From: Candidatus Falkowbacteria bacterium
GTDB lineage: Bacteria > Patescibacteriota > Patescibacteriia > Patescibacteriales > WJLG01
Length of the DNA: 64,000 nt
Assembly (NCBI GenBank): GCA_963747695.1
Contig: CAVVFV010000008.1
Span: 139,592 to 203,591 of the forward strand
Direction of reading: 5' to 3'
Position numbers and translations under genes: made by a program. Shown in pieces: positions 1 through 64,000 of this stretch (positions are counted from its first letter, which is position 1; every line of letters begins with the position of its first letter). Below the pieces are notes generated by a model. The model saw only the letters and a program-made list of their open reading frames with translations. It made no database searches and was not told the origin of the DNA.

Positions 1-272
1 TTTTCAGCCGGGAAGACAAACTGATCAATGAACTGCTATATTATGTGGTAGAGGAGGCGAAAATCAGGATCAACCGCGATCAAAAAGCGGTTTTAAAGCA
101 AGCGGTGCGTGATCGCGTTTCCGGTCTGATCCGCAAGGAGGAATTGGAAGAAATCTTGAAAAAAACGGTCAAGCAAGGCGGCGCCGGACTGGACAAAAAA
201 GATCGGGATAACGTCATATTTTATTTTGAGAAATTATTGACTCAGGGGATCGATACGGCGAATAAATCATAA
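1..272 (+). CDS. hypothetical protein, 3' fragment (5' end outside window)
   Basis: The frame of ORF 45..272 stays open back to nt 3 (FSREDKLINELLYY..). Stop at 270-272. Lys/Glu-rich, no motif recognised. Confidence 0.4.
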   Translation, partial: FSREDKLINELLYYVVEEAKIRINRDQKAVLKQAVRDRVSGLIRKEELEEILKKTVKQGGAGLDKKDRDNVIFYFEKLLTQGIDTANKS

Positions 273-436
273 GATTAGTATTAAGTATAAAGTATTTAGT
301 ATTTGGTATATTATCAAGGAACGTTGATTGAAAATTAATATTTATGTAAATTGAAGAATAGATAAATTGATTTGATCGGTTATGAGCGGATATTAAAAAT
401 ATACTAAATACTTTATACTAAATACTTAATACCAAT

Positions 437-1630
437 ATGATCGGTTTCAAAGATACATTTAAGCTGTCGACCAGAATGTTTCGCACTCAGCCGATGAGAA
501 CTTGGCTGACGATTTTAGGCATGGGCGTAGGTATTTCTGCGGTAGTGATTTTAGTCGGGTTGGGGTATGGCTTGCAAAATATTTTGCTGGAAAAGATCGT
601 TTTCGGCGATGCGATGCTTTCTTTGGACGTCGTCGCGCCGCCTTCGCAAGTCATTACGATCAATGACCAGACATTGACGCAGTTCAAGCAGATGGATAAC
701 GTGGAAGATGTTTCGCCTTTGGCCAGCTTCAGTTCTTCGTTGACGTATAGCGGTTTGACCGGCAGCATCATTCTTAACGGTGTCGACCCTTCGTATTTCC
801 GCTATGCCGGCGTCGTGACGGACAAAGGAAGTCTATTCGGCGACAACGAGGAAGACGAGGTGGTTATTTCTTCCGCCTTATTGCAGCTATTCGACGTCAA
901 AGCCGAAGACATAATCGGTAAATATATTGACCTGAAAGTTTTACTTACCGCAAGCGACGGCAGCGTGCACGAAACTCCTTTGGACAAGCAATACCGCGTC
1001 AAGGGCGTGGTGGCCGATGACGCTTCTCTCTATGCCTATATTCCTTTAAGCGATTTGACTTCGCAATTCGCTATCACCACTTACGAAAGAGCGCGGGTAA
1101 AAGTATCTTCCCGCCAATCTTTGGACACTGCCACCAATGAATTTTTGGCCAAAGGTTTTATCGTCAATTCGTTGGCGCAAACCGTGGATCAGGCCAATAA
1201 GATCTTCGGCGCCGTTCAGATCGTGCTGGCCGTTTTCGGCGCCATTGCTTTAGTTGTTTCGGCCATCGGCATGTTCAATACGATGACGGTCACGCTTTTG
1301 GAGCGGACCAAAGAGATCGGAATTATGCGTACCATCGGCGCTTCCAATTTGACGATTGAGATCCTCTTTTTGTCAGAAGCCATTCTAATGGGATTCTTCG
1401 GCGGCTTGTCCGGAGTGCTGATCGGCGTCGGAGGGGGGAGCGCGATCAATGTGATTTTGAGTATTATTGCCAAGCGGATGGGCGGCCAGCCGGTAAATTT
1501 GTTCGACTTTCCTCTTTGGTTTTTGGTGTCAATGATAGTCTTTTCCGCGGTACTGGGCGCCTTAACCGGTTTTTTCCCGGCGCGCAACGCCTCCAAGCTC
1601 AATCCGCTGGACGCCATCCGCTACAGTTAA
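437..1630 (+). CDS. ABC transporter permease, FtsX/MacB type
   Basis: 397 aa with an N-terminal TM, a large external loop and a C-terminal FtsX-like TM bundle. Typical ending ..ARNASKLNPLDAIRYS. No adjacent ATPase gene. Confidence 0.8.
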   Translation: MIGFKDTFKLSTRMFRTQPMRTWLTILGMGVGISAVVILVGLGYGLQNILLEKIVFGDAMLSLDVVAPPSQVITINDQTLTQFKQMDNVEDVSPLASFSSSLTYSGLTGSIILNGVDPSYFRYAGVVTDKGSLFGDNEEDEVVISSALLQLFDVKAEDIIGKYIDLKVLLTASDGSVHETPLDKQYRVKGVVADDASLYAYIPLSDLTSQFAITTYERARVKVSSRQSLDTATNEFLAKGFIVNSLAQTVDQANKIFGAVQIVLAVFGAIALVVSAIGMFNTMTVTLLERTKEIGIMRTIGASNLTIEILFLSEAILMGFFGGLSGVLIGVGGGSAINVILSIIAKRMGGQPVNLFDFPLWFLVSMIVFSAVLGALTGFFPARNASKLNPLDAIRYS

Positions 1631-1744
1631 GCCTGGTTGGAGCGCTGCTCCATTATTTGGACGATCCGGCAATTTATTAAAATTGCCTAAATTGAAATAG
1701 TAACATTAATTAAATATACCAATAATAAATTAAGCAAAATAACT

Positions 1745-2311
1745 ATGGAAAACAAAAACAATTGGTCTGAAAAATTTTTCGCCTGGACGAGGAATAAACA
1801 AATATTATATCCGGTTGTTTTAATCATCGTCATCCTGCTCATCTTGGCGGGATTATGGGTCTCCCGCTACGAGACGCAGTTGGCTGCCAAAAAAGCCGCC
1901 GAACTGCAACAGCAGAAAGCCGCCGCGCAGCTGGCGGAAAAATTGAAAAATACCACCTATTCCCGCCCTTCTTTCTTTTTGAGCGCGCCGGTCGGAGCGC
2001 GTGGCGCGTTCAATGTGCCAAGTTACATTGAAGGGGATTGGCGGATGTCCGATACTTTCAATGCCGATAAAAAAATGACGATCAATTACGTCAAGAACGG
2101 CGCCAACGTGCCGTTAATGTATGTCAGATATGACGAAAAGACCAATTTTAAATTGGCAGCCGGAGAAGTTGAATTGAAAACCGCCTCGGCTAAATATAGC
2201 TATGCTTATTATTTCTACCCGGTTGATTCTTATTCGGGTAAAGATCAGGCGGATTTTGCTTCGATGCAAAAAGATTTCCAGACCGCACTTACTACTTTCG
2301 GCGTCTTTTGA
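1745..2311 (+). CDS. hypothetical N-terminally membrane-anchored protein
   Basis: 188 aa with a single TM (ILYPVVLIIVILLILAGLWV), then a short coiled region. No catalytic motif. Confidence 0.55.
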   Translation: MENKNNWSEKFFAWTRNKQILYPVVLIIVILLILAGLWVSRYETQLAAKKAAELQQQKAAAQLAEKLKNTTYSRPSFFLSAPVGARGAFNVPSYIEGDWRMSDTFNADKKMTINYVKNGANVPLMYVRYDEKTNFKLAAGEVELKTASAKYSYAYYFYPVDSYSGKDQADFASMQKDFQTALTTFGVF

Positions 2312-2347
2312 TCGGCTAAATAGTCTGTCAAGGGTTCCCCCCTCAAT

Positions 2348-2971
2348 TTGAATTATATGACCCCAACCCTTATTTTAATTTTCGAAGTTATCCTTCTGTC
2401 CTTGGGATTATTTGTTGTTTTTATTATTTTGCGCGAATTATTATTTTTCGGTTTTGCTCCGTTTTTGCAATCAAATCCGGAAGTTATGGAAAGAATATTG
2501 GAGCAAGTCGAGATCAGGGACGATTATGCCGTTTACTCTTTAGGTTATGGGCGATCCGGTTTTCTTTGGTCGGTGGAAAAAAAATTTCCCACAGTGAAGT
2601 TGGTCGGAATCGATGACAGTTTGTGGCATTGCGCCGTGGCTAGGATCCAAATTTTATTCCGCGGCAGCCGGATGAAGATCAAACATTCTGATTATTATTT
2701 GGCCGACATCGGGCCGGCCAATGTCGTCTTTTGTTTTCTGGACGTGGAGATTTTGCGGGAAATTTATAAAAAATTACGCATCGAGCCCCGGGCCGGAGCG
2801 GTGATCATCAGCTCCGGTTTCGTTATTCCTTATTTGGAACCGGTCAAGATTTTGAAAACCGAACCGAAGAAACGATGGTTTAGTTTTTTAATCGGCGGCG
2901 CTGAGAAAGTTTTGACCGAGAAAGAAAAAGAGTACAAACCGGACAACAACGTGTATTTTTATGAAGTATGA
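2348..2971 (+). CDS. membrane-anchored protein with weak class-I methyltransferase-like motif
   Basis: 207 aa with an N-terminal TM. VYSLGYGRSGFLW..VKLVGIDDS resembles SAM-binding motifs I/II. TTG start, with an ATG alternative at 2357. Confidence 0.45.
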   Translation: MNYMTPTLILIFEVILLSLGLFVVFIILRELLFFGFAPFLQSNPEVMERILEQVEIRDDYAVYSLGYGRSGFLWSVEKKFPTVKLVGIDDSLWHCAVARIQILFRGSRMKIKHSDYYLADIGPANVVFCFLDVEILREIYKKLRIEPRAGAVIISSGFVIPYLEPVKILKTEPKKRWFSFLIGGAEKVLTEKEKEYKPDNNVYFYEV

Positions 2972-3111
2972 TTGTAAGTAAGAAGTAAGAGGCTTTGTCC
3001 TTATTTGACCGTTAAGTTGGTATCGATAAAAATTAGCAATTGCAAATTTATATAAAATTAGCCTTTTTTATATTAATGGGCAGGGCAATTCATTTAGTGC
3101 GGGAAAAGTGG

Positions 3112-3117
3112 TATAAT
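3112..3117 (+). promoter_or_regulatory. candidate extended -10 (TGgTATAAT)
   Basis: gtggtataat lies 60 nt upstream of the 3177 start. No convincing -35. Confidence 0.3.
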
Positions 3118-3176
3118 ATGAATAAGAATTATAGCTGTGGATAAGTTGTTTTACGGTTTAAATTAATCAATCAAAT

Positions 3177-4952
3177 ATGGCTAAATTTTTAAAAAAGAAA
3201 ATCAGGCACAGTTTGCCGATTATCGTGATTTTTTGTTTGATCAATGTTATCGTGTTGGGTTTTTCTTTCAACCTTAATCTGAATTTCATTAAGCCGATTC
3301 AGAAAGGTTTCGTGAATTTGGCTCCTCAAGCGCAAGCTTCCGCTAACGCGACTACTTCGGTAATCGTGAAAAACGCGCCGCCGGCTTTCACTTCCGGTCC
3401 GGCGGAAAGCCCGTCTTCCACCTCAACTACGCCGGTCAATGTCGGCGCCAGTATCGGTTTTACCGGAGCCGCCACTGATTATGAGGGCGACAGCTATTGG
3501 ATGATCATCTGTTCCGGTACTAAGGCCACCTCCTCGGCCAATTTTGTGCCGCCTACTTGCGTTAGCGGAACCCAGTTTTGTGTTTCCAATAAAGCTTCCA
3601 GCACTGGCGCGGTTTCCTGTACTTATAACAATGTAACCGATCCCGGTTCCGAAATGCAGGTTTGGTATGCCTTTGTCTGCGATGACCATTTAGGCAACCC
3701 GCAATGTTCATTTTTCAGCCAGGGTACGGGGGATAGCGGCAGCCCTTTTTATGTCAACCATGCGCCGCATTTAAATCATCTTTACACTTCCGCGGATAAT
3801 AAAGATCCGGGACAGGCAGTGACCATTACCGCTTCCACTACCGATTATGATCATGCCAGCGGCAGTTATAATGTTCAGAGCCTATATGTTTGTTCCACTC
3901 CCTTTTGGACTGTGGGCGGCGGCTGCGGCGGAACTGAGCTTTGCCACGGGTCTTCCTCAGTGCCGATTACTGCTTCTTCCAGTGTTTCCTGCAATTACAC
4001 CATACCGATCCCTAAAGATCATACGGCTTATCCTTATTATGGATATATCAAAGATCAGTTCAAAATGCCGGGCACTATCGGACAAGGTGCAACCAGCAAC
4101 TATAACGTCAACAATGTCGCTCCGACAATTTCCAACGTAACTTTGAATGGTGGCAATAATATAACCTTGAACATCAAAGGCGCTCCTCAAGTCTTGGTCA
4201 AAGCTTCTTCTACCAGCGTTACCGATAATAATGGCTGTACCGATCTTTCTTCGGCGACCAGCACTATCTATCTGGACGTCAAAGGTAATAACTGCGTTGC
4301 CAACGACAATAACTGCTATCAGATCGCCACCAATCATTGCGCTATTTCGAATTGCTCCGGACCAACCAGTGTTACGGCTACTGTGATTTGCAGCACCACG
4401 CTCGCTTTCTTTGCCTTGCCGACCGATGTCTCAAGTATCGCTTCCACTAGTTCCTGGTTCGCGGCCATCAAGGTTAAGGATGTCCCCGGGTTGACTGGGT
4501 TGGGAATTTTTAATGGAACTACCGTCGATGTTAATTCCAATGCCGCGCTGGACATCGCTCAAAAATACATCAATTATTATACGATCCAGGCCGGAGCGGA
4601 TACCGGCTCCAACGATGCTTCGACCACCGTGGTCAATTATGGCAATACGCCGATTGATACGGCCGTTTGGGGAACGGATATGTTGAAAAATAAAGTTGGG
4701 CCGGAAAAAATCGGCGGACAATATCAGCAGCATAGCAAAACCACGTTCACTTATTCGGCTGGTAATACTTCCACTTCCAGCCCGGGAGATACGGTAACTT
4801 TGGGCATTGCCCGTCCGGTTGATCAGAGCGATGTCTCCAGTAAGATTTATTGGGGAATCAAAGTTCCGCTGGGCACGCCCTCCGCCACCTTCTACGGCAC
4901 CAATACTTTTACCGTGGTCTTGAACAAGTATGACAATTGGCAGTATCCGTGA
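3177..4952 (+). CDS. large secreted/surface protein, Cys-containing, Ser/Thr/Asn-rich
   Basis: 591 aa with an N-terminal signal/anchor (LPIIVIFCLINVIVLGF) and many paired Cys. Composition is beta-rich and Ig-like. No enzyme motif. Confidence 0.65.
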   Translation: MAKFLKKKIRHSLPIIVIFCLINVIVLGFSFNLNLNFIKPIQKGFVNLAPQAQASANATTSVIVKNAPPAFTSGPAESPSSTSTTPVNVGASIGFTGAATDYEGDSYWMIICSGTKATSSANFVPPTCVSGTQFCVSNKASSTGAVSCTYNNVTDPGSEMQVWYAFVCDDHLGNPQCSFFSQGTGDSGSPFYVNHAPHLNHLYTSADNKDPGQAVTITASTTDYDHASGSYNVQSLYVCSTPFWTVGGGCGGTELCHGSSSVPITASSSVSCNYTIPIPKDHTAYPYYGYIKDQFKMPGTIGQGATSNYNVNNVAPTISNVTLNGGNNITLNIKGAPQVLVKASSTSVTDNNGCTDLSSATSTIYLDVKGNNCVANDNNCYQIATNHCAISNCSGPTSVTATVICSTTLAFFALPTDVSSIASTSSWFAAIKVKDVPGLTGLGIFNGTTVDVNSNAALDIAQKYINYYTIQAGADTGSNDASTTVVNYGNTPIDTAVWGTDMLKNKVGPEKIGGQYQQHSKTTFTYSAGNTSTSSPGDTVTLGIARPVDQSDVSSKIYWGIKVPLGTPSATFYGTNTFTVVLNKYDNWQYP

Positions 4953-4975
4953 AATTGATTAATTTTTTCTAAATC

Positions 4976-5002
4976 GAGCGCCTTCTTAGGCGCTCTTTTT
5001 TT
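4976..5002 (+). terminator. rho-independent terminator
   Basis: gagcgcc-ttctta-ggcgctc followed by a T7 run, 24 nt after the stop of 3177..4952. Confidence 0.65.
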
Positions 5003-5356
5003 ACCCAGTTTATTAACAGGTGACACTGTGTCGGATATTCTTCGCTTGGCGCAGTTTTCCGGTTAAAAAATCGTCGTCGGATTTTGGTTAAAGAAGGCTA
5101 ATAATCGATGATATTTATCTTATTTTTTGTCGGATATTTATCATTGCATTTGCCGAAAAGGTATTGTATTATTAAGTTGTAGGATTATACGCAAAAATAC
5201 GGGGAATATCCGGGCGTATAGTTTTATGATTGTATAAAATTTTAGAGGGAACACTCTGATAATTTCGTTGTGGCGCGATTCAGGTCTGTCCTGCTGAAAT
5301 CGCCTGGCCGCTAAATTATCCGGCCGACCTTTGCAATCGAAATAAAATAAATTTAA

Positions 5357-6403
5357 ATGTTGAGGAAGATTTTTTTGTCTCTGCTGGTTTTGATTTTATT
5401 TTTTACTTGGGCTAATGGCGTCCAGGCTGGTTTTGGCGTTTCGCCGCCGGTCATCCTGAATCATCAATTAACTCCCGGCTCGACCTATAAGCAGGAAATA
5501 ATGCTCTTGCGATCGGATGCCGCCAATGACCTCCAGGCGGAAGTAAGCGTCAATGCGCCGGAGATCGCTTCCTGGATAACGCTTGACCAAGGCACTAGTT
5601 TTATTTTGCCTAAGGGACAATTACAAGTACCGATGGTAGTAACCTTCAAGATTCCTAATGGTGCGGCGTTAGGAAATTATAATGGCGCGATCGATGTCAA
5701 AGTCGCTCCGGTTGGCGGCAGCGGTTCCGGCGTATCCATCGCGTTAGGCGCGCGGATCGATATCGATCTGGCCTTGACCAATGTTTCTCAAGCGGACTTT
5801 CTGGTTCGGCTGGTTTCCATTCCCGATTTTGAGCGCTTGGGCAATCCTTGGGATTGGAAAATTTGGGCGCCAATTTTCAACGGTCTTTTTTACAAAATCA
5901 ATGTCGTAATGAATATCGAGAACAAGGGTAATGTTAAAACGGCGCCCTCCCAGGTGGCAATCGAGGTTTGGGACCTGGCTAAGCAAAAAATGCTGCAAAC
6001 TAGCGTTGACCGGTCGATTAAGAAGGTCAATCCTTTTTCCACCGGCACAGTCTCGGCTTCTTTCCCTACCCATCTCCCGCCCGGGCAATATTGGGTGAAA
6101 GTGAGAATTTATAAAGAGCAAGAGGTTGTGAATTATTATGAAATAGCATTTTCCATCGCCCAACCGGGGGCTTTGGGAGGAAATAATTTAGGAGTCTGGC
6201 CTTGGTTGGTGGCGGCCTTGATAGTTTTGATCATTTTGGCCATAATCCTCTTGCTGGTTAAGATCCGATTCTGGCGTTTCTTCGTTTGGCTGGTGTTACT
6301 GCCGACCAAGCCGGTCCTACGGATCATCATTAATTTTTTCAAAACTCTCAATAAAAGATTCTGGCAATGGCTGGTTCGGCAAGCCGAAAAACATAAAGAG
6401 TAA
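5357..6403 (+). CDS. secreted protein with signal peptide and C-terminal TM anchor
   Basis: 348 aa. Signal peptide ends ..WANGVQA. C-terminal hydrophobic segment VWPWLVAALIVLIILAIILLLV is followed by a basic tail. Confidence 0.65.
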   Translation: MLRKIFLSLLVLILFFTWANGVQAGFGVSPPVILNHQLTPGSTYKQEIMLLRSDAANDLQAEVSVNAPEIASWITLDQGTSFILPKGQLQVPMVVTFKIPNGAALGNYNGAIDVKVAPVGGSGSGVSIALGARIDIDLALTNVSQADFLVRLVSIPDFERLGNPWDWKIWAPIFNGLFYKINVVMNIENKGNVKTAPSQVAIEVWDLAKQKMLQTSVDRSIKKVNPFSTGTVSASFPTHLPPGQYWVKVRIYKEQEVVNYYEIAFSIAQPGALGGNNLGVWPWLVAALIVLIILAIILLLVKIRFWRFFVWLVLLPTKPVLRIIINFFKTLNKRFWQWLVRQAEKHKE

Positions 6404-6535
6404 AAACATAATTCGAAGTAACGAAATACCGAACGCCACGAACTCCGCCAAACGAGAAAGTGTTCGCGATAAGGTTCGTTGCCTGCCTGCCGGCAGGCAG
6501 GGATTCGGATATTTCGTAGCTTCGGGTTATACCCT

Positions 6536-7912
6536 ATGTTTAACAATTTTATTAAAATATTTTCGGTTTCCCTTTTTTGTTTTCTGGTCTTATTTTTTTA
6601 TTTTAACTTATCGTCGCTGGCCAAGATTTTGCCCGACGGGGGGAAGATTCTTTCCGCTGAAGCTTCGACCTCTTACACTTACGCCTCCACTTCCATCGCC
6701 AACTCCTCCTCTTCGGCTCAATTGATCACCATGGTCAAGATCCTCTTGGTTTGCGGCGATGGTTTCGTCGACCCTTATTATGAATTCTGCGATCCGGGTA
6801 ATCCGGCGAAGTCAATTTTACCCAACACCGGCACCACGACTTGCCAAAGTTATATTGATCCCTATACTTTTTTACCTTATGTCAGCGGACGGCTTGGTTG
6901 CACCAGCGATTGCACGGCCTATGTCACTTCGACTTGCTTCACTTGCGGCGATAACCACAAGCAGCCGGCGGAGGAATGCGATGGTACTGATTTCGCCGGT
7001 AACACTTGTCAGAGTTTCGGCTACACTACCGGTAATTTGCGTTGTACTCCCGACTGCCGGCTTGATTTGGGCGCTTGCAGCGTAGTAGGTAACCAGCAGC
7101 CGCAACCCGGTCAGACGCCGACTACCGGCGGCGGGGGCGGCGGCAGCAGCGGCAGAACTACGGGCGTAATTCCGGGAACCAATGTTCCGCCCGATCAGAC
7201 CCTGGTAGTGATCAACGGTATTGGCTACCCAAACCGGGAAGTCCGAATTTTGGTCGACGGTAACGTGACCGGAATCGTGCAGGCCGATTCCAAAGGTGCT
7301 TTTCATTTTCAAAGCGGGGACACTACCCCCGGCGTTTCTTCCTTCGGGCTTTGGACCGATGATGAGCGCGGCTTGAAATCCACTCTGCTCACTTTGACCT
7401 TCCGCGTGGCTTCTAAGTCAGTCACGACGATTGAAAACGTTTATCTTTCGCCGACTATTGATGTCGACAAAAATCAAGTTAACAAAGGAGAAGATATTAA
7501 AATTTTCGGTGAGAGCTCCCCAGTGGTTAATATTGCCGTACATGTAAATTCAGCGGTGGAAACAGTCGCCACGACGACGAGCGGGGCGATGGGCGCGTGG
7601 AGCCTGGTTTTCAATACCTCTCCTTTGGAAGAAGGGTTCCACACGGCCAAATCTTTGATTCATCTGAACAGTCCGACCGGCGTGATCGAGAGTAATTATA
7701 GCCGCACCGTCAGCTTTTATGTCGGGACGAATGTGCCGGAAAAAGGCAAGTGCGGCATGGGCGATCTGAATTGCGATAACGCGGTCAATTTAGTGGATTT
7801 TTCCATCTTGCTCTATAACTGGGATACCGCCGATGCGACGGCCGATATCAATAAGGACGGCAAAGTCGGGCTGGCTGATTTTTCCATTATGATGTATTAC
7901 TGGACAGGCTGA
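6536..7912 (+). CDS. secreted Cys-rich-repeat protein with C-terminal dockerin-like module
   Basis: Start moved to ATG 6536 (MFNNFIKIF.. signal), because upstream ORF codons run through a 20-bp palindrome. CGDGFVDPYYEFCDPGN and CGDNHKQPAEECDG match the CGDG..EECD Cys-rich repeat. The C-terminus has two Ca-binding-like segments, DLNCDNAVNLVDF and DINKDGKVGLADF. Confidence 0.7.
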   Translation: MFNNFIKIFSVSLFCFLVLFFYFNLSSLAKILPDGGKILSAEASTSYTYASTSIANSSSSAQLITMVKILLVCGDGFVDPYYEFCDPGNPAKSILPNTGTTTCQSYIDPYTFLPYVSGRLGCTSDCTAYVTSTCFTCGDNHKQPAEECDGTDFAGNTCQSFGYTTGNLRCTPDCRLDLGACSVVGNQQPQPGQTPTTGGGGGGSSGRTTGVIPGTNVPPDQTLVVINGIGYPNREVRILVDGNVTGIVQADSKGAFHFQSGDTTPGVSSFGLWTDDERGLKSTLLTLTFRVASKSVTTIENVYLSPTIDVDKNQVNKGEDIKIFGESSPVVNIAVHVNSAVETVATTTSGAMGAWSLVFNTSPLEEGFHTAKSLIHLNSPTGVIESNYSRTVSFYVGTNVPEKGKCGMGDLNCDNAVNLVDFSILLYNWDTADATADINKDGKVGLADFSIMMYYWTG

Positions 7913-7954
7913 AATCAATTAAAAATTAAAAATTAAGAATTAAAAATAAATATA

Positions 7955-9037
7955 ATGCTAATTTCAAATTTCAAATTTCAAATTTTTGCTGGATTTTGGA
8001 CAATTATTATTTTCATCGGTTTAACTCTGTTTCTTCCGCCCTCCGCCCAAGCGGCGACCTTCTATCTTGATCCGCCGCAACAAACGATCGGACCGAATGA
8101 TGTCATTGAAGTCAAAATCAAGGTTGGTGTCGGTGCCAATGAATGTATCAACACCGCTCAAGTCGGAATAACATTTCCCAATGACATTCTCGAACTCAAA
8201 GACTTCAATTCCGGCGATTCGTTCTTGTCTTTGTGGGCTCCGGGAGGAAAACCCGATCAGTCCGCGCTGCCGGGAATCAATAAAGCGGGGAAAATAATAA
8301 TTGCCGGCGGCATCCCTGGCGGTTATTGCGGCGTAATCCCAGGTGATCCGGGCGATAGCAATATTGTCGGCTCGTTAATTTTTACTCCCAAAAAACCGAT
8401 TATTTTCCACAAAGCTAACATTGATTTCAATTCGGATACCAAAGCTTATCTTAATGATGGCAACGGAACCGAGGTCTCGATCAATACGCAAGGGGCGGTA
8501 CTCGAGATCGACGAGAACATCGCCACCAAGTCGGACGTCTGGGCCGGCGAGATCGCGGACGACAAGACTCCTCCCGAGCCGTTCGTGATCGAGATCGATA
8601 ATAGTCCGCGGATTGCCAACGGCCAATATTTTGTGGTTTTTTCCACCGTCGACAAACAGACTGGGGTGGATCATTATGAAGTTCTGGAAACCAAGACTCA
8701 GAATTTACAGCCGGAAAAGGAAAGCCCTTTTATGCAATTCATCAAAAAAGTTTTTCACCTGTCTGAGCCTTTGCCGCCGGTTTGGGTAAAAAGCGATTCC
8801 CCTTATGTCCTTAAAGATCAATCTTTGAACAGCGTTATTGAGGTGAAGGCCGTCGACCGGGCCGGCAATGAACGGATCGTCGAGTTCAACAACGCCGCTT
8901 TGCAAGCTTTAAAGAATCCCCATCGGATAAATTGGTTGCCGGTCATCTATCTGGGCGGCGGTATCCTGGTGGTCATCTTCGTCCTGGTGCCGATCCTCGT
9001 CATTTGGAGGAGAAAGGCGAAACGGAAAATAATCTGA
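7955..9037 (+). CDS. cohesin-like domain protein with C-terminal TM anchor
   Basis: 360 aa with a signal peptide (..PPSAQA). ATFYLDPP..VIEVKIKVGVG..INTAQVGITFPNDILELKDFNSGDSFLSLWA follows the cohesin-like pattern common in CPR surface proteins. C-terminal TM plus RRKAKRK. Confidence 0.65.
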   Translation: MLISNFKFQIFAGFWTIIIFIGLTLFLPPSAQAATFYLDPPQQTIGPNDVIEVKIKVGVGANECINTAQVGITFPNDILELKDFNSGDSFLSLWAPGGKPDQSALPGINKAGKIIIAGGIPGGYCGVIPGDPGDSNIVGSLIFTPKKPIIFHKANIDFNSDTKAYLNDGNGTEVSINTQGAVLEIDENIATKSDVWAGEIADDKTPPEPFVIEIDNSPRIANGQYFVVFSTVDKQTGVDHYEVLETKTQNLQPEKESPFMQFIKKVFHLSEPLPPVWVKSDSPYVLKDQSLNSVIEVKAVDRAGNERIVEFNNAALQALKNPHRINWLPVIYLGGGILVVIFVLVPILVIWRRKAKRKII

Positions 9038-9258
9038 CGAGTACAACTAATTTTTCGCGAATACCCCAGCGATTTAATGAATTTGAAACTGCTTAGGTTT
9101 TAATTGTCCAGTCATTTGTCGTTACAACAAATTAGAGTTATAATGAAGTTAATTAAATCTCAGGGTACAGGTAAATTTTATAAATAATTATTCGTTTCGC
9201 AGAGTTCGTTGTATTCGCGTAAAATTCGCAGTATTCGTATTATATATAACAAGGAGCT

Positions 9259-11010
9259 ATGAGAAAATTTTTCTTCTCGTTAATTTTAGTTGGGTTAGTC
9301 GCTGCCAGCGCGCTTTTGGCGACTCCGGCTTTTTCCGCTTCCGGAGGCTCGTTTTATCTTTCCCCATCCACCGGTACGGAATTTTTGAACAGTAAATTTA
9401 CCGTCGCCATCGATTTGAGTACAGGCGGTCAAAGCATCAATGCCGGCCAGGCATCGCTGACCTATGATAAATCTTTGCTTAAAGTTTTGAGCATCTCCAA
9501 GGGCTCGGTGTTCAGTCTTTGGACGGAAGAACCGACTTTTTCAGCGGGAGCCGGCACGATCGATTTTGGCGGCGGCGTGCCGCGTCCCGGCTATAGCGGC
9601 AACGGCGGTACGGTTTGCGTCATCACCTTTCAAGCCATCAAGTTGGGAACGGCGGCGGTGAATTTCACTTCCGGCGATCTTTTGGCCAACGACGGCCTGG
9701 GCACGAATATTTTGTCCAGCATGGGCTCAGCCAGTTTCAATATTACTCCCAAAGTAACGGCGCCGACGCCAGCGCCGACTCCGAATCAACCCGCTCCCAC
9801 GCCGACCCCAGCGCCGGTGGAAACCGCCGCCTATAACCGTCCGGTGATAACTTCCGCTACTCATCCCGATCAGACTAAATGGTATAAGGTCAAGACGGCT
9901 GATTTTGCCTGGAATTTGCCCGATGGGGCCACCGGCGTCAGCGTTGCCTTTGATCAAAAATCCGACACTGAACCGGGTAATGTTTCCGACGGTTTGTTCA
10001 ATAGTAAAGAATACACGGTCAATAATGACGGCAGCTGGTATATTCACGTCAAAGTCAAAGATAACCAGGGCCATTGGGGCACGGCCGGCCATTTCCGGGT
10101 GAACGTCGATTCCACCCCGCCGGCTGATTTCACCTTATCCGTGAAGCAAGAAGACCCTAATGATTGGCCGACGCTTAATTTCCAAACGACTGATGCTTTA
10201 TCCGGTTTGGACAGATATGAGATTTTGATCGACAGCTTGTCGGCGGCGCCGATCGTTTTGACGGCCGATAAAACTTCCTATAAATTGACCGATTTGGCGG
10301 TCGGTTCGCATACGGTGGCGGTCAAGGCGATCGATCTGGCCGGTAATGAAACGATGGCCAATCTGACTTTCGAATTCAACGCGGTAGCCACGCCGGTGAT
10401 TAAAAATTATTCCGCGGAATTAAAATCAAGCGACAAGTTCTTCATCAGCGGCACAGCCAATCCTTCTAATACGATCAATGTCTATATCCAGGGAGAAGGC
10501 CAGGCTCAGCCGGATCTTAGCAGCGTAAAAAGCGACGCTGACGGAAATTGGTTTTCGGTCGCGGCCAAGAATTACTCCAATGGCCAATATACCGCCTGGG
10601 TGGAAGCGGTGAATCCTAACGGTTTGAAGAGCAAACAGAGCACCAAGGTCAGCTTCCTGGTTACGGCGCCGATCTTCGCCCGGATCGGTTCATTCGTCTT
10701 GAATTATTTCACCGTGATCGTCTCGCTGCTCTTCATCATCGTTTTGATCGTTGCGTTGTTGATCTGGATCTGGGAATTCGTCCGCAAAAGATTAAAGAAA
10801 GAGACTTTAGAAATTGAAGACGTCCTGGAAAAAAATATCGAAGAATTGAAGATCGCCGTCTCTGAAGAGATCGATGATCTCTGCAAGATGAATCGCTCCG
10901 AATTCACCCGCGGCAAGGGCCGAGTGAAAGATATCTTGTATGAGCATATCGACGAAACCAACAAAAGGATCCTGAAGGAAATCAAGGACGTGGAGAAAAT
11001 TTTGAAATAA
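9259..11010 (+). CDS. cohesin-like domain protein, Pro/Thr linker, C-terminal TM and coiled-coil tail
   Basis: 583 aa with SD aaggag 6 nt upstream and a signal peptide ..PAFSA. GSFYLSPSTG..FTVAIDLSTGGQSINAGQASLTYDKSLLKVLSISKGSVFSLWTEEPTFSAGAGTIDFGGG, then a TPAPTPNQPAPTPTPAP linker and a TM near residue 480. Confidence 0.7.
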   Translation: MRKFFFSLILVGLVAASALLATPAFSASGGSFYLSPSTGTEFLNSKFTVAIDLSTGGQSINAGQASLTYDKSLLKVLSISKGSVFSLWTEEPTFSAGAGTIDFGGGVPRPGYSGNGGTVCVITFQAIKLGTAAVNFTSGDLLANDGLGTNILSSMGSASFNITPKVTAPTPAPTPNQPAPTPTPAPVETAAYNRPVITSATHPDQTKWYKVKTADFAWNLPDGATGVSVAFDQKSDTEPGNVSDGLFNSKEYTVNNDGSWYIHVKVKDNQGHWGTAGHFRVNVDSTPPADFTLSVKQEDPNDWPTLNFQTTDALSGLDRYEILIDSLSAAPIVLTADKTSYKLTDLAVGSHTVAVKAIDLAGNETMANLTFEFNAVATPVIKNYSAELKSSDKFFISGTANPSNTINVYIQGEGQAQPDLSSVKSDADGNWFSVAAKNYSNGQYTAWVEAVNPNGLKSKQSTKVSFLVTAPIFARIGSFVLNYFTVIVSLLFIIVLIVALLIWIWEFVRKRLKKETLEIEDVLEKNIEELKIAVSEEIDDLCKMNRSEFTRGKGRVKDILYEHIDETNKRILKEIKDVEKILK

Positions 11011-11023
11011 TAGTTTTTATAAA

Positions 11024-11049
11024 AAAATCACCTTTCATCGGGTGATTTT
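11024..11049 (+). terminator. rho-independent terminator
   Basis: aaatcacc-tttcatcg-ggtgattt followed by a T run, just after the stop at 11010. Confidence 0.6.
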
Positions 11050-11127
11050 TGTTTGGCAGAATAATGGTGATTAGGTACTTAGTCGATTAGGTGCTTAGAG
11101 TATCTTTGATTCTGTTTATGCAAATTT

Positions 11128-11184
11128 GTCCCCTCCTTGGGAGGGGTGCCGATCCCGCCAAGGCGGGAGAGGCGGGGTGGGTCT
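11128..11184. repeat. GC-rich double mini-hairpin element
   Basis: cccctcc-ttg-ggagggg (11130..11146) and tcccgcc-aa-ggcggga (11153..11168), followed by gaggcggggtgggt. A closely similar string occurs inside copA at 53746..53789. Confidence 0.7.
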
Positions 11185-11194
11185 ATTCCTGACA

Positions 11195-11440
11195 ATATTT
11201 TGCAATTTTTTTCTAAAAAAAGTTGCACATCCCGCAAAAATGACGGGACAAGAAAAATCGCGTGCAGGCCTTATTTCCTATCACTCCGCTATCCCGCCGA
11301 GGCGGGACTAGCAAAATCGCTATACTCGTCGGCGCGGCGCCTCCTGCCTACAACGCGATTTTGCACGGTTTCCCTGTCCCGCCAGCGGCGGTGATACGCT
11401 GCGTGATTACGGAAATTTTCCAATGCGCGCTACAAGGATC
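11195..11440. repeat. conserved non-coding element, copy 1 (candidate structured RNA)
   Basis: Shares blocks with 17458..17655 (tttcctatcactccgct, ctcgtcggcgcggcgcctcct, tttgcacggtttc, acgctgcgtgattacggaaattttccaatgcgcgc). Indels between copies break every reading frame. Confidence 0.6.
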
Positions 11441-11531
11441 ATTTTTTTTAAAAGTAAAAAATAAAAACCGCCTTTTTAAAAAGGTGATTTTTTAGTTTCC
11501 TAAGCACCTAATTGACTAATTTCCCAATTGC

Positions 11532-12062
11532 CTAATCAACTATCGTCTGTCCGCCCAAATTTTTCAAGACATTCGTGCCATAGCCATCATTGGCCAGCAC
11601 CAACGAATCAGGGCTCAAGCCAAGATCGGCTCTTCCGGCGCTAATTTGTTTGAACGTCAAAGAAACGACATTACTCATTTTGTCTGTTCCCGGAAAAGGG
11701 GCGACACAGCTGATTTTTATTTTTCCCAGAACGTTATCAATTTTTTCTTCCACAAAAAAAGAGCAAAAAGAATTGTCTTTGCTCAAGCTGGCTAAAGATA
11801 ATTTGTCGGCCGGGAAGGATATTTCAGTGGAAACGGTATTGATTTGCTCGCCAGCGGGGTCAACCACCAGATCAACAGTGAAGGTTTGATCAGTTTTTGC
11901 CCGCACCGGGGTCAAAAAAAGAGCTGAAGAGGAGGTTTCCGGGTTCAACTTGGGGCCGCGGTAATAAAAAGTTTCGGCTGAAGCAGGTTTGATTACCGCA
12001 AATATAAACAGGGCTATCGTTGCCAGAAATAGCGCCTTTTTGGCTTTTACCATGGGGTGCAA
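11532..12062 (-). CDS. secreted cohesin-like domain protein
   Basis: 176 aa with a signal peptide (..IKPASA). TFTVDLVVDPAGEQINTVSTEISFPADKLSLASLSKDNSFCSFFVEE follows the cohesin-like pattern. Confidence 0.6.
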   Translation of the reverse strand: MHPMVKAKKALFLATIALFIFAVIKPASAETFYYRGPKLNPETSSSALFLTPVRAKTDQTFTVDLVVDPAGEQINTVSTEISFPADKLSLASLSKDNSFCSFFVEEKIDNVLGKIKISCVAPFPGTDKMSNVVSLTFKQISAGRADLGLSPDSLVLANDGYGTNVLKNLGGQTIVD

Positions 12063-12335
12063 AAGCTTTATAGGGTCTGTCGTCGAATGCTCTTTTAGCC
12101 CGAATTTGAAGATTATGGCGAAAACGGCATTCGGCGACAGACCCTTGATACTTCTCCGACAAAAAAGAAGTCCTCCTTTTGAAAAGTTCTTAAATTAAGG
12201 GTATAGTTATATTATAGCACCTTAGAGGGGAATTAAGAATTAAGATTTAATAATTAAGAATTTTTAGCCAAAAAATATGGTTGTCGTGGTATTTTTTAGC
12301 CTTAAATCCTAATTCTTAATTTTTAGAGCCTTCCT

Positions 12336-13025
12336 ATGCCTTATCGATATTCATTGCTGATATTATTGGCGTTTTCATCTTTTCTTCTTACGGCCTGCTC
12401 GACTGACAATCAACCGCCGGCGCGAAAAGTGCCTGAAGTATTGCTGGGGACTGATTGCGGTTTTGACAAGCTGAAGTGCTGTTCGACCACGCCGATTTGC
12501 AGTTACGGACAGCAATGTTGCATCGATCCGAATAACTCAACCGAGAATTATTGCGATGATAACTGCAATTGCGGCAATAATGAAGAATTTTGCTGTGCCG
12601 GTAATCAATGCAATGGCAATAATGTCTGCGTGGACGGTCTTTGCGCGGCTTGTGGTGATAAGGACCAGGTTTGCTGTACGACCGGCGCGGGCTGTTCAGC
12701 CGGATTAGTTTGTCAGAATAATAAATGCGCCGAATGCGGAATCAATGGCGGCCCCTGTTGCCCCGGATCGAGCTGCTTGCCTAAAACCGGGCAAATGGCC
12801 GAATGTTTGAATAATATTTGCGCTAACTGCGGTTTCGACGGTAATCCATCTTGTACGACCGGCGATAAATGCTTGCCCGGACAGCTGCTGACCGGAAAAA
12901 TCTGCCAACGTTGCGGCGGAAGCAACCAACCTTGCTGTGATTCTTCTTCCGGTACCGGTTATGATTGTGATCCCGCCGTGGCGGGATTGAAATGCGAACT
13001 GGGATTCTGCGCGGCAGGAAATTAG
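12336..13025 (+). CDS. Cys-rich repeat lipoprotein
   Basis: 229 aa with lipobox LLTAC. At least four tandem modules built around CxxCG..(P/V)CC: CAACGDKDQVCC, CAECGINGGPCC, CANCGFDGNPSC, CQRCGGSNQPCC. Confidence 0.65.
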   Translation: MPYRYSLLILLAFSSFLLTACSTDNQPPARKVPEVLLGTDCGFDKLKCCSTTPICSYGQQCCIDPNNSTENYCDDNCNCGNNEEFCCAGNQCNGNNVCVDGLCAACGDKDQVCCTTGAGCSAGLVCQNNKCAECGINGGPCCPGSSCLPKTGQMAECLNNICANCGFDGNPSCTTGDKCLPGQLLTGKICQRCGGSNQPCCDSSSGTGYDCDPAVAGLKCELGFCAAGN

Positions 13026-13183
13026 TTGATTAGTTAATTAGTCAATTAGTTGTCTTGTTTTAACAATTTGATAATTTAATTTCCTCAACTAAGTACCTAA
13101 TTAACTAATCAACTAATTCCAATTTTTTCTTGAACAAAGCCAAAAAAAATGTTAAAATATTCGAATAGAGATAAGTTTGAAAT

Positions 13184-14776
13184 ATGAATATTGTCATCGA
13201 TTTAACGCCATTTTTGAATTTTTTCAGCCAATCGCCGGATGTCATCGCCGCCCAGCTGCTTTTTTATTTTGGCTGGATTCCGATTGCCATCACCTTCCTC
13301 TGGGGATCGTTCAAGCTTTGGATTTTTTTTCGCCAGAACCAGTACGCGGCCAAGAACGGCAAATATACCCTCTTGGCCATTGATATACCCCGCGGCAACG
13401 AGCAATCGCCCCGGGCCGTGGAAAATTTATTCGCTTATCTGGCCGGAGCGCACGCCTCCATCAATCTGATCGAGCAATATTACGAGGGAAAATTTCAGAT
13501 GGGATTTTCTTTTGAGATCATCAGTACCGGCGGCTATACCCAATTCTTGATCCGGACGCCCATTCCCCAGCGCGATCTGGTCGAATCCGCCATTTACGCG
13601 CAATATCCGGACGCGGAAATAACCGAAGTTGACGATTACGTCACGCCTTTCAATAATGTCCGATTCCCTAATGATAAATATGAGATTATGGGGGCCGAGT
13701 TCATTCTGTCCCAGCCCAGGGCTTATCCGATCAAGACTTACGAAGAATTTGAACATCAGATGGGAGAGCCGGAAACTCATTTTAAGGATCCGATGGCCGC
13801 TTTGATGGACCTCTGTTCCAGCCTGCTGCCCGGGGAAAATCTTTGGTATCAGATGATCATCATTCCGATCGGTTTTGATTGGATGGAGGAACTGGATCTG
13901 GAAGTCAGCAAGATCTTGGGCGAAAAACCGAAATTCAAGAAAAACATTTTGCATTATGGCGCCGATGCCGCCTTGGGGATGATCTCGGCGGCAGGGAGCG
14001 CGGTGATGGGGCCGACCGAGGCTGTAGAAAAAAAAGTGGAGAAGAAAGATGATGTGCTGAAGATGATGCAGCTGAAACCCAAACAGAAAAAAAGAGTCGA
14101 GGGCATCGAGAAAAAATCCGGTAAAATCGCTTTTCATTTTAAGATCAGGGTAGTTTATCTGGCGGAAAAAGAAATTTTTAACAAAGCCAAAGTTTTTGGC
14201 GGTTTTGTCGGATTTATGAAGCAGTTCGCGGCGTTGGATTCCAATAATTTGAAACCGGATATGGATAAAACCGCGACCACGGCCAACTATTTGTTTCGGA
14301 AGAGCAATCTGAATCGCAAAAAGAATAATATTTTAAAATATTATATCAAGCGCGACGCGACCGCCGGCCGGAAACGCGGCCTGATGAATATCGAAGAACT
14401 GGCGACGATTTGGCATTTTCCGAATATGGGTACGGTTAAGGCGCCGCTGATTCAAATGGCGCCGGGCCGCAAAGCCGAACCGCCGATGACGCTGCCGCAA
14501 GCGGACGAAAGAGTCAGCGAAGAAAAAGCCGAGCCGTTGTTTCTGGGAGAACTGCAGGAAGAAACCGGTGCGGCAATCGGGTCCGCTCCAGCTGCACCTA
14601 ACCCGGAAAAATCAGCCGCTGCCCCGGAAGAACCGGATTTCACCAAGGCTTCTCCCTCTGTCCCGCCCAGCGGGACTGCGGCGGACAAGCCGGCTGACAA
14701 GCCCGAACCGTTTGCCGATGAAGAGCCAACTGATGAAAACCGGGGAGGGCCGCCGGAAAACCTGCCTTTCGTCTAA
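13184..14776 (+). CDS. hypothetical membrane protein (partner of downstream ATPase)
   Basis: 530 aa with an N-terminal TM pair (LLFYFGWIPIAITFLWGSFKLWIFF), a long soluble region and a Pro/Ala/Glu-rich low-complexity tail. Confidence 0.6.
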   Translation: MNIVIDLTPFLNFFSQSPDVIAAQLLFYFGWIPIAITFLWGSFKLWIFFRQNQYAAKNGKYTLLAIDIPRGNEQSPRAVENLFAYLAGAHASINLIEQYYEGKFQMGFSFEIISTGGYTQFLIRTPIPQRDLVESAIYAQYPDAEITEVDDYVTPFNNVRFPNDKYEIMGAEFILSQPRAYPIKTYEEFEHQMGEPETHFKDPMAALMDLCSSLLPGENLWYQMIIIPIGFDWMEELDLEVSKILGEKPKFKKNILHYGADAALGMISAAGSAVMGPTEAVEKKVEKKDDVLKMMQLKPKQKKRVEGIEKKSGKIAFHFKIRVVYLAEKEIFNKAKVFGGFVGFMKQFAALDSNNLKPDMDKTATTANYLFRKSNLNRKKNNILKYYIKRDATAGRKRGLMNIEELATIWHFPNMGTVKAPLIQMAPGRKAEPPMTLPQADERVSEEKAEPLFLGELQEETGAAIGSAPAAPNPEKSAAAPEEPDFTKASPSVPPSGTAADKPADKPEPFADEEPTDENRGGPPENLPFV

Positions 14777-14857
14777 TGAAAAATGAAAAAGTCAAAATAC
14801 AAAAGTATTGAAAAAATACATTAATTTTTAATTTTGAGATTTACATTTTAAAATAAA

Positions 14858-16633
14858 ATGATTAACAGCGAGATAACTACATTTGCTGAGACCACCTTTC
14901 GTAACAGAAAGATCAAGTTCGGCATCAAAACCGACGACCGCCGCCGTCATATGTATTTGATCGGTAAAACCGGCATGGGCAAGTCGACGATTTTGGAAAA
15001 TATGATCGTGGCCGATATCCGCGCCGGGAAAGGCGTGGCGGTGGTCGATCCGCACGGCGATCTGGCCGAAAAAGTGATGCAATATATTCCCACCGAGCGG
15101 ATCAAAGATATCATTTATTTCAATCCGACGGATACGGAATTCCCCATCGCTTTTAATATCGTGGAAGCGGTAGATATCAAAGTACGGCACTTGGTCGCGT
15201 CCGGATTAGTCGGAGTCTTCAAAAAGCTTTGGGCTGATTCCTGGGGGCCAAGATTGGAATATATTTTACGTAACGCGATTTTGGCGGTTTTGGATTATCC
15301 CAATTCCACTTTGCTTTCGGTAATCCAAATGCTCTCCGACAAAGCTTATCGCAAAAAAGTCATGGCCGAGGTCAAGGATCCGGTGGTCAAATCTTTTTGG
15401 TTGAAAGAATTCGCCAGCTATGCCGACAAATTCGCCTCCGAGGCGGTCTCACCGATCCAGAATAAAGTCGGCCAATTTTTGTCGAGCTCGCTGATCCGCA
15501 ATATCGTCGGCCAGACCCGGTCTTCGATCGATGTCCGCGCGGCGATGGACCAGGGAAAAATTTTGATCTTGAATTTGTCCAAGGGCCATATCGGCGAAGA
15601 TAATTCGGCGCTTTTGGGCGCGATGATGATCACCAAGATCCAGCTGGCGGCGATGAGCCGGGTCGATATTCCCGAAAAAGAAAGAAAAGATTTTTATCTT
15701 TACATCGATGAGTTTCAGAATTTTTCGACCGAATCATTTGCGACGATCCTTTCCGAAGCGCGGAAATACCGGTTGAATCTGATCATCGCCCACCAATATA
15801 TGGAGCAGCTGACCGACGAAGTCAAGGCGGCCGTGTTCGGTAACGTCGGCACCCTGGTCGCTTTTCGCGTCGGCGCCGTTGATGCTGAGGAGTTGGTCAA
15901 GGAATTTACGCCAATCTTCGAGGAAGAAGACATTCTTAATTTGCCCAAGTACGAATTTTATATCAAATTAATGATTGATGGCGTGGCCTCATCGCCTTTT
16001 TCCGCGCGCGGGTTGCCGCCTTTGTCCGATGAAGAGCGAACTAATAATTTGCAGAAGGCGATTGACTGGACGCGGCAGACGTATGCTAAACCGCAGAAGG
16101 AAGTGGAAGAAGAGATTATGAGGATTCATTTTGCCGAAGAACCGGCTAAGCCGCCGGTAACCCCGGGGAGGGAAATCAAGTCGGCAGCGGATATTCCCCG
16201 GCCAAGTCCGGTATTGCCGAAAGCCGAACCCCGGGCCAAGCCGAAAGCGGGCGGAATTTTGTTTGATGCCAAATGCGCTTCTTGCGGCAGTCCGACCAAA
16301 GTTCCTTTTAAACCCGATCCGAGTCGGCCGGTTTATTGTAAGAATTGCTTATCCGAATTAAAAAAGAAAAAGCGCGATGGCGTCGTCGATCGTCCCGTCA
16401 AGAAAGACCGGATTGATCTTTCCCGAATTTCTCCTTCGACGCTGCTGGCGCGGGGAGCGGTGTCTACCGGGGCGAATGAGGAAGGTTACGTTTCGCTGGC
16501 CAAGCTGAAAGAAACCGGCCTGTCCAATTTTGCCCGAAAACCTAAAGTTGAAAATAATCCTCCGCCAGCGGTTGAAGCGTCGAAGAATCCGGAAAAAGAT
16601 CTGGCCGAAGGCGAGGATATAATATTCGAATAG
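14858..16633 (+). CDS. P-loop ATPase of the TraD/VirD4/HerA-like kind with C-terminal zinc ribbon
   Basis: Walker A LIGKTGMGKST and Walker B FYLYIDEFQNF. C-terminal CASCGSPTKVPFKPDPSRPVYCKNC. Confidence 0.7.
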   Translation: MINSEITTFAETTFRNRKIKFGIKTDDRRRHMYLIGKTGMGKSTILENMIVADIRAGKGVAVVDPHGDLAEKVMQYIPTERIKDIIYFNPTDTEFPIAFNIVEAVDIKVRHLVASGLVGVFKKLWADSWGPRLEYILRNAILAVLDYPNSTLLSVIQMLSDKAYRKKVMAEVKDPVVKSFWLKEFASYADKFASEAVSPIQNKVGQFLSSSLIRNIVGQTRSSIDVRAAMDQGKILILNLSKGHIGEDNSALLGAMMITKIQLAAMSRVDIPEKERKDFYLYIDEFQNFSTESFATILSEARKYRLNLIIAHQYMEQLTDEVKAAVFGNVGTLVAFRVGAVDAEELVKEFTPIFEEEDILNLPKYEFYIKLMIDGVASSPFSARGLPPLSDEERTNNLQKAIDWTRQTYAKPQKEVEEEIMRIHFAEEPAKPPVTPGREIKSAADIPRPSPVLPKAEPRAKPKAGGILFDAKCASCGSPTKVPFKPDPSRPVYCKNCLSELKKKKRDGVVDRPVKKDRIDLSRISPSTLLARGAVSTGANEEGYVSLAKLKETGLSNFARKPKVENNPPPAVEASKNPEKDLAEGEDIIFE

Positions 16634-16792
16634 TTAATTAGTTAATTAGGTACTTAGTTTTCTTATAATTTGATTTATCATAGTAAATTAGCGTAATCTT
16701 ACTGGAAAATGTTTTTTAATTAATTTGATAATAAATAGTAGAACATTCTAATCTCTAGTCAACTAATTAACCAATCAACTAATCGACTAACT

Positions 16793-17452
16793 ATGAGTTT
16801 TACTCATTTTTTTAGTATCAAGAATATCGTGGATACTTTCGCTTTATTTTACGTCAACGATTATCCTTTTTTGATGATGGTTTGGAATTTATTTTTGGCT
16901 TTGATACCTTTCGGATTGTTTTTGCTATTTTCTTCCTATTGGCAAAAAACCAAATTTAAAAAAAGCGGCCAAAAAATTTGGGCCGTAATAATTTTTTTGT
17001 TTTGGTTTATCTTTTTGCCCAATGCCGCTTATCTGGTGGTGGGCAACCGCCATCTGCTGAATTTCTGCCCGGCCGACTCGCCGAACAGCGTTTGCGTCCC
17101 GGGAACCTGGCAGATAATGTTCTTTTTTGTCTATAGCGTTTTAGGCTGGGTGCTGTTCACTATTTATTTAGTCCAGATGCGGGAACTGTTGGCGAAGATT
17201 TTCAACCCTAAAATATCGCGCAATTTGATCTATATTTTTATCCCCTTTGTCGCTTGGGCGGTGCTTTTGGGTTTGATCGAGCGTTACAACAGTTGGGATA
17301 TCTTTATCAATCCCTTGGCAATTTCGGCTAATCTGCTAAGCTATTTTACTGATTGGGATTATTTCCGCAATTGGCTGGTTTTCACCGCCGGCTACTATAT
17401 ATTATACATTTGGGGAGAACTGTTGTTTAGAAAAAAAATCAAGAATGGTTAA
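16793..17452 (+). CDS. polytopic membrane protein, DUF1361-like
   Basis: 219 aa with 5-6 TM. ERYNSWDIFINP resembles the conserved R-x-NSWD motif of DUF1361, from memory only. Confidence 0.55.
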   Translation: MSFTHFFSIKNIVDTFALFYVNDYPFLMMVWNLFLALIPFGLFLLFSSYWQKTKFKKSGQKIWAVIIFLFWFIFLPNAAYLVVGNRHLLNFCPADSPNSVCVPGTWQIMFFFVYSVLGWVLFTIYLVQMRELLAKIFNPKISRNLIYIFIPFVAWAVLLGLIERYNSWDIFINPLAISANLLSYFTDWDYFRNWLVFTAGYYILYIWGELLFRKKIKNG

Positions 17453-17457
17453 TGAGT

Positions 17458-17655
17458 CAATATTTAAATATCTTTGCCACTTTTTTTAGAAAAAAGTGGC
17501 GGAAAAAATCGCGCGCTGGACAAATTTCCTATCACTCCGCTAAGAAACCTAGCAAATTTCGAACTCGTCGGCGCGGCGCCTCCTCAGACAACGAAATTTG
17601 CACGGTTTCAACGCTGCGTGATTACGGAAATTTTCCAATGCGCGCAATAAGGAAA
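17458..17655. repeat. conserved non-coding element, copy 2 (candidate structured RNA)
   Basis: Paralogue of 11195..11440 that lacks the GC mini-hairpins of copy 1. Stems gccacttttttt/aaaaaagtggc (17476..17500) and gcaaatttcg/cgaaatttgc (17552..17561 / 17592..17601). Confidence 0.6.
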
Positions 17656-17747
17656 ACAATTTATAACCGAGACGAAATTTAAAAATTTTACAAAAAAAAG
17701 AGTTTGACGTCGGCCAAACTAATTAACTAATCAACTAATCAACCAAA

Positions 17748-19325
17748 ATGGATTATTTAAAGATCGGCAAGGCGACCGAATTGACCGGCGGCGACCGGAT
17801 ATTTTATCGGATCCTGGAAATTTTTCCGGGAGCTTTTGCTTGGGGAACTTTGCTTATCTTAATTGTTTTTTCTTATTTCAAACCGGTCTGGGTGGCATAT
17901 TTCATCATTGCTTTTGACGTCTATTGGCTGTTACTCGTCCTTTACTTGGGCATAATGCTCGTCACCTCCTATTTTAAAATGAAGCAGATGCGCCGGATCG
18001 ATTGGCGTAAAAAATGTGAAGAATTATCGGTAAAAACCGCCGCCAAGCTGCCCGATGATTGTCTGGTCAAAGCCGGGTTTACTTATCGGGATATCATCCA
18101 TTTGGTGATAGCGCCGACGTTGAACGAGCCGGTGGAAGTTTTGCGGGCCAGCATCCAGTCGATCGATAATGACGGGTTCCCCCGCGAAAATATCATTTTT
18201 GTCTTGGCAATCGAGGAGCGTGAAGGACAGCGAGGCTTGGATAAGGCGGCGATCTTGAAAAAAGAGTTCGACGGCAAGTTCCGGAATTTTGTCGTTACCG
18301 TTCATCCCGATATCGAAGGAGAGCTGAAAGGGAAGGGCGCTAATCAGGCTTGGGGAGCGCGAAAAGTCAGAGAAGAAGTGATCGACAAGGAAAAGATTCC
18401 TTATAATAAAATTCTCGTCAGCGTTTTTGATAGCGACACGGTCGTTTATCCCGGATTTTTCTTTTGCCTCTCTTATTATTTTTTGACCGTCACCAAGCCT
18501 TATCGCGTCAGCTATCAGCCGGTTCCGCTTTATCACAATAATGTCTGGGAAGTCCCGTTCTTTTCCCGGGTTGCCGCCTCCAGCAATACTTTTTGGCAGA
18601 TGATGCAGCAGATCCGGCCGGACAAATTGGCCACTTATTCCTCTCATTCGATGAGCTGGCAGTCTTTGGTGGATATCGGTTTTTGGTCGACCACCATGGC
18701 TTCGGAGGATTCCCGCATCTATTGGCATTGTTATTTCCATTACAACGGCGATTATCGCGCTGAGCCGATCTTTTTTCCGATCTCGATGGATTCGGTGATG
18801 GTTCAAGACAATTGGAACACGATGAAGAGCCTGTATAAACAGCAGCGCCGCTGGGGTTGGGGAGTGGAAAATATCCCTTATCTGATCTTCAATACGGTCA
18901 AGCGCTGGAAAGTTTTGCCCAAGCGCGATGCGCTGGATAAAATCTTCACTCAAGTCTACGGTTTTCATTCTTGGGCGACCAACGCTCTGATCATCGGCGT
19001 GATCGGCTGGCTGCCGCTTTTTTTCGGCGGCGATACTTTCAGCGGCATGGTCATTTCGGGAAATTTGCCGAGCGTCACCCAGACTTTAATGACGTTATCG
19101 ATGATCGGTTTGTTGATTTCGGCGGTCGTTTCTTCGCTTTTGATGCCTCGCCGGCCGATCGGCGTCAGCCGGCTTAAAAGAGTGATGATCGTTTTTGAAT
19201 GGCTGCTTTTGCCGATCGGCATTATTTTCTTCGGCGCCTTTCCCGCGCTGGACGCGCAAACCCGGCTAATGTTTGGTAAATATATGGGGTTCTGGGTAAC
19301 GCCCAAAATCCGCAAGGAACAATAA
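17748..19325 (+). CDS. membrane-embedded family-2 glycosyltransferase (processive, cellulose/chitin-synthase-like)
   Basis: 525 aa with flanking TM helices, the DxD-type motif VFDSDTV and the Q-x-x-RW motif QQRRWGWG. Confidence 0.8.
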   Translation: MDYLKIGKATELTGGDRIFYRILEIFPGAFAWGTLLILIVFSYFKPVWVAYFIIAFDVYWLLLVLYLGIMLVTSYFKMKQMRRIDWRKKCEELSVKTAAKLPDDCLVKAGFTYRDIIHLVIAPTLNEPVEVLRASIQSIDNDGFPRENIIFVLAIEEREGQRGLDKAAILKKEFDGKFRNFVVTVHPDIEGELKGKGANQAWGARKVREEVIDKEKIPYNKILVSVFDSDTVVYPGFFFCLSYYFLTVTKPYRVSYQPVPLYHNNVWEVPFFSRVAASSNTFWQMMQQIRPDKLATYSSHSMSWQSLVDIGFWSTTMASEDSRIYWHCYFHYNGDYRAEPIFFPISMDSVMVQDNWNTMKSLYKQQRRWGWGVENIPYLIFNTVKRWKVLPKRDALDKIFTQVYGFHSWATNALIIGVIGWLPLFFGGDTFSGMVISGNLPSVTQTLMTLSMIGLLISAVVSSLLMPRRPIGVSRLKRVMIVFEWLLLPIGIIFFGAFPALDAQTRLMFGKYMGFWVTPKIRKEQ

Positions 19326-19333
19326 TTCAAACA

Positions 19334-19768
19334 ATGAAACCAAAACATCACAAAGGAAAATTGCTCACCGGACTTTTTTTGACACCGTATTTCTTCACTT
19401 TGGTTTGTCTGGTGGTGGTCGCGGTGATAATTTTGCCGGTCTATAAAAATGCCCGCGAGCGTTTGGCGGTTAATAGCCAAGTCGCTGATCTGCAGAAACA
19501 GATCAGCAGTTTGGAGGCGAGCAATAATGATTTGACTAAGCTGGAGGATTATCTGCAGTCCGATCAATTTGTGGAAAAAGAAGCCCGTTTGAATATGAAT
19601 TTGAAGATGCCGGGCGAGCATGTGGCGGTAATTGAGAATTCCGATTCCGCCTCCGGTCAAAGCGCTGACGGCTCAGCCGCTGGCAACGGCGATACAAAAA
19701 ATTCCAACCCGATTGAGTGGTGGAATTATTTTTTCGGAAGCGGTTCTGATGCGAATGCCGCGAATTAG
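19334..19768 (+). CDS. FtsB/DivIC-like septum formation initiator
   Basis: 144 aa with a single TM, a coiled coil (LQKQISSLEASNNDLTKLEDYL) and DQFVEKEARLNMNLKMPGEHV. The last 8 codons lie inside repeat R1. Confidence 0.6.
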   Translation: MKPKHHKGKLLTGLFLTPYFFTLVCLVVVAVIILPVYKNARERLAVNSQVADLQKQISSLEASNNDLTKLEDYLQSDQFVEKEARLNMNLKMPGEHVAVIENSDSASGQSADGSAAGNGDTKNSNPIEWWNYFFGSGSDANAAN

Positions 19769-19860
19769 TCGCGAATGCCGCGAAAAATGCGAATAACGTT
19801 TGAACCATTCGCGGTTTTCGCGGCATTCGCGCTCATTCGTAGATTTGCATCATGTTTATG
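19746..19860. repeat. long-hairpin intergenic element R1
   Basis: Arms are gcgaatgccgcgaaaaatgcgaat (19771..19794) and attcgcggttttcgcggcattcgc (19807..19830), followed by cattcgtagatttgcatcatgtttatg. Near-identical copy at 61777..61870. Confidence 0.75.
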
Positions 19861-20085
19861 AGCCGAGAAGGGGGATCGGACCCCTGACCTATTTACCCCG
19901 CATATCACTTAATTTTGTATTATAATCTCATGGAGCCGGCTGTCGGGGTTGAACCGACCACCTGCGGTTTACGATACCGCCGCTCTACCAGATGAGCTAA
20001 GCCGGCATCATGAGATTATAATACAAATCATTTTAAGAATGCGGGGCGAGCGATACCGTCGCTCTACCAGCTGAGCTATCTCGGC
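19861..20085 (-). pseudogene. interrupted Thr(CGU)-like tRNA gene hosting a nested tRNA
   Basis: The 5' part (20085..20051) gives the acceptor strand GCCGAGA, a D arm and ACGGT-ATCG. The 3' part (19890..19861) gives AGGTC, T arm AGGGG-TCCGATC-CCCCT and acceptor strand TCTCGGC, complementary 7/7. About 160 nt intervene. Confidence 0.5.
19934..20006 (-). tRNA. tRNA-Thr (anticodon CGU)
   Basis: 73-nt cloverleaf: GCCGGCT/AGCCGGC acceptor, GCTC/GAGC D stem, GCGGT-ATCGTAA-ACCGC anticodon arm, GTCGG-TTCAACC-CCGAC T arm. No encoded CCA. Confidence 0.85.
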
Positions 20086-20314
20086 CTTTTTGAAACATTT
20101 TTTCAAAAAAGGTTTCAATACTTCCAAAAATATAATGTGTCAAGAGCTAATTTTTGAGCGAGCAAAGCTCTACTGCCCAAAAATTAGCCCTTGACTGAGA
20201 TAATTGAAAAAACTAGAAATTTGGAATCGTCCCGCCTTTCCCTGGACCGGATTTATTGGTATTATTAAATTATCATTAAATTTATTTAAAAGCAAGGCTA
20301 GATTTAGGCTATTT

Positions 20315-22024
20315 ATGATAAAAAATTGGAAATTACTTTTAACTTTTAACTTTTTACTTTTAACTTTCGCTGCCCTGCCTGCGTTGGCTGATCAGGGCAT
20401 TGTTTTTGATGATGGCGGAGTTTCGTCAACGCCGGTTCCGGTCGCGACAGTTGCGGCGCCGGTCGTGCCGGGATCGGCCACTTCGACCGCCGCGGAAAAC
20501 TATTTTGCTGCCAGCAATACGTCGGCGGTCAGCGCCGATCTGAACGCCGCCGCTTCCTTTAAGGGTGATGCTTTGTCGACCGCCGATCATAATTTCACGG
20601 TTTCTTTTCCAGCCAAGTCCTTACTAACCGCTGTGCGGATTGATGCCGAGCTGGTTAGCGAAGAGTTGCCGACGCCGTGGAAACTGGAAAAAATCAGCCC
20701 GACTTATCAATTTGATTTGAGCGATAGTTCGGCTTATAACAATAAATTGCCGATCACTTTGACCATCGGCTATAACGGCGATAACCAATATTATAAAAGA
20801 GTTTATTTTTTCGACAAGAATTCGCAATCTTGGCGCGAATTGCCGACCACGGATAATCCGGCCAACCAGACAGTCACGGCCAAGATTTTCCTCCCTTATG
20901 CCCAGGTGGCGGTGATGAGCGATCCTTCCATCTTGGTTTTGGGCAAGGCCAGCTGGTATGCTTATAAAGGAGGTAATTTTGCCGCGGCGGTTGATTTTCC
21001 TAAAGGTTCGAAATTGCGCGTTTACAACACGGACAATAATAAATCGGTCGACATTACGGTCAACGATTTCGGTCCGGATCGCGCGCAGTTTCCCGATCGC
21101 ATCTTGGATCTGGATAAAGTGGCCTTCAAGAAGATCGCCAGTAAAGGCGAAGGGGTGATCAATATTCGCGTCCAACCGCTCTTGGTGACGCCGGACGCCA
21201 ATGGCCGAGTACTGGGAGTTTCCGAAGAAGGAGCGATGGCGCAACCGGATATCAAGGCCGCCGCCGCGATTGTCACCGACGAAAAGACCGGCGCGGTGAT
21301 CTGGGAAAAAAATTCTGCCGCTGTCTTGCCTTTGGCCAGCTTATCCAAGCTGGTAGCGATCAAAGTTTTTTTTAATCAGCAGCCGTCTTTGAATACCGTG
21401 GTAACTTATCAGAAGCAAGACGAATTGTATAATTATCAGTATTGCTCGCCGGCGGAATCGGCCCGCGTGACGCTTAATGATGGGGACACGCTGACGATCG
21501 GTGACCTGGTTTATTCCGCTTTGGTCGGTTCGGCCAATAATGCCGTTGAATCTTTGGTCAGAGTTTCCGGTCTTTCCCGCGATGCTTTCATCGCTGCGAT
21601 GAATTCTTATGTCAGTTCAATCGGCGCGACCAGCACTCATTTCATCGAACCAACCGGGCTTTCGGCGCAAAACGTGAGCACCGCCCAAGACTATGCTATA
21701 ATTACTAGGGAAATATACCAGACCCCATTGATCCAAAAGATTACCGTGACTCCCAAATATTCTTTCATTACGATCAATACCAAGAAAAAGCATACCTTGA
21801 CCAACACTAATGATTTTATCCGCGATGGAGTTTTTGCGGCGAGCAACAATTTGAAAGTTACGGGCTCAAAAACCGGCTACTTGGATCAGTATAATTTGAT
21901 GACCAGAGCGACGGGTTCCGGCGGGGAAGAAGTGATCGCGGTGGATTTCGGGGCGACGACTAAATTGCAAAGCTTGGCGGAAACCGAAGAGCTGATCGAA
22001 TATGGAATCAAAACCTTAAAGTAA
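20315..22024 (+). CDS. RlpA-like (DPBB) domain plus D-alanyl-D-alanine carboxypeptidase (PBP5/S11-type)
   Basis: Start moved to ATG 20315 (MIKNWKLLLTF.. signal). ASWYAYKGGNFAAAV..VNDFGPD is RlpA-like. Penicillin-binding motifs are SLSK (SxxK), SANN (SxN) and KTG. Confidence 0.75.
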   Translation: MIKNWKLLLTFNFLLLTFAALPALADQGIVFDDGGVSSTPVPVATVAAPVVPGSATSTAAENYFAASNTSAVSADLNAAASFKGDALSTADHNFTVSFPAKSLLTAVRIDAELVSEELPTPWKLEKISPTYQFDLSDSSAYNNKLPITLTIGYNGDNQYYKRVYFFDKNSQSWRELPTTDNPANQTVTAKIFLPYAQVAVMSDPSILVLGKASWYAYKGGNFAAAVDFPKGSKLRVYNTDNNKSVDITVNDFGPDRAQFPDRILDLDKVAFKKIASKGEGVINIRVQPLLVTPDANGRVLGVSEEGAMAQPDIKAAAAIVTDEKTGAVIWEKNSAAVLPLASLSKLVAIKVFFNQQPSLNTVVTYQKQDELYNYQYCSPAESARVTLNDGDTLTIGDLVYSALVGSANNAVESLVRVSGLSRDAFIAAMNSYVSSIGATSTHFIEPTGLSAQNVSTAQDYAIITREIYQTPLIQKITVTPKYSFITINTKKKHTLTNTNDFIRDGVFAASNNLKVTGSKTGYLDQYNLMTRATGSGGEEVIAVDFGATTKLQSLAETEELIEYGIKTLK

Positions 22025-22054
22025 AAAGTTAAAAGCTGAAAGTTATAAAGTTTT

Positions 22055-22741
22055 TTGAAGATGATAAAATTATTTAATGTCTACAAGTCGTATATCAACG
22101 ACGTCCAGGTTTTAAAGGACGTGAATTTGCATATCAAGCCGGGGGAATTCGTTTCAATCGTCGGACAATCCGGTTCGGGCAAAACGACTTTGGTGAAAGC
22201 GATGATCGGCGAAGAAAAAATAAATGAAGGAAAGATTATTATCGGCGGTTGGGACATCACCGACATCGGTGGTCGCGAAGTCCCTTATTTGCGCCGCCAG
22301 ATCGGCGTTATTTTTCAGGATTTCAAATTGCTGCCTAAAAAGACTTTATTCGAGAACGTGGCTTTTGCCCTGGAAGTCTGCGGTCAACCTTCCAAAAGAA
22401 TCAAAGATATCATTCCCCGAGTGATGAAGATCGTCGGTTTGGAAGATAAGATGCATCGGTATCCGCATGAAGTTTCCGGCGGCGAAAAACAGCGCGCCGC
22501 CATCGCCCGCGCTCTGGTGCACAGCCCGAAAGTCCTCCTGGCCGATGAGCCGACCGGAAATCTGGATGCGATCAATGCCGGCGAGATCACCGACCTGCTT
22601 TTGCATATCAATAAATTCGGCACGACGATCGTGCTGGTCAGCCATAATAAGGAAATCGTCAATCGTCTCAATAAAAGAGTGATCACGATTGATAACGGCT
22701 GCATCGTTTCCGACCGGGAGAAGGGGAAGTATTTGTTATAG
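22055..22741 (+). CDS. ftsE: cell-division ABC ATPase FtsE
   Basis: 228 aa with Walker A GQSGSGKTT, signature SGGEKQR and Walker B LLADEP. Directly upstream of the FtsX-like gene. Confidence 0.85.
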   Translation: MKMIKLFNVYKSYINDVQVLKDVNLHIKPGEFVSIVGQSGSGKTTLVKAMIGEEKINEGKIIIGGWDITDIGGREVPYLRRQIGVIFQDFKLLPKKTLFENVAFALEVCGQPSKRIKDIIPRVMKIVGLEDKMHRYPHEVSGGEKQRAAIARALVHSPKVLLADEPTGNLDAINAGEITDLLLHINKFGTTIVLVSHNKEIVNRLNKRVITIDNGCIVSDREKGKYLL

Positions 22742-22815
22742 ATTGTTATATTGTCATATTGCTATATTGTTACGCGCTGAAAAAAATTAATTTTAACAAT
22801 ATAACAATATAGCAA
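22742..22815. repeat. caatata/tattg-family intergenic palindrome, copy 1
   Basis: Arms are attgttatattgtcatattgctatattgttacgc and ttaacaatataacaatatagcaat. Copies at 48567..48652 and 51836..51918. Confidence 0.75.
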
Positions 22816-22827
22816 TAAATTATCATT

Positions 22828-23742
22828 ATGTTTTTTCTCTCGTTATATCGTATTATTAAATTCAGTTTGCAGGATTTGTCCCGCAATATTTGGCTGTCGA
22901 TCGTGACGGTGATGATTTTGATTCTGGCGCTTTTTTCCATCAATATGCTCTTGGTCGTGAAAGTCATCGGCGATGCGGCCGTCGGCGCCATCAAAGATAA
23001 GATCGACATCAGCCTTTATCTCAAGCCGGATGCCGACGAAAACGCGATCATGGCGTTGAAAGCGCAGATTGAGAATTTAAGCGACGTGAAATCGGTTAAA
23101 TATGTTTCCAAGGATGAGGCCTTGGGTATTTTTCAGCAAAACAACAGCGATAACCCGGAAATTTTGCAGGCCTTGCGGGAATTAGGAGAGAATCCGCTGA
23201 CGCCGACGTTGATCATCCAGCCGAAGAACGCTGACAATATCGATAATCTAACCCATGAGCTGGATCGCATCGTTTCGACGATCATCGATTCTCGGAATTT
23301 TACCGATTACCAAACCATGCTCAATAAAATAAATTCCGTCACCGATAAAGTAACTAAGGCCGGTATGGTTTTGAGCGCGATTTTCGTTTTCATCACTTTG
23401 ATGGTCATCTTCAATGCCATCCGCGTCGCCATCTATACTCATAATATGGAAATAAACATCATGCGCCTGGTCGGAGCGCCCAATACTTTTATTTATCTGC
23501 CGTTTCTGGTGTCCAGCCTTTTCTATACCTTGTTCGGCTTGGTCATCATTATTTTGCTGTTCTATCCGTTCCTGGGGTTACTGCAACCTTATTTGGAAGC
23601 TTTTTTTGTCGGTTACAGCATCAATTTAGTCGATTATTTCAATCAGCACTTCTGGGAAATTTTCGGCGGCGAGTTCGTCGGCATTGCGGCAATCAACATC
23701 TTGGCCAGCTGGTGGGCGGCGCGGAGATACGCGCAAGCATAA
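22828..23742 (+). CDS. ftsX: cell-division permease FtsX
   Basis: 304 aa with an N-terminal TM, an external domain and a C-terminal 3-TM FtsX bundle. Follows ftsE. Confidence 0.8.
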   Translation: MFFLSLYRIIKFSLQDLSRNIWLSIVTVMILILALFSINMLLVVKVIGDAAVGAIKDKIDISLYLKPDADENAIMALKAQIENLSDVKSVKYVSKDEALGIFQQNNSDNPEILQALRELGENPLTPTLIIQPKNADNIDNLTHELDRIVSTIIDSRNFTDYQTMLNKINSVTDKVTKAGMVLSAIFVFITLMVIFNAIRVAIYTHNMEINIMRLVGAPNTFIYLPFLVSSLFYTLFGLVIIILLFYPFLGLLQPYLEAFFVGYSINLVDYFNQHFWEIFGGEFVGIAAINILASWWAARRYAQA

Positions 23743-23769
23743 CCATTGCCAATAATAGGTAGATAAAAT

Positions 23770-23799
23770 AAAACGGAAGAGATCGACTCTTCCGTTTTT
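23770..23799. terminator. bidirectional rho-independent terminator
   Basis: aaaacggaagag-atcga-ctcttccgtttt lies between convergent genes, with A and T runs on either side. Confidence 0.65.
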
Positions 23800-23818
23800 C
23801 TAGCCTTTACTGATGTCT

Positions 23819-24274
23819 TCAACCTTTTAAGCTGGCTTTGATTTTTCTCGTCATCGCGATGAGCGCCGCTGCCAATAAAGAAAATAGCGATCCGGTACTG
23901 ATAAGAATCAAACTACCGACAAGATTGTTGTGCGAGGCAAAGTCGAATTGATCGCAAAGGAGATAGACCGCCAAGACGAGGAAAAGTATCAGCCATAATG
24001 TCAACAATGTTTTAGAAATCTTCCGCCTGGCGAAAGGGAAGAAAGTCAGGGCGGCCATGAATATTTCCGGTCCGGAAAATTCTCCATAGATCAGCAGCGG
24101 CGAAATAAAGAGGAAGGCGATTGCCGCAGCGGCCAGCTTGCCGATGAAGCGAAAATGTTTATTGCTCGCCATCGTCAGTGCGATGAAGAAACCGGAACTG
24201 AATAGACAGCAAATGCCGATCATGGAAAAAAAGTTCTTCCAAGGCAGACAGTTGAGGAAACCAGGATAATGCAT
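23819..24274 (-). CDS. hypothetical polytopic membrane protein
   Basis: 151 aa with 4-5 hydrophobic helices and no motif. Confidence 0.5.
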   Translation of the reverse strand: MHYPGFLNCLPWKNFFSMIGICCLFSSGFFIALTMASNKHFRFIGKLAAAAIAFLFISPLLIYGEFSGPEIFMAALTFFPFARRKISKTLLTLWLILFLVLAVYLLCDQFDFASHNNLVGSLILISTGSLFSLLAAALIAMTRKIKASLKG

Positions 24275-24409
24275 ATCAACCCCCTTCGGTTAAATGTTTT
24301 CAATGAAAAAGATCAGCTTTAGTTATTATCATATTATTATATTTAAGTCAATCTTTAAGGTGATGGTCTTTGTTTGAGAATATTTTCGGCCCCCACTTAT
24401 AATATAGAT

Positions 24410-24973
24410 ATGAAAAGAACGGTCTTGAAAGAATTTTTTTTTCAGCGCCCGACGCTGATGGTTGCCCATGATCTGCTGGGAAAATTTTTGGTGAGAAATA
24501 TCGGCCGCCAGGAAATAGCGGTGATGATTACTGAAGTCGAAGCTTATGACGGGCCGCGCGATAAAGCGTCGCACGCGTCCCGGGGGATGACGCTCCGCAA
24601 TTCGATTATGTTCGGCGTTGGCGGATATTTTTACATTTATCTTTGTTATGGCATGTACGAGATGCTCAACATCGTTACCGGTCCCCAAAATTATCCGGCC
24701 GCGATCCTGATCCGCGGCGCATCTTCCCTTCTTTCCAAGGAAGGGTCGGGGGGTGGTTTGAACGGTCCCGGCAAACTCACCAAGTTTTTAAAGATCAATC
24801 GTCGTTTCAATAAAAAATTAGCGAATAAAGCGACCGGCCTTTGGTTTGAAGACCGCGGCGTAAAAATTACCGGCAAAATGATCAAGCGCACACCCCGCAT
24901 CGGAGTCGCCTACGCCGGTCCGATCTGGTCCAGGAAAAAATACCGTTTCCTTTTGACAAATACCGAAGAATAG
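24410..24973 (+). CDS. DNA-3-methyladenine glycosylase (MPG/AAG family)
   Basis: MKRTVLKEFF..VAHDLLGKFL..ITEVEAYDGPRDKASHASRGMTLRNSIMFGVGGYFYIYLCYGMYEMLNIV. TATAAT at 24398..24403 lies 6 nt before this ATG, so the mRNA may be leaderless. The ORF track starts earlier, at TTG 24374. Confidence 0.8.
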   Translation: MKRTVLKEFFFQRPTLMVAHDLLGKFLVRNIGRQEIAVMITEVEAYDGPRDKASHASRGMTLRNSIMFGVGGYFYIYLCYGMYEMLNIVTGPQNYPAAILIRGASSLLSKEGSGGGLNGPGKLTKFLKINRRFNKKLANKATGLWFEDRGVKITGKMIKRTPRIGVAYAGPIWSRKKYRFLLTNTEE

Positions 24974-25069
24974 CTTATATTTTAATTATTAATACCACCA
25001 GAACGGTGGTTTTTGAATAAAGGTTTTTCGCGCATACGATATACTAAATACCAAATACGAAATACTAAT

Positions 25070-25191
25070 TCGGGGATCGTCCAACGGCCTGCCCAAGGCG
25101 GGCGCGTAGGACAGCAGCCTTTGGAGCTGTTAATCATGGTTCGCCCCAGCCATTCGGCGGGGCGCCAGGGGTTCATCCCCTGGCGAATCCA
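25070..25191 (+). pseudogene. tRNA-Gln-like 5' fragment carrying two GC-hairpin insertions
   Basis: Identical to tRNA-Gln positions 1 to about 58, except for a 19-nt insert in the D loop (25088..25106) and a 42-nt insert in the T loop (25144..25185). Homology stops at aatcca, and the 3' T-stem and acceptor strand are missing. Confidence 0.6.
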
Positions 25192-25204
25192 GACAATTTA
25201 TAAT

Positions 25205-25275
25205 TCGGGGATCGTCCAACGGTAGGACAGCAGCCTTTGGAGCTGTTAATCATGGTTCGAATCCATGTCCCCGAA
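25205..25275 (+). tRNA. tRNA-Gln (anticodon UUG)
   Basis: 71-nt cloverleaf: TCGGGGA/TCCCCGA acceptor, GTCC/GGAC D stem, GCAGC-CTTTGGA-GCTGT anticodon arm, CATGG-TTCGAAT-CCATG T arm. Its 3' end forms the left junction of the island. Confidence 0.85.
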
Positions 25276-26741
25276 CACAGAAAATACTAAGCCCTTTTTC
25301 AGGCAAAATTTTTAACGCTTCGCGAAGCGAAGCGTAAGGTTTGATGGGCACAAATTTAAGTTTTTGATTTATCAAAAACAAGTTCGAGCCGAAGATTTTT
25401 TGGAGATGTGCCTTTTTGGCACATAGATCGTCATTGGTTGCTGTTTTAGCAAGCAATGACGCATCTTTTATCCATTCCCGCATCGGTTCGAGCCAAGTTC
25501 CGGCGTTCTGTTCTAAGCGGGCTATTTGCTCCTCGAGCGACCTCTTTTGCGAGATGACGGCCTTCCGACGGTTTAGGTAGTCTTCCCGCTCGATATCTTG
25601 GGCCAGATAGAGGTCGGTGAGCCGCTCGAGGTTGCGGGATAGGCCTTGTGTCTTCTCCCGCAAGTCCTGGACGAATACCGCCGTTTTCTGCCCTAATTCT
25701 ATCTCTTCCTCATTTGTCCTCCTCGTGAGTTCATTAGCTATATTTTCCGGCATTGAAAATTCAGATAATAGATTTGATAGCTCGGAAACTAAAATCTCTT
25801 CTCTAACATACGATTGAGAACATTTGACTGTTGTTGATTTTTTGGTACAGCGGTAATAGGTATGAGATTTTTGGACTTCAGCGGTAATCATTTTTCCGCA
25901 CTCGCCGCAATGCAATAGACCGCATAAGGGTTTGGGGTCGTTTCCGGTTCTCTGCGGATGACCTCTATCAATCAAAACATTTTGGACTTTATCCCATAAC
26001 CGCTTCTCAATGAGCGGTTTATGCTTGCCCTCATAGATATCGCCGTTATATCTAAATACGCCGTAATAGAAAGGATTGGAGAGAATAAACTTAGCTCTGT
26101 CCTTGTGTAGCGGTTTATCGCCCGCGCTTTTAACACCTTGCTTAAAAAGAAAGTTGGAAATATCCTCGAGGCGATAATTACCTTTGGAGTAGAGCTCAAA
26201 GGCGGCTCGGATGATTTTTGATTTTCTTCGGTCAACGATAATCGTTTTAGCCCGCACGTCGTTTAAGATAGCCTGTCGGAGCTGTGCCGGGAAAGTGTCC
26301 CAGTCGCGCCTTCTGTCTAAGCCCGCGGCTCGTGTTGGAGCTTAGGTCGCGGATGAACTGATTGGCCATACCTAATTCAACGGCCATCAACAGGACGTTA
26401 TCGTTAGGTCGATAGCTTTTGTCCGGCATCAGGATATGTTCAATGATGCTCTGCTGGATCATCCAGCTTATTTGTCCGCCGTCCACCGGATTGCGCGCCA
26501 GACGGTCAAGCTTCCAGCAGACAATCCCCTTGGCTTCGCCCTTGTTAATCCGTTTAAGCATCTCGTTAAAAACCGGTCGGCCCGGAGCTTTGGCCGATTG
26601 TTTTTCTACGAATTCGCGGATTATCTCGATATGTTCGGCCTTGGCCAGTTGGCGCAGTTCGACGAGCTGGGCTTCAATGGACAAAACCTGTTTGTCCTCG
26701 ACATCAGTTGATTTGCGGGCGTAGAGGAAATAGTTTGGCAT
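25250..26741 (-). pseudogene. large serine recombinase, split by a frameshift near 26247..26257
   Basis: The N-terminal resolvase domain (MPNYFLYARKSTDVEDKQVLSIEAQ.., 26741..26247) ends ..PTGYLKRRAG*. The overlapping frame continues (V)RAKTIIVDRRKSKIIRAAFELY.. with the recombinase domain, the zinc ribbon CGECG..YYRC and a coiled coil. The last 26 nt overlap the antisense of tRNA-Gln. Confidence 0.75.
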
Positions 26742-26755
26742 AGTATTTAGCTTAG

Positions 26756-26771
26756 TGGCGTTATAACGCCA
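26756..26771. promoter_or_regulatory. 16-bp perfect palindrome in divergent promoter region (candidate operator)
   Basis: tggcgtta|taacgcca lies between the recombinase start (26741, minus) and the HTH gene start (26817, plus). Confidence 0.4.
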
Positions 26772-26816
26772 TATAGAATAATAATAACACAATTGATAGG
26801 ATATACAATAACAACT

Positions 26817-27020
26817 ATGGATATTTCAAAAAAATTCGGCAAAGCAGTTAGAGCGGCACGCCTTGAAAAAGGAATGTCTCAGGGAGATTTGGCGTTAAAA
26901 TTAAAGGTTGACGCTTCTTATATTAGTAAGATAGAGCGAGGCATACAAAATATGTCACTTGAAGGTGTGGAAAAAATAGCCAAAGCATTGAGTGTGCCAA
27001 TAGTAGAATTAATTAAATGA
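26817..27020 (+). CDS. XRE-family HTH protein resembling R-M controller (C) proteins
   Basis: MDISKKFGKAVRAARLEKGMSQGDLALKLKVDASYISKIERGIQNMSLEGVEKIAKALSVPIVELIK. Its stop overlaps the next start (ATGA). The ORF track starts 8 codons earlier. Confidence 0.8.
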   Translation: MDISKKFGKAVRAARLEKGMSQGDLALKLKVDASYISKIERGIQNMSLEGVEKIAKALSVPIVELIK

Positions 27021-28417
27021 TTATGGACGACGAAAATTTTATAAAAATAAGTCAGCTTACTATTAGTAATTCTTATAATCAGAATTACAAACCATTTATA
27101 AAAACATTAATATTGACCCGCTTACCTTTTTTGAAAAGGAACGAGCTTTTTATGCGCGGGATACAGATAGGGATGCTCGATAGTTTGTCAAAAATGCAGG
27201 ATAACTTAAGAGAATTTAATTCAAAACTATCTTCTTCACTTTCAGCGCTTGAAACGAAAAATCTAGAAAAAAATATTCTTATTCAAAATGAATGGATAAG
27301 AACTATACAAACCATAGCAGACGGGATAGCTTGGCGTAGCTTTAATTTTGATAGACCAATTTTGCGCCACTTATCTGATAATAAATCTCCGGGGCATATA
27401 TCCCAACTTGGACAAGGATTTGATTATCTAGAAACTTTAAAGAAATTTTTAAGAACTTTCAATGGATTCCCGATCGTTAATGATCTAACACGTATTCTTC
27501 GTATCGGAGACTTTACTGTTTTTTATCCTCAAAATAAACAGATGATTTATGAGATAAAAGAAAAAGGAAAAAAGATTTTTAATGTCGGACAGATTTTCTA
27601 CGAGATTAAACGAAGCAAAAAAATACCAAATCCGCAGAAATGGAGGCAACTTACCGCACAGATGTCTATCATAGAAAGAAAGGTTAGGCTCATAACAAAA
27701 AAAGATGGTTCTGTCCAGGATAATTTTGAAGTAGATATTGTGGATTTAAAATTCCCCATAAAAAATCACTTTCGCAAACTAAAAAAACTAATAAGGGTTG
27801 CTGATAGGGAAGGAATAGCCGCTATGACGGTTGAGGATGGGTATTTTATACAAGTTGTTGCCGTGGATAAAATGAAGAATGAGAAAATTGCCCAACATGT
27901 TTCCGCAAAGTTTAAAACAAATTATCCTAAGTGGGTAAAAAACAATCCAAACATTTTTTCTCTAACGAATTATGATAGCTTTTATCAAGAAGGGGGAGAG
28001 TTTACTAGAAATATTATTCCATATTCTGTTTTACCTTTATCAGCACGAAACTGCGTTCGTTTAATGATGGGGCATCTTTGGATAACGGTAATCATTGATA
28101 CGTCTATAATAAAGAAAAAGCTATTAAAACTTAATTGGAAAGTTTCTGAAGGAGAAATTCCCGATCAGCTCCCAGCGGGGGCAACGTTAAAACAAAAAGT
28201 GGATAGTGAAAAATTTTTTGAGATAAAAAAGGACGATGAAAATGGCACATTTACCAGCAATCTGACTATAAGCGAGATAATGATTGCTTTATCGTCATTC
28301 TATAGTTTTGATTTTCTGATAGATTCGTTGGAATTCTCTTATCATGAAGCAAGGCGAACAAAAAGGTCTGGGTATGTAACGAAAAATTATCTCGGTGAAC
28401 AAAAATTGTTAATTTAG
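27017..28417 (+). CDS. hypothetical 466-aa protein, possible PD-(D/E)xK-type nuclease
   Basis: Translationally coupled to the HTH gene. The only motif seen is RIGDFTVFYPQNKQMIYEIKEKG (D-x13-E-x-K). No P-loop, no TM. Confidence 0.6.
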   Translation: MIMDDENFIKISQLTISNSYNQNYKPFIKTLILTRLPFLKRNELFMRGIQIGMLDSLSKMQDNLREFNSKLSSSLSALETKNLEKNILIQNEWIRTIQTIADGIAWRSFNFDRPILRHLSDNKSPGHISQLGQGFDYLETLKKFLRTFNGFPIVNDLTRILRIGDFTVFYPQNKQMIYEIKEKGKKIFNVGQIFYEIKRSKKIPNPQKWRQLTAQMSIIERKVRLITKKDGSVQDNFEVDIVDLKFPIKNHFRKLKKLIRVADREGIAAMTVEDGYFIQVVAVDKMKNEKIAQHVSAKFKTNYPKWVKNNPNIFSLTNYDSFYQEGGEFTRNIIPYSVLPLSARNCVRLMMGHLWITVIIDTSIIKKKLLKLNWKVSEGEIPDQLPAGATLKQKVDSEKFFEIKKDDENGTFTSNLTISEIMIALSSFYSFDFLIDSLEFSYHEARRTKRSGYVTKNYLGEQKLLI

Positions 28418-28430
28418 CAAGTCTAGAAGT

Positions 28431-29001
28431 CATCTCCAAAAAATCTTCGGCTCGAACTTGTTTTTGATAAATCAAAAACTTAAATTTGTGCCCATCAAAC
28501 CTTACGCTTCGCTTCGCGAAGCGTTAAAAATTTTGCCTGAAAAAGGGCTTAGTATTTTCTGTGCTCATCTCTATGACCTCGCTCGAGGATATTTTTTAGA
28601 GAATTCCTGACCCAAAATATAGCCGTCTAACTGCCGCCAGCTAGCGGCCATTTTCCCGTTTTACGCTCAAAGCAAGGGGGCCAACTAGGTGAACAGCTAT
28701 ATGAACAGCTGTATGAACGACTAGTTGAACCCGGGTTCAACTAGCAGACACCGATTTAAGCAGTTATCCTAGCCAAATTCTATTTTCAAAAATGAGTGAC
28801 TATTACTCCGACAACGGAATCAACTGAACGACAAATATATATTATTACTACACTAAGACATTACGACTAAACTACAAATTATAATTACTACTTAAACCAA
28901 TTATACTAAATACAAATATTAATTACAGATATTATTTAATTTCAGATACTACTTTCCAACTACTGGCCAAAACCAAGAAAAAAATGGGGAATGAGGGGAA
29001 A
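28431..29001. repeat. 571-bp inverted-repeat copy (X' + tg core + B') containing an attP-type junction
   Basis: 28431..28561 is the exact reverse complement of 25278..25408. 28564..29001 is the reverse complement of 37089..37526: the outer ~300 bp are identical and the inner ~140 bp carry scattered mismatches and one small indel. Confidence 0.85.
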
Positions 29002-29175
29002 GCCCATCGCCCCGACATAGGTCGGGGCGAGATTGATGGCCCAGGAAACGAAGAGTGTAATAGATACAATCGAACCAGCGACTATTTAAGTAAAAGGCTC
29101 CGACAAAGGGGGTGCCTTTTACTTTGACATTGAAAGAAAATTGTGGTAATATGCGACAATAATAAAGAATAATGT

Positions 29176-30000
29176 ATGGCAAAAAAGATTTTAACATTCT
29201 ATGTTCACCAAATCGTTGTTGAGGGCTTGAATAGTTTTGATTGTTCAACCTTTGGTGCTATAAAAGATTTTGACACCGAAACCCAAGAGATGAAGGAAAT
29301 TGAGGATGGGAAAGACGAAATATTATCCGTAAAAAAGGTGTCAAAAAGTATTCATGAAGACAGATTTGTCGCCATATATTTTAATATTGGTGATAAATAT
29401 CCGTATTCATCAAAGGTTGTTAATGAAAGTCTGTGTGAACAGGATAATCCAAGAGCGCCTGATTTAATCGAATTAGACGAGCAACTTTTTGCATTAGTTG
29501 ATGTTGAAAAGCAACGCCTATGGATATCTAACCAACAAAAAAAGGGTGATATAAGAATTTGGCTAGAAAATAAATTAGGCAAAAAGGTGACTGTAAAATC
29601 TATAATAAAGGACGGAGAATTTATTAACAAGATTAAATCAGTTCGAGAAATTTCCTTTTCTGTTACGCCAAATATATTTAATTCCCCTGGTCAAAATACT
29701 CTTTCAAGTCGCTTGATTGATGATATGTATGGATTTGGTGCCAAAGAAGCAAGATTGTGTTTAAAATATGAAAATTCAAAAATTAGTGATAAAATAAAAC
29801 AGAAGATAAGTGATCTGTTAAAGCGACAAGTTGATTTTAAAGATATTACGGTTATTGGGTATAGTGATGAAAATCTTGAAAGCACGTTTAATATGAATGA
29901 AATAACCAGTAAGATTTTAATTGATTTGCCGGTAGATGAAAAGACAAAGTTGCTAGATTCTGCTGAGGTTTTTGCGAGTTTAATTAGCAAGATTAAATAA
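29176..30000 (+). CDS. hypothetical soluble protein (274 aa), island cargo
   Basis: Clean ORF, Lys/Asp/Glu-rich, no TM and no motif recognised. Followed after 6 nt by a 4-TM protein gene. Confidence 0.6.
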   Translation: MAKKILTFYVHQIVVEGLNSFDCSTFGAIKDFDTETQEMKEIEDGKDEILSVKKVSKSIHEDRFVAIYFNIGDKYPYSSKVVNESLCEQDNPRAPDLIELDEQLFALVDVEKQRLWISNQQKKGDIRIWLENKLGKKVTVKSIIKDGEFINKIKSVREISFSVTPNIFNSPGQNTLSSRLIDDMYGFGAKEARLCLKYENSKISDKIKQKISDLLKRQVDFKDITVIGYSDENLESTFNMNEITSKILIDLPVDEKTKLLDSAEVFASLISKIK

Positions 30001-30006
30001 ACGAGT

Positions 30007-30474
30007 ATGAAGAAAAAAATAATATTTTCATCATTAATTTTCGTTTTAATAATTTTGGTGCAAAGAATTTGTTTATCAGGCGAAAAATTTAATGCATCCG
30101 TCGTTGGCGATGTTATAACGTTTCTCTCGATTACTTTTGGTTTTTATATTACTAGCTTGGCGATCTTTATGACGTCTCAATTTGTTGCCGATTTATACAA
30201 GGTGGTCGATAAGGATGACAATTCCTCAACGCTTTTGCATAAGCTCATGAGTAATTATAAATTTGGGTTAATGCTAACATTAATTTCCTTGATGTATTTC
30301 ATTGCTATTGATTTTTTTGTGAAGCCAGATGTTAATAGTGAAATATCTTTCATGTCTATTCCTGCATATCCAATTCTCGCCTTTTTGATTCTTAATTTTG
30401 CCTTTTGTTTTATTATGTTGGGTGACTTGGTAAATGTTATAATACAGGAGGGTAAAATTCGAACAAAGCAGTAA
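30007..30474 (+). CDS. hypothetical 4-TM membrane protein (155 aa), island cargo
   Basis: Four hydrophobic helices (IIFSSLIFVLIILV, ITFLSITFGFYITSLAIFM, FGLMLTLISLMYFIAIDFF, AYPILAFLILNFAFCFIML). Confidence 0.6.
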   Translation: MKKKIIFSSLIFVLIILVQRICLSGEKFNASVVGDVITFLSITFGFYITSLAIFMTSQFVADLYKVVDKDDNSSTLLHKLMSNYKFGLMLTLISLMYFIAIDFFVKPDVNSEISFMSIPAYPILAFLILNFAFCFIMLGDLVNVIIQEGKIRTKQ

Positions 30475-30502
30475 TGCTGATATTGCATTTATTACGGTTA
30501 TG

Positions 30503-30536
30503 AAAACTCCTTTTTTAAAGAAAGGAGTTTTTTTTA
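30503..30536 (+). terminator. rho-independent terminator
   Basis: aaaactccttt-ttttaaag-aaaggagtttttttt. It separates the 2-gene cassette from the mod operon. Confidence 0.65.
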
Positions 30537-30628
30537 ATCAATAATATTTATAAATAATTATGTAATTTTCGCTTGATTTTTGGTTTTAAAAGTGGTAAAC
30601 TTGAAATTCAATTATAAATATAAAAAAT

Positions 30629-32512
30629 ATGAACTCACTAATTTACGAATTGCCAAAAATAGTTGACGAGGGCAAGAAGGAAGTGGAAAAAATTCTAGAA
30701 AGATTGTCGGGCTCAAATAAATTGGCACTCCAAACCAATGAAATAGTTTTGCCGGCCAAGGATAGCGATAATCTTTGGAGCGGGCAAATGCCGAAGGTCA
30801 ACGAGGGGGAATGGATGAATCGTTTGGTCTATGGCGATAATTTGCTGGTGATGCAGGCGCTTTTGGCTGGCGATTTAGAATCTGGTTTGCCTTCAATGCG
30901 CGGAAAAATTGATTTAATTTATATTGATCCGCCGTTTGACAGTAAGGCGGATTACCGGACTAAGGTGACATTGCCCGGGGCGGACTTGGAACAGAAACCG
31001 ACAGTGATTGAACAATTCGCTTATGCCGATACCTGGAAAGACGGTACCGTTTCTTATCTTAAGATGCTTTATCCGCGGTTGGCTTTAATGAAAGAACTTT
31101 TGTCTGACAAGGGTTCAATTTATGTCCATATTGATTGGCATGTCGGGCATTATGTCAAAATTTTATTGGATGATATTTTTGGGAAAAACAACCTCGTTAA
31201 TGAAATAATATGGAAATATCATGTTGGAACAACTCCACTGAAAGGACTAGGGAAAAAGCATGACAATATTTTGTTTTATAAAAAATCGAATGAATTTAAG
31301 TTTAATTTATGGAGGGAGGCAATACCGGAAGAAAGAATAAAGGATTATAAATACACCGATGAAAATGGAAGAAAGTATAGATTGGGTGGAAATAATGACA
31401 ATACCGTATACTATCTCGACAATGGTAAGGCGGCCACTGACGTATGGACGGATATAAATATTATTAATAAATCGGCAAAGGAAAGGCTTGATTATGGTAC
31501 GCAGAAGCCTCAAAAATTAATCGAAAGAATAATTGAGCAATCGTCTGATAAGAATGATATAGTTGTAGATTTATTCGCTGGTTCTGGCACGACAGCGGCG
31601 GCTGCGGAAAAATTAGGAAGAAGATGGATTGTATCAGATATTGGCAAGCCAGCAAGCTTGGTAATGCGCAAACGCTTAATTGATCAAAATTCAAAACCAT
31701 TTTTATATCAATCTATCGGTGATTATCAAAAAGAGGCCTTGTCTTCTTCTAAACTTTACCGCCGCGTTGGTGATTTAGCGCACGTCGTCCTGCAGCTTTT
31801 TGGCGCTATTCCTTTCCCTGACGATCAAAATCCAAATCGCAATCTCGGCTACATTAAAGAAAGTCGGACCTTGGTAATGGTAGATTCGCCGAATAAGCTG
31901 ACCGGCTTGGCCACGCTTAAAAAAGCACAAGAATATAAAAATTCTTTTCTTGGCGGCTGGAACAAGGTAGTCGTCTTGGGTTGGAATTTTACTTATGATA
32001 TTACCGAGGCTATTCAATTAACTGGCGATGATAAATTGGATGTTTTAGTCATTCCGCCAGACTTGTTGGATAAATTAAAAACTAAAGCGAGCTATCAGGA
32101 TTTGATTAGCAGTGGAAAGATTAGATTTTCTTCCTTGCAATATTTATCTGTTAAGCCAATAACAGTTGAACCGGCTGGCGAACAGGAAAAATTAGTGATT
32201 GAGTTGGATAATTATGTATTGCTTTCCCCGGACAATATCCCTTTGGACGATAAAGACAAAGAGAAGTTAAAAGAAATAATCGCTAAGGATTCACTGGCTT
32301 TAATTGAATATTGGAGCGTTGATCCCGATTATGACGGCATTACTTTTCGGAGTAAGTGGCAGGATTATCGCGAGAACGAAGCCAATGACGGCGATCCATA
32401 TCATGTTGTCACTAAAACGCAATTAACCGTGCCAAAAACGACCAACCGAAAAGTTTGCGTTAAAGCGGTTGATGTCTTTGGCTTTGAAAGCATTGTTATC
32501 GAAAAACTATGA
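30629..32512 (+). CDS. mod: Type III R-M DNA methyltransferase (Mod), beta-class N6/N4 amino-MTase
   Basis: 627 aa. Motif [11 protein letters not shown] precedes motif [21 protein letters not shown], with a central variable region. Located upstream of a Res-type helicase-nuclease. Confidence 0.8.
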
Positions 32513-33000
32513 ACGAAAAAGAAAGAGAAGAATTGTTCGAAAAAGTTAAGAACGAAGCTGAAGTATTTTATAAAAAACTTGAGCCGATTTCTTGTCCGTA
32601 TTTAAGAAAAAAGATTAATTTCAATGCTAAGGGGCTAGATCATATTAAAATGAAAGCCTGGAATAAAACTCGACCGACTTCAGATCAATATTTAAGGTTG
32701 AAATTTTTAAAATTAGTTCCGGCAGTGCTGGCGGCGGCCGGAACCTTGCAAGAGCTTCATGAAAAAAATAATATGGAGAGATTAAAGCTTACCGGCAAGT
32801 GGCAATTTAAAATGGTGCCGGTAAAATATTACGGTTTTGTCGCCATTGTTAATGATGTAAAAATTAAAGTTATCATAAAAGAGATAGAAGCTGTGCCGCC
32901 ATATTTTTGGAGTATAATTCCGTTCTGGAAAACGAAAAACAATGAAATAACCGGGGAAATAAAAAAAGTCTTCCATGAGGGAGACCTTGAGAATGACTAG
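32509..33000 (+). CDS. hypothetical 163-aa protein inserted between mod and res
   Basis: Its start overlaps the mod stop (ATGA). No motif recognised. Confidence 0.55.
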
Positions 33001-33114
33001 AAAACTTTTTTTAGCCTGATACTTGTCTGCGGTTTTATGTATTTAACCGCGGGAGAACTAGGTCCTCACAAATATCATTGTTATTATTATAACACATTTT
33101 TTTTAAAAATCAAT

Positions 33115-36033
33115 ATGCCATCAGCAATTAGCATCGGAACAAGAGATATTCCCTTAAAATTAGCCAATTCCATTACACAGAAAGTTAATGATTCTTGGGT
33201 TAGCGGTGAAATGCTGTCTAAGGTTTCTTTGGTTACTCAAGATCTTCTGAAATACTGGTTTAAAGAGCCGCACACTGAAACGCGATATGTTAATTTTCAT
33301 GAAGGCCAAAGGCAGGCGATTTTGAATGCTATTTATTTGCATGAAGTTTTAGGTGTTAAGAAAGTAAAAGATGTTTACGAAAATATAAATTTTGAGTTAT
33401 TGCCGGAAATTGATATCGCGGAATTAGCCAAAGATAAATACAGCATTCCCAAGTATGCCATTAAGATGGCGACTGGCACCGGTAAAACTTGGGTGATGCA
33501 TGCTTTGGTTATTTGGCAATATTTGAATGCAAAATATGAAATAGAAAAATCTGGCAAATTTACAAAGAATTTTTGTTTAGTCGCGCCAGGAATTATTGTT
33601 TACGAGCGCCTACTGGATGCTTATCTGGGAAAAGAAAACGAAGCGCAAGAAAGACAATTTGAACAATCCGACTTTTTTAAATTTAAAGATTTGTTTATCC
33701 CGCCGCAATACCGCGACGAAGTTTTTGGTTTTATTCAAAACAGTGTAGCGAAAAAACAAGAAATTGGAACCAAGGTGACTGGTGACGGTTTAATTGCTAT
33801 TGCCAATTGGCATTTGTTTATGGGCAAAGAAGAATCAGAAGAAGATAATGATTCGCCTTTGGATAATTCTGATTCGATTGTGAAAGATTTGCTGCCGGTA
33901 AGACCTGGCGTTTCCGGGGGCAACACTTTGGATTCTTTGGACGCTAATTATTTAAGTGGCCGCGAAGTTGACTATTTGGCGGAATTGCCGGATTTAATGG
34001 TGATGAACGATGAGGCGCACCATATCCATGAAAATAAAGTTTACGGCGAAATCAAAGAAGTTGAATGGCAAAAAAGTTTGAATAAAATCGCTGAAGGTAA
34101 AGGCGATAAATTTATCCAAGTTGATTTTTCGGCCACACCTTATGATGTTACAGGTAGTGGACAAAAGCGCCTCAAACATTATTTTCCACATATCATTGTT
34201 GATTTTGATTTGAAAACAGCGATTAGGCGGGGTTTGGTTAAAACAATTGCAATTGATAAACGCAAAGAATTTACTGATCTGGCGCTTGACTATAATGCGG
34301 TAAGGGAGGGGAATAAAGTTATTGGACTGTCGGATGGCCAAAAATTAATGATCAGAGCCGGCTTGAACAAGTTAAAAATTCTTGAAAATAGTTTTATCGA
34401 ATTTACCAAAGATAAGGATGGCGTTTCCAATAAGCATCCCAAGATGCTTATTATGTGCGAGGACAAAAGCGTCTCGCCGTTGGTTGAACAATTTATTAAA
34501 GATGAAGGTTTTTCTGATGATGACGTGCTTCGTGTAGACACCGGTAAGAAAGGTGAAGTTCCGGAAAGCGAATGGTTAACATTGAAGCAAAAACTTTTCA
34601 ATATTGATAAGCATAAAAGTCCAAAAGTTATTGTTTCAGTTTTAATGTTGCGGGAAGGTTTTGATGTTAGCAATATTTGCGTTATTGTGCCGTTGCGTTC
34701 TACGACCGCGCCGATTTTACTGGAACAGACAATTGGCCGCGGCCTTCGTTTGATGTGGCGCGAACCGGAATATGCGGAAATTAAGCAGGATAATATTCAT
34801 CGGTTGCTGGTGGAAAAACGCGAACCAAATAATTATTTAGATTTATTAACCATTATTGAGCATCCGGCCTTTGTTCAATTCTATGATGATTTATTGGCCG
34901 AAGGCTTAATTGGAGAAATTGAAAATGAGTTAGAAGGCAAGGATGTTTTGGGGGATATTTTAAAAGTAGGGTTAAAAGCGAATTACAAAGATTACGATTT
35001 ATTTTGGCCACTAATAATTAAAGAATCCGAAGAAGAATTGGTAAACGGCGAAGTTGGGATAGAAAAATTGGAACCATTTACGATTTATCCATTGGAAGAT
35101 TTGAAAAAGTTTTTTCAAAAAGAAGGAGAATTTTTTGTTTCCGAAGAGCTAACCGTTAAAACGAGATTTGGTGAATACAACGTTGATGCTAATTTATTTC
35201 AATCACAAAGCTACAATGAATATTTGGAGAAGATTTTAAATGTTGTTGTTAATCGGATGGCCAAAGTTGGTGTCCGTAAAACAAAAACTTTTCCAGTGAT
35301 GCAAATTAATAATTTGGAGGTGGTAAAGGTTATTGATAAATATATAAGAACCAAATTGTTTAAAGTGTTTTTTGATCCGTTTGTTGATAATAATTGGAAG
35401 GTACTGTTGCTTAAAAATGGTGTTGTCACTCAACACATCGTTATGGAGATTGCCAAGGTAATTATTGAGATGCAAAAGAATGTTGAAGTGAGCGAAGCTA
35501 AGATTGAAAAAAGATATTTTTCCGAGGTGTCGGAATTGAGAGTTAGAGAAAAATATTCTTTGGAAATTGCAAAAACTATTTATGAGCGTTTGCCGTATCC
35601 CTCAAATAAGGGCGGATTTGAAAAGGCATTGCTGGAATATGCTGATTCCGATGGCAAGGTTGAGGCGATTATGAAAGTAAACGAGTATTATCATAATTTT
35701 GCCAATATCACTTATATCAGAACCGACGGCTTCTTGTCGCTTTATTATCCGGATTTCATAGTGAAAACGGCGGATAAAATTTATTTGATTGAAACGAAAT
35801 CGGATAAAGATTTGAACGATCCAAATGTTAAACAAAAACAATTGGCGACACTTGATTGGATTAAAAGAATTAATCAATTAAGGCTCGAAGATCGGATGGA
35901 TAGGGAGTGGGAATATATATTACTTGGCGAAACGCATTTTTATGGCCTAAAAGATAACAATGCTTCAATTGACGAAATTTGCCGACTGGCAAAGGTAAAC
36001 GAGGCCCAAGCTGCAGGCAAACTTTTTGTTTAA
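33115..36033 (+). CDS. res: Type III restriction enzyme Res subunit (SF2 helicase plus C-terminal PD-(D/E)xK nuclease)
   Basis: Helicase motif I MATGTGKTW and motif II MNDEAHHI, then ..QTIGRGLR. C-terminal nuclease motif YYPDFIVKTADKIYLIETKSDKD. The start is ambiguous (33037 or 33115). Confidence 0.8.
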   Translation: MPSAISIGTRDIPLKLANSITQKVNDSWVSGEMLSKVSLVTQDLLKYWFKEPHTETRYVNFHEGQRQAILNAIYLHEVLGVKKVKDVYENINFELLPEIDIAELAKDKYSIPKYAIKMATGTGKTWVMHALVIWQYLNAKYEIEKSGKFTKNFCLVAPGIIVYERLLDAYLGKENEAQERQFEQSDFFKFKDLFIPPQYRDEVFGFIQNSVAKKQEIGTKVTGDGLIAIANWHLFMGKEESEEDNDSPLDNSDSIVKDLLPVRPGVSGGNTLDSLDANYLSGREVDYLAELPDLMVMNDEAHHIHENKVYGEIKEVEWQKSLNKIAEGKGDKFIQVDFSATPYDVTGSGQKRLKHYFPHIIVDFDLKTAIRRGLVKTIAIDKRKEFTDLALDYNAVREGNKVIGLSDGQKLMIRAGLNKLKILENSFIEFTKDKDGVSNKHPKMLIMCEDKSVSPLVEQFIKDEGFSDDDVLRVDTGKKGEVPESEWLTLKQKLFNIDKHKSPKVIVSVLMLREGFDVSNICVIVPLRSTTAPILLEQTIGRGLRLMWREPEYAEIKQDNIHRLLVEKREPNNYLDLLTIIEHPAFVQFYDDLLAEGLIGEIENELEGKDVLGDILKVGLKANYKDYDLFWPLIIKESEEELVNGEVGIEKLEPFTIYPLEDLKKFFQKEGEFFVSEELTVKTRFGEYNVDANLFQSQSYNEYLEKILNVVVNRMAKVGVRKTKTFPVMQINNLEVVKVIDKYIRTKLFKVFFDPFVDNNWKVLLLKNGVVTQHIVMEIAKVIIEMQKNVEVSEAKIEKRYFSEVSELRVREKYSLEIAKTIYERLPYPSNKGGFEKALLEYADSDGKVEAIMKVNEYYHNFANITYIRTDGFLSLYYPDFIVKTADKIYLIETKSDKDLNDPNVKQKQLATLDWIKRINQLRLEDRMDREWEYILLGETHFYGLKDNNASIDEICRLAKVNEAQAAGKLFV

Positions 36034-36096
36034 CGACTAATGGCTCATATCCCTAATTACGGGAGATAAAATGTCACGGGTTTTAGTAACCAATAT

Positions 36097-36891
36097 TTGA
36101 ATTTTAAAATTATGAAATTCATAGAAGAGATTTCCCCCGAAGTTTATAGAATAAAGAGATTACAAAATTTATTATCTAGAAGTTTAGACAATGATGCTGA
36201 TTTAATAGTCAGCGCTATATTATCAGAAATCAGAAAAATTTTAGAGGACAACAAAGGAGAGAGCTGTAAAAAGTATAAATATTTATCATTGTTCTGCGAC
36301 TGGGTGCTTCATAACAAGTTGGACCTACCTAAAAATGACGCACGTGAAAATATAATTAAAAAAGTTCACAATATACTTTTGCGGCATAACAGCATACAAA
36401 GGATGATTAAGCCTATAGAAGTGGAACTTTTCTATAATTTACGGAGAGATTTAAGAATTTTTCTAAAGAATCACAACCTATCAAGGAATTTAGTAAGAAC
36501 AAATGCGCGCTGGAAAATGTTTCTTGATGGATTAATTCTTGTAATCAGCTTTTCTCCATTGATTATTAACGAGGGCAATAAGAAAAAATTAAAAAAAATA
36601 CATGTTTTCAAGTATATCAAGGGGGACAAACAAACGCTAACAGTTAAGGCTATGACTTTGATAATACGACCCCCACACGTGCATAAGGCTAAGGGTGGAA
36701 AAAAATATTTAAATCCTGCCGAAGCTAATTGGATAATTGACTATAATGAACCCATAGACTTGGGTAAAGAAAAATTTTATCTTCCCACATCTATTCCTTT
36801 AATATACTATAGTCTTGGGAGGGATAATGCAGGATCGGAGTTAAACAAGGGGGTTTTAAATTTTTGGAGTGATTTTAAAATAGACGAATAA
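36097..36891 (+). CDS. hypothetical 264-aa protein, island cargo
   Basis: TTG start in the ORF track, with an in-frame ATG 5 codons in. Basic, Lys/Asn/Leu-rich, no motif. Confidence 0.5.
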   Translation: MNFKIMKFIEEISPEVYRIKRLQNLLSRSLDNDADLIVSAILSEIRKILEDNKGESCKKYKYLSLFCDWVLHNKLDLPKNDARENIIKKVHNILLRHNSIQRMIKPIEVELFYNLRRDLRIFLKNHNLSRNLVRTNARWKMFLDGLILVISFSPLIINEGNKKKLKKIHVFKYIKGDKQTLTVKAMTLIIRPPHVHKAKGGKKYLNPAEANWIIDYNEPIDLGKEKFYLPTSIPLIYYSLGRDNAGSELNKGVLNFWSDFKIDE

Positions 36892-37088
36892 TATAAAATT
36901 ATGGAAACAATTGGGAATAGGATTCGGCAATCGTTTGGTTTTAAGAAGAGGTCGTTTTTGAGGGTCGTGAATTTAGGGTTGAAGAGAAGTTATGAATAAA
37001 GTAGATTGTATCACTCACGTCATCAATCTTTCCATTAGCCCATTAATAGCCTCGTCACCGTTTTGCCCGTCCCGTTTTCACCCCGTCT

Positions 37089-37528
37089 TTTTCCCCTCAT
37101 TCCCCATTTTTTTCTTGGTTTTGGCCAGTAGCTGGAAAGTAGTATTTGAAATTGAATAAATCTGTAATTAATATTGGTAGTTAGTATAATTGGTTTAAGT
37201 AGTAATTGTAATTTGTAGTTTAGTCGTAGTGTCTTAGTGTAGTAATAATATATATTTGTCGTTCAGTTGATTCCGTTGTCGGAGTAATAGTCACTCATTT
37301 TTGAAAATAGAATTTGGCTAGGATAACTGCTTAAATCGGTGTCTGCTAGTTGAACCCGGGTTCAACTAGTCGTTCATACAGCTGTTCATATAGCTGTTCA
37401 CCTAGTTGGCCCCCTTGCTTTGAGCGTAAAACGGGAAAATGGCCGCTAGCTGGCGGCAGTTAGACGGCTATATTTTGGGTCAGGAATTCTCTAAAAAATA
37501 TCCTCGAGCGAGGTCATAGAGATGAGCA
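37089..37528. repeat. inverted-repeat arm B (right end of island)
   Basis: Reverse complement of 28562..29001. Ends ..gaggtcatagagatgagca at the B|Y junction. Confidence 0.85.
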
Positions 37529-37792
37529 TGTGAAATAAAATCGGCCTTCTTGGCCAATTTTATTTCACCATTTTGGGAAATGGATGAGAAGTTTATACCC
37601 CGGAGCCCCGCTTGCTTGCAAGCGGAATCAGGCGAAGGGGTAAATCCATGTCCCCGAACATGTGAAATAAAATCGGCCTTCTTGGCCAATTTTATTTCAC
37701 CATTTTGGGAAATGGATGAGAAGTTTATACCCCGGAGCCCCGCTTGCTTGCAAGCGGAATCAGGCGAAGGGGTAAATCCATGTCCCCGAACA
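37529..37792 (+). repeat. 2 x 132-bp perfect tandem repeat, each unit ending in the last 18 nt of tRNA-Gln
   Basis: Units 37529..37660 and 37661..37792 appear identical. Each ends aatccatgtccccgaaca and contains the hairpins gtgaaataaaatcggcc/ggccaattttatttcac and ccgcttgc/gcaagcgg. Confidence 0.9.
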
Positions 37793-37829
37793 TTGGGAAC
37801 AAAATGAATTTGTTCAACGATCTGGTAAA

Positions 37830-39581
37830 ATGAAAATTTATAAAAAAAAATTTATCTTCTTGGTGCTTTTATTGTTCGTGGTTTCGGGCTGCCAAGCCGG
37901 ATCTTTTAATAATAATACTAATCAGAAAAAAGAAAGTTCAACAGACAATAAAACTTTGGCAGCCGCGGCTTTCTTGCCGGTGAACGCCGCTAAGAATGAT
38001 ATTGCCACCGTGACGCCGCCGGTGGCTGGCAAGGACGTAAAAACGGCAAATACTACCGCGGCTATTAAAAAAAATTTGTCTGTTTCCTTGCCGGTTTTGG
38101 ATAAAGCTATCAGTTCTCCTTCTCCTCGCATTATAAATAATCAGGCGGTGGCTGTTTCCGGCCGAGTGAAGATTGCGGGGTTTCCGGTCGTGGCCGGAAT
38201 ATTAACGGGTAATTATGCCGCGATCGGAACCAGCAGCGTTATTAAAGCTTCCTCCACGTTTACCTGGTTGCGCGCCGCCTCAGCTAATGGCGTTTATACC
38301 GCGATTTCCGGGGCTAACGGTAAAACATACACCTTGACGGCGGCTGACTTAAACCAATACCTTAAATTGGAAGTCGCTTCTGCTAAAACCGCTTCGAGCT
38401 CCCGGATAGTTGAATTAAGCCTCGCGGTCGGACCGGTATTGGGCGTCGAGCATTATCTAAACCACATTCTTTCCACGGGACAAAGTTTGGCCTTGGGGCA
38501 TAATGGCTCTCCCGCCCTGACAACTGTGCAGCCTTATAATAATAAAATGCTCAGCGGCAATAGCCTTGTGCCATTAGTGGAAAATGGTGTCGAAACGATC
38601 AGCAGCGCCATGGCGAATTTTATCACGGCCAACACCGGCGGCCAGATAGCGGTTACGATTCACGGTGAGAATTCCCGCGATTATTCAAATTTAATGAAGG
38701 ACAGCGGTCCCTATAATAATGGATTGAGTCAGGCTAAGGCGGTGAAGATGGCGGCTACTGCTTCGGGAACGCCGGACCGTGTCATCGCCGTAACCGTTAT
38801 CCATGGCGAATCAAATCATATCATCGGAACCAGCCAAGCGCTCTACGAAGCCGATCTGGTTCAATGGCAAAAAGATTACAATAGCGACGTCAAAGCGATT
38901 ACCGGCCAGAGCCAGGATGTCCCTTTGTTCACTGATCAGATGAGTTCCCAAACCGGTTACAATTCGGCAACTTCCGCCATCCCGATGGCGCAACTTTCTG
39001 CTGCAGAAGATCATCCAGGCAAGATAATTATGGTTGGTCCGAAATATTTCTTGGATTATTCTGACATGGCGCATTTGACCAATACCAGTTATCGCTGGTT
39101 AGGGGAATATTATGGCAAGGTGATCAGTCGGGTTGTCTTTGCCGGAAAAACTTGGCAACCCTTAAGCCCGGTGACGGTCTGGAGAGCGGGCAAGGTGATC
39201 GATGCTAAGTTTCATGTGCCCGCCGGTCACTTGGCGATTGATACGTCCGCGGTTGCCCAAAGAACCAATTACGGTTTTGAATATGCAGATAGCAGTTCGT
39301 CAGCCGCAATCGAGAGCGTCCAATTATTGGGTACCGATACGGTTGAAATAATTTTAAATTCCACGCCGACGGGAACTCATCAACGATTGCGTTATGCCTA
39401 TCGCGGTGTTGCCGGCACCAAGCCCGGCGCGCAGAATGTCGGCGCGGTGGGTGGAAATTTGCGGGACACTGACGATACTGTTTCCCAATCCGGAGATCAT
39501 CTCTATGATTGGTGCGTCCAGTTTGATAAGCCGGTTGATATTTCAACTACCACGACTCAGGTTATCGGCCGGGCGAAATAA
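37830..39581 (+). CDS. lipoprotein with possible SASA/SGNH-type esterase domain
   Basis: 583 aa with lipobox VVSGC. LSTGQSLALG and VIHGESNH resemble the GQSN and QGES motifs of sialate-O-acetylesterase-like hydrolases, a weak match made from memory. Confidence 0.6.
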   Translation: MKIYKKKFIFLVLLLFVVSGCQAGSFNNNTNQKKESSTDNKTLAAAAFLPVNAAKNDIATVTPPVAGKDVKTANTTAAIKKNLSVSLPVLDKAISSPSPRIINNQAVAVSGRVKIAGFPVVAGILTGNYAAIGTSSVIKASSTFTWLRAASANGVYTAISGANGKTYTLTAADLNQYLKLEVASAKTASSSRIVELSLAVGPVLGVEHYLNHILSTGQSLALGHNGSPALTTVQPYNNKMLSGNSLVPLVENGVETISSAMANFITANTGGQIAVTIHGENSRDYSNLMKDSGPYNNGLSQAKAVKMAATASGTPDRVIAVTVIHGESNHIIGTSQALYEADLVQWQKDYNSDVKAITGQSQDVPLFTDQMSSQTGYNSATSAIPMAQLSAAEDHPGKIIMVGPKYFLDYSDMAHLTNTSYRWLGEYYGKVISRVVFAGKTWQPLSPVTVWRAGKVIDAKFHVPAGHLAIDTSAVAQRTNYGFEYADSSSSAAIESVQLLGTDTVEIILNSTPTGTHQRLRYAYRGVAGTKPGAQNVGAVGGNLRDTDDTVSQSGDHLYDWCVQFDKPVDISTTTTQVIGRAK

Positions 39582-39612
39582 TATTTTAAACTCACTCATA
39601 TTTAATAATGCT

Positions 39613-39774
39613 ATGGATAAAAAGATCATTTATATCGGCATGGTCATCGGTTCGGTAGTCGGAGGATATTTGCCGACCATTTTCGGCATCGGCGCGTTCT
39701 CGATTACGTCGGTTTTTTGCGGAGGTCTCGGCGGCATCATCGGCATTTGGCTGGCCTGGAAGATTAGCCGTTAA
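39613..39774 (+). CDS. small 2-TM Gly-rich membrane protein (53 aa)
   Basis: MDKKIIYIGMVIGSVVGGYLPTIFGIGAFSITSVFCGGLGGIIGIWLAWKISR. This is the tail of track ORF 39394..39774, which otherwise overlaps the upstream gene. Confidence 0.5.
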   Translation: MDKKIIYIGMVIGSVVGGYLPTIFGIGAFSITSVFCGGLGGIIGIWLAWKISR

Positions 39775-39797
39775 GGCAAAATATATCCGGTCGTTTT

Positions 39798-39820
39798 AAA
39801 CTCCTTCCAGGGAGTTTTTT
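39798..39820 (+). terminator. rho-independent terminator
   Basis: aaactcc-ttccag-ggagttt followed by a T run. Confidence 0.5.
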
Positions 39821-39844
39821 CGTATAAGATGATATAATGGTTTT

Positions 39845-41197
39845 ATGACTAAGAAATATCAATTTTTTTGGCTAGTTTTGTTGTTAGTGCTGCCGTGTTT
39901 TTTGTTCGGCTCGAAAATTTCCGCGCAGACCGCGGATTCTTACGCGCAGCAAATTTCGGACGTGAACGCGCAGCGGGCGGCGCTGCAAAAGCAGCTTAAT
40001 GATATTGAAGCGCAGATAACTCAGTATCAGAAAGACCTGACCAAGATTGGCGCGCAGAAAAATACTTTAGCCAAAAAAATTAAACAATTGCAACTCAAGC
40101 AGGCCCAATTGACTTTGCAGATCAAAGATATGACTTTGCGCTTGGAAGATTCTCAAGTGCAGATTTTGCAGAATCAGGCCGATGCCCAGGCGAATGAAAC
40201 GCAGATTTCGGCCCTAAAAGATCAGCTGGCTGAAATAATCAAACAAATGTGGAAGCTTGATCGTTATTCGTCTTTGGATATCCTGATCTCGTCGCAGAAT
40301 ATTTCCAGTTTTTATGATCGGTTACACAGCTTTCAAATAGTGGGCGACGGTTTGGGCCAGCTGCTGCAATCACTGAAGATTGCCGAACGTAATTTGCAGG
40401 ATACCCAAGACCAGCTGGCGGCCAAGCAAGTCGAAGAACAGAATTATGTGCAGATCGTCAGCTTGCAGCAAGACCAGCTGGTTTCCAATCTGCAGGATCA
40501 GAATACTTTGTTGGCGCAGACCAAGGGGCAAGAAGCTAATTATCAATCGATGCTGAAGCAGAGTACGGCCGCCGCGACCGCGATTCGCAACCGCATTTAT
40601 AGTTTGATCGAAGTCAGCCAGCAGATAACTTTCGGTCAGGCGGTTTCAATCGCGACTTGGGCCGGCGGACAAACCGGCGTGCGGCCGGCGTTGCTTTTGG
40701 CGATCTTGACGCAAGAATCGAATCTTGGGCAAAATGTCGGGACCTGTAACCGGCCAGGCGATCCGCCTTCGAAAAGCTATAAAGTGGTGATGAAACCCGA
40801 TCGCGACATTCAGCCTTTTTTGGATATCACCAAAGCATTAGGGCGAAACCCCGACGTCACTCCGGTGTCCTGTCCGATGCATGACAAGAATGGCGCGCAG
40901 ATCGGTTGGGGCGGCGCCATGGGTCCGGCGCAGTTCATTCCGTCAACTTGGGTTGGTTATGAGAGTAAGATTGCCGCAATCACCGGCGCGGCCGCCGACC
41001 CCTGGGATATCCGCGACGCCTTTCTAGCCGCGGCGGTCAAGCTGGCCGCCGATGGCGGAACCAACAAATCAGGGGAGTGGGCGGCGGCGATGAAATATTT
41101 TTGCGGTTCGACTAATTCCGCCTATAGTTTTTACGGTGATAACGTCGTGGCCACGGCCGACAAATATCAGGCGGATATTGATCAGCTCAATAAGTGA
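39845..41197 (+). CDS. secreted coiled-coil protein with C-terminal lytic-transglycosylase-like domain
   Basis: Signal peptide, then about 230 aa of Gln-rich coiled coil. C-terminal LLLAILTQESNLGQ.. and GAMGPAQFIPSTW resemble SLT/MltB motifs. Confidence 0.7.
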   Translation: MTKKYQFFWLVLLLVLPCFLFGSKISAQTADSYAQQISDVNAQRAALQKQLNDIEAQITQYQKDLTKIGAQKNTLAKKIKQLQLKQAQLTLQIKDMTLRLEDSQVQILQNQADAQANETQISALKDQLAEIIKQMWKLDRYSSLDILISSQNISSFYDRLHSFQIVGDGLGQLLQSLKIAERNLQDTQDQLAAKQVEEQNYVQIVSLQQDQLVSNLQDQNTLLAQTKGQEANYQSMLKQSTAAATAIRNRIYSLIEVSQQITFGQAVSIATWAGGQTGVRPALLLAILTQESNLGQNVGTCNRPGDPPSKSYKVVMKPDRDIQPFLDITKALGRNPDVTPVSCPMHDKNGAQIGWGGAMGPAQFIPSTWVGYESKIAAITGAAADPWDIRDAFLAAAVKLAADGGTNKSGEWAAAMKYFCGSTNSAYSFYGDNVVATADKYQADIDQLNK

Positions 41198-41279
41198 TGG
41201 GTTCGCCGGGCACTTGAGCCGGAAAGAAATTTGTGCTAAATTCATATCATTGACATTAACCGATATTATTGATTTATTT

Positions 41280-41813
41280 ATGGTAAAAATTACATCGATT
41301 TTAGTTTTTTTAGGCTTGCTATTTTTAATTGCGGGGGTCAGTCCGGTCAACGCGGCAGCCAAAAGCACCACTAAAGTATGTGCTGCCAGCGCTTTGGGTC
41401 TGCAGTTTTCTTACCCGGCGAGTTGGGGAAAGTGCACCGTAAGCGGAAGCAATATTTCTTTCCGGACCGATTATAAAAAAAAGGTGGTTTATCTGGTGGC
41501 GGAAATTTCCAAAAATCGTAAGACTGATCTAACGGCGTATGCCAAGGACAAAGAAAGCATCGGCTTTGATTTTGAGCCGATCGCCGGCGGCGAGATTTTT
41601 GATACCCTTTGCCGCGGCACTTTGGGTTGCAACGCCGCGGTCATCGGTAAAAACATCTATTCGGTTTATTGGGACGTTAAAGTAGGTTCCAAATCTTCAA
41701 AATATAATTCCTACGGCTTGACGCCCGACGACATCCGCAATCTGATCAAATCCGTCAAAGAAACCGCGCTGGCGAAAACAAATATGGTGAAAGCCGCCGC
41801 TAATGGTAAATAA
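41280..41813 (+). CDS. secreted hypothetical protein
   Basis: Start moved to ATG 41280 (MVKITSILVFLGLLFLIAGVSPVNAA signal). The earlier part of the track ORF overlaps the upstream gene. Confidence 0.55.
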   Translation: MVKITSILVFLGLLFLIAGVSPVNAAAKSTTKVCAASALGLQFSYPASWGKCTVSGSNISFRTDYKKKVVYLVAEISKNRKTDLTAYAKDKESIGFDFEPIAGGEIFDTLCRGTLGCNAAVIGKNIYSVYWDVKVGSKSSKYNSYGLTPDDIRNLIKSVKETALAKTNMVKAAANGK

Positions 41814-41819
41814 TTTTTT

Positions 41820-42647
41820 ATGATCAGCAGTTTACACGCGATTATCTTAGGAGCGGTTCAAGGCTTAACCGAATTTTTGCCGATCTCTTCCAGCGGCCAC
41901 TTGATCGTTATTCCTTATTTATTCAATTGGCCTTATCAGGGGAAATCTTTTGACGTGGCTTTGCATGCCGGCACGGTCGTGGCCTTGCTGATTTATTTTT
42001 GGCAAGACTGGCTCGTCATCATTAAAAACGGTTTTACGAAAAAATCCGCGACGCCCAGCCAGGCGGCTTGGCCGTATCCGCGGAATTTTCTCTGGCAGAT
42101 AGTCGTCGCTTCCATTCCGGCCGCGATTTTCGGCCTGGCGATCGACCAAGTTATGGAAAAATGGTCGACCGATCACGTCGGCGCCGCCATCATCATTATT
42201 GCTATTAATTTTGCGGTCTTCGGCTGGCTGCTTTGGTTCGTCGATAAGAAAGTCAAAAATAAAGTCGCCCCGGCCGAAATGACTTATGGCAAAGCCTTTA
42301 TCGTCGGCTTATTCCAATCCATTGCTTTGATACCGGGTGTTTCCCGTTCCGGCATAACTTTGACCGGCAGCCGTCTGGTCGGCTTGCCCCGTGAAGAGTC
42401 GGCGCGATTTTCTTTTTTGATCGGCGCGCCGGCGATCATCGGCGCGCTTTTAGTGGAACTGCCCAAGATCATCAAAGATGATTTGAGTCTGTCATTTTGG
42501 CTGGGGGTGATCACCGCCGCGGTCTTTGGCGTCGTGGCTATCAAATTCTTGATCGCTTATCTTAAAAAAAGCGATTTCTCATTATTCCTCTGGTATCGTT
42601 TGGCGGTCGCCGCCGTCGTGATAATTGTTTTTTTATTCCGCCGGTAA
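41820..42647 (+). CDS. uppP: undecaprenyl-diphosphate phosphatase
   Basis: 275 aa polytopic protein. GAVQGLTEFLPISSSGHL and PGVSRSGITL are the BacA/UppP signature regions. Confidence 0.85.
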   Translation: MISSLHAIILGAVQGLTEFLPISSSGHLIVIPYLFNWPYQGKSFDVALHAGTVVALLIYFWQDWLVIIKNGFTKKSATPSQAAWPYPRNFLWQIVVASIPAAIFGLAIDQVMEKWSTDHVGAAIIIIAINFAVFGWLLWFVDKKVKNKVAPAEMTYGKAFIVGLFQSIALIPGVSRSGITLTGSRLVGLPREESARFSFLIGAPAIIGALLVELPKIIKDDLSLSFWLGVITAAVFGVVAIKFLIAYLKKSDFSLFLWYRLAVAAVVIIVFLFRR

Positions 42648-42656
42648 ACAAAAAAA

Positions 42657-42681
42657 CCTCAACCTGAAGTTGAGATTTTTT
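42657..42681 (+). terminator. rho-independent terminator
   Basis: cctcaac-ctgaa-gttgaga followed by T6. Confidence 0.6.
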
Positions 42682-42806
42682 CGGTAAAGAGTTGGCAGCT
42701 CGCGCTCATGCGCTCCTATCATTGAATACGAAGTACTGCCGGAAAAAGTTTCGCAGGTCGCGCGCAATCTTGCCATAACCTTTATAAAGTGATATTATTT
42801 ATATAT

Positions 42807-43382
42807 ATGAGTATTTTTACCGATGAAGAATTGGTGGCCGAATATCTCAAAGGGGATGAAAAATCTCTGGAATTATTGATCCAAAGATATTTAACGCGGG
42901 TTTTTCAATTCGCCAACCGATATTTGCAAAACAAGGATGAAGCCGAGGATATCTCTCAGGAAGTTTTCGTCAAAGTCTGGAAAAACGTCCATAAATTCAA
43001 GGCCAATTTCAAATTCAAGACTTGGCTTTATACGATCACTAAAAATGCCTGTTTGGACTGGTTGAAAAAGAAAAATCGGCCGGTGGCTTTTTCCGCGCTG
43101 GATGACGAAGAGAATAATTGGGGGTTTGTCGACTCTTTGGCCGATCGAACACAGTCGGTTTTAGAAACCATCAAGAAGAATGAGGGCGCCCAAGCGCTTA
43201 ATTTCGCCTTGGAAGAATTGTCGCCGATCTATCGCAACACGGTCAATCTGCGGTATCAGGAGAATTTGAAATTCCGGGAGATCGCCGAGGTGCTGCATCA
43301 ATCCGTGGATACTATAAAAACCCGCCATCGCCGGGCGATTAAATCTTTAAGAAAAATCTGGCAGCGAAAAAATCGGGACTAA
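42807..43382 (+). CDS. ECF-type RNA polymerase sigma factor
   Basis: Region 2 (EDISQEVFVKVW..FKTWLYTITKN) and region 4 (FREIAEVLHQSVDTIKTRHRRAIKSLR). Start taken at MSIFTDEEL. Confidence 0.8.
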   Translation: MSIFTDEELVAEYLKGDEKSLELLIQRYLTRVFQFANRYLQNKDEAEDISQEVFVKVWKNVHKFKANFKFKTWLYTITKNACLDWLKKKNRPVAFSALDDEENNWGFVDSLADRTQSVLETIKKNEGAQALNFALEELSPIYRNTVNLRYQENLKFREIAEVLHQSVDTIKTRHRRAIKSLRKIWQRKNRD

Positions 43383-43463
43383 AAAAATGTGAGCCTGACA
43401 GGGGCTCATTTTTTGTTGGCAAAATCGGCTGAACCAAAAATTGCGATTATTCGTATAAAAAGT

Positions 43464-43859
43464 ATGAATGAAAAGCCATCTGCCGATCTTTATGATCGCG
43501 TAATCAATCGAATAAATTACGAACATAAGCTTCTTTTGCTAAAAAGAAAGCTTTTTGGCTATCTGGCCGGATTCACCGTGTCTTTAGTTGCTTTTATTCC
43601 TTTGTTCAGCAGGTTCCACCAGGACATTGTCCAGTCCGCCCTGCCCCAATTTTTTTCTTTATTTTTTTCCGATTTCCACGGCGTGATCGCCAATGGCGTT
43701 GATTTTTTTTGGGTGATCCTGGAATCGATCCCGGCCTCTTCGGCCGCCTTGACGCTTCTGGCTTTGACGGCCTTTGTCTTCAGCTTGATTAAATTTTTTT
43801 ATTTTTTGGGCGAGTTCAGGGACTTGCACCATCTTAAAGTGAAACATCTCAAGATCTAA
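43464..43859 (+). CDS. membrane protein, possible anti-sigma factor
   Basis: Lies downstream of the ECF sigma gene. N-terminal cytoplasmic segment, then 3 TM. Start chosen after the hairpin tgagcc..ggctca-T6 at 43390..43418. Confidence 0.45.
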   Translation: MNEKPSADLYDRVINRINYEHKLLLLKRKLFGYLAGFTVSLVAFIPLFSRFHQDIVQSALPQFFSLFFSDFHGVIANGVDFFWVILESIPASSAALTLLALTAFVFSLIKFFYFLGEFRDLHHLKVKHLKI

Positions 43860-43860
43860 T

Positions 43861-44337
43861 ATGAATTTCAGAGAAATTATCAATTCAAAAATATTTCGAA
43901 CTGTGCTGACCGTGGCGGCCTGCCTGGTTGTTTTGGTGTTGGTTTTTTCCGCCGGAGTTTTTGTCGGCATCGAAAAGGCTAAATTTTCCTATGGCTGGGG
44001 AGAAAATTATTATCGTAATTTTGTCGACCCAAGAGGTCCTTCAATCGGTCCGCTCGATAGCCACAATCCGTTTTGGGATAAGACTTATATCAGTCCGCAC
44101 GGTTTGCTCGGTCAGATCATCGAATTAAATGACCATGGTTTCGTCTTGGTCGGGAAGAATCAGACCGAAGTGCCGGTCGAAGTCGACAACCAGACGATCA
44201 TCGAGAATCAGCGTGGCAGTTTAAAATTGTCCGAGCTCAAGATCGGCGATCAGGCGGTCGTAATCGGAGCGCCGGATAGCGAAGGGGAGATCGAGGCGAA
44301 ATTAGTTAGGATCGATAATGGAATTTTTCATCAATAA
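43861..44337 (+). CDS. hypothetical single-TM protein
   Basis: 158 aa with an N-terminal TM and a beta-rich C-terminal region. Confidence 0.5.
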   Translation: MNFREIINSKIFRTVLTVAACLVVLVLVFSAGVFVGIEKAKFSYGWGENYYRNFVDPRGPSIGPLDSHNPFWDKTYISPHGLLGQIIELNDHGFVLVGKNQTEVPVEVDNQTIIENQRGSLKLSELKIGDQAVVIGAPDSEGEIEAKLVRIDNGIFHQ

Positions 44338-44352
44338 TTATTAATATTTTAT

Positions 44353-46284
44353 ATGAAAATTTTTTTCGGAAAAATCAAAAGTATGATCGCTGCCCACAAA
44401 ATTATTACTGTTTTGGTAATAATTATTTTGGGGGTGGCCGGTTATTACGGTTATCAGAAATTTAACGCGACTTCGACGAAGACGAGCTACGTCACCCAGC
44501 CGATCTCTTTGCAGACGATTACCGTTTCCGTCACCGGCTCCGGCCAGGTTTCGGAACTGAATAGCGTCGATATCAAGCCGCAGATCTCGGGAAATTCGGA
44601 AGCATTGACGGCGATGAACGTCAAGAAAGGCGACCAGGTGAAGGCCGGCCAGGTTCTGGCCATCGTCGATCAGAGCAGCGCCTTGGCTTCGCTTAGCCAG
44701 GCCAGATCCTCTTTGACCAACGCGGAAGCCAATTATCAGACTTTGATTTCCGGCGCCACGGCTGTGGACATCAATATCAGCCAGAACAGCGTGACCCAGG
44801 CGCAAAATTCGTACAATAACGCTTTGTTATCTCAGCAAAACACCATTCAAACCACCGCCAACAACGTCACCCAGGCGCAAAATGCCTTGAATGATCTGGA
44901 GGACACCACCAGCGCGGCCAACCCGACAAATAAAAGAGGAGTAGCGATCGCCGCGGTCGATAACGTGCTTACCCAAGACCGCAGCGCCTTAGATGCGGAA
45001 AATGGGTTATTAACCGACGATAACTTCAAGGCGGCCTTTAGCGTTCTTGACTCAAGCCAGGTCAATTACGCTAAGAGCAGCTATGATAGCGCGGTTATTC
45101 TGCTGACCACCGCGCAAAACAGTTTGGCCAATGCCCAGCTCTCCCGTACTGATGCTAATGTCGATCAGGCGGTAAATGACGCAGTGAGCGCTTTGAACGG
45201 CACAGCAACCTCTTTGAATTATTGTTTTACCGCCTTGCAAGATTCGGTCGCGGGTAACGATATTTCCCAAGGCACGATTAACAGCTATAAATCCTCGATC
45301 AACAGCCAGCTTTCCACGGTCAACAATGGCATTACTTCGATCCAAAATGCCGACCAAGCGCTTAAGGATGCCATCACGGCAGATCAGAATGCTTTACAAA
45401 CCGCGCAGTTGAACGAGCAGACGCAATTGGCTCAGGCCAAAGCCTCGGTGGACTCGTCCAGCAATTCCTTGCAAAACGCCAAGGATCAGCTGACCAAGCT
45501 GACTGCTCCGCCGACGACGCAAAACGTCAATACCGCTTTAGCTTCAATCGAATCAACCAAGACTCAATTACAGCAAGCGACGACCAATTATAATAACACA
45601 ATTATCACCGCTCCGTTTGACGGATTGATCGCGGCGGCGGCTCCGCATCAGGGTGATCAAGTATCGCCCTCGACAGTCATCGCGACTTTGATCACCAATC
45701 AGTTCGTGGTAGTCATCCCGCTTAACGAAGTTGATGTGGCTAAAGTCCAGGTTGGCGATCCGGCGGTTTTGACTTTCGACGCGATCGACGGCCTGACCGT
45801 TGCCGGAAAAGTAATCGATATCGATACAATCGGCACCGTCAGCCAAGGCGTAGTTACTTATAACGTTAAGATCAGTTTGGATACTCAAGATGCCAGCGTC
45901 AAGCCGGGGATGAGCACTAACGCCTCGATTATCACTCAGGTCGAGCCCGATGTCTTGGCCGCGCCGAATGCGGCGATTAAATCGCAAGGCACAGCCAATT
46001 ATGTAGAGGAACTGAATGCTGCCGGAAAGCCGCAGAATATCCCGGTGACGATCGGAATTGCCAATGATACTTATACTCAGATTATTTCCGGCGTCAAAGA
46101 AGGGGATAATGTCGTGACGCAAACGATCACTTCGGCCGTTTCCAAAACAACGACCGGCACCTCTGGCATCGGCAGCCTTCTCGGCGGCGGCCGGGCGGCG
46201 GGCGGCGCAGCCGGATTTACCGGCGGAGCCACCTTCAGAGTCGGCGGCGGAGGCGGCGGAGCAACTCCGGCGCGGGGAAATTAG
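44353..46284 (+). CDS. HlyD/MacA-type membrane-fusion (periplasmic adaptor) protein with very long coiled coil
   Basis: N-terminal TM, lipoyl-like VKKGDQVKAGQVLAIVD, about 300 aa of Gln/Ala/Asn-rich coiled coil, a beta-barrel region and a Gly-rich tail. Upstream of the MacB-like ATPase and permease. Confidence 0.75.
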   Translation: MKIFFGKIKSMIAAHKIITVLVIIILGVAGYYGYQKFNATSTKTSYVTQPISLQTITVSVTGSGQVSELNSVDIKPQISGNSEALTAMNVKKGDQVKAGQVLAIVDQSSALASLSQARSSLTNAEANYQTLISGATAVDINISQNSVTQAQNSYNNALLSQQNTIQTTANNVTQAQNALNDLEDTTSAANPTNKRGVAIAAVDNVLTQDRSALDAENGLLTDDNFKAAFSVLDSSQVNYAKSSYDSAVILLTTAQNSLANAQLSRTDANVDQAVNDAVSALNGTATSLNYCFTALQDSVAGNDISQGTINSYKSSINSQLSTVNNGITSIQNADQALKDAITADQNALQTAQLNEQTQLAQAKASVDSSSNSLQNAKDQLTKLTAPPTTQNVNTALASIESTKTQLQQATTNYNNTIITAPFDGLIAAAAPHQGDQVSPSTVIATLITNQFVVVIPLNEVDVAKVQVGDPAVLTFDAIDGLTVAGKVIDIDTIGTVSQGVVTYNVKISLDTQDASVKPGMSTNASIITQVEPDVLAAPNAAIKSQGTANYVEELNAAGKPQNIPVTIGIANDTYTQIISGVKEGDNVVTQTITSAVSKTTTGTSGIGSLLGGGRAAGGAAGFTGGATFRVGGGGGGATPARGN

Positions 46285-46452
46285 TTAATGCGTTAAATAA
46301 TTTTGCCACTTTTTTTAAAAAAAGTGGCAAAGATGTTGCTATAATCGCAATAATAAAAATTAATTTATTTGTTAGATAAAAATATTGCGTTTGGCTAAAA
46401 AATATTCAGACTAAGTACCTAATTAACCAATTAACTAATCGACTAATCCACC

Positions 46453-47172
46453 ATGATCGAGTGTAAAAATATTTATAAATCATATGAGAACGGCGGCGTC
46501 GTCACCGAAGTCTTGAAAGATATTTCTTTTAAAGTAAAAGACGGCGAGTTTGTCGCGATCACCGGCCCGTCCGGTTCCGGCAAATCAACGATGATGCACA
46601 TCATTGGCGCCTTGGATACTCCGACCAAAGGACAATATCTTTTGGACGGCATCGATGTTTCCACTTTGTCCGATGATAAGTTGGCGGCCATCAGGAATTC
46701 CAAGATTGGTTTTGTCTTTCAGGCTTTCAATCTTTTGTCGCGCGCCACGGTTTTGCGCAATGTAGCTTTGCCCTTGGTTTATGCCAATATTCCCAAGCCG
46801 AAGCGCGAAGAAATGGCCAAGCGCGCCCTCCTGCAGGCTGGTTTGGATGAATCACGTTTTTATCATTTATCCAATCAATTGTCCGGCGGGCAGATGCAGC
46901 GCGTGGCCATCGCCCGTTCGCTCGTTAATGATCCGTCGATTTTATTGGCTGACGAACCGACCGGTAATCTTGATTCCAAAACCGGCGATATCGTGCTGGC
47001 AACCTTTCAAGAATTAAACAGAAAGGGCCGTACCATAATTTTGATCACCCATGAGCCGTATGTCGCTGAACATGCCGATCGGATCATTATGGTTAAAGAT
47101 GGAAAAATTGTGAGCGACGGCGCGAATCACCAGAAGAGAGTGCTAACTAAGATTACCGATGATGAAACTTAA
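46453..47172 (+). CDS. ABC transporter ATP-binding protein (MacB/LolD-like)
   Basis: Walker [10 protein letters not shown], signature [13 protein letters not shown] and Walker [12 protein letters not shown]. Confidence 0.85.
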
Positions 47173-47293
47173 AACATGATGCTGCAAATTTTTCGCGAAT
47201 ACCTGCCTGCCGGCGGGCAGGCTGCGAACTATTTAACTAATTATTCGTTTCTGCTTACTACTAGTAGTATTCGCATTATCTATACAAACCTTT

Positions 47294-48517
47294 ATGAGAG
47301 TACAAGATTTGTTCGAAGAAAGTTATAGCGCGCTCGTCAGCAATAAAGTCAGAACTGCTCTGACGATCCTTGGTATTGTCATTGGTATCGGTTCGGTGAT
47401 CGCCATGGTGGCAATCGGCCAGGGTTCGCAGAATTCAATCCAAGCCAGCATCGCTTCGATCGGATCAAACCTTTTGATTGTTACGCCGGGGGCGCAGCGC
47501 ACCATCGGCGCGGGCGTCAGCGCCGGCCGCGGCAGCGCGCAAACTCTAACGCAAGCCGATGCCGACGCGATCAAAGCGCAAATTACCCAAGCCGCAGCTG
47601 TTTCGCCTGAAGTAACCGGCCGATATCAAGTGACGGCCAAGGGGACGAACACCAACACCTCCGTTCTTGGCGCCAGTCCGGATTATGCCCTGGCGCACGA
47701 TCTGTCCATCAGTTCGGGAAATTTTATCACTGCGCCGGATATAACTTCGGACGGCAAGGTGGCGGTGCTCGGCCCGACCGCGGCCGTTGACCTGTTCGGT
47801 TCCAGCACTAATCCGATCGGCCAAATCATCAGGATCAAACAAATCATTTTTAAAGTTGTCGGGGTTACGGTTGCCAAGGGCGGCAGCGGCTTCACCAGTC
47901 CGGACAGCGACATTTTTATTCCCATCTCGACCGCCCAGCATTATTTGACCGGCGCCCAATATGTTTCCCAGATCAGCGTCGAAGCCGATAGTGCCAAAGA
48001 TATGGATCTGGTCCAGCAGGAGATAACCAATCTGCTTTTGGATCGCCATAAGATTTCCGATCCGACGGCGGCGGATTTTTCCGTCGTTAATCAAGCCGAT
48101 ATCGCTTCCGCCGCTTCCGGTGTCACCAATACTTTGACCGCGCTCCTGGCTTCGATCGCCGGAATTTCTTTGGTCGTCGGCGGCATCGGCATAATGAATA
48201 TGATGCTGACCACCGTTACCGAACGCACTCGCGAGATCGGTTTGCGCAAGGCGATCGGCGCCACCCGCAACAATATCAATTCGCAATTTTTGACCGAAGC
48301 GGTGATGCTGACTTTTTCCGGGGGACTATTGGGGATAATTCTGGGGTGGGTACTTTCTTTACTGGTAACTAAGTTCGCCGGCATTGCCGCGGCAATTTCG
48401 CCGTCTTCAGTGCTTTTGGCTTTTGGCGTTTCAGCCGCCATCGGTTTGATCTTCGGTTATTATCCGGCGCGGCGCGCCTCCCGAATGAATCCGATCGAAG
48501 CCCTTAGATTTGAATAA
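47294..48517 (+). CDS. ABC transporter permease, MacB/FtsX type
   Basis: 407 aa with a MacB-like external domain and FtsX bundle. Ends ..ARRASRMNPIEALRFE. Confidence 0.8.
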   Translation: MRVQDLFEESYSALVSNKVRTALTILGIVIGIGSVIAMVAIGQGSQNSIQASIASIGSNLLIVTPGAQRTIGAGVSAGRGSAQTLTQADADAIKAQITQAAAVSPEVTGRYQVTAKGTNTNTSVLGASPDYALAHDLSISSGNFITAPDITSDGKVAVLGPTAAVDLFGSSTNPIGQIIRIKQIIFKVVGVTVAKGGSGFTSPDSDIFIPISTAQHYLTGAQYVSQISVEADSAKDMDLVQQEITNLLLDRHKISDPTAADFSVVNQADIASAASGVTNTLTALLASIAGISLVVGGIGIMNMMLTTVTERTREIGLRKAIGATRNNINSQFLTEAVMLTFSGGLLGIILGWVLSLLVTKFAGIAAAISPSSVLLAFGVSAAIGLIFGYYPARRASRMNPIEALRFE

Positions 48518-48566
48518 CGATAAAATAGCATTTGTTAATTTCGAAAATTATTTTTTACTAATTTAA

Positions 48567-48652
48567 ATTGTTATATTGTTATATTGCTATATTGTCACGC
48601 GACGATTCTAAATTTTTTAGCAATATAACAATATATCAATATAACAATATAG
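48567..48652. repeat. caatata/tattg-family intergenic palindrome, copy 2
   Basis: Arms are attgttatattgttatattgctatattgtcacgc and tagcaatataacaatatatcaatataacaatatag. Ends 4 nt before ATG 48657. Confidence 0.75.
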
Positions 48653-48656
48653 TATT

Positions 48657-49154
48657 ATGAAGAAGAACATCATCATTTTGATTATCGTGGTCATCGTCGT
48701 GGCGGCAGCCGGATTTTATGGCGGTATGCTTTACGGAAAACAGACTGCCGCAAAAACGGCGGCGGCTGGCGCGGCTAATCGAGCCGGTTTTACCGGTACG
48801 CGCGGCACGACCGCCCGCACGGGTGCTGCCGGAGCGGGGATTGCCAATGGCCAGATACTAGCCAAGACTGACAACAGTCTGACTATCAAATTGGCCGCCG
48901 GCGGATCAGAGATTGTTTTCCTGGCGCCCAGTTCCCAAATTATGCAATCTTCCACGACTACGATCGGTAATCTGAACGTCGGCCAAAACGTGATGGTCAG
49001 CGGCACGAGCAATTCCGACGGCAGTATTACGGCGAGAACCGTACAAGTAGGTGACTTCCGTTTTGGCGGTAACCGGCCGGCTACTTCCACTCAAGGCCAG
49101 GCTCCGGCGGGCCAAATCCCGGGCAGCGCGGCTGCTTCGGCTCAAGGTCAATAA
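48657..49154 (+). CDS. single-TM exported protein, Ala/Gly-rich
   Basis: 165 aa with an N-terminal TM. LNVGQNVMVSGTSNSDGSITARTVQV resembles DUF5666-type beta domains, a weak match. Confidence 0.5.
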   Translation: MKKNIIILIIVVIVVAAAGFYGGMLYGKQTAAKTAAAGAANRAGFTGTRGTTARTGAAGAGIANGQILAKTDNSLTIKLAAGGSEIVFLAPSSQIMQSSTTTIGNLNVGQNVMVSGTSNSDGSITARTVQVGDFRFGGNRPATSTQGQAPAGQIPGSAAASAQGQ

Positions 49155-49167
49155 TTTCGCGGCCTTT

Positions 49168-49199
49168 AAAATCCCGTCAGCGGTTGGCGGGATTTTTGT
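49168..49199 (+). terminator. rho-independent terminator
   Basis: aaaatcccg..cgggattttt. Confidence 0.55.
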
Positions 49200-49234
49200 T
49201 TGAATTTGGAGATTATAAATGATAAAGTTAAAGG

Positions 49235-50257
49235 ATGGACGAACTAAGACTAGCCAATCGGCAATATTTTTGGGCGAAAATTATTTTTGGCCTTTTGCTT
49301 TTGATTCTGGCTGCGGTTTTGTATGCCGACCGGGCGGAAGTCAGGGAATTGATTTTTAACGCCCATTGGTCCAGGCTGATCTGGCCAATAGTTTTTTCTT
49401 TCATTTCCTTGTTCGCCGCCAGTTATGGTTTTTTTGTGATCGGCCGGGAGGTCAAACTGAAGATTGATCCGCTGCGTTTGTTTCTCGCCGGTTTCGTGAC
49501 AATTGTTATCAACGACCTGATCACTTCCGCCGGGACCGCCGCCTTTTCGCTGCGGGTTATTCTGCTCCGCAAGAAAGATGTCAGCGCCCGGGAGATCATT
49601 TCGGCTTCGATATTCCACTCCTATTTCAATTTCCTGGCGGCGATCCTGCTCTTGCCGTTCAGCCTGTTTTTTCTGTCGATGTCCGACGATTTTCCTTTTT
49701 CCGACAAAATAATCTTCATAATTTTTGCCGCGATCATGGTTCTGGTCTTTGCTCTGGCCACCTGGATTTTTTTCAGTCAGCGGGCGCGAACCGCCTTGAT
49801 CAATTTCTTCGAACGCCTGATCTGCCGTTTTAACAGCCGAAGCTGCAACAGGATATTCGCTAAATTCAAAAAGACGATCGATTTCGGCGCCTTAGTCATC
49901 AATAAGAAATCAAACATCGCTGTTATTTCAATCGCCACTTTTATCGACTGGCTGTTCACTCTGTTTGCCCTTTGGGCTTGCTTCTGGGCGCTGGGGATCA
50001 ATCTGTCTTTCGGTTCGATTTTGTCGGGATTCTTTGTCGGCTACTTCCTCGGTTTCATTTCTTTGATTCCCGGAGGCATCGGAGTTCAGGAGGGTTCGAT
50101 GGCCGGCATTTATGTCCTTTTGGGAGTGCCTTTTTCCCAGGCGATCATCGCCGTTTTGCTTTTCCGGCTGATTTACTATATCATTCCTTTTGTTCCCGCC
50201 GTATTTTTATACGGCGATCTCTTAAGGAAAGTTAAGACGGAACCGGTCAATTCTTAA
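49235..50257 (+). CDS. polytopic membrane protein, UPF0104/flippase-like (LPG-synthase TM region-like)
   Basis: 340 aa with about 8 TM. The family assignment is from general resemblance only. Confidence 0.5.
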   Translation: MDELRLANRQYFWAKIIFGLLLLILAAVLYADRAEVRELIFNAHWSRLIWPIVFSFISLFAASYGFFVIGREVKLKIDPLRLFLAGFVTIVINDLITSAGTAAFSLRVILLRKKDVSAREIISASIFHSYFNFLAAILLLPFSLFFLSMSDDFPFSDKIIFIIFAAIMVLVFALATWIFFSQRARTALINFFERLICRFNSRSCNRIFAKFKKTIDFGALVINKKSNIAVISIATFIDWLFTLFALWACFWALGINLSFGSILSGFFVGYFLGFISLIPGGIGVQEGSMAGIYVLLGVPFSQAIIAVLLFRLIYYIIPFVPAVFLYGDLLRKVKTEPVNS

Positions 50258-50261
50258 ATTT

Positions 50262-50723
50262 ATGCTGGAAATTATAATTTTAGCCATCGGCAAGGTTAAG
50301 AATGAATATTTTTCCGAAGCGATCCGGGAATATTTGACGCGCCTCAAACCATACGCGGCAATAAAAATTTTGGAGTTGGCTCCGGAACCGTTTACCGATT
50401 CCAACCGGGAAAAGGCCAAACAGCTGGAAGGGGAGCGGATCGTCCGCGTTTTGGAAAAATATGCCGGCGAGCAAATTTTTTTGATGCATGAACGCGGTAG
50501 AGAGTTGGATTCGGTAAAGTTTTCGGAAAAATTGGCGGCGGCCGGCGGGAAACTCGTTTTTGTGATTGCCGGCGCCTTGGGCTTTGCCGAAGAAGTCCTG
50601 AAAAAATATCCCCTGCTTTCTCTGTCCCAGATGACTTTTCCTCATGAAATGGCTCGGCTAATATTAGTGGAGCAGATCTATCGCTCCGCCACTATTATTA
50701 AGGGTAAAACTTATCATTATTGA
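50262..50723 (+). CDS. rlmH: 23S rRNA (pseudouridine1915-N3)-methyltransferase
   Basis: 153 aa SPOUT protein: ILAIGKVKNEYFSEAIREYLTRL.. and C-terminal LSLSQMTFPHEMARLILVEQIYRS. Confidence 0.85.
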   Translation: MLEIIILAIGKVKNEYFSEAIREYLTRLKPYAAIKILELAPEPFTDSNREKAKQLEGERIVRVLEKYAGEQIFLMHERGRELDSVKFSEKLAAAGGKLVFVIAGALGFAEEVLKKYPLLSLSQMTFPHEMARLILVEQIYRSATIIKGKTYHY

Positions 50724-50796
50724 TGTTTTTGGTTTATAAATTGCTAATATTAAATAATTAATTTCAAATCAGTCACCGATATTTCGGTGTTTTTTA

Positions 50797-50825
50797 TTGA
50801 CATTATCTTAATTATGTGATATACT
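50797..50825 (+). promoter_or_regulatory. near-consensus sigma-70-type promoter
   Basis: TTGACA (50797..50802), a 17-nt spacer and TATACT (50820..50825). It lies just after the terminator hairpin caccga..tcggtg-T6 and upstream of SD aaggaaggg plus ATG 50894. Confidence 0.6.
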
Positions 50826-50893
50826 AACAGTATCAATAATTTAATTTGATTGTAATTTAAATCTACTTAACCAATATAAAGGAAGGGAAATCT

Positions 50894-51244
50894 ATGGAAG
50901 CAACAGTTGTGGCAGTAGCCGTCTCATCAAGCCGTTGCGGTCTCAAATTGGATGTTGAGAAACATGTTGCGGAATACGGCGTTGCGGTTGGATCAGATAT
51001 CGCTTGGTCGATGATTCCTCCCGATCGGTCGCTGGTTTTCATCAACCACTCCGGTGAATACATGAGTTCGATGGTCACGGTCCTCTCGTCGGAAGCCCTT
51101 GATTCGTTGCGGAAACCGGGAAGGACGTTTTACCTGATGTCGCCGGAGAGGGCCAAGATTTCCGACGTGAAATTACCCAGAACCTTTCCCCGCTCCCGAG
51201 CGCCGAAATCCCGTCCCTCTTACAGAAATTTCTGGGATCTTTAA
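50894..51244 (+). CDS. hypothetical 116-aa protein
   Basis: Good SD and a strong promoter. No motif, basic Pro/Arg/Ser tail. Confidence 0.5.
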   Translation: MEATVVAVAVSSSRCGLKLDVEKHVAEYGVAVGSDIAWSMIPPDRSLVFINHSGEYMSSMVTVLSSEALDSLRKPGRTFYLMSPERAKISDVKLPRTFPRSRAPKSRPSYRNFWDL

Positions 51245-51331
51245 TCGGATCGCCTCGCCCGTTGTATAACTACAACCGGCGGGGCATTTTGTTTTTGCCG
51301 GCTTTTTGGTAAAATATAGCTGATATGTCCT

Positions 51332-51811
51332 ATGAACCGGCCCGCTAAGCTGTTTCAGGCATTTTTAGAGTCGCCGGTGGGCGTTTTGAAGATTGAAGCG
51401 AACCAAGATAAGATTTTATCGGTTTTGTTCACCGATCAGAAAAAGAAAAACGCGCGCCAACCGGAAGTGCTTAAACATTGCCTTAAGCAGTTGAAAGAAT
51501 ATTTTTACCAAGGAAGAAGAAAATTCGCCCTACCCTTGGAATTGGAGGGTACGGTTTGGCAGAAGAAAGTCTGGGAGGAGCTTGCTAAGATTCCGTTCGG
51601 CAAAACTTTGTTCTATGCGGAACTGGCCGAAAAGCTCGGCGGCAAAAAATTGTCTCGCGCCGTGGCCTCGGCCTGCGCCCAGAATAAAATTTTGTTTATC
51701 ATTCCCTGCCATCGGGTGATCGGTTCAAATGGCGGCTATGTCGGCTATCGCGGCGGCCTAAAACACAAAAAATGGTTATTAGATTTTGAAAAGACTAAAA
51801 AGTGCAATTAA
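51332..51811 (+). CDS. ogt: methylated-DNA--protein-cysteine methyltransferase
   Basis: Active-site IIPCHRVIGSNGGYVGYRGGL and the helix-turn-wing region FGKTLFYAELA. Confidence 0.85.
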   Translation: MNRPAKLFQAFLESPVGVLKIEANQDKILSVLFTDQKKKNARQPEVLKHCLKQLKEYFYQGRRKFALPLELEGTVWQKKVWEELAKIPFGKTLFYAELAEKLGGKKLSRAVASACAQNKILFIIPCHRVIGSNGGYVGYRGGLKHKKWLLDFEKTKKCN

Positions 51812-51835
51812 CTCATTTATTTTTTCTTATATAAG

Positions 51836-51918
51836 CGTTGCTATATTGTTATATTGCTATATTGTTACGCAACGATTTAAAGATTTTTAACAATATAACA
51901 ATATGCCAATATAACAAT
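51836..51918. repeat. caatata/tattg-family intergenic palindrome, copy 3
   Basis: Arms are gttgctatattgttatattgctatattgttacgc and ttaacaatataacaatatgccaatataacaat. Confidence 0.75.
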
Positions 51919-51941
51919 TTTATTAAATAATCAACTAATTT

Positions 51942-52748
51942 ATGGAACAAGAAAATTGCAATCACATGCACAGGGGCAAGGGCAAGATGATCGTCGCCTT
52001 AGTACTTGTCTTGGGCGTCATCGCTTTAGGCATCTTGGCGATCTTGCGCGACAAAATAATGCAAACTAACGATTACCAGTTTACCGTCACAGCCGAAGGC
52101 AAGGTTACGGCGCCGCCGGACATCGCCACGGTCGATTTCAGTGTCCAATCCACCATCAGCAAAAATATCGGTGACATCGTCAAAGACGGCAATACCAAGA
52201 TGAATGCGATCATTGCCGCCTTAACCGCTTTAAAGATTGATAAAGCCGATATTCAGACCAATCAATATTCACTTATCCCGATTTATAATTATCCGGTGGT
52301 AAATTACGTGATGACTCCCAATTCCAGCTCAGGCTCCACCCAAACCACGCTGCAGGGCTATCAATTAACCGAAGGCGTGGAAGTGAAGATTCGCGACTTG
52401 AATAATGTCGGCGATGCTATTTCCGGGGCGATCGCGGCCGGCGCCAATCAGACCGGCGACGTATCCTTTACTATCGATGATCAGAATAAATTGAAGAGCG
52501 AAGCGCGGGCCGATGCGATTGCCAAGGCGGTTCAGAATGCCAAAGACATCGCAGCCGAATCCGGCTTGAAATTGGGAAAATTAATTAATGTTTCCGACAG
52601 CTCAAATCCGATGCCTATCTATGCGTCTCCTGCCATGGATATGAAAGCTTATGCCGGCGGAGGAGTGGCGGCTGCTCCCGCACCCGCGATCCAGTCCGGT
52701 TCGCTGGAAATTACCGACGACGTCACGCTGACTTACAAAGTGAAATAG
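51942..52748 (+). CDS. SIMPL (DUF541) domain protein, membrane-anchored
   Basis: 268 aa with an N-terminal TM. The pattern TVTAEGKVTAPPDIATVDFSV.. and the C-terminal ..GSLEITDDVTLTYKVK are typical of SIMPL/26-kDa periplasmic immunogenic proteins. Confidence 0.7.
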   Translation: MEQENCNHMHRGKGKMIVALVLVLGVIALGILAILRDKIMQTNDYQFTVTAEGKVTAPPDIATVDFSVQSTISKNIGDIVKDGNTKMNAIIAALTALKIDKADIQTNQYSLIPIYNYPVVNYVMTPNSSSGSTQTTLQGYQLTEGVEVKIRDLNNVGDAISGAIAAGANQTGDVSFTIDDQNKLKSEARADAIAKAVQNAKDIAAESGLKLGKLINVSDSSNPMPIYASPAMDMKAYAGGGVAAAPAPAIQSGSLEITDDVTLTYKVK

Positions 52749-52944
52749 ATTGTCTATCAAAAAAGAGCTTGAAATATCAGGCTCTTTTTGTTTGGGTCAG
52801 TTTATTGTTGACAAAAAGGTATAAAGATGCCGGTTATTGAAGTAGATTATGCCCACGTAGCGTTGGACACGATTAGTCCTCAATCGAACCACTGGATGGG
52901 ATACATGGTTATTCGCCCGCCAGAAAAAATAAGATAGCCAATTC

Positions 52945-52982
52945 AAAAAAGCGCCAGACAGGGATGTCCGGCGCTCTTTTTT
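52945..52982. terminator. bidirectional terminator
   Basis: A-run, then agcgccagaca-ggga-tgtccggcgct, then a T-run, between convergent genes (SIMPL plus strand, copA minus strand). Confidence 0.6.
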
Positions 52983-53016
52983 ATGTTCTTTGTTCGACGA
53001 TCTTATGATAGATGTT

Positions 53017-55365
53017 TTAATCCCGATAAATCCTCAAGCTATTGCCGATGACGGTGATGTCGGAAAGGATCATCGCGAAGGCGGCGACGATCGGATTGGC
53101 GATGCCGAAGATGGCGAGCGGAATGGCGATGACGTTATAGAAGAAAGCCCAAAATAAATTTTGGCGGATGATGCCGAAAGTCTTGCGGGCCAATTTGATC
53201 GCTTCGACGATTTTGATCGGTTCATTTTTCATAATAATGATATTGCCCGCCTCTTTGGCAATATCGGCGCCCGCGCCCATCGCGATGCCCAGATCGGCCT
53301 GCACCAAGGACGGCGCATCGTTGATGCCGTCGCCGGCAAAGACGACGTTTTTACCGGTATCCTGCAGTTCTTTGACTTTCATTGCTTTGTCAGCCGGAAG
53401 AATTTCAGCGAAGAAATTATCGACGGCTAAAAGCGAAGCGGTAAAATGGACGGCGGCTTCCCGGTCGCCGGAAATGATAATCGAACCGATGCCCATCTTT
53501 TTCAGATTCCAGACCGCTTCTTCGGCGGTCTTTTTTAATTCATCGCGTAAAAGGAAGGCGGCGATGACGCGGTCAGCTTTGGCTAAGAATAATAAGCTGC
53601 CGCCTTCATCAGCTTTTTCAGTGCTGATTTTTTCCGCCCAGCCGGCGTCGATTTTATTTTCCGCCAACAATCTCTGGTTGCCGAGAAAGTATTGTTCGCC
53701 CGCATAATTCCCGCCGATTCCCCTTCCAGGGTATTCAGTAATATTCCCCTCCGCGGGAGGGGTGCCGAGCCCGACGAGGCGGGGTGGGTTTCCGAAAGTT
53801 GCCGGCGGAATATCTCCCGGCGGACAGCCTTCGTCGTTCGGCATCTTCTTCAAAGCCGGCAATTCGCCGCCGGCTCGAAGCGGAAAATTATCAGCATCCT
53901 CTTTGTTGATTTGGCAGAATTTTTGATCACCCGTCGCATAAATGGCAATGGCGCGCGAAAGGGGATGAGTCGAGCCCGAAGCCAGATTAGCGGCGATTTT
54001 TAGGACCTCATCTTGATCATAATTTTCGGCCGGAATTATTTCATATAATTTCGGCTCGCCCAAGGTGAGCGTGCCGGTCTTATCAAAAACCACGGTATCT
54101 ATTTTTTGCGCCCTTTCAAAACTTTCGCCATTCTTGATGAGTATTCCTTTCTTGGCGCCGACACTGGTGCCGACCATTACCGCAATCGGCGTGGCTAGAC
54201 CCAAGGCGCAAGGGCAGGCGATGATCAAAACCGTCACGGCATTGATGATGGCAATGGTGAAATCGTGTCGGAATAAATACCAGCCGATAAAAGTTAAAAT
54301 GGCGATACCGATCACTGAAGGCACGAAAATTCCGGAAATCGTGTCGGCTAATTTCTGTACCGGCGCTTTGAACATTTGCGCTTCCTCAACAGTCTTAATA
54401 ATTTTCGCCAAAACCGTATTGGCGCCGGTCTGGGTGATTTTAATTTTCAGTTGTCCATCCTTATTGATCGTGCCGCCAAAGACATTTTCGCCCGGACGTT
54501 TAGCAACCGGCAAGCCTTCGCCAGTCAGCATTGATTCGTCGATATCGGATTGGCCTTCAATAATCGTTCCGTCCAAAGGAATTTTTTCGCCCGGCTTTAC
54601 TAAAGCGATTTCGCCAAGCTGGACATCTTCGACATTTTTTTCAGTCGTCTGTCCAGATTCCCCGACGATCAAGGCTTTTTTAACTCCAAGCTCCATCAGT
54701 TTTTTCATCGCCTCCGAAGCTTTGCCCGAAGTCTTGGCTTCCAGATATTTTCCTAATAAAATTAAAGCGGCGATGGTGGCGGCCGACTCAAAATAGGTCG
54801 GCTTGAGAGCGAAGACCGCCCATAGGCTGTAAAAGAAAGCCGTCAGCGTGCCGAGCGAAATCAGCGAATCCATATTGAATTGCCCGCGAATGATCTGTTT
54901 ACCGGCAGAGCGGTGGAATTGCCAGCCAAAAATAAAAACCACGCAACCGGCTAAAATTATCTGCAGCCAATCCGTATTGGCAATATTTAAATATTTTCCA
55001 GGAATTTCCCACATCCAGATCATCCGGGAAAGCAGGGGAAGCGAAAAGATGATAGCCAAAATCGTTTTATTGCGCCGCCAGTTTCCCCTGGCCATTTCGC
55101 CATGATGCATATGATCGCCCGCCTTGCCCAGCGAAGCTCCGCCGCGGAGCGAAGTTGGGTCTTCAATAACCTTGTAGCCGGTTTTTTTGATCGTCTCTTT
55201 GATTTTTTTCAAATCGATCTTTGCCTCGTCATATTCGACGTAGGCTTTTTTGGTGGCGTAATTGACGTCGGAAGAGATGATCCCCGGCTGTTTTTTCAGT
55301 CCGCGGTCGATGTTCCTCGCGCATGATGCGCAGTCCATCCCGCCGATATTTATAGAAGTTTTCAT
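53017..55365 (-). CDS. copA: copper-translocating P1B-type ATPase
   Basis: 782 aa with N-terminal [19 protein letters not shown] motif [19 protein letters not shown] and GDGINDAP. The nucleotide-binding region carries an atypical insert of about 45 aa. Confidence 0.9.
53746..53789. repeat. GC-rich mini-hairpin element inside copA coding sequence
   Basis: cccctcc-gcg-ggagggg then tgccgagcccgacgaggcggggtgggt. This nearly matches the intergenic string at 11130..11182. On the minus strand it is translated in frame as ..[15 protein letters not shown].. Confidence 0.7.
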
Positions 55366-55422
55366 ATAGTCAGAGAAGAAATAAGAGATTTTTTTATCTC
55401 TTGTTTCTTCGCTCTTAACTCT

Positions 55423-55786
55423 TAATTGATTATGAATTTTCCCCAGACCATTCTCGTCTTTTTTGTCATCCTGAGCGCCGCGCGAAGGATCTATTAACCA
55501 AGAAGCTGGATAAGTAAAATAAAGGATTAGTAAGATTAAGTAGAAAAATATTTCGATAAAAATTTTTGTCGCTGAATTTTAAAGTTCCTACAAAATAGAT
55601 CCTTCGTCAGGGACTCAGGATGACAAAAGGGACTAATTTATTTATTGTATGATGAATTTCCCCCAGACCATTCTCATCCCTTTTGTCATTCCGACTTGTC
55701 CGCCTTGGGCGGAAGCGCCTCGCGAGGAATCCATTTGGTCCAAAAATATTTTACTCAGTGAACCATCCTATCATTAGTTGCGGTTT
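55423..55786. repeat. two decayed copies of the upstream gene's 3' end interleaved with hairpin (MITE-like) inserts
   Basis: gaatttTccccagaccattctc occurs at 55433..55455 and 55653..55676 as well as at the true gene end 55798..55820. Between them lies an insert with inverted termini ttttgtcatcctgag..cgaaggatc / gatccttcg..ctcaggatgacaaaa. Confidence 0.7.
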
Positions 55787-57124
55787 TTACTGAACGACGA
55801 ATTTTCCCCAGACCATTTTCATACCGCAAGAGAATTGGATCGTGCTGACGCCGTCGACCGGCGTGAAATCGATGATCGTGTCGCCGGAAACAAGATTGCG
55901 ATAAATTTGATCCGAACCGTTATAAAGGATGATGGCGTCGGTGCAGCCGGTCGAGCGCGGATGGTGGATGATCCAATGCACCGGAATGCCCTTCTTAATA
56001 TAGATGACGTTGGGCTGATAGCCGGAATAGCCGACAGTCATTTCCACGGTTTGCGCTTCGGTCGCAGCCGGAGTTGGCGTAACTTGAGCTTGATTATTCG
56101 AAGCAGCCGGACTCAATAAGCCAAAACTGCTTAAGGCGCGGCTGAAAGTGAAGAGACCAAGAATAATTACAATTATACCCGAAATTTTTAAAAGTTGCTT
56201 CATCCGGCTGGCGGTAAGCATTGAAACAAAACTGCCGAAGCCGAACAAAAGGGGAATAGTGCCCAGCGCGTAAACGCCCATCGCCAAAGCCCCTTGCAAC
56301 CAATCGCCGGTGGACAAAGCGTAAAGCTGCATCGCCTGTAGCGGTCCGCAGGGCATAAAGCCGGTCAGTAAGCCGATGACGAACGGTCCTTTGGGTTCGC
56401 GGTCTTGGCGGTTCCTGAAAATTATTTTGGCGATGAAATCCGGCGTTTGTAATTTTATCTTGTCGAGCCACTTGATCCCGGTTGCCAATCCTAACCCCAT
56501 CATCACCATAAAAATCGCCGCGATCAACAACAATGTTCCGGAAAAATTCGGGTTGATCCCGAAGAACGACCCAAATCCGCCCAATATACCGCCGATGACA
56601 GTATAGGATATTAATCGTCCTAGATTATATTGAATATGCAGATGATGATTTTTAACTTTTAACTTTTCACTTTTAACTGCCGATGTCGAATAGGCCATCA
56701 CAAATCCGCCGCACATTCCCACGCAATGGAAGCTGGCGAGCAGACCGATGATGAAGATCAAGCCTAGGCCGACATTCTTATCATTCAGATTGGCCATGAT
56801 CGCGAAGCCGCCGAAAGCTTCGATCAGAAAATATCCGGCCGCGAAGATCAGCACAAAAATGCCGGCCCAGAGCCAATTTTTATTAAATCCTTTTTTGCCC
56901 GATTCGATTACGTCCAGCAGTTCCGGCGTGTAACCTAATTCCTTGATTTTGCTGAAAATCTTATCCAGATCGGTTTTAGTTTCATCATACTCAACTCCGG
57001 CCCGTCCCTTTTCATAGATGACGATGACTTTCTTGACGCCGGGCATCGCGCCGACTTCCGCCTCGACCAGCATCTTGCACGAAGCGCAATGCAATCCCGT
57101 TATGTTGAACGTTATCTTTTTCAT
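55787..57124 (-). CDS. HMA domain / TauE-SafE (DsbD_2)-like membrane domain / C-terminal cupredoxin-like domain protein
   Basis: N-terminal ITGLHCASCKMLVE, membrane core with SFHCVGMCGGF, and a C-terminal beta domain ending FSCGMKMVWGKFVVQ. Confidence 0.7.
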   Translation of the reverse strand: MKKITFNITGLHCASCKMLVEAEVGAMPGVKKVIVIYEKGRAGVEYDETKTDLDKIFSKIKELGYTPELLDVIESGKKGFNKNWLWAGIFVLIFAAGYFLIEAFGGFAIMANLNDKNVGLGLIFIIGLLASFHCVGMCGGFVMAYSTSAVKSEKLKVKNHHLHIQYNLGRLISYTVIGGILGGFGSFFGINPNFSGTLLLIAAIFMVMMGLGLATGIKWLDKIKLQTPDFIAKIIFRNRQDREPKGPFVIGLLTGFMPCGPLQAMQLYALSTGDWLQGALAMGVYALGTIPLLFGFGSFVSMLTASRMKQLLKISGIIVIILGLFTFSRALSSFGLLSPAASNNQAQVTPTPAATEAQTVEMTVGYSGYQPNVIYIKKGIPVHWIIHHPRSTGCTDAIILYNGSDQIYRNLVSGDTIIDFTPVDGVSTIQFSCGMKMVWGKFVVQ

Positions 57125-57222
57125 AATCTATTGGTCGTTTAGGTACTTAGTTAATTAGGTACTTAGTGGAACCTTAATTCACGCCCTAAGCGCCTAATCG
57201 ACTAAGTGCCTAATTACCCCTG

Positions 57223-57495
57223 TTATTTGTTAGCCAATTTTGAAACTTTGAGAATTTCTTCGACCATTTTATTTTTAATTTTTTCGTTCCGGCTGGCCAT
57301 CGCATTCTTAAAACAAGTATGCAGATGATTTTCCATCAAAGATTGATGAGCGGATTTCAACAATCCGATCACGGCCAAATTCTGCTGCATGATATCGATG
57401 CAATAATCGCCTTGCTCGGTCATCTTGATGACTCGAGTCAAAAGAGTGTTGGCCTTTTTAAGTCCGGTTAAAATTTTCTCTCTTTTCTCGCTCAT
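57223..57495 (-). CDS. csoR: CsoR/RcnR-family metal-sensing repressor
   Basis: 90 aa with the C-H-C ligand pattern: YCIDIMQQ..ENHLHTCF. Heads the minus-strand copper operon. Confidence 0.8.
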   Translation of the reverse strand: MSEKREKILTGLKKANTLLTRVIKMTEQGDYCIDIMQQNLAVIGLLKSAHQSLMENHLHTCFKNAMASRNEKIKNKMVEEILKVSKLANK

Positions 57496-57723
57496 AAATT
57501 TAAAAAATAATTTTTAATTTTGCATTTTTAATTTTTAATTGTTATGTACCTGGGGTGGGGGTATGCCAATATCATAAACCCGATCTCTAAAAGCGTCAAT
57601 AGGGGTGCTGCTCGTCCTCGGCATCGTGACTTTGTGGAAGTATATCAATAAGAAATAGGATTTTTGTGATGAAAAAGCCGCGACCAATAGTTTGGTGCGG
57701 CTTTTGAAATGGTGCGGTTACTT

Positions 57724-58608
57724 TCAGGCTACCGGATAATCCTTCAGCTGCTCGAGAATTTTTTGGTGCACGTCCCGGGAGGACGAAACCAGAAGAGAGG
57801 GGATGCGGTGGAAGGAAAAATCCAGGTAGTTCGGAATCGGGTTGCCGGAGAAATCCGTGACCAGCCCGCCGGCTTGTTCGACGATGAAAGCGATGGCGCC
57901 CCAGTCGATCAGCTTGGCCTTGGGTTTCACGTAAGAAACGATGTCGCCGGTGAGGATGCTGCAGATGCAGTGGTCGCTGCCCTTGACCGGTTTGTAATCG
58001 TAATCCATATCCAGGCAGGTCCTGATCGTCTTCAGCTTGGTGGCGAAGGGTTCCTTGATGTGATAGAGCGATATCGGCGCATTGTTGGATGCTAGCGGAT
58101 CGATACGGAAATCCGCCAGGCCGTCATCGGGCATGATCCGATCGAATCCATCAAGGCGGAATGCGCCCAGACCTTCGATCCCGACAAAGAACTTTCTTTT
58201 GGCCGGTAGATAATCGATGACTCCGACTATTTTTCGGCGCTTGGAATCGACGATCGTAATGATGATATCGAATCCGTCCCGGCCATCCTTGTAGAGGAAT
58301 GTTCCGTTGATCGGGTCTACCCAGACTTTGAATTCCGGATCGGTCTTCTTTTGGAAGTACTTCCGGTTCAAGGATTTTTCCGCTTCTTCGCCCTCGAAAT
58401 CAACATTGCGGCCGCTGGCCAGAGTAACAACTTCCAGATAGTTTTCGACCGAGAGATCGGCATCGGTGAGGAACTGCCCCAGATTGGAAAATCCTTCTCC
58501 TTTGGCCCGGTGAACCTCGATGTCTTTCTGAACTGTCAGGGCATATCTTCCGGCTCTTTCCAGGTGGGGAAGATAAAACTCGACCAGTTTTGCTACTGCA
58601 TTTTCCAT
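57724..58608 (-). CDS. inositol-monophosphatase-family phosphatase
   Basis: WVDPINGT and DWGAIAFIVEQAGGLVTDFSGNP match the IMPase family signatures. Confidence 0.7.
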   Translation of the reverse strand: MENAVAKLVEFYLPHLERAGRYALTVQKDIEVHRAKGEGFSNLGQFLTDADLSVENYLEVVTLASGRNVDFEGEEAEKSLNRKYFQKKTDPEFKVWVDPINGTFLYKDGRDGFDIIITIVDSKRRKIVGVIDYLPAKRKFFVGIEGLGAFRLDGFDRIMPDDGLADFRIDPLASNNAPISLYHIKEPFATKLKTIRTCLDMDYDYKPVKGSDHCICSILTGDIVSYVKPKAKLIDWGAIAFIVEQAGGLVTDFSGNPIPNYLDFSFHRIPSLLVSSSRDVHQKILEQLKDYPVA

Positions 58609-58856
58609 GGCACACTCCTTTTTGAGGTGATATATTCCGTTAAGATTCGATTATTCTATTATAATGAGCATCCACGTTTTATATCATATTTTATTAAAAA
58701 AGTCAATGCTATGGCTTTGCGGGGTTGTTTTTCTGCCAGAATGCTGAAATTTATTTTTTATCTTGACTTATAAGATTTTATGTGCTTTAATTAGTTATTA
58801 TCGGTAATATGGTTACGCCGAAAGAATATTTTAATAAAACCAATAAATAAACAAGT

Positions 58857-59513
58857 ATGGGGAAGTTTAATCGAGGAGGAGATTTTGGCGGCAAGAAATT
58901 CGGCGGCCGGGACCGGAGTTTTGACCGCAACGCGCCAAGACAGATGTACAAAGCGGTTTGCGCTGAATGCGGCAATGAATGCGAAGTTCCGTTCAAGCCG
59001 TCGGGCGACCGTCCGGTTTTGTGCAGCACGTGCTTTAAGAATTCCGGCCGTGGCGAAGAACGCAGCGAAAGACGCGATGATCGCCGGGAAGAAAGAGGCA
59101 GTTTTGATCGTCCGAGAAATGATGGCGACCGGAAAATGTATGATGCCACTTGCGCCGAGTGCGGTCAGCATTGCCAAGTTCCGTTCCAACCCAAACCGGG
59201 ACGCGACATTTACTGCTCCGATTGTTTTGGCCGCGATGACAAGCATGAACATGAACCGAAAACTTTCACTCCCAATCAGGCTCCGAAGCCGATTAACTAT
59301 GACAAACATTTTGAAGCAATACACTCCAAGCTGGATAAAATTATGATTTTTCTGACCAATAAGCCCGGAACCTCGATCCCGCTGGATAAGGTTACCAAGC
59401 CCACCGCAGCTATTGCTACGGCGGACAAGCCGGCGGACAAGGTTGAAAAAATTATTGCCAAAAAATCTGATAAAAAGACTTCTGCCAAGAAAAACACCTC
59501 CAAGAAAAAATAA
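58857..59513 (+). CDS. basic protein with two CxxC..VPF.P...RP..C..CF zinc ribbons
   Basis: CAECGNECEVPFKPSGDRPVLCSTCF and CAECGQHCQVPFQPKPGRDIYCSDCF, with Arg/Gly/Asp-rich linkers and a Lys-rich tail. The same ribbon occurs at the C-terminus of the 14858..16633 ATPase. Confidence 0.65.
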   Translation: MGKFNRGGDFGGKKFGGRDRSFDRNAPRQMYKAVCAECGNECEVPFKPSGDRPVLCSTCFKNSGRGEERSERRDDRREERGSFDRPRNDGDRKMYDATCAECGQHCQVPFQPKPGRDIYCSDCFGRDDKHEHEPKTFTPNQAPKPINYDKHFEAIHSKLDKIMIFLTNKPGTSIPLDKVTKPTAAIATADKPADKVEKIIAKKSDKKTSAKKNTSKKK

Positions 59514-59665
59514 CTCTCATATTTTTCCGCAGTCCCTTCCCGGGGCTGCGTTTTTTAAAATCCTTTCCTTGATTTTTTCCAATCCATATGATAATTTTAT
59601 TGGCCTGGTTCTTTTTGTTTTGAATATCTTTAATTTACCTTTCACCTTAACTTGAGGGGGTTGGT

Positions 59666-61123
59666 GTGGATGCGAAATATTTAGGTTTTGACCTGAGCAC
59701 GACGAAATTGGCCGTCGGCGTCACAGCTAGCGACGGCGAAGAAGGTTTTGCATCGGTGCCGATGGCCGGAGCAACGAAATGGCTCGGCGAACCGGCATTT
59801 GATCTTAATCATCTGCCGATAATGATCGTCGATGTTTTGGAAAAGCTGGAAAAAGACGGCTGGGAATTTTCCCAACCGGGTTCGCTGTCATTTTCCGTCC
59901 GTCAGCACGACATGGCCGTATTAGACAAGTTCAACGATTTGCTGATGCCGGCTTTGAGCTGGCAGTGCAATGCGGCTAAAGAGAGGACAAAGTGGATCAA
60001 CAAAACAATGCCTTTCGAAGCGCTCATCGGGAAAGTTGAAGAGCGTTTCATCCTGCCGAAAGCATTATGGGTTTTAGATCAGCAACCTGATCTGCGCCCG
60101 AAAATCGGAAAAGTGATGACCACCGGCGACTACATCGCATTCCGGCTGACCGGAGTCGATAACTTGAGCACTTCCGACGCCTACTGCAACGGACTGCTGG
60201 ATAAGTCAACGAAACTTTTGGCGGGTAACGCCATCTTCGGCTGCGGTTTGCTGCCTGATTGGTTTCCGCAGGTGGTCGACAGCGGCTCAACGGTCGGCCT
60301 GGTGCGGATAGAATCTGATGACTGGCGCCATGCCTGTCAGAAGCTGAGTGGTTGGGAAGTCATTGCTTGCCTGGGTGATAATCATTCCGGGGCAGTCGGC
60401 TGCGGATTGAATTCCGACAGCACGATCGTTGTTTCCGCCGGAACGAGCGGAACAGTCGTACGCATCGGCCATCAGGGTGATGAACGTTTGGGCGAAGCGG
60501 CCTGTTTTGAATATTATGATGAAGAGATGCTGTTGATGATGATGGCGCGCTGCGGAGATTGGTATGAGGATTTCCGCAAACGCTTCGGAAACAAACGGAC
60601 CTTCAAGGCCATCGATCAGGAGATCGAATCTTTCATTACTGCCGGTCACGAACTTGATCTGGTGCGAGTGACGCAGGCAGTTAAGGGCGGTGTCTGGCAA
60701 GAAGTTTATCCCGCCGATTGGGGCGCTTACGCTTTTGCCAATCAGGCCGCCAGCGTTCAGGCCTCAATCGCTCTGGAATTGCTGCTGCTCGTTAAGAAGA
60801 TGCTCGTGGAAGTCGTCGATGCCAAAGCCGACATCAATAAGGTGGTTCTGACCGGCAATCAGTCGCAATCATCTTTTTTCCGCGAAGTGTTCGCAGTCGG
60901 TTTGGAAATGTTGCAGCCCGGCTTGAAATTGTCGATCAGCGACCATCAAGGACCGCTGGCTTATAAAGCTGCGGCTCTGGGCGCGATGATCAATGCCGTT
61001 ATCGGGGAAAGCGGCGGAAATATTGCGGATCACATCCGTAAACATTGCCCGACTTCCGAAGTCAAAAAGTGCAATTATCAGCCGGCGTTGATCTCCGGAT
61101 TCCTGCAAAAGCATCTGCAGTAA
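59666..61123 (+). CDS. FGGY-family carbohydrate kinase (substrate unknown)
   Basis: GTG start. N-terminal LGFDLSTTKLAVGV (actin-fold phosphate-1), then TTGDYIAFRLTG and VVSAGTSG. Confidence 0.6.
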   Translation: MDAKYLGFDLSTTKLAVGVTASDGEEGFASVPMAGATKWLGEPAFDLNHLPIMIVDVLEKLEKDGWEFSQPGSLSFSVRQHDMAVLDKFNDLLMPALSWQCNAAKERTKWINKTMPFEALIGKVEERFILPKALWVLDQQPDLRPKIGKVMTTGDYIAFRLTGVDNLSTSDAYCNGLLDKSTKLLAGNAIFGCGLLPDWFPQVVDSGSTVGLVRIESDDWRHACQKLSGWEVIACLGDNHSGAVGCGLNSDSTIVVSAGTSGTVVRIGHQGDERLGEAACFEYYDEEMLLMMMARCGDWYEDFRKRFGNKRTFKAIDQEIESFITAGHELDLVRVTQAVKGGVWQEVYPADWGAYAFANQAASVQASIALELLLLVKKMLVEVVDAKADINKVVLTGNQSQSSFFREVFAVGLEMLQPGLKLSISDHQGPLAYKAAALGAMINAVIGESGGNIADHIRKHCPTSEVKKCNYQPALISGFLQKHLQ

Positions 61124-61239
61124 AGTCGAAGAAGTTGTCATTTGGCCGTAGTTTCCTCCTGGAAGCTGCGGCTTTTTCATTTTTGCTTAGTTCGTAGTAT
61201 TAGGATATAATTCGTAGCGTTCGGATTATATGTCAAAAC

Positions 61240-61776
61240 ATGAATATAAATTGTAAAATAAAGAAGAGCCGGAGAGCGAAAAATATCTGTCTGCGCGTTT
61301 GTGCCGATGCGACCGCGGTTTTGACGATTCCTTGGTGGGTCTCCAAGGAGGCAGGACTGAAATTTTTGCACAGCAAACAAGGTTGGCTGGCCGACAAGAT
61401 AAGAGAGAAGAGAGAAGAAATTAGCAAAAGGCCGCGGCGAACCAGGGCGCATTATCTGGAAAATAAAAGAGCGGCGGAGAGATTGGTGTGGGGTAGGCTC
61501 GAGCATTTTAATGCTTTTTACAATTTTTCCTACAACCGCGTTTGCATTCGCGACCAGCAGAGCCGCTGGGGGAGCTGTTCGGCCAGGAAGAATCTGAATT
61601 TTTCTTACCGGATCGTTTTCTTGCCGCAGGAATTGGCCGATTATCTCGTCGTCCACGAACTTTGCCACTTGGGCGAGATGAACCATTCGCCGCGATTTTG
61701 GAAATTGGTTGAGAAGACAATTCCGAATTATAAGATATTAAGGAAAGAATTGTTGAAGAAAGGGAATTATTATTAA
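61240..61776 (+). CDS. DUF45/YgjP-type (M48-like) zinc metallopeptidase
   Basis: VVHELCHLGEMNHSPRFW carries HExxH plus the conserved NHS..FW. Confidence 0.75.
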   Translation: MNINCKIKKSRRAKNICLRVCADATAVLTIPWWVSKEAGLKFLHSKQGWLADKIREKREEISKRPRRTRAHYLENKRAAERLVWGRLEHFNAFYNFSYNRVCIRDQQSRWGSCSARKNLNFSYRIVFLPQELADYLVVHELCHLGEMNHSPRFWKLVEKTIPNYKILRKELLKKGNYY

Positions 61777-61870
61777 TCTGATGCGAATGCCGCGAAAACC
61801 GCGAATAGTGCTAAATAAGGTTCGCGGTTTTCGCGGCATTCGCGCCCATTCGTAGATTTGCATCATATTT
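61777..61870. repeat. long-hairpin intergenic element R2
   Basis: Perfect 23-bp stem gcgaatgccgcgaaaaccgcgaa (61783..61805) / ttcgcggttttcgcggcattcgc (61821..61843), followed by cattcgtagatttgcatcatattt directly abutting ATG 61871. Confidence 0.75.
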
Positions 61871-64000
61871 ATGGAGTTTAACCAAGAACAATTGAATATC
61901 ATCAATAATATTTTTGGTGTTTTTATAATTTCCGCGCCGGTGGGGACAGGAAAGACGACCATTCTGACCGAACGCGTCGCCCGCGCCATCGGATCGGGCA
62001 TCAAGCCGGAAGAAATTTTGTGTTTGACTTTTACCAATCGCGCCGCCGAAGAAATGTCGGAAAGAATTAAAACGAGAATTAATAATAAGAAAATTTACGA
62101 TGAGATCACGGTCAAAACTTTCCACGGCTGGTGCGCTTATTTTATCAAAGCCGAAGCCAAGGCGATCGGCCTGCCCCGCGATTTTGTAATTTTTGAAGAA
62201 GAAGAACAGCGGGAAGTGATGAAGACGATTTTGGAAAAACATCCGGAGATAAGAATTGACGAAGAAAAAGCCAGCCGGGAAATTTCCAATCTGATCGAAA
62301 AAGTCTATGACGCGCGTCTGAACGGGTTGCTAAGAGAGATCGGCGTGACGATCGATGAATTAAAGGCCGATAAGTCAATGGAAGCGATCGGCGCGGAATA
62401 TCATCAGGCGCTGGCCGAACAGAATGCCCTCGATTTCAATGAATTGGTTTTGCTCGCTTTGCGAACTTTATATTTAGATAAAAAAGTCCAAAAAAAATGG
62501 GCGAATAAATATCGCTTTATCCAGTTGGACGAATTCCAGGACACGCATCTGTCGGAATATCTGGTGGTGAAAGAATTAGCTAAAGTTCATCAGAACGTTT
62601 CTTTTATCGGCGATCTGGATCAGACGATCTATACTTGGCGCGGCTCGCAGCCGGTTTTTCTGGCCAAGCTGATCAAAAAACATTTTCCCGCGGTGCAAGA
62701 ATTAAGCCTCACGACTAATTACCGCTTCAATCCGAATATTCTGGCGGCGGTCAAATCTTTCTTATCAAGTTTCGTCAAGCCTTCGACTCAAGAATTAACC
62801 ACGCTGAAAGTTAATGATACGAAAGAAAAAGCAATCAATGTTTTTTCCGCCCATAATTTACGCGAGGAAATTTCCTGGGTGATCGAAGAGATTAAAAATC
62901 TGCGCGCCAAAGAGCCGGAGGCAAAAATCGTGGTGATTTCACGCACTAATAATCTGATCACCAAGACCGCCGATATTTTTGCCGAGCAGGGCGTCGCCCA
63001 TATCACGGTGGATAAATATGAATTTTTCCGCCGCCAAGAAGTCAAAGATGTTTACGCTTATTTGAAAATAATTTTCAATCGCTTCGATCTGGAAGCGGCT
63101 TATCGCTTGGTGAAGCGGCCGCCGCGCAATATCGGCTCGGCGACTTTGAAGACGATCGTCGAAGCGGGCGACAAGATCGGCTTGAAAGTTTCCGACCTTT
63201 TGAATTTTAAGAATTATAAATATCCCGAACCGTTTTTCAATCTGATCAATAAATTCGACCAGGGCCGGCTGATAGTTCTCGATACGGAAACGACCGGCAC
63301 TGATGTTTTGTCCGACGATATCATCCAGATCTTCGCCCAGGAAATAATCAACGGCAAAGTCGAGCGCCGCTTCAGCCGCTATTTGAAAAATGATATTCCG
63401 GTCGGTTTTTCCGAAACGATCCACGGGCTTTCCGACAAGTTCTTAAAAGCTAAAGGCGAAAATCCCAAAAAAGTTTTGCAAGAGCTCGTTGAATTCATCG
63501 GACCGGACGCGGCGATCGGCCACAATGTTAATTTTGATTTGACGATGCTGGCTGAAAACGGCAAGCGGCGCGGAGTTGATTTTGAATTCAAGGAATATTA
63601 TGACACATTGGATCTGGCCAAGCGGGTAGTGGAGTCGCCGAATTATCGCTTGAGCACTTTGGCGGAATTGCTCGGTTTAGCGACAGCCACGCATGACGCG
63701 GAAGATGACGTTTCCGCCACGGTCGGTTTATTGGGCGTTTTAGTGGAACGGCTGCGAAAAGGCGCGCCCGAGCGGGTCAAAGTCTGGCAAGAATATTCGG
63801 TGAAATTCTTGAAACTTTCCGGCGTGATCGATGCCTGGCAAAAAGCGGTTTTGGAAATCCGGCCGCCAGCGGCTTTGGAAAAAGTCTGGGAAGAATCCGG
63901 CCTCAAGGAATTTTACGAGCATGATCCCGAGGCGGTAAAGCGGTTGCAATCGATCGAGGAATTGAAAAAAGTTTTTGCCGAAAAAGATAATCCTGACAAG
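61871..64000 (+). CDS. UvrD/PcrA-type helicase fused to a DEDD (DnaQ-like) 3'-5' exonuclease, 3' end outside window
   Basis: Not in the ORF track because no stop occurs before the window end. MEFNQEQLNIINNIFGVFIISAPVGTGKTT (Walker A) and QLDEFQDT (motif II). The in-frame LIVLDTETTG at 63269..63298 is an Exo I motif. Confidence 0.8.
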   Translation, partial: MEFNQEQLNIINNIFGVFIISAPVGTGKTTILTERVARAIGSGIKPEEILCLTFTNRAAEEMSERIKTRINNKKIYDEITVKTFHGWCAYFIKAEAKAIGLPRDFVIFEEEEQREVMKTILEKHPEIRIDEEKASREISNLIEKVYDARLNGLLREIGVTIDELKADKSMEAIGAEYHQALAEQNALDFNELVLLALRTLYLDKKVQKKWANKYRFIQLDEFQDTHLSEYLVVKELAKVHQNVSFIGDLDQTIYTWRGSQPVFLAKLIKKHFPAVQELSLTTNYRFNPNILAAVKSFLSSFVKPSTQELTTLKVNDTKEKAINVFSAHNLREEISWVIEEIKNLRAKEPEAKIVVISRTNNLITKTADIFAEQGVAHITVDKYEFFRRQEVKDVYAYLKIIFNRFDLEAAYRLVKRPPRNIGSATLKTIVEAGDKIGLKVSDLLNFKNYKYPEPFFNLINKFDQGRLIVLDTETTGTDVLSDDIIQIFAQEIINGKVERRFSRYLKNDIPVGFSETIHGLSDKFLKAKGENPKKVLQELVEFIGPDAAIGHNVNFDLTMLAENGKRRGVDFEFKEYYDTLDLAKRVVESPNYRLSTLAELLGLATATHDAEDDVSATVGLLGVLVERLRKGAPERVKVWQEYSVKFLKLSGVIDAWQKAVLEIRPPAALEKVWEESGLKEFYEHDPEAVKRLQSIEELKKVFAEKDNPDK

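Follow-up and report, generated by a model that had tools for sequence, protein, structure and literature searches.

The GC-rich hairpins scattered through a 64,000-nucleotide stretch of a Patescibacteria (CPR) genome, hereafter the window, are best read as selfish or neutral DNA, namely miniature palindromes akin to REP/BIME, RPE and SDR repeats, a reading to which a probability of roughly two-thirds is assigned. A first-pass annotation had treated them as one hairpin family, but they comprise several REP-like families, designated F1 to F4. The units have a general plan consisting of a C-rich arm, a loop of 2–8 nt and a G-rich arm, and with lengths of 16–57 nt and predicted stems of 5–9 bp they have the size and stem-loop form of REP/BIME elements. 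Comparison with related genomes shows that the units are copied to new sites and lost whole, as the first-pass annotation had proposed.

Inspection of the window sequence locates each of the hairpins listed in that annotation at its coordinates and adds two further members, one in the gene for methylpurine-DNA glycosylase (MPG; 24722–24760) and one in the linker of copA (55130–55162). The host sequence had been described as AT-rich, which holds only moderately, the window having a GC content of about 46%. Relative to shuffled window sequence the hairpins are strongly enriched: CCCCTC-N2-8-GAGGGG is observed twice against 0.01 expected, CCGCC-N2-12-GGCGG ten times against 1.2 expected (none of 100 shuffles reached ten), and CTGCC..GGCAG at two loci against 0.22. 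A scan for CT-arm hairpins was discarded as evidence owing to its weak control, with 3.3 matches in the shuffles. The lookalike hairpin at 12971–12986 was rejected as an inserted unit; its homologues do not differ in length, and a DPxxGL motif is conserved among them at this place, which identifies it as ordinary conserved coding sequence. The spacers of the window are also rich in 8-nt tandem repeats. The elements, together with the tRNA relic that carries two of them, are as follows (loci of other genomes are denoted by L and a number).

6482–6501, no strand: F4, a perfect 20-nt palindrome, CCTGCCTGCC followed by GGCAGGCAGG, in a spacer.
11127–11184, plus strand: F1 composite element, identified from its sequence, a 62-instance consensus, a covariance-model match and a DNA fold.
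11292–11307, plus strand: F3 hairpin TCCCGCC-GA-GGCGGGA in the left arm of rod copy 1, in place of the 6-nt loop AGAAAC, from alignment and folds.
11373–11394, plus strand: 22-nt insertion CCTGTCCCGCCAGCGGCGGTGA in the right arm of rod copy 1, with the hairpin CCGCC-AGC-GGCGG at 11379–11391.
14660–14676, plus strand: F3-like hairpin GTCCCGC-CCA-GCGGGAC, a candidate inserted unit located close to the 3' terminus of ORF 13184–14776.
24722–24760, plus strand: diverged F1-like element, in frame in the MPG gene (24374–24973); relatives have other variants, a tandem pair or nothing.
25070–25191, plus strand: truncated 5' tRNA-Gln copy, host of two insertions, ending in the 3' strand of the T-stem directly upstream of the intact gene (25205–25276).
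25088–25106, plus strand: 19-nt hairpin CCTGCCCAAGGCGGGCGCG in the D loop of the tRNA-Gln relic, a clean insertion relative to the intact gene.
25144–25185, plus strand: 42-nt double hairpin in the T loop of the tRNA-Gln relic, a clean insertion relative to the intact gene, with a fold of −18.7 kcal/mol (z −5.0).
47202–47221, no strand: F4 palindrome with one base changed (CCTGCCTGCCGGCGGGCAGG), in a spacer between ABC-transporter genes.
53743–53790, plus strand (gene on the minus strand): F1 element of 48 nt, in frame in copA, with a covariance-model score of 65.7 bits; relatives variable or empty.
55130–55162, minus strand: GC-rich insert of about 30–33 nt, which lies in frame in the linker that follows the CopA metal-binding domain and is missing in L064 and L065.
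55695–55715, plus strand: F2 hairpin CTTG-TCCGCC-TTG-GGCGGA-AG, set within the loop that a larger hairpin repeat (55686–55732) forms.

F1 is the largest family and is a composite of 40–57 nt. The element at 11127–11184 has the layout ATT-CCCCTCC-NNN-GGAGGGG-T-GCC-GA-(variable hairpin)-GA-GGC-GGGGTGGGTT. Hairpin 1, CCCCTCC-ttg-GGAGGGG (11130–11146), is followed by a T and by hairpin 2 (GCC-GA..GA-GGC), the loop of which is occupied by a nested F3 hairpin (TCCCGCCAAGGCGGGA, 11153–11168), and the element ends in the tail GGGGTGGGT. The two stem-loops, previously entered as separate hairpins, are parts of one composite element with a nested hairpin and a tail. It scores 54.5 bits with the covariance model (E about 1e-12) and has a DNA fold of −16.6 kcal/mol. 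Throughout the family hairpin 1 (CCCCTCC/GGAGGGG) is almost invariant, hairpin 2 is closed by GCC/GGC with adjoining tandem G-A and has a variable interior, and the tail is G-rich. Pairing is present in 98% of the cells; within hairpin 2 the inner pairs show covariation (GC, CG, AU, UA), and the variants of hairpin 1 (CCCTCT/AGAGGG, CCCTTC/GAAGGG and CCTCTCC/GGAGAGG) retain their pairing, the conservation of hairpin 1 being one of sequence as well as structure. The flanks are conserved too, with T at −1 in 62/62 instances, A at −3 in 49/62 and T at +1 in 51/62; the ends are only loosely complementary. A tRNA-like fold of F1 was rejected, as the arm sizes do not fit, the Rfam tRNA model gives no score and the resemblance to class II tRNAs is confined to the 5' 15 nt. 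For a G-quadruplex reading of the tail, only three tracts of at least three G are free when hairpin 1 is folded.

Beyond the window, the exact 20-base F1 core is found at 63 loci in at least 10 phyla among GTDB species genomes, including Bacteroidota, Verrucomicrobiota, Acidobacteriota/Aminicenantes, Patescibacteria, Proteobacteria and Firmicutes; by our own arithmetic about one match would be expected by chance in the 596 Gb. The same tail and flanks accompany 62 of the 68 core matches. Matches without the tail occur in very GC-rich genomes (Cupriavidus, a Chloroflexota MAG and a Deltaproteobacteria MAG) and are probably due to chance. The covariance model R1 detects 129 F1 copies in 548 kb, frequently clustered with alternating orientation; in L048, L021, L058 and L060, four to nine alternating-strand matches lie within about 1 kb, and no such cluster is seen in the window itself. 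For F1, the possibility raised in the first-pass annotation that the instances are no more alike than random GC-rich hairpins is already contradicted; the sharing of the CCCCTCC type between phyla was not visible to that annotation. Unselected DNA from syntenic Patescibacteria has about one copy per 9 kb, and the 64-kb window contains three. The elements are present in isolate genomes (Flavobacterium, Chryseobacterium, Salinimicrobium and Facilibium) and in independent assemblies from NCBI, JGI and ENA. Searches of plasmid and phage collections gave no convincing F1 copies, so that its carriage on known mobile elements finds no support, a point that tells against the mobile-repeat reading as far as spread across phyla is concerned.

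The window copies are often intragenic or located within relics of RNA genes, as are two of the three F1 copies and several other hairpins. The copA element, rightly placed inside the gene by the first-pass annotation, lies in frame in ORF 53017–55365 on the minus strand, and the mRNA therefore carries the reverse complement of F1. As had been claimed, its first 23 nt are nearly identical to those of the spacer copy: positions 53746–53768 and 11130–11152 agree at 21 of 23 bases, with both mismatches in the 3-base loop, and both copies end in GGCGGGGTGGGT. Relative to A. fulgidus CopA (3j09), the nucleotide-binding domain has an insert of about 56 aa, and the element lies within it. The orthologous loop is occupied by this F1 in the window and by another F1 variant in L064; that of L065 has a CCGCC hairpin of an unrelated kind, and that of L066 is empty. 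The second copA insert forms the hairpin GCTCCG-CCG-CGGAGC (55136–55150) in the N-terminal linker. In the MPG element, hairpin 1 (CCCTTC-tttccaag-GAAGGG) is followed by the tail CGGGGGGTGGTTT, and the translation reads SSLLSKEGSGGGL. This gene has two variable sites: site A is filled in L068 and L069 and empty in the window, L067 and L070, while at site B each genome has a different variant, L068 having a tandem pair. The dsbD-like and zinc-finger genes of L066 contain hairpins of 21 nt and 30 nt, respectively, both of which are missing in the window. In relatives, F1 also lies in frame within the essential genes for LeuRS, RecG and pol III delta. The insertions in CopA, MPG, LeuRS, RecG and pol III delta add 7–56 aa and occupy variable stretches of the proteins, in which relatives have different inserts or none. 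Because the reading frames are open through them, the elements appear to be translated.

Two structured sequences of the window act as hosts for further hairpins. In the tRNA-Gln relic, the hairpins of the D and T loops, noted by the first-pass annotation, are clean insertions relative to the intact gene. The D-loop 19-mer is also present, with one base different, at the identical site in copy a of L068, and it is lacking in copy b of L068, in the relic of L070 and in every intact tRNA-Gln gene; the two neighbouring relic copies of L068 are otherwise identical, with the D-loop hairpin as their sole difference. The T-loop insert consists of CCCCAGCC-ATTC-GGCGGGG followed by CGCCAGGGG-TTCAT-CCCCTGGCG. 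In the orthologous relic of L070 the first T-loop hairpin is identical and the inner second hairpin is different, and the breakpoint of the relic is the same as in the window. The other host is a rod-like inverted repeat of 135–170 nt, with copies at 11260–11431 and 17511–17645, which carries hairpins and is not itself one of them. Alignment of the two copies bears out the earlier observation that hairpins of copy 1 are missing in copy 2, which lacks both the 11292–11307 hairpin and the 11373–11394 insertion; in the predicted fold these two insertions pair with each other.

The F2 and F4 hairpins of the window are found in spacers. The repeat that hosts F2 (GTCATTCCGA..CGAGGAATC) has a sister copy at 55466–55490 without F2, and the F2 head CTTGTCCGCC recurs at position 7428 of L066 and, nested in F1, in L002 and L033. 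F4 has a 24/24 match in L053, where it is nested in a hairpin repeat. In L066 a 21-nt version of F4 is embedded in a tandem tract of the AAAAGTT type; the window and two other relatives lack it.

Alignment of orthologous loci, suggested by the first-pass annotation as a way to find empty sites, reveals filled and empty sites among syntenic relatives in copA, MPG, the dsbD-like and zinc-finger genes of L066, the ftsE-ftsX spacer and the tRNA-Gln relics, including those of L068. In the ftsE-ftsX spacer all five compared genomes bear hairpins, three of them F1 and the other two AT-rich octamer palindromes. In L067, L068 and L069, hairpin 2 of F1 is swapped for unrelated palindromes between conserved flanks. 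The filled and empty F1 sites come from genomes that are about 75% identical at the DNA level, so that repeated gain is inseparable from repeated loss or replacement at hot spots. Insertions often lie within pre-existing hairpin loops (tRNA D, anticodon and T loops, rod arms and hairpin 2 of F1), a preference that could in part be a survival effect, insertions elsewhere in structured RNAs being lost. Others lie between short tandem repeats in spacers, and several substitute for loop bases instead of purely adding to them. At eight precise sites, among them the D loop, the T loop, the rod arms and positions 9069 and 7428 of L066, neither a target-site duplication nor a common target motif is observed.

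In agreement with the first-pass annotation, Pfam scans of 40 window ORFs, comprising most of the long ones, detect no transposase. The only recombinase of the window is a large serine recombinase on an unrelated low-GC island, and no Y1 transposase or other mobilising enzyme is encoded by these 40 ORFs or by 10 ORFs adjoining or containing F1 elsewhere. In the REPIN/RAYT system the repeats flank a gene for a RAYT, a Y1/HUH transposase, of the same genome. A REPtron-like arrangement in L058 was rejected, the ORF between inverted F1 copies encoding a ferredoxin-type protein and not a RAYT.

It is unlikely that the hairpins are instead non-mobile RNA or DNA signals, such as terminators, 3'-end mRNA stabilisers or protein-binding sites, under selection in place. 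Such roles are documented for REPs (PMC3733652), and they would fit the location of the cross-phylum F1 copies, 44 of 66 being intergenic and many lying 4–60 nt past the end of an ORF, as well as the presence of a hairpin in all five ftsE-ftsX spacers and the sequence conservation of hairpin 1, which is that expected of a protein-binding site. However, a terminator makes no sense in frame within copA, MPG, LeuRS, RecG and holA or in the loops of tRNA relics; the hairpins are not followed by a T-run, F1 occurs in either orientation relative to the upstream gene, and orthologous sites are filled, empty or otherwise filled across relatives. Co-option of some copies is compatible with mobile repeats as well. 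A decidedly small probability is given to a mutational origin in place and without copy-and-paste, by template switching in quasi-palindromes, snap-back synthesis after a loop nick or GC-biased repair. The lack of target-site duplications at precise filled/empty pairs, the substitution of loop bases, the mutual complementarity of the two rod insertions, as arm-to-arm templated correction would yield, and the exchange of unrelated palindromes within conserved flanks (the second T-loop hairpin between the window and L070, and the F1 hairpin 2 cases mentioned above) are all in line with it. Yet independent invention cannot account for F1, in which more than 30 conserved bases recur in an unchanged order at 129 sites spread over many phyla, nor is such an origin readily reconciled with identical F4 20–24-mers in unrelated contexts or with the D-loop 19-mer in two genomes. 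In-place processes may contribute to the small variable hairpins only, and the simple CCCGCC and CCTGCC hairpins, being of low complexity, could partly have arisen in this way.

Even less probable is that the hairpins are by-products or cargo of free-standing small GIY-YIG nuclease genes homing into tRNA genes, and that F1 goes back to two parts of a class II tRNA, its acceptor end and its D-arm end. A small ORF of this type lies between a hairpin-bearing 5' tRNA fragment and an intact tRNA in L070 (tRNA-Gln), L068 (arrays of tRNA-Gln fragments) and L006 (tRNA-Glu), the corresponding ORF of L053 is flanked by hairpin repeats with nested F4, and the breakpoint of the tRNA-Gln relic is common to the window and L070. 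By eye, moreover, GGAGGGG-TG-CCGAG.. of F1 resembles the tRNA-Ser 5' end of the clade, GGAGAGG-TG-GCTGAG. The nuclease gene, however, is absent from the window and lies within 8 kb in only 3 of 63 F1-selected loci, which leaves F1 untied to it; F1 is given no score by the Rfam tRNA model and has no arms with the dimensions of an anticodon arm or T-arm. Chance similarity in GC-rich sequence, or assembly artefacts, has a negligible probability. The few tail-less core matches in very GC-rich genomes, which are probably due to chance, and the plain coding sequence at 12971–12986 are in line with this explanation. Against it stand the shuffle controls, the tail and flanks common to most core matches and the occurrence of the elements in isolate genomes and independent assemblies, and for F1, F4 and the tRNA-relic inserts it is already refuted.

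If the hairpins are selfish or neutral palindromic repeats, their copying route probably makes use of single-stranded hairpins. Spread would proceed via a folded single-stranded DNA intermediate, on which a factor supplied in trans would act, either a hairpin-recognising enzyme of the HUH/Y1 type or a structure-specific nuclease together with repair. The variable interior may be swapped through ectopic gene conversion between copies. Transcribed elements are predicted to fold into very stable hairpins, and some copies downstream of genes might thereby have been co-opted as 3'-end stabilisers. A bolder proposal, which as a whole we consider unlikely, is that F1 is an undescribed cross-phylum mobile element of about 40–50 nt, in which the invariant hairpin 1 would be the handle for a widely conserved enzyme of the host or of a mobile element and the hairpin-2 slot a landing pad for smaller palindromes. 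It would spread horizontally and within genomes into single-stranded hairpin loops without target duplication, and in CPR it would routinely remodel essential proteins (CopA, MPG, LeuRS, RecG and pol III delta) as well as relics of tRNA genes, perhaps together with tRNA-homing small GIY-YIG nucleases.

The elements extend transposase-less REP-like selfish DNA to the tiny genomes of CPR bacteria, where they are a visible source of protein-length variation and of indels in structured-RNA genes. F1 provides a searchable consensus common to Bacteroidota, Verrucomicrobiota, Acidobacteriota, Proteobacteria, Firmicutes and Patescibacteria, and makes the movement and broad conservation of tiny palindromes testable by comparative genomics and biochemistry. 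On the practical side, gene callers and protein alignments will be confused by spurious low-complexity peptides such as SPLxRGV..GRGVL and NTPRP..HPSQEGN, and metagenomic assemblies may break at such elements.

A search of the whole window against Rfam at gathering thresholds returns only two tRNAs and no family matching the elements, and searches of the region around 11000–11520 at E up to 10, and of ten loci with F1 at E up to 5, give nothing relevant; a whalefall-1 match is noise, scoring 11.8 bits where the threshold is 37. Literature searches with the exact motif strings yielded unrelated matches only, and a keyword search found no description of these elements in CPR.

REPs are defined as short (about 14–65 nt), GC-rich, imperfect palindromes that form stem-loops (PMC12306157, PMC3184786). 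At a length of 20–40 bp they occur in large numbers in a genome, usually close behind a gene and often clustered in alternating orientation; some lie wholly within ORFs, including repair and aminoacyl-tRNA synthetase genes, or within other palindromes (PMC3733652). The elements described here resemble REP/BIME in that F1 is multi-copy with a common consensus, and in their GC-rich palindromes, alternating clusters in other loci and intra-ORF copies. The GTAG- and CGTC-tagged REP super-families were described by Di Nocera et al. in 2013; CGTC REPs, which include RPE-4 and RPE-6, occur in several phyla with no dedicated transposase and are recognised by an unpaired CGTC (TGTC/CCTC) end, a CCA tail and 8–9-bp stems whose first pairs are A/T (PMC3733652). 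Neither tag is present here, the flanks being ATT and T(T) in F1 and CTTG in F2, with F3 and F4 untagged. True CGTC REPs (CGTC-AATTTTGC..GCAAAATT-GAC) do adjoin F1 in termite-gut proteobacterial loci, as separate units. Unlike REPs, F1 combines two hairpins, the second of them hypervariable, with a G-rich tail, is conserved almost letter for letter over at least 10 phyla and resides in a CPR host, in which a large share of the window copies is intragenic or in RNA-gene relics. MITEs are likewise non-autonomous, structured, multi-copy and at times intragenic (PMC3184786), traits that the present elements share. MITEs, however, have terminal inverted repeats matching a parent IS and a target-site duplication, whereas the elements here show no duplication at the precise pairs and have no parent IS.

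The mobile GC clusters of yeast mitochondria are GC-rich palindromes of 30–50 bp in an AT-richer genome; they are optional between strains and occur in spacers, in rRNA genes and, in frame, in var1, some classes producing short target duplications. These organellar clusters differ from the present elements in their unrelated sequences and in the duplication, which is not seen here. SDRs of heterocyst-forming cyanobacteria, reportedly described by Elhai et al. in 2008, are said to be apparently mobile hairpin repeats of 21–27 nt that are nested, lie in tandem heptamer/octamer tracts and are optional at orthologous sites. Going by that description, the elements behave like SDRs in their nesting, their tandem-tract setting (F4 of L066) and their optional sites, while the host phylum, and apparently the sequences, are different. 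To our knowledge SDRs have no known transposase, and we know of no reports of SDRs in frame in essential genes or across phyla. The classic Rickettsia repeat, RPE-1, has a length of 100–150 bp and is restricted to Rickettsia, whereas the elements here are 16–57 nt long, belong to another host taxon and have no match in Rfam or the literature; the rod-like repeat is nearer to RPE size than the hairpins are. The likeness to Rickettsia RPEs drawn in the first-pass annotation holds for the in-frame palindromic repeats, which are apparently tolerated as extra peptide segments, but in size and nesting the elements are closer to REP/BIME and the cyanobacterial SDRs.

Every hairpin listed by the first-pass annotation is present in the window at its reported position, and these hairpins are not chance products. 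At a GC content of ~46%, the window contains two matches to CCCCTC-N2-8-GAGGGG against 0.01 expected from shuffled sequence, ten to CCGCC-N2-12-GGCGG (1.2 expected) and two loci with CTGCC..GGCAG palindromes (0.22 expected). The hairpins are thus real, but they form several families (including F1-F4) and not the single family that had been proposed. In particular, the apparently separate hairpins at 11130-11146 and 11153-11168 belong to one composite F1 element. The families are listed below; L-numbers denote loci from other genomes, among which the syntenic relatives L064-L066 (copA) and L067-L070 (ftsEX-MPG-tRNA-Gln) were obtained via exact protein look-ups. The window derives from a genome of the Patescibacteria (CPR), and the closest relatives of its CopA and MPG proteins are annotated as Patescibacteria.

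11127-11184: composite F1 element including its tail; variable interior formed by a CCCGCC-type hairpin, TCCCGCCAAGGCGGGA
53743-53790: F1 in copA, standard 48 nt, near-identical to copies in Patescibacteria MAG STD1_31
24722-24760: third F1 copy, diverged, within the MPG gene
55695-55715: F2, CTTG-TCCGCC..GGCGGA-AG; also in L066 and L065
11153, 11292 and 25088: F3, NCCCGCC-loop-GGCGGGN'; also in L068 and L069
6482 and 47202: F4, 20-nt palindrome CCTGCCTGCCGGCAGGCAGG; elsewhere a 24/24 match in L053 and a 21-nt copy in L066
T-loop hairpin of the tRNA-Gln relic: CCCCAGCC-ATTC-GGCGGGG; recurs in L070

A further candidate, the hairpin at 12971-12986, was rejected as an inserted unit, being ordinary conserved coding sequence. 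The ORF at 12336-13025 encodes a secreted-looking product with very cysteine-rich repeats (CG..CC motifs), which gave no match in a Pfam scan and is conserved only within the present Patescibacteria clade.

A scan of 185,579 species, each represented by a single genome, for the exact F1 core, CCCCTCC-NNN-GGAGGGGTGCCGA, yielded 63 loci, whereas by calculation ~1 chance match would be expected in 596 Gb. Among the hosts are Flavobacterium, Chryseobacterium, Salinimicrobium, Balneolaceae, Ignavibacteria, Verrucomicrobiota, Kiritimatiellota, Aminicenantes/Acidobacteriota, Francisella, Facilibium, Rickettsiales, termite-gut Alphaproteobacteria, Oscillospiraceae and Patescibacteria; gene contexts across these phyla are based on mechanical ORFs. 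In 62 of the 68 core instances the similarity continues beyond the core, in the order hairpin 1, T, GCC-GA, variable interior, GA-GGC, GGGGTGGG and a closing T (51/62), with T at position -1 (62/62) and A at -3 (49/62) in the 5' flank. The six tail-less instances, mostly from genomes of 64-70% GC, are probably chance matches. Two Verrucomicrobiota loci carry a CTTGTCCGCC..GGCGGAA hairpin in the place of the variable interior. F1 is distinguished by this composite build with a cassette-like second hairpin, by near-identity over many phyla and by how often it lies in frame within CPR housekeeping genes. In termite-gut proteobacterial and other loci (L058, L060, L041, L035, L013) the tail of F1 base-pairs with a AACCCTCCCC lying downstream of it, and a typical CGTC-type REP (CGTC-AATTTTGC..GCAAAATT-GAC) comes next, so that F1 there lies within larger mosaic repeats.

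The covariance model R1, built on 41 distinct F1 copies (alignment A6), matches 129 copies (E up to 0.001) in 548 kb of collected loci, and about half of these copies lie outside the seed set. BIME-like arrays, with copies in alternating orientation, occur at several loci, and syntenic Patescibacteria DNA unselected for F1 carries ~1 copy per 9 kb. Hairpin 1 hardly varies in sequence, its last pair alone switching, from C-G to U-A, 16 times, and within hairpin 2 the inner pairs show covariation (GC, CG, AU, UA). In this alignment, which was fitted to the model and is therefore biased toward structure, 98% of cells are paired. In distant copies hairpin 1 is still paired (CCCTCT/AGAGGG, CCCTTC/GAAGGG, CCTCTCC/GGAGAGG). 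Neither the window nor ten F1-bearing loci gave an Rfam match to the elements. The stretch GGAGGGG-TG-CCGAG, in which the 3' arm of hairpin 1 runs into the beginning of hairpin 2, is similar to GGAGAGG-TG-GCTGAG, the 5' acceptor strand, U8 and D arm of class II tRNAs in the clade, as in a tRNA-Ser (L046, 3563-3650), and the 5' arm CCCCTCC is similar to the corresponding 3' acceptor strand. This likeness in sequence could hint at a tRNA-derived origin for F1.

The window spacers are also full of tandem 8-nt repeats of the TTGTTATA / TATAACAA, AACTAATT / AATTAGTT and CGCGAATA types, often in inverted arrays that could form long AT-rich hairpins. A different repeat, GAATTTTCCCCAGACCATTCTC..TTTTGTCATCCTGAG-loop-CGAAGGATC, occupies the copA-dsbD spacer. 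L053, where it lies on both sides of a GIY-YIG ORF, contains identical 32-nt matches to it, and L036 near-identical ones. This repeat may represent another hairpin family or a copper-operon regulatory site.

22739-22817, 48556-48657, 51834-51926, 13017-13134, 16617-16808, 17717-17764, 46410-46472 and 57118-57167: tandem 8-nt repeats
55422-55500, 55600-55635 (reverse), 55642-55735 and 55787-55839: copA-dsbD spacer repeat

The earlier suggestion that hairpins are gained and lost as units is borne out by filled and empty sites in copA, MPG, dsbD-like and zinc-finger genes, the ftsE-ftsX spacer and the tRNA-Gln relics, the empty F1 sites being taken from relatives ~75% identical at the DNA level. 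A loop in the nucleotide-binding domain of CopA is longer by ~56 residues than in A. fulgidus CopA. This position is taken by F1 in the window, by another F1 variant with additional sequence in L064 and by the unrelated hairpin CTCCGCC-CAA-GGCGGAG in L065, and it is empty in L066; the insert is wholly missing from more distant homologues (protein alignment A4). The linker after the metal-binding domain contains a 30-33-nt GC hairpin insert in the window that is lacking in L064 and L065. In MPG, site A is occupied by F1 variants in L068 and L069 and unoccupied in the window, L067 and L070. At site B each genome has its own variant, L068 a tandem pair, and outgroup proteins have nothing there. 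L066 carries a 21-nt F4 copy within a tandem AAAAGTT-type tract of its dsbD-like gene and a 30-nt F2 copy in its zinc-finger gene, both absent from the window. The ftsE-ftsX spacer contains F1 in L067, L069 and L068 (in tandem in the last), each with a different second hairpin, and AT-rich octamer-repeat palindromes in its place in the window and L070. In relatives, F1 is also found in frame within essential genes, those for LeuRS, RecG and the pol III delta subunit, and the reading frame is open through every intragenic copy.

The tRNA-Gln relics provide the cleanest unit-level cases of presence and absence, and all three sites are loops. Apart from two insertions, the truncated copy at 25070-25191 has the sequence of the intact gene, and it ends within the 3' strand of the T-stem. 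The orthologous relic in L070 shares the breakpoint and the first T-loop hairpin; the interior of its second T-loop hairpin differs, and its D loop holds no insertion. L068 contains arrays of 5' fragments of tRNA-Gln, in which otherwise identical neighbours differ solely by a 19-nt D-loop hairpin, one base different from that of the window, and the anticodon loop of every copy holds a third hairpin. Small GIY-YIG nuclease ORFs (81-85 aa in L068 and L070) are flanked either by a hairpin-bearing truncated 5' tRNA fragment and an intact tRNA-Gln or tRNA-Glu, or by hairpin repeats on both sides; the window relic has lost its ORF. The position of these ORFs by tRNA fragments and the breakpoint common to the window and L070 suggest a putative tRNA-targeting, homing-type GIY-YIG cassette in the clade. 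The 3' end of tRNA-Gln is the integration site of a low-GC island (35-37% versus ~46%), on which a large serine recombinase and a type III restriction-modification pair are encoded.

L070 4554-4989, L068 4619-5160, L006 2530-2950, L053 400-1000 and L041 3380-3800: GIY-YIG ORF regions
25250-37801: low-GC island
25260-25286, 37643-37669 and 37775-37801: copies of the tRNA 3' end
37524-37787: 132-nt tandem duplication
26247-26792 and 25250-26257, minus strand: large serine recombinase in two ORFs with 11-nt overlap
30629-32512 and 33037-36033: type III restriction-modification pair, methylase and Res

Neither a target-site duplication nor a common target motif was found at the precise filled/empty pairs (tRNA D, T and anticodon loops, both rod-element arms, L066 9069 and 7428). 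Many insertions are located in loops of pre-existing hairpins, namely the tRNA loops, the GCTA..TAGC stem of the rod element, a leader hairpin in L069, the second hairpin of F1 (filled in at least three separate ways) and GTCATYCYGA..GGATC hairpins (55686-55732 and L053). In copy 1 of the rod element, two insertions on opposite arms are mutually paired in the predicted structure, which suggests that arm-to-arm templated correction may have occurred. The rod element itself (11260-11431 and 17511-17645), the conserved non-coding element of the first-pass annotation, is essentially an inverted repeat of ~135-170 nt with a long rod fold (z-scores -4.9 and -4.5); a fragment of another copy is present in a relative (L065, 7115-7149) and no Rfam family matches it. 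It resembles a palindromic repeat of the MITE or RPE type, or else a structured RNA.

In line with the first-pass annotation, no transposase was found among 40 window ORFs, nor among ten ORFs adjoining or containing F1 copies at other loci. Multi-copy families, gain and loss as units, nesting and insertion without target duplication are established by these comparisons. Probably a factor supplied in trans copies the elements by way of folded single-stranded DNA, ectopic conversion takes place between copies, and some copies may occasionally be co-opted as RNA hairpins. A purely functional role of the hairpins, their purely in-place generation and a link to the GIY-YIG nucleases or tRNAs are each unlikely. 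All three explain F1 less well than such copying, and the last two may contribute to the smallest hairpins and the tRNA relics.

Among described repeats, the present elements come nearest to REP/BIME elements, Rickettsia RPEs, the SDRs of cyanobacteria and the GC clusters of yeast mitochondria. REPs include a transposase-less CGTC super-family, and intragenic REPs occur in repair genes and aminoacyl-tRNA synthetases (PMC3733652). Unlike tagged REPs, the present elements carry no GTAG/CGTC tag, and unlike MITEs they do not combine inverted termini with target duplication. They are therefore classed as a variant form of REP-like palindromic repeats.

Follow-up and report, generated by a model that had tools for sequence, protein, structure and literature searches.

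Intergenic hairpin repeats such as ERIC/IRU, the Correia element (CREE) of Neisseria, BOX of pneumococcus and the REPIN/REP (RAYT) sequences, together with 6S RNA (RF00013) and the paralogous small RNAs FopS of Bacteroidetes and Qrr of Vibrio, are the described systems closest to the element reported here. Correia and BOX families comprise tens to hundreds of near-identical copies with defined terminal repeats and target duplications. Genomes of the Patescibacteria (CPR) are tiny and contain little non-coding DNA, and hardly any regulatory RNA has been characterised in them. In a 64-kb window of Candidatus Falkowbacteria DNA (the whole stretch that was analysed), two look-alike non-coding stretches, copy 1 (11200-11439) and copy 2 (17474-17656), belong to one element family. 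The element is real, conserved, structured and new to catalogues, with no described counterpart in Rfam 15 or in full-text literature searches. The family consists of previously uncatalogued, low-copy structured intergenic elements that are confined, as far as sampled, to one Patescibacteria clade. Each element is, on the sequence evidence, a genuine functional structure whose pairing is preserved by matching mutations.

The pairwise alignment of the two copies consists of long identical blocks, including one of 35 nt, and copy 1 carries three insertions and a few substitutions relative to copy 2. In particular, the window contains the apical 22-mer ACTCGTCGGCGCGGCGCCTCCT exactly twice, where shuffles lead one to expect none. 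The original prediction had placed the repeat and its shared blocks correctly; it had counted indels of 10 and 23 nt, both of which are present, but missed a third of 22 nt, and the three together leave the copies no common reading frame, as it had claimed. Each copy folds as one long hairpin, the rod, with z-scores from -5.9 to -7.5 on the + strand and from -4.7 to -7.0 on the - strand (Table 1). Two stems with compensatory changes had been proposed, and their positions are exact: the first, stem A, is helix P5 of the rod, and the second, stem B (11201-11227 and 17476-17500), is a hairpin, H1. The compensatory changes are strong over five helices with 12-15 homologues, but the stems are not two separate units; they are parts of a rod and a hairpin. 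The T7/A7 palindrome of H1 is found at three places in the window; the third had been described as standing alone, and it is there, but as an H1-only remnant in opposite orientation with the family 5′ flank AACATCTTT on the minus strand. Overall, the window contains two copies and one H1 remnant.

Table 1. Positions of the parts of copy 1, copy 2 and the H1 remnant in the 64-kb window
Feature	Position	Strand	Sequence, score or basis
Copy 1 H1	11200-11227	+	TTGCAA-T7-ct-A7-GTTGCA
Copy 1 GC mini-hairpin insertion, ~23 nt	11227-11249	+	TCCCGC aaaaatga CGGGA; between H1 and linker; missing in copy 2
Copy 1 rod	11260-11430	+	Fold -97.2 kcal/mol, z -5.85; nhmmer E 3.6e-52
Copy 1 P1, P2, P3	Within the rod	+	P1 GCGTGC/GCGCGC; P2 ATTTCC/GGAAAT; P3 ATCAC/GTGAT
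Copy 1 internal loop	11285-11291 / 11396-11402	+	TCCGCTA / ACGCTGC
Copy 1 paired GC insertions	11292-11307 / 11374-11395	+	Indels of 10 nt (around the first interval) and 22 nt
Copy 1 P5 (stem A)	11311-11320 / 11355-11364	+	
Copy 1 apex	11321-11354	+	
Copy 1 conserved tail	11431-11439	+	TACAAGGAT; family alignment A2, flank listing
Copy 2 H1	17474-17500	+	TTGCCAC-T7-ag-A6-GTGGC
Copy 2 linker	17501-17510	+	GGAAAAAATC; A5-6 tract
Copy 2 rod	17511-17645	+	Fold -73.2 kcal/mol, z -7.47; model R1 136.1 bits, E 9e-34
Copy 2 P1 (also P2, P3)	P1 17511-17516 / 17640-17645	+	
Copy 2 internal loop	17536-17542 / 17611-17617	+	TCCGCTA / ACGCTGC
Copy 2 P4		+	GAAACC/GGTTTC
Copy 2 P5 (stem A)	17552-17561 / 17592-17601	+	
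Copy 2 apex	17562-17591	+	
Copy 2 conserved tail	17646-17656	+	AATAAGGAAAA; family alignment, flank listing
H1-only remnant	46305-46328	-	GCCAC-T7-A7-GTGGC; nhmmer E 4e-6; no rod attached

What sets copy 1 apart from copy 2 is mainly small GC-rich palindromes, inserted where they lengthen the rod or add branches to it. The GC mini-hairpins noted earlier in copy 1 are indeed present, as insertions; in the predicted fold they can also pair with one another and lengthen the rod. The 23-nt insertion between H1 and the linker also lies in the orthologous copy at L031:4527-4549 and is therefore ancestral at this site. Because of its insertions, copy 1 scores only 30 bits with the covariance model. 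A Logan contig from the same organism, assembled from short reads (ERR11748453_28519, L001), has its first position at window 17616, inside the shared 35-nt block, likely because the repeat is longer than the assembler's word length, so that such elements would often lie at contig ends in public assemblies.

The element had been taken for a two-copy repeat, and it is instead a family with members in several Patescibacteria genomes and in metagenomes. Searching with an exact 21-mer taken from the 3′ arm retrieved 13 metagenome contigs, which together with 3 Patescibacteria MAGs make up the known members; a genome scan with an apical 20-mer gave 16 matches, of which 15 were chance matches in GC-rich genomes and one, in a Patescibacteria MAG, was real. 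The loci that were read contain 15 full-length copies, with two contigs carrying two copies each, as well as truncated ones. A covariance-model search had been proposed alongside the original prediction. Further homologues do exist, as the k-mer searches found, but the rod covariance model R1, which leaves out the apex, adds no further copies, either to those of the window or in 202 kb of related loci.

Elements are 180-300 nt long (typically ~190), and all full copies in alignment A2 have the same plan: a flank (A)ATCAAMATCTTT, H1 (a 12-bp A/U-rich hairpin on the 5′ side), a linker GCAAAAAAYC, helices P1 to P5, an apex and the tail TATAAGGAAATTTATT, also written AAGGAAAUUUAUU in the conserved architecture. 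On one side only, the conserved unit includes H1 and ~12 nt preceding it. The linker has an A5-6 tract in every copy, with invariant A in columns 69-73 of A2, and on the minus strand this tract reads as U5-6 directly after the rod. The rod itself, ~55-60 bp in five helices and closed by GCGCGC/GCGCGC, is interrupted by a bulged C, a 1x3 bulge (U / UAC), an 8x8 loop (UCCGCUAW / WACGCUGC) and a 2x2 loop. The 8x8 mismatch loop is invariant and pyrimidine-rich, and contains three conserved internal Watson-Crick pairs, while the apex varies from 20 to 130 nt and has stems of its own. Two types of arm occur, one with AAATTTCC-T-ATCAC/GTGAT-TAC-GGAAATTT and the other with AAATTTTGG-GACGC/GCGTC-TTA-GCCAAAATTT; they are different in sequence, have the same helices and the same loop, and coexist on contig L024. 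Moreover, two copies (L020b and L031) are chimeras that combine a 5′ arm of type I with a 3′ arm of type II, and three others (L027, L029 and L033) have lost their 5′ or 3′ halves.

The alignments show a conserved architecture, its compensatory upkeep and purifying selection on the sequence. In 12 intact rods, 96.8% of 502 cells pair, compared to at most 52% when the partners are slid, and 11 pairs have double changes, compared to 4.2 +/- 1.5 in shuffles (0/500). When H1 and all 15 copies are included, 94.6% of cells pair (at most 57% when slid), with 12 double-change pairs versus 3.6 in shuffles. For example, the GC part of H1 covaries as GCCAC/GTGGC, GCAAC/GTTGC and GCTAC/GTAGC, with four double changes at column pair 20-40. 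Further, copy 2 is 86% identical to its counterpart at L028:8365-8566 and 87% identical to an inverted copy in L036, where four-fold sites in the flanking genes are 48-50% and 55% identical, respectively, and the rest of the spacer does not align. The element is far more conserved than these neutral sites, and therefore both its pairing and its unpaired loop sequences are constrained. Substitutions between copies are compensatory rather than synonymous, and a protein-coding gene was rejected, as no open reading frame is conserved across the three indels, the variable apex and the compensatory changes.

Known RNA families do not account for the element. At the gathering score, Rfam 15 recognises only two tRNAs in the window, and its hits to the copies at E<=10 are sub-threshold noise over the flanking terminators and H1; ARAGORN likewise finds two ordinary tRNAs elsewhere in the window and no tmRNA. 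The earlier judgement that this is not a known RNase P, SRP RNA, tmRNA, 6S RNA or riboswitch is borne out at both thresholds, and the Rfam comparison yields no known repeat that would explain it. Full-text literature searches found no description of such an element in Patescibacteria. Individual candidates were rejected on specific grounds: 6S RNA has no match at E<=10, and in place of its large open bubble the element has an 8x8 loop in the middle, with three Watson-Crick pairs inside it; SRP RNA would need a conserved apical domain IV, which is missing; the likeness of GUCCGAAG to the Ro site of Y RNA is found in one apex subtype only and at the wrong end; and no reverse transcriptase, as expected of a retron msr-msd, lies nearby.

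As the analysis works from sequence alone, we infer the strand, the ends and the transcription of the element. The + strand RNA appears the more likely active form, if weakly resolved: the 12 intact rods have 481 Watson-Crick pairs, 5 G.U pairs on the + strand and 0 A.C. A hand tally that adds the apex stems and H1 gives ~10 wobble pairs for the + strand versus 5 for the - strand (3 A.C in apex stems, 1 in H1), and a first cell count of 28 G.U versus 9 A.C was discarded because terminal pairs, chimeric copies and shared ancestry had inflated it. The gene context also bears on the strand. About 11 of 21 copies are co-oriented with the next gene and lie 10-95 nt upstream of its start codon, and 18 of the 21 share the orientation of at least one neighbouring gene. 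Several genes start so close to the tail that their transcripts must include the + strand of the element; at L018, L024a, L026, L028 and L030, a promoter outside the element would not fit before the next start. In addition, 7 of the 21 copies face a convergent gene, and 3 intact ones (L023, L024b and L036) run antisense to the genes on both sides, which counts against a + strand leader. Degenerate copies (copy 1 with its three insertions, L031, L027 and L029) are mostly located between convergent genes and intact copies mostly upstream of genes.

We tentatively prefer the reading that the element would act as + strand RNA, a portable leader or intercistronic module that offers a protein-binding or processing site. 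The module might be transcribed with the next gene, or from an AAAnAT box just upstream of it. H1 would then be a 5′-proximal clamp, and the rod with its invariant mismatch loop could be a docking or processing site for a dsRNA-binding protein, such as RNase III, which once docked would define the termini of neighbouring transcripts and how stable they are. In reverse orientation, the rod and U5-6 may act as an intrinsic terminator, which would explain the orientation bias. The apex would be a site where expansion is tolerated and where the small GC-rich palindromes scattered through these genomes have inserted. No partner protein was identified. The downstream genes (encoding a glycosyltransferase, pyruvate kinase, Mrr endonuclease, LTD/PKD surface protein, macro-domain protein and HAD hydrolase) are functionally unrelated, so the element is not a pathway-specific leader, and it counts against the module that any benefit of acting on unrelated genes would be hypothetical. 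The tail's AAGGA was considered as a Shine-Dalgarno sequence and rejected, as it lies 17-95 nt from start codons in a genome mostly without such sites. Upstream of most window start codons (e.g. 7955, 22828, 48657, 51942, 9259 and 61240), Shine-Dalgarno sequences are mostly absent, and many leaders instead have short periodic repeats (CAATATAA, GTATTCGC and AATTAAAA).

The flanking terminators point another way. Copy 1 and its L031 orthologue lie between two terminators, like a stand-alone unit, and copy 1 would therefore need its own promoter; the empty L036 site has a single terminator, and in L025, L021 and L020b a terminator is situated just outside the tail. These arrangements fit independent small-RNA genes, with 2 to ~10 paralogues per genome, whose rod would act in trans, for example by sequestering a protein at the loop, which is possible but unlikely. 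In a minus-strand version, the tail would supply a -10 box (TAAATT), transcription would start at the rod base, and the rod and U5-6 would terminate it. Accommodating this version, the minus strand folds better in 14/14 copies, by 1-11 kcal/mol (typically 5-9), with loop mismatches that are G.A rather than Y.Y; its basal GCGCGC stem is followed by (GA)U5-6 after a gap of 0-2 nt in all copies; and TAAATT (the reverse complement of AATTTA) lies ~8 nt upstream of the rod in ~12 of 20 copies. The plus strand is without a U tract after the rod, its tail being UAUAAGGA, and a terminator scan with a loop limit of 8 nt made no call on the rod. Deep conservation and low copy number (0 further matches in 64 kb, and in ~200 kb of related loci only those at the two known sites) would also suit small-RNA genes. 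However, wobble within the rod is 5:0 in favour of the + strand, and H1 would fall outside a minus-strand transcript although it covaries. The flank listings contain no conserved -35 box on either side of the element, and AT-rich -10 look-alikes are found at both ends. Many copies are truncated, chimeric or lost in close relatives, and at five loci the next gene begins 9-40 nt from the tail, too near for two divergent promoters to fit between them.

Comparison with relatives, whose syntenic loci were found through homologues of the flanking DUF1361 protein, indicates that the element is present, absent, inverted or truncated at orthologous sites. Site 1, after the Big_13 gene, holds a copy in the window and in L031, and none in L035, L036 or L045. 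Site 2, between the DUF1361 and glycosyltransferase genes, is occupied in the window and L028, holds a truncated copy in L033 and a complete, inverted one in L036, and is empty in L031, L035 and L045. The genes between copies 1 and 2 (13184-17452) encode a DUF8128 protein, a TrwB/VirD4-like ATPase with a treble-clef zinc finger and the DUF1361 protein; this cluster is core and syntenic in L028, L031, L035, L036 and L045, with or without the element. Relatives' DNA that was sampled independently of the element (~78 kb from L038-L041 and L045) contains no copies. The empty sites, the lack of further matches and the half-lost or chimeric copies together indicate a family that is low-copy, individually dispensable and decay-prone.

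This patchiness, and the clustering of copies within 2-6 kb of each other, direct or inverted (in the window, L020 and L024), would be expected of a non-autonomous DNA element of the REPIN, ERIC or MITE kind, whose arms would be kept as a single-stranded DNA hairpin or for one transposase, with RNA structure as a by-product. Several further features resemble such an element: the rod arms are long imperfect inverted repeats around a variable centre, as in a MITE; chimeric copies exist; an abundant GC-rich palindromic repeat nests in the element in the same genomes; and wobble is found on both strands once the apex stems and H1 are counted (~10:5). Nevertheless, a mobile origin seems rather unlikely. 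No two of the few copies are near-identical, and the compensatory differences between the two window copies require long divergence under selection. The rod-arm repeats do not appear to be terminal, since the unit includes H1 and its upstream nucleotides, which lie outside the inverted repeat and always on just one side of it. Conservation is higher in the non-complementary loop and bulges than in the stems, and both arm types have them in identical form, unlike decaying terminal repeats. Inspection of the listed flanks, which are AT-rich and in which the boundaries are fuzzy, revealed no target-site duplication; no locus contains a transposase, and no Y1 transposase is found in the Pfam lists of 8-20 kb pieces per genome. 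Phage, plasmid and viral collections had no match to the element. Moreover, copy 2 and the inverted L036 copy have the same unusual P5/apex junction (P5 AAUUUCG-AACUCG), which suggests their common descent and argues for vertical inheritance.

The palindrome of H1 raises the question of a double-stranded DNA site, namely an operator, cruciform or recombination site, in which H1 would be a TTGCCAC-N14-GTGGCAA protein site and the rod a substrate for inversion or recombination. The two half-sites of H1 form a perfect palindrome and are spaced by about two helical turns, one of the orthologous copies has the opposite orientation, both strands fold, and the H1-only copy lies just upstream of an extended -10 box. 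This box (TGcTATAAT, with TATAAT at 46342-46347) follows the palindrome at 46305 on the + strand, upstream of an ABC ATPase gene at 46453; the spacer 46305-46347 has no counterpart in relatives. However, changes in the H1 half-sites are compensatory (C-G to A-T or T-A) and thereby alter the recognition sequence, the rod tolerates wobble and not A.C, the conserved asymmetric bulges and loops would be meaningless in duplex DNA, and no recombinase gene is nearby, which make a DNA site very improbable.

The original prediction had also proposed a switch-like fold, in which an upstream segment competes for the 3′ strand of stem A, and this part has no statistical support. The linker AAAAAUCGC can pair with the P5 3′ strand in 86% of cells, and three copies change both sides, but the helix is not above shuffles (67/500) and was rejected. 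A ligand-sensing or switch-like riboregulator is also at odds with the unrelated downstream genes, the copies between convergent genes or antisense to their neighbours, and the lack of an expression platform at a fixed distance from start codons; it is hardly credible. Somewhat bolder, and quite improbable, is the model that the rod could be the RNA subunit of a clade-specific ribonucleoprotein, with the invariant mismatch loop and the bulge docking a dedicated protein and the exchangeable apex, which differs even between orthologous copies, as a functional and possibly specificity-giving module instead of junk, such that the paralogues would be a small set of RNAs that are programmable or carry cargo.

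Other repeats are found in the same genomes. A mini-palindrome, TGTCAT(T/C)CCCGCGAAGGCGGG(A/G)ATCCAG, resembles the ATTCCC-N8-GGGAAT (dRS3) repeats of Neisseria; it occurs in L020 (~200-330), where two inverted copies are nested in the apex of L020a and replace the 3′ strands of P4 and P5, and in L027 (~1230-1260), where one copy lies upstream of H1. A second repeat of 45-75 nt, CCCCTC-nnnn-GAGGGG-TGG-[variable GC hairpin]-CGGGGTGGGTT, often then TATTCCTGACAWTATT, is much commoner than the hairpin-rod element; a regular expression finds 18 copies, 2 in the window (11130-11183 and 53746-53790, both +) and 16 in ~190 kb of related loci (L018, L025, L027, L028, L031, L035, L036 and L040 among them). 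At five loci it is found immediately upstream of the hairpin-rod element; at site 2 in L035 it is alone, and it has no Rfam match. The copy at 53746-53790 is in frame inside a P-type ATPase gene (ORF 53017-55365, - strand), as is another in L040 (9220-9267); its 15-residue translation falls in a linker for which the L038 orthologue has a shorter, unlike sequence. Such an in-gene GC-rich repeat is reminiscent of the Rickettsia palindromic elements, which insert into coding genes.

Further, arrays of 3-5 units of the 8-nt motif CTAAKYRM form pairs that bracket intergenic spacers, with the forward copy abutting a start codon and the inverted copy following the preceding stop. They are found at 11067-11098(-)/11499-11545(+), 13026-13049(-)/13089-13120(+), 16634-16657(-)/16763-16786(+), 57143-57166(-)/57186-57217(+), 17719-17742(+) and 46411-46450(+). 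The pair at site 1 is predicted to form a ~35-bp stem enclosing the whole element, while that at 16628-16795 has a weak predicted stem (z -1.96). L045 has a different 8-nt motif, GGTATTTG, in the same arrangement.

If the element is an RNA, it would be a lineage-specific RNA with a putative protein-docking loop in organisms about whose gene regulation next to nothing is known. As a mobile hairpin, it would instead reveal repeat dynamics in genomes thought too streamlined for them, with the GC-rich palindrome as a second example. In either case, the covariance model and alignment provide a direct handle for genome surveys and metatranscriptomes.

Similar to ERIC/IRU, the element is an intergenic imperfect palindrome of 100-plus nt that forms a long hairpin on either strand, occurs in both orientations, has longer variants by insertions at fixed internal positions, and is patchy at orthologous sites; a modest copy number in some genomes is also shared. 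However, it has no sequence similarity to ERIC/IRU, belongs to another phylum and combines a one-sided, covarying H1 with invariant asymmetric loops; no TA target duplication was seen, and its copy number is apparently much lower. With Correia/CREE and BOX, it shares a modular build with a variable middle and outward promoter-like boxes that can be present, and would also share co-transcribed dsRNA hairpins as possible RNase III targets and orientation-dependent effects on neighbours; the differences are its few diverged copies with compensatory substitutions, and that terminal repeats and target duplications were not seen. REPIN/REP sequences are likewise intergenic hairpins from two inverted arms with compensatory pairing, but their arms are 20-40 nt, compared to ~60 nt here, and the present element is low-copy, has conserved mismatch loops and has no RAYT in the fetched loci. 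Unlike 6S RNA, it occurs in several copies per genome, some of them truncated, and its apex is variable, although a putative rod RNA of 150-190 nt with paired ends, interrupted helices and a mid internal loop is similar in outline. Finally, the element differs from FopS and Qrr in being almost fully double-stranded, with no evident conserved single-stranded seed and with a putative promoter and terminator, but it resembles these paralogous small RNAs in having a few diverged intergenic copies per genome, each with a conserved core and variable parts.

Follow-up and report, generated by a model that had tools for sequence, protein, structure and literature searches.

In the 64-kb stretch of DNA analysed here (the window), a resident tRNA-Thr(CGU) gene has probably been inactivated by a palindromic insert of 160–165 nt that supplies a replacement tRNA, a self-compensating arrangement that would be a miniature analogue of tRNA-dependent lysogeny. 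On the minus strand, an intact tRNA-Thr(CGU) at 19934-20006 sits at the tip of an 8-bp plus 19-bp helix, between the two halves of a second tRNA-Thr(CGU) gene. The original prediction, made from the sequence of this locus, had described exactly this nesting, and its 7-bp acceptor complementarity, 8-bp and perfect 19-bp stems and 2-nt difference between the genes all match the sequence.

The 5′ half of the outer gene (nt 1–35, 20051..20085, minus strand, GCCGAGATAGCTCAGCTGGTAGAGCGACGGTATCG), now a pseudogene fragment, contains the acceptor 5′ strand, the D arm, the 5′ anticodon-stem strand and the loop through G35; broken into arms, 20085-20051 reads GCCGAGA TA GCTC AGCTGGTA GAGC G ACGGT ATCG. 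Its 3′ part (nt 44–73, 19861..19890, minus strand, AGGTCAGGGGTCCGATCCCCCTTCTCGGCT) contains the variable loop, a T arm with the unusual loop TCCGATC, and the acceptor 3′ strand, so that 19890-19861 reads AGGTC AGGGG TCCGATC CCCCT TCTCGGC T. The acceptor strands GCCGAGA and TCTCGGC are perfectly complementary. Between the halves lies a 160-nt interruption (20050..19891, minus strand) that opens with the four bases CTCG (20047..20050); a CTCG+CCCyG start is also present in the cassette of a related locus, L154. The left arm of an 8-bp G+C clamp (CCCCGCAT, 20039..20046) pairs with its right arm (ATGCGGGG, 19896..19903), and the clamp is followed by an internal loop, defined by fold and sequence, with 11 nt on its left side (TCTTAAAATGA, 20028..20038) and 10 nt on its right (ATTAAGTGAT, 19904..19913). 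The left arm of the perfect 19-bp inverted repeat (TTTGTATTATAATCTCATG, 20009..20027) is separated by AT from the inner tRNA-Thr(CGU), which ARAGORN and Rfam RF00005 place, as 73 nt plus an encoded CCA (19931-19933), at 19931..20006. The right arm (CATGAGATTATAATACAAA, 19914..19932) shares the CA of that CCA with the inner tRNA. The pentamer TAAAT (19891..19895) completes the interruption and represents either host nt 36–39 plus T43 or the 3′ end of the insert. No ORF was found in the insert, and from the D stem to ATCG the outer and inner tRNAs differ at 2 nt.

The structure goes far beyond chance expectation. In the window, the 19-mer arm is matched 2 times where 0.02 matches are expected. 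The fold of the 236-nt unit reaches −106.8 kcal/mol (z = −8.0 versus shuffles) and includes the cloverleaf of the inner tRNA, the 8-bp and 19-bp stems and the acceptor stem of the outer gene. Across the 409 tRNA genes of all fetched loci, the longest exact complement between leader and trailer is 4–10 bp in all but two, the outliers being the window gene (17–19 bp) and another nested case (12 bp). Upstream of the unit, an AT-rich promoter-like element on the minus strand (20255..20300) is conserved in seven orthologous loci as CCTTGmTTTTAwAAATAwTTAATGATAmTTTwATAATACCA; it is a candidate promoter of the entire nested unit, and could alternatively belong to the divergent PBP gene. A hairpin with a T run (19780..19812, minus strand), about 50 nt past the outer 3′ end and within a GCGAATGCCGCGAA inverted-repeat element, is a putative terminator. 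If the cassette were excised as a circle, its junction would read ...GGGGTAAAT|CTCGCCCC....

The inner tRNA is canonical in its T loop (TTCAACC), scores 58.1 bits against RF00005 (E = 6e-10, gathering score 29) and is called tRNA-Thr (cgt) by ARAGORN. At the locus, ARAGORN and Rfam call the inner gene and miss the outer one. Its sequence has two mismatches to a free-standing tRNA-Thr(CGU) in metagenome locus L221, and free-standing tRNA-Thr genes of the inner type are present in further metagenome loci whose tRNAs are CPR-like. We take the inner tRNA to be the functional gene. Locus L221 was also considered as the orthologous locus of a Falkowbacteria relative, a wrong guess that was rejected.

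The outer gene belongs to a conserved neighbourhood. The flanking ORFs encode a GT2 glycosyltransferase, DivIC, a DPBB+S11 penicillin-binding protein (PBP) whose nearest homologues are annotated Patescibacteria, FtsE and FtsX, the same housekeeping genes as in relatives, and the order DivIC, tRNA-Thr (opposite strand), PBP, FtsE, FtsX is kept in about 17 other readable loci. The closest relatives found, L124 (PBP 80% identical) and L002 (77%), carry between DivIC and PBP an uninterrupted tRNA-Thr(CGU), GCCGAGATAGCTCAGCTGGTAGAGCGACGGTATCGTAAACCGTAGGTCAGGGGTCCGATCCCCCTTCTCGGCT, that is identical to the outer halves of the window at 35/35 and 30/30 positions. The sole part of this orthologue missing from the window is TAAACCGT (nt 36–43), of which TAAA..T is retained. 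Some 12 syntenic loci that are more distant each hold a single intact tRNA of the same GCCGAGA type; L003, L004 and L126 have at this position a single, different tRNA-Thr(CGU) of GCCGATG type. The closest relatives carry the outer gene as an intact tRNA and not as unrelated sequence. These alignments show the outer gene to be the ancestral resident of the DivIC–tRNA–PBP locus, and the insert to be derived and lineage-specific, because L124 and L002 have that gene uninterrupted at the orthologous position. A recent event in the lineage is favoured by the absence of substitutions from both outer halves and by the perfect pairing of the 19-bp stem.

Alignment of the orthologue (ATCG-TAAACCGT-AGGTC) with the window (ATCG-[insert]-TAAAT-AGGTC) places the interruption after G35, hence between nt 35 and 36 as had been proposed. 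The right boundary is ambiguous between two options: either CCG (nt 40–42) was lost, or TAAAT derives from the insert and host nt 36–43 were lost. The end of the related L154 cassette, ...CAGGGTAAAG, fits TAAAT as part of the insert. The insert is 160–165 nt long, and the loss of 3 nt from the 3′ anticodon strand claimed in the original prediction is real, its extent being 3–8 nt. The outer gene retains its acceptor, D and T arms and lacks the 3′ anticodon-stem strand. Excision of either 160 or 165 nt yields no tRNA by ARAGORN, whether or not TAAAT is kept in the joined halves, in agreement with the earlier expectation that simple excision restores no canonical arm, and a tRNA-Thr is found by ARAGORN only once TAAACCGT is restored. 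The outer gene cannot be restored by excision, and it is destroyed because 3–8 nt of its 3′ anticodon stem are gone.

The same evidence does not support the second proposal of the original prediction, an unusual intron or split-tRNA arrangement: since no tRNA results from excision and the 3′ anticodon stem is lost, the outer gene is dead rather than part of a spliced system. ARAGORN in intron mode leaves the outer gene uncalled, and as a detector of nested tRNAs this mode gives mostly false joins of neighbouring genes. The group I core model RF00028 has no match even at E ≤ 10 in 19600–20400; the same model, applied to the related loci, finds a group I intron in L180. Rfam searches at gathering thresholds and at E ≤ 10 for the locus region, and at E ≤ 0.01 for seven related loci, return only tRNAs and one unrelated group I intron, with no match to a ribozyme, a Y-RNA/YrlA or an IS-associated RNA. 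The 5′ junction follows G35, whereas group I splicing uses U. The two insert junctions oppose each other across an internal loop, and inspection reveals at them no bulge-helix-bulge (BHB) motif, that is, no 3-nt bulges 4 bp apart. The gene content of the 64 kb is bacterial (DivIC, FtsEX, PBP).

Nesting of this kind is not confined to the window. Two pattern scans, one with the outer 5′ 21-mer in species-representative genomes and the other with the inner 5′ 25-mer in JGI metagenomes, yielded at least about 240 loci. Among the matches listed and a few look-ups, at least seven further loci are nested within the same isoacceptor (L154, L180, L249, L215, L241, L022 and L087), and none of roughly 150 loci from other phyla among the matches listed shows nesting. 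Only L022 and L087 come from named Patescibacteria. The other five are inferred: L154 is placed in the phylum by the annotation of its MurI homologues, L180 and L249 by shared synteny and homology, and L215 and L241 by a CPR-like tRNA type alone. Inner and outer genes have a common anticodon in 8/8 nested loci, the window included. Same-isoacceptor nesting thus recurs in Patescibacteria loci, named or inferred, sometimes serially, as shown by sequence comparison. The proposal that a hairpin-flanked cassette entered the resident anticodon loop with a replacement copy is supported by the uninterrupted orthologues in L124 and L002, the shared anticodon and the recurrence in seven loci.

Serial nesting is clearest in L154, where three tRNA-Thr(CGU) genes lie one inside the other: A is cut after ..GGTATCG by B, and B is cut in its anticodon loop by an intact C. 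A 12-bp inverted repeat flanks C, and B has further hairpin inserts in its D and T loops. Locus L180, a MurI–tRNA–atp locus like L154, holds a Thr(CGU) in a Thr(CGU) whose outer gene is cut after ATCG, with the intact inner tRNA followed downstream by two 3′ halves; the flanks of the inner tRNA are not conserved between L154 and L180. The L180 outer gene is mis-called tRNA-Met in intron mode. In L249, whose MurI is 78% identical to that of L154, the structure is a clean ATCG|insert+tRNA|TAAACCGT, with insert flanks homologous to L180 and a T-loop insert homologous to L154. L215 again has a Thr(CGU) in a Thr(CGU), as ATCG|CCCGCCTGCCAGA[tRNA-Thr CGU]GTGGCGGG. In L241, a GIY-YIG ORF (PF01541, E = 3e-14) and an intact tRNA-Thr(CGU) together split the outer tRNA-Thr, which also has a 61-nt hairpin at 35/36; an 85-nt direct repeat of the anticodon arm lies on both sides. 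A tblastn search with the GIY-YIG protein finds no homologue in the window, so that the link to a nuclease is an indirect one. L022 (Ca. Komeilibacteria) has a Thr(UGU) within the T loop of a Thr(UGU) and a second hairpin at 35/36, and L087 (Ca. Magasanikbacteria) a Gly(CCC) in a Gly(CCC) that RNAfold folds into two nested cloverleaves. One hairpin family, CCCGCCCGCAAmGCCT...TTGCGATGGCGGGCGGG, is shared by the Thr anticodon loop of L241 and the Gly T loop of L087. Finally, L250-257 (Ca. Doudnabacteria) consist of an intact tRNA, a flank homologous to an L154 cassette arm and only the 3′ half of an older gene, and look like a decayed stage of nesting.

A functional composite RNA would account for part of this record. 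Under this hypothesis, the outer scaffold and helix are selected for processing or stability of the inner tRNA, or a novel splicing or ligation reaction yields both tRNAs. The outer halves of the window are without substitutions relative to the orthologues, the unit folds far better than shuffles, and the outer stems of L087, L154-B and L249 still pair although two or three of the loops carry insertions, which could be a sign that selection acts on the outer scaffold and that the outer gene is not dead. The T-loop insert common to L154 and L249, with MurI 78% identical, implies an old architecture in that lineage. We nevertheless hold a composite RNA to be improbable: the window lacks the 3′ anticodon-stem strand and no boundary restores a tRNA, the arrangement is absent in the closest relatives, inner-tRNA flanks are unconserved between L154 and L180, the decay products L250-257 have lost one outer half, and no ribozyme or intron family is found.

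The recurrence also bears on whether the nested structure is an assembly artefact, a chimeric or fold-back join of two tRNA-Thr strain variants. The only source of the locus is one metagenome-assembled contig. The same organism is represented in an independent Logan assembly (L001), which stops 5 nt past DivIC and short of the locus, and the window's PBP protein leads to no database record giving a second assembly. Palindromes are, moreover, typical of amplification chimeras. Against these points, the structure is interior to a long contig with syntenic genes on both sides, the arms are non-tRNA sequence rather than duplicated flanks, and the same kind of nesting is present in seven independent assemblies from other samples. 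We consider an artefact very improbable.

In the anticodon- and T-loop cases examined, inserts fall at, or within about one base of, the dyad centre of the symmetric stem-loop that they occupy, which is nt 35 in the anticodon arm and nt 57 in the T arm. Boundaries are ambiguous by at least one base where inserts open with C runs and close with G runs (L241, L087), and inserts in D loops are less regular and off-centre. The insert ends have a C-rich start and a G-rich finish that form a clamp; those of the window cassette, CTCGCCCCG...CGGGGTAAAT, resemble those of L154-B, CTCGCCCTG...CAGGGTAAAG. The arm sequences are otherwise unconserved among cassettes and do not fit a single terminal inverted repeat bound by a transposase. 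In serial nesting, each newcomer entered the then-intact innermost gene, as recognition of an intact anticodon arm predicts. G+C-clamped hairpins were also seen in tRNA fragments of several loci and within one protein-coding gene of L003. Displaced 5′ or 3′ tRNA fragments adjoin an intact gene in L002, L126, L035 and L250 and at the tRNA-Gln of the window.

Further copies of the cassette, envisaged in the original prediction, did not materialize: neither the 64-kb window, nor the 1.75 Mb of fetched loci, nor IMG/VR contains a second copy of the 19-bp arm or flanks. In IMG/VR, zero matches to an 18-nt arm, to the inner tRNA 3′ part and to two patterns of a Thr 5′ half followed by CC/CTCG mean that there is no sign of a phage vector. 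By blastn-short, with both flanks and eleven hairpin inserts against the window and all loci, the window flanks are unique and the only recurring hairpins are those shared by L241 and L087 and by L002 and L125; a regular expression for the CTCGCCCyG/CCCCGCAT end motifs was too noisy. No integrase, nuclease or transposase lies in or adjoins the window insert.

The most serious competitor to insertion by an element draws on these absences. A one-off illegitimate recombination could have captured, at a break in the resident gene, a piece of foreign or paralogous DNA consisting of a tRNA-Thr gene and some 45 nt to either side, with no dedicated element or enzyme; the piece would have survived only through the working copy that it happened to bring. 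No mobility gene is nearby, the cassette is single-copy in the data searched, and the junctions are imprecise, with neither a target-site duplication (3–8 nt of the target were lost instead) nor a direct repeat or common core shared between them. Patescibacteria are also thought to take up DNA. This explanation leaves unaccounted for the repeated position after nt 35 (window, L154-A, L180, L215, L241 and L249), the same isoacceptor in 8/8 loci, the serial nesting in L154, the shared cassette ends and the perfect 19-bp flank repeat, an extreme outlier among 409 tRNA genes. We consider a one-off capture unlikely. Other mechanisms were rejected on the junctions themselves, both of which join tRNA to non-tRNA sequence and at neither of which is the host tRNA rebuilt. 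The junctions of the Thr cassette, L241 and L087 fit none of a serine-recombinase central dinucleotide, a tyrosine-recombinase core or a target-site duplication. Homologous single crossover, template switching and tandem-array deletion would each be expected to leave hybrid or tandem genes, whereas the foreign tRNA here is complete and its two junctions are non-homologous.

Under the favoured reading, insertion of a palindromic cassette with a replacement tRNA, the insert would have entered at nt 35/36, where the middle of the anticodon loop coincides with the dyad centre of the anticodon arm. The nested unit would be transcribed from the resident upstream promoter to the terminator-like hairpin near 19800, and the 8+19-bp helix of leader and trailer may shield the inner cloverleaf from the near-identical outer 5′ half. 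The inner tRNA would then be released for decoding by RNase P and 3′ trimming, perhaps once RNase III has cut the helix, and the outer halves would be discarded. The cassette may be selfish or mobile. Its origin could be a site-specific insertion, of recombinase or homing type, by a tRNA-carrying element that makes up for the gene it destroys, as in tRNA-dependent lysogeny, and what is seen today may be a deletion remnant (tRNA plus inverted ends) or a miniature element mobilised in trans. Such a remnant would now hold the only working gene, and selection could not remove it for that reason. In addition, an incoming tRNA would re-create the target, so that later cassettes can land in it and give the Russian-doll series of L154. 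More broadly, we suggest tentatively, and with rather less than even confidence, that Patescibacteria hold a new class of miniature, mostly ORF-less, hairpin-ended cassettes, site-specific for the dyad centre of the tRNA anticodon or T arm and equipped with a same-isoacceptor replacement tRNA that re-creates the target. In such a class, tRNA genes would be serially overwritten, and the window would be a fresh two-level example.

A second tRNA locus in the window has related features. An intact tRNA-Gln (25205-25276) is preceded by a pseudo-copy of its nt 1–62 (25070-25190). The D loop of this copy holds a G+C hairpin insert (CCTGCCC...), and so does its T loop, after TTCG; the T-loop insert, 42 nt long, is the only one with a flanking CG repeat. 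The tRNA-Gln 3′ end (18 nt) is repeated twice, at 37643 and 37775, on the far side of a 12.5-kb low-GC island that thus lies between att-like repeats, and both distant copies are preceded by ...GGGGTA. The island ORF adjoining tRNA-Gln encodes a Recombinase+Zn-ribbon protein of serine-recombinase type. The junction 9-mer at the tRNA-Gln end of the island, GGGGTAAAT, is identical to the right junction of the Thr cassette. The island may represent either a classical T-loop integration or an island with its own tRNA-Gln.

If the insertion reading is correct, reduced CPR genomes replace tRNA genes horizontally by insertion rather than by homologous exchange, and the host becomes dependent on the incoming copy. 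No description of a nested, tRNA-in-tRNA or intron-encoded tRNA of this arrangement was found in the full-text literature, whose coverage is incomplete. The results point to an undescribed route of replacing tRNA genes in Patescibacteria, and there is a substantial chance that the locus marks a new family of elements. Because tRNA finders report only the inner gene, and intron mode mis-calls the outer one in L180, tRNA complements, completeness estimates and "intron" counts in Patescibacteria can be distorted. The arrangement is a natural parallel to the engineered "tRNA scaffold" for RNA expression, and an insertion activity with so short and structure-defined a target would be a source of tools.

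Several known systems share parts of this arrangement. Archaeal split, tri-split and permuted tRNAs and BHB introns (Nanoarchaeum, Caldivirga) rely on a splicing endonuclease and a ligase to join halves into an essential tRNA. As here, the halves of split tRNAs are held by a long helix of flanking sequence; in the window, by contrast, the 3′ anticodon strand is lost, a tRNA with the same anticodon lies inside and relatives are unsplit. Archaeal split and permuted tRNA genes have been reviewed (PMC4090602), and BHB splicing is unreported in bacteria (PMC13011429). Group I introns at 35/36 in Patescibacteria (Nakagawa et al. 2026) interrupt Asn, Asp and Tyr genes, follow U35, measure at least 184 nt and are catalytic RNAs that splice precisely in vitro (PMC13011429). 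They share with the window insert the phylum, the nominal 35/36 position and genes missed by standard tRNA finders. Unlike them, the window insert has no RF00028 match, follows G35, is mostly tRNA and leaves an exon that cannot be restored.

MITEs, REPINs and Rickettsia palindromic elements are short, ORF-less and hairpin-forming, and some enter structured RNA genes. The window cassette is MITE-like in its terminal inverted repeats and its lack of coding capacity, and differs from all three in carrying a tRNA gene, in being single-copy in the data searched and in having unshared arms. Integrative elements reportedly use the anticodon loop or the T loop of a tRNA gene as their target, with fragments of tRNA left behind, an observation said to go back to Williams in 2002. 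Classical elements of this type carry only the 3′ part of a tRNA, and a hybrid gene is rebuilt at one junction. The anticodon- and T-loop sublocations and the displaced tRNA fragments beside an intact gene are common to both, whereas here the foreign tRNA is whole and has a non-tRNA junction on either side. The tRNA fragment problem has been reviewed (PMC9897764).

In tRNA-dependent lysogeny of actinobacteriophages (Guerrero-Bustamante & Hatfull 2024), a whole prophage integrates by means of a tyrosine integrase and a common core of about 10 bp, and this work is the experimentally shown precedent for self-compensating disruption of a tRNA gene (PMC10865867). As at our locus, the element disrupts a host tRNA without rebuilding it and brings a complete tRNA of the same isotype, flanked by the host halves. 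The window insert departs from it in several ways: it is 160 nt long, has hairpin ends, contains no ORF, shows no detectable core and sits in the chromosome of a member of the Patescibacteria. The loci related to the window's depart further through recursive nesting. The insert would thus be a minimal self-compensating element, with the principle of tRNA-dependent lysogeny shrunk to about 160 nt.

The tRNA-Thr(CGU) nested within the halves of a resident gene lies in an intergenic region of about 546 nt, compared with 190-290 nt in most relatives, because the leader of the outer tRNA contains two additional hairpins. These follow a promoter-like element and occupy window positions 20090-20118 and 20139-20195, one of them comprising 14 bp and the other 21 bp at 90%. 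About 3 kb from the Thr locus, an ORF with TrwB/TraG-type coupling-protein domains and a treble-clef zinc finger (14858-16633) hints at conjugative or mobile DNA in the vicinity. Inverted-repeat elements of three families also occur between genes of the window, composed of the short tandem motifs GCGAATGCCGCGAA, ATTGTTATATTGCTATATTG, and AATTAGTTGATTAG, each family occupying several sites; these are listed in a first group at 19751-19831 and 61783-61843, a second at 22749-22817, 48544-48679, and 51838-51918, and a third at 13020-13118 and 16623-16781. A G+C-rich double-hairpin element, TTCCCCTC..GAGGGGTGG..GGGGTG, recurs in the genomes of four comparison loci (L003 6234-6285 and about 6500-6555; L002 5040-5141; L004 about 5850; L126 about 6080), and two of its copies appear to lie within the Pur_DNA_glyco coding region of L003.

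Hairpins also interrupt fragments of tRNA-Thr genes in relatives. In L002, one of the closest relatives found, and in L125, the resident tRNA-Thr is also represented by a 5′ fragment, GCCGAGATAGCTCAGCTGGTA, some 50 nt ahead of the intact gene (L002 2160-2265, minus strand; L125 55-121). A conserved 67-nt G+C-rich double hairpin breaks into this fragment after GGTA, and the fragment then continues as GAGCGACGGTA. Downstream of the intact tRNA-Thr of L126/L127 (2100-2300, minus strand), two exact tandem units of 100 nt both terminate in a 3′ tRNA fragment, starting from nt 44, with a 30-nt double hairpin, CCACCCAAAGGGTGG TCCGCCTTTGGCGGA, within the T loop. In L068, a tRNA-Thr(GGU) carries, behind ATGGT at position 36/37, roughly 190 nt of inserted sequence that Rfam did not recognize as group I at E<=0.01. 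Farther downstream, a unit made of the first ~24 nt of a tRNA-Thr(CGU) and another ~45 nt occurs three times in tandem ahead of the intact gene (2798-3060 and 3117-3405, listed together). At L058 (1087-1193), a 16-bp inverted repeat, ACCTGCCATTGCCTAA / TTAGGTAATGGCAGGT, directly flanks the tRNA-Thr(UGU) of a normal tRNA cluster with no obvious outer tRNA halves around the repeat; this tRNA may represent a cassette left over after its host gene decayed. The metagenome contig L196 holds a dense array of >20 tRNA genes (8400-10700 and 13100-13850), including one tRNA-like sequence with a long insert (8424-8540).

In the nested tRNA-Thr of L241, the insert combines a GIY-YIG ORF with a tRNA-Thr(CGU). 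Small GIY-YIG ORFs related to it occur about 0.4-1.2 kb from tRNA-Thr genes at four more loci (L130 123-275; L138 2074-2309; L238 934-1074; L076 361-558), which suggests that this nuclease family is associated with tRNA-Thr genes. L180, a contig with another nested tRNA-Thr, contains a group I intron (1038-1224, minus strand; RF00028, 62.6 bits) that apparently sits in a different RNA gene.

In front of a second tRNA gene of the window, the intact tRNA-Gln(UUG), lies a pseudo-copy of nt 1-62 of this gene whose D and T loops hold G+C hairpin inserts (25070-25276). The intact gene adjoins a low-GC island of 12.5 kb (about 25277-37640; GC 0.35-0.39) that looks like an integrated element and carries a Recombinase+Zn_ribbon_recom ORF (25250-26257, minus strand) abutting the tRNA. 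At the far side, the last 18 nt of tRNA-Gln are repeated twice, at 37643 and 37775, each repeat closing one tandem 132-nt unit (37530-37792). The island may have brought in its own tRNA-Gln.

The resident and inner tRNA-Thr of the window differ in their T loops. Whereas the inner, incoming tRNA has the canonical TTCAACC, the T loop of this clade's resident tRNA-Thr(CGU) reads TCCGATC or TCCGAAT, taking together the window (19866-19880, minus strand) and L124, L002, L008, L019, L038, L048, and L096. The resident gene thus has C at position 55; across tRNAs, U at this position (pseudouridine 55) is nearly universal.
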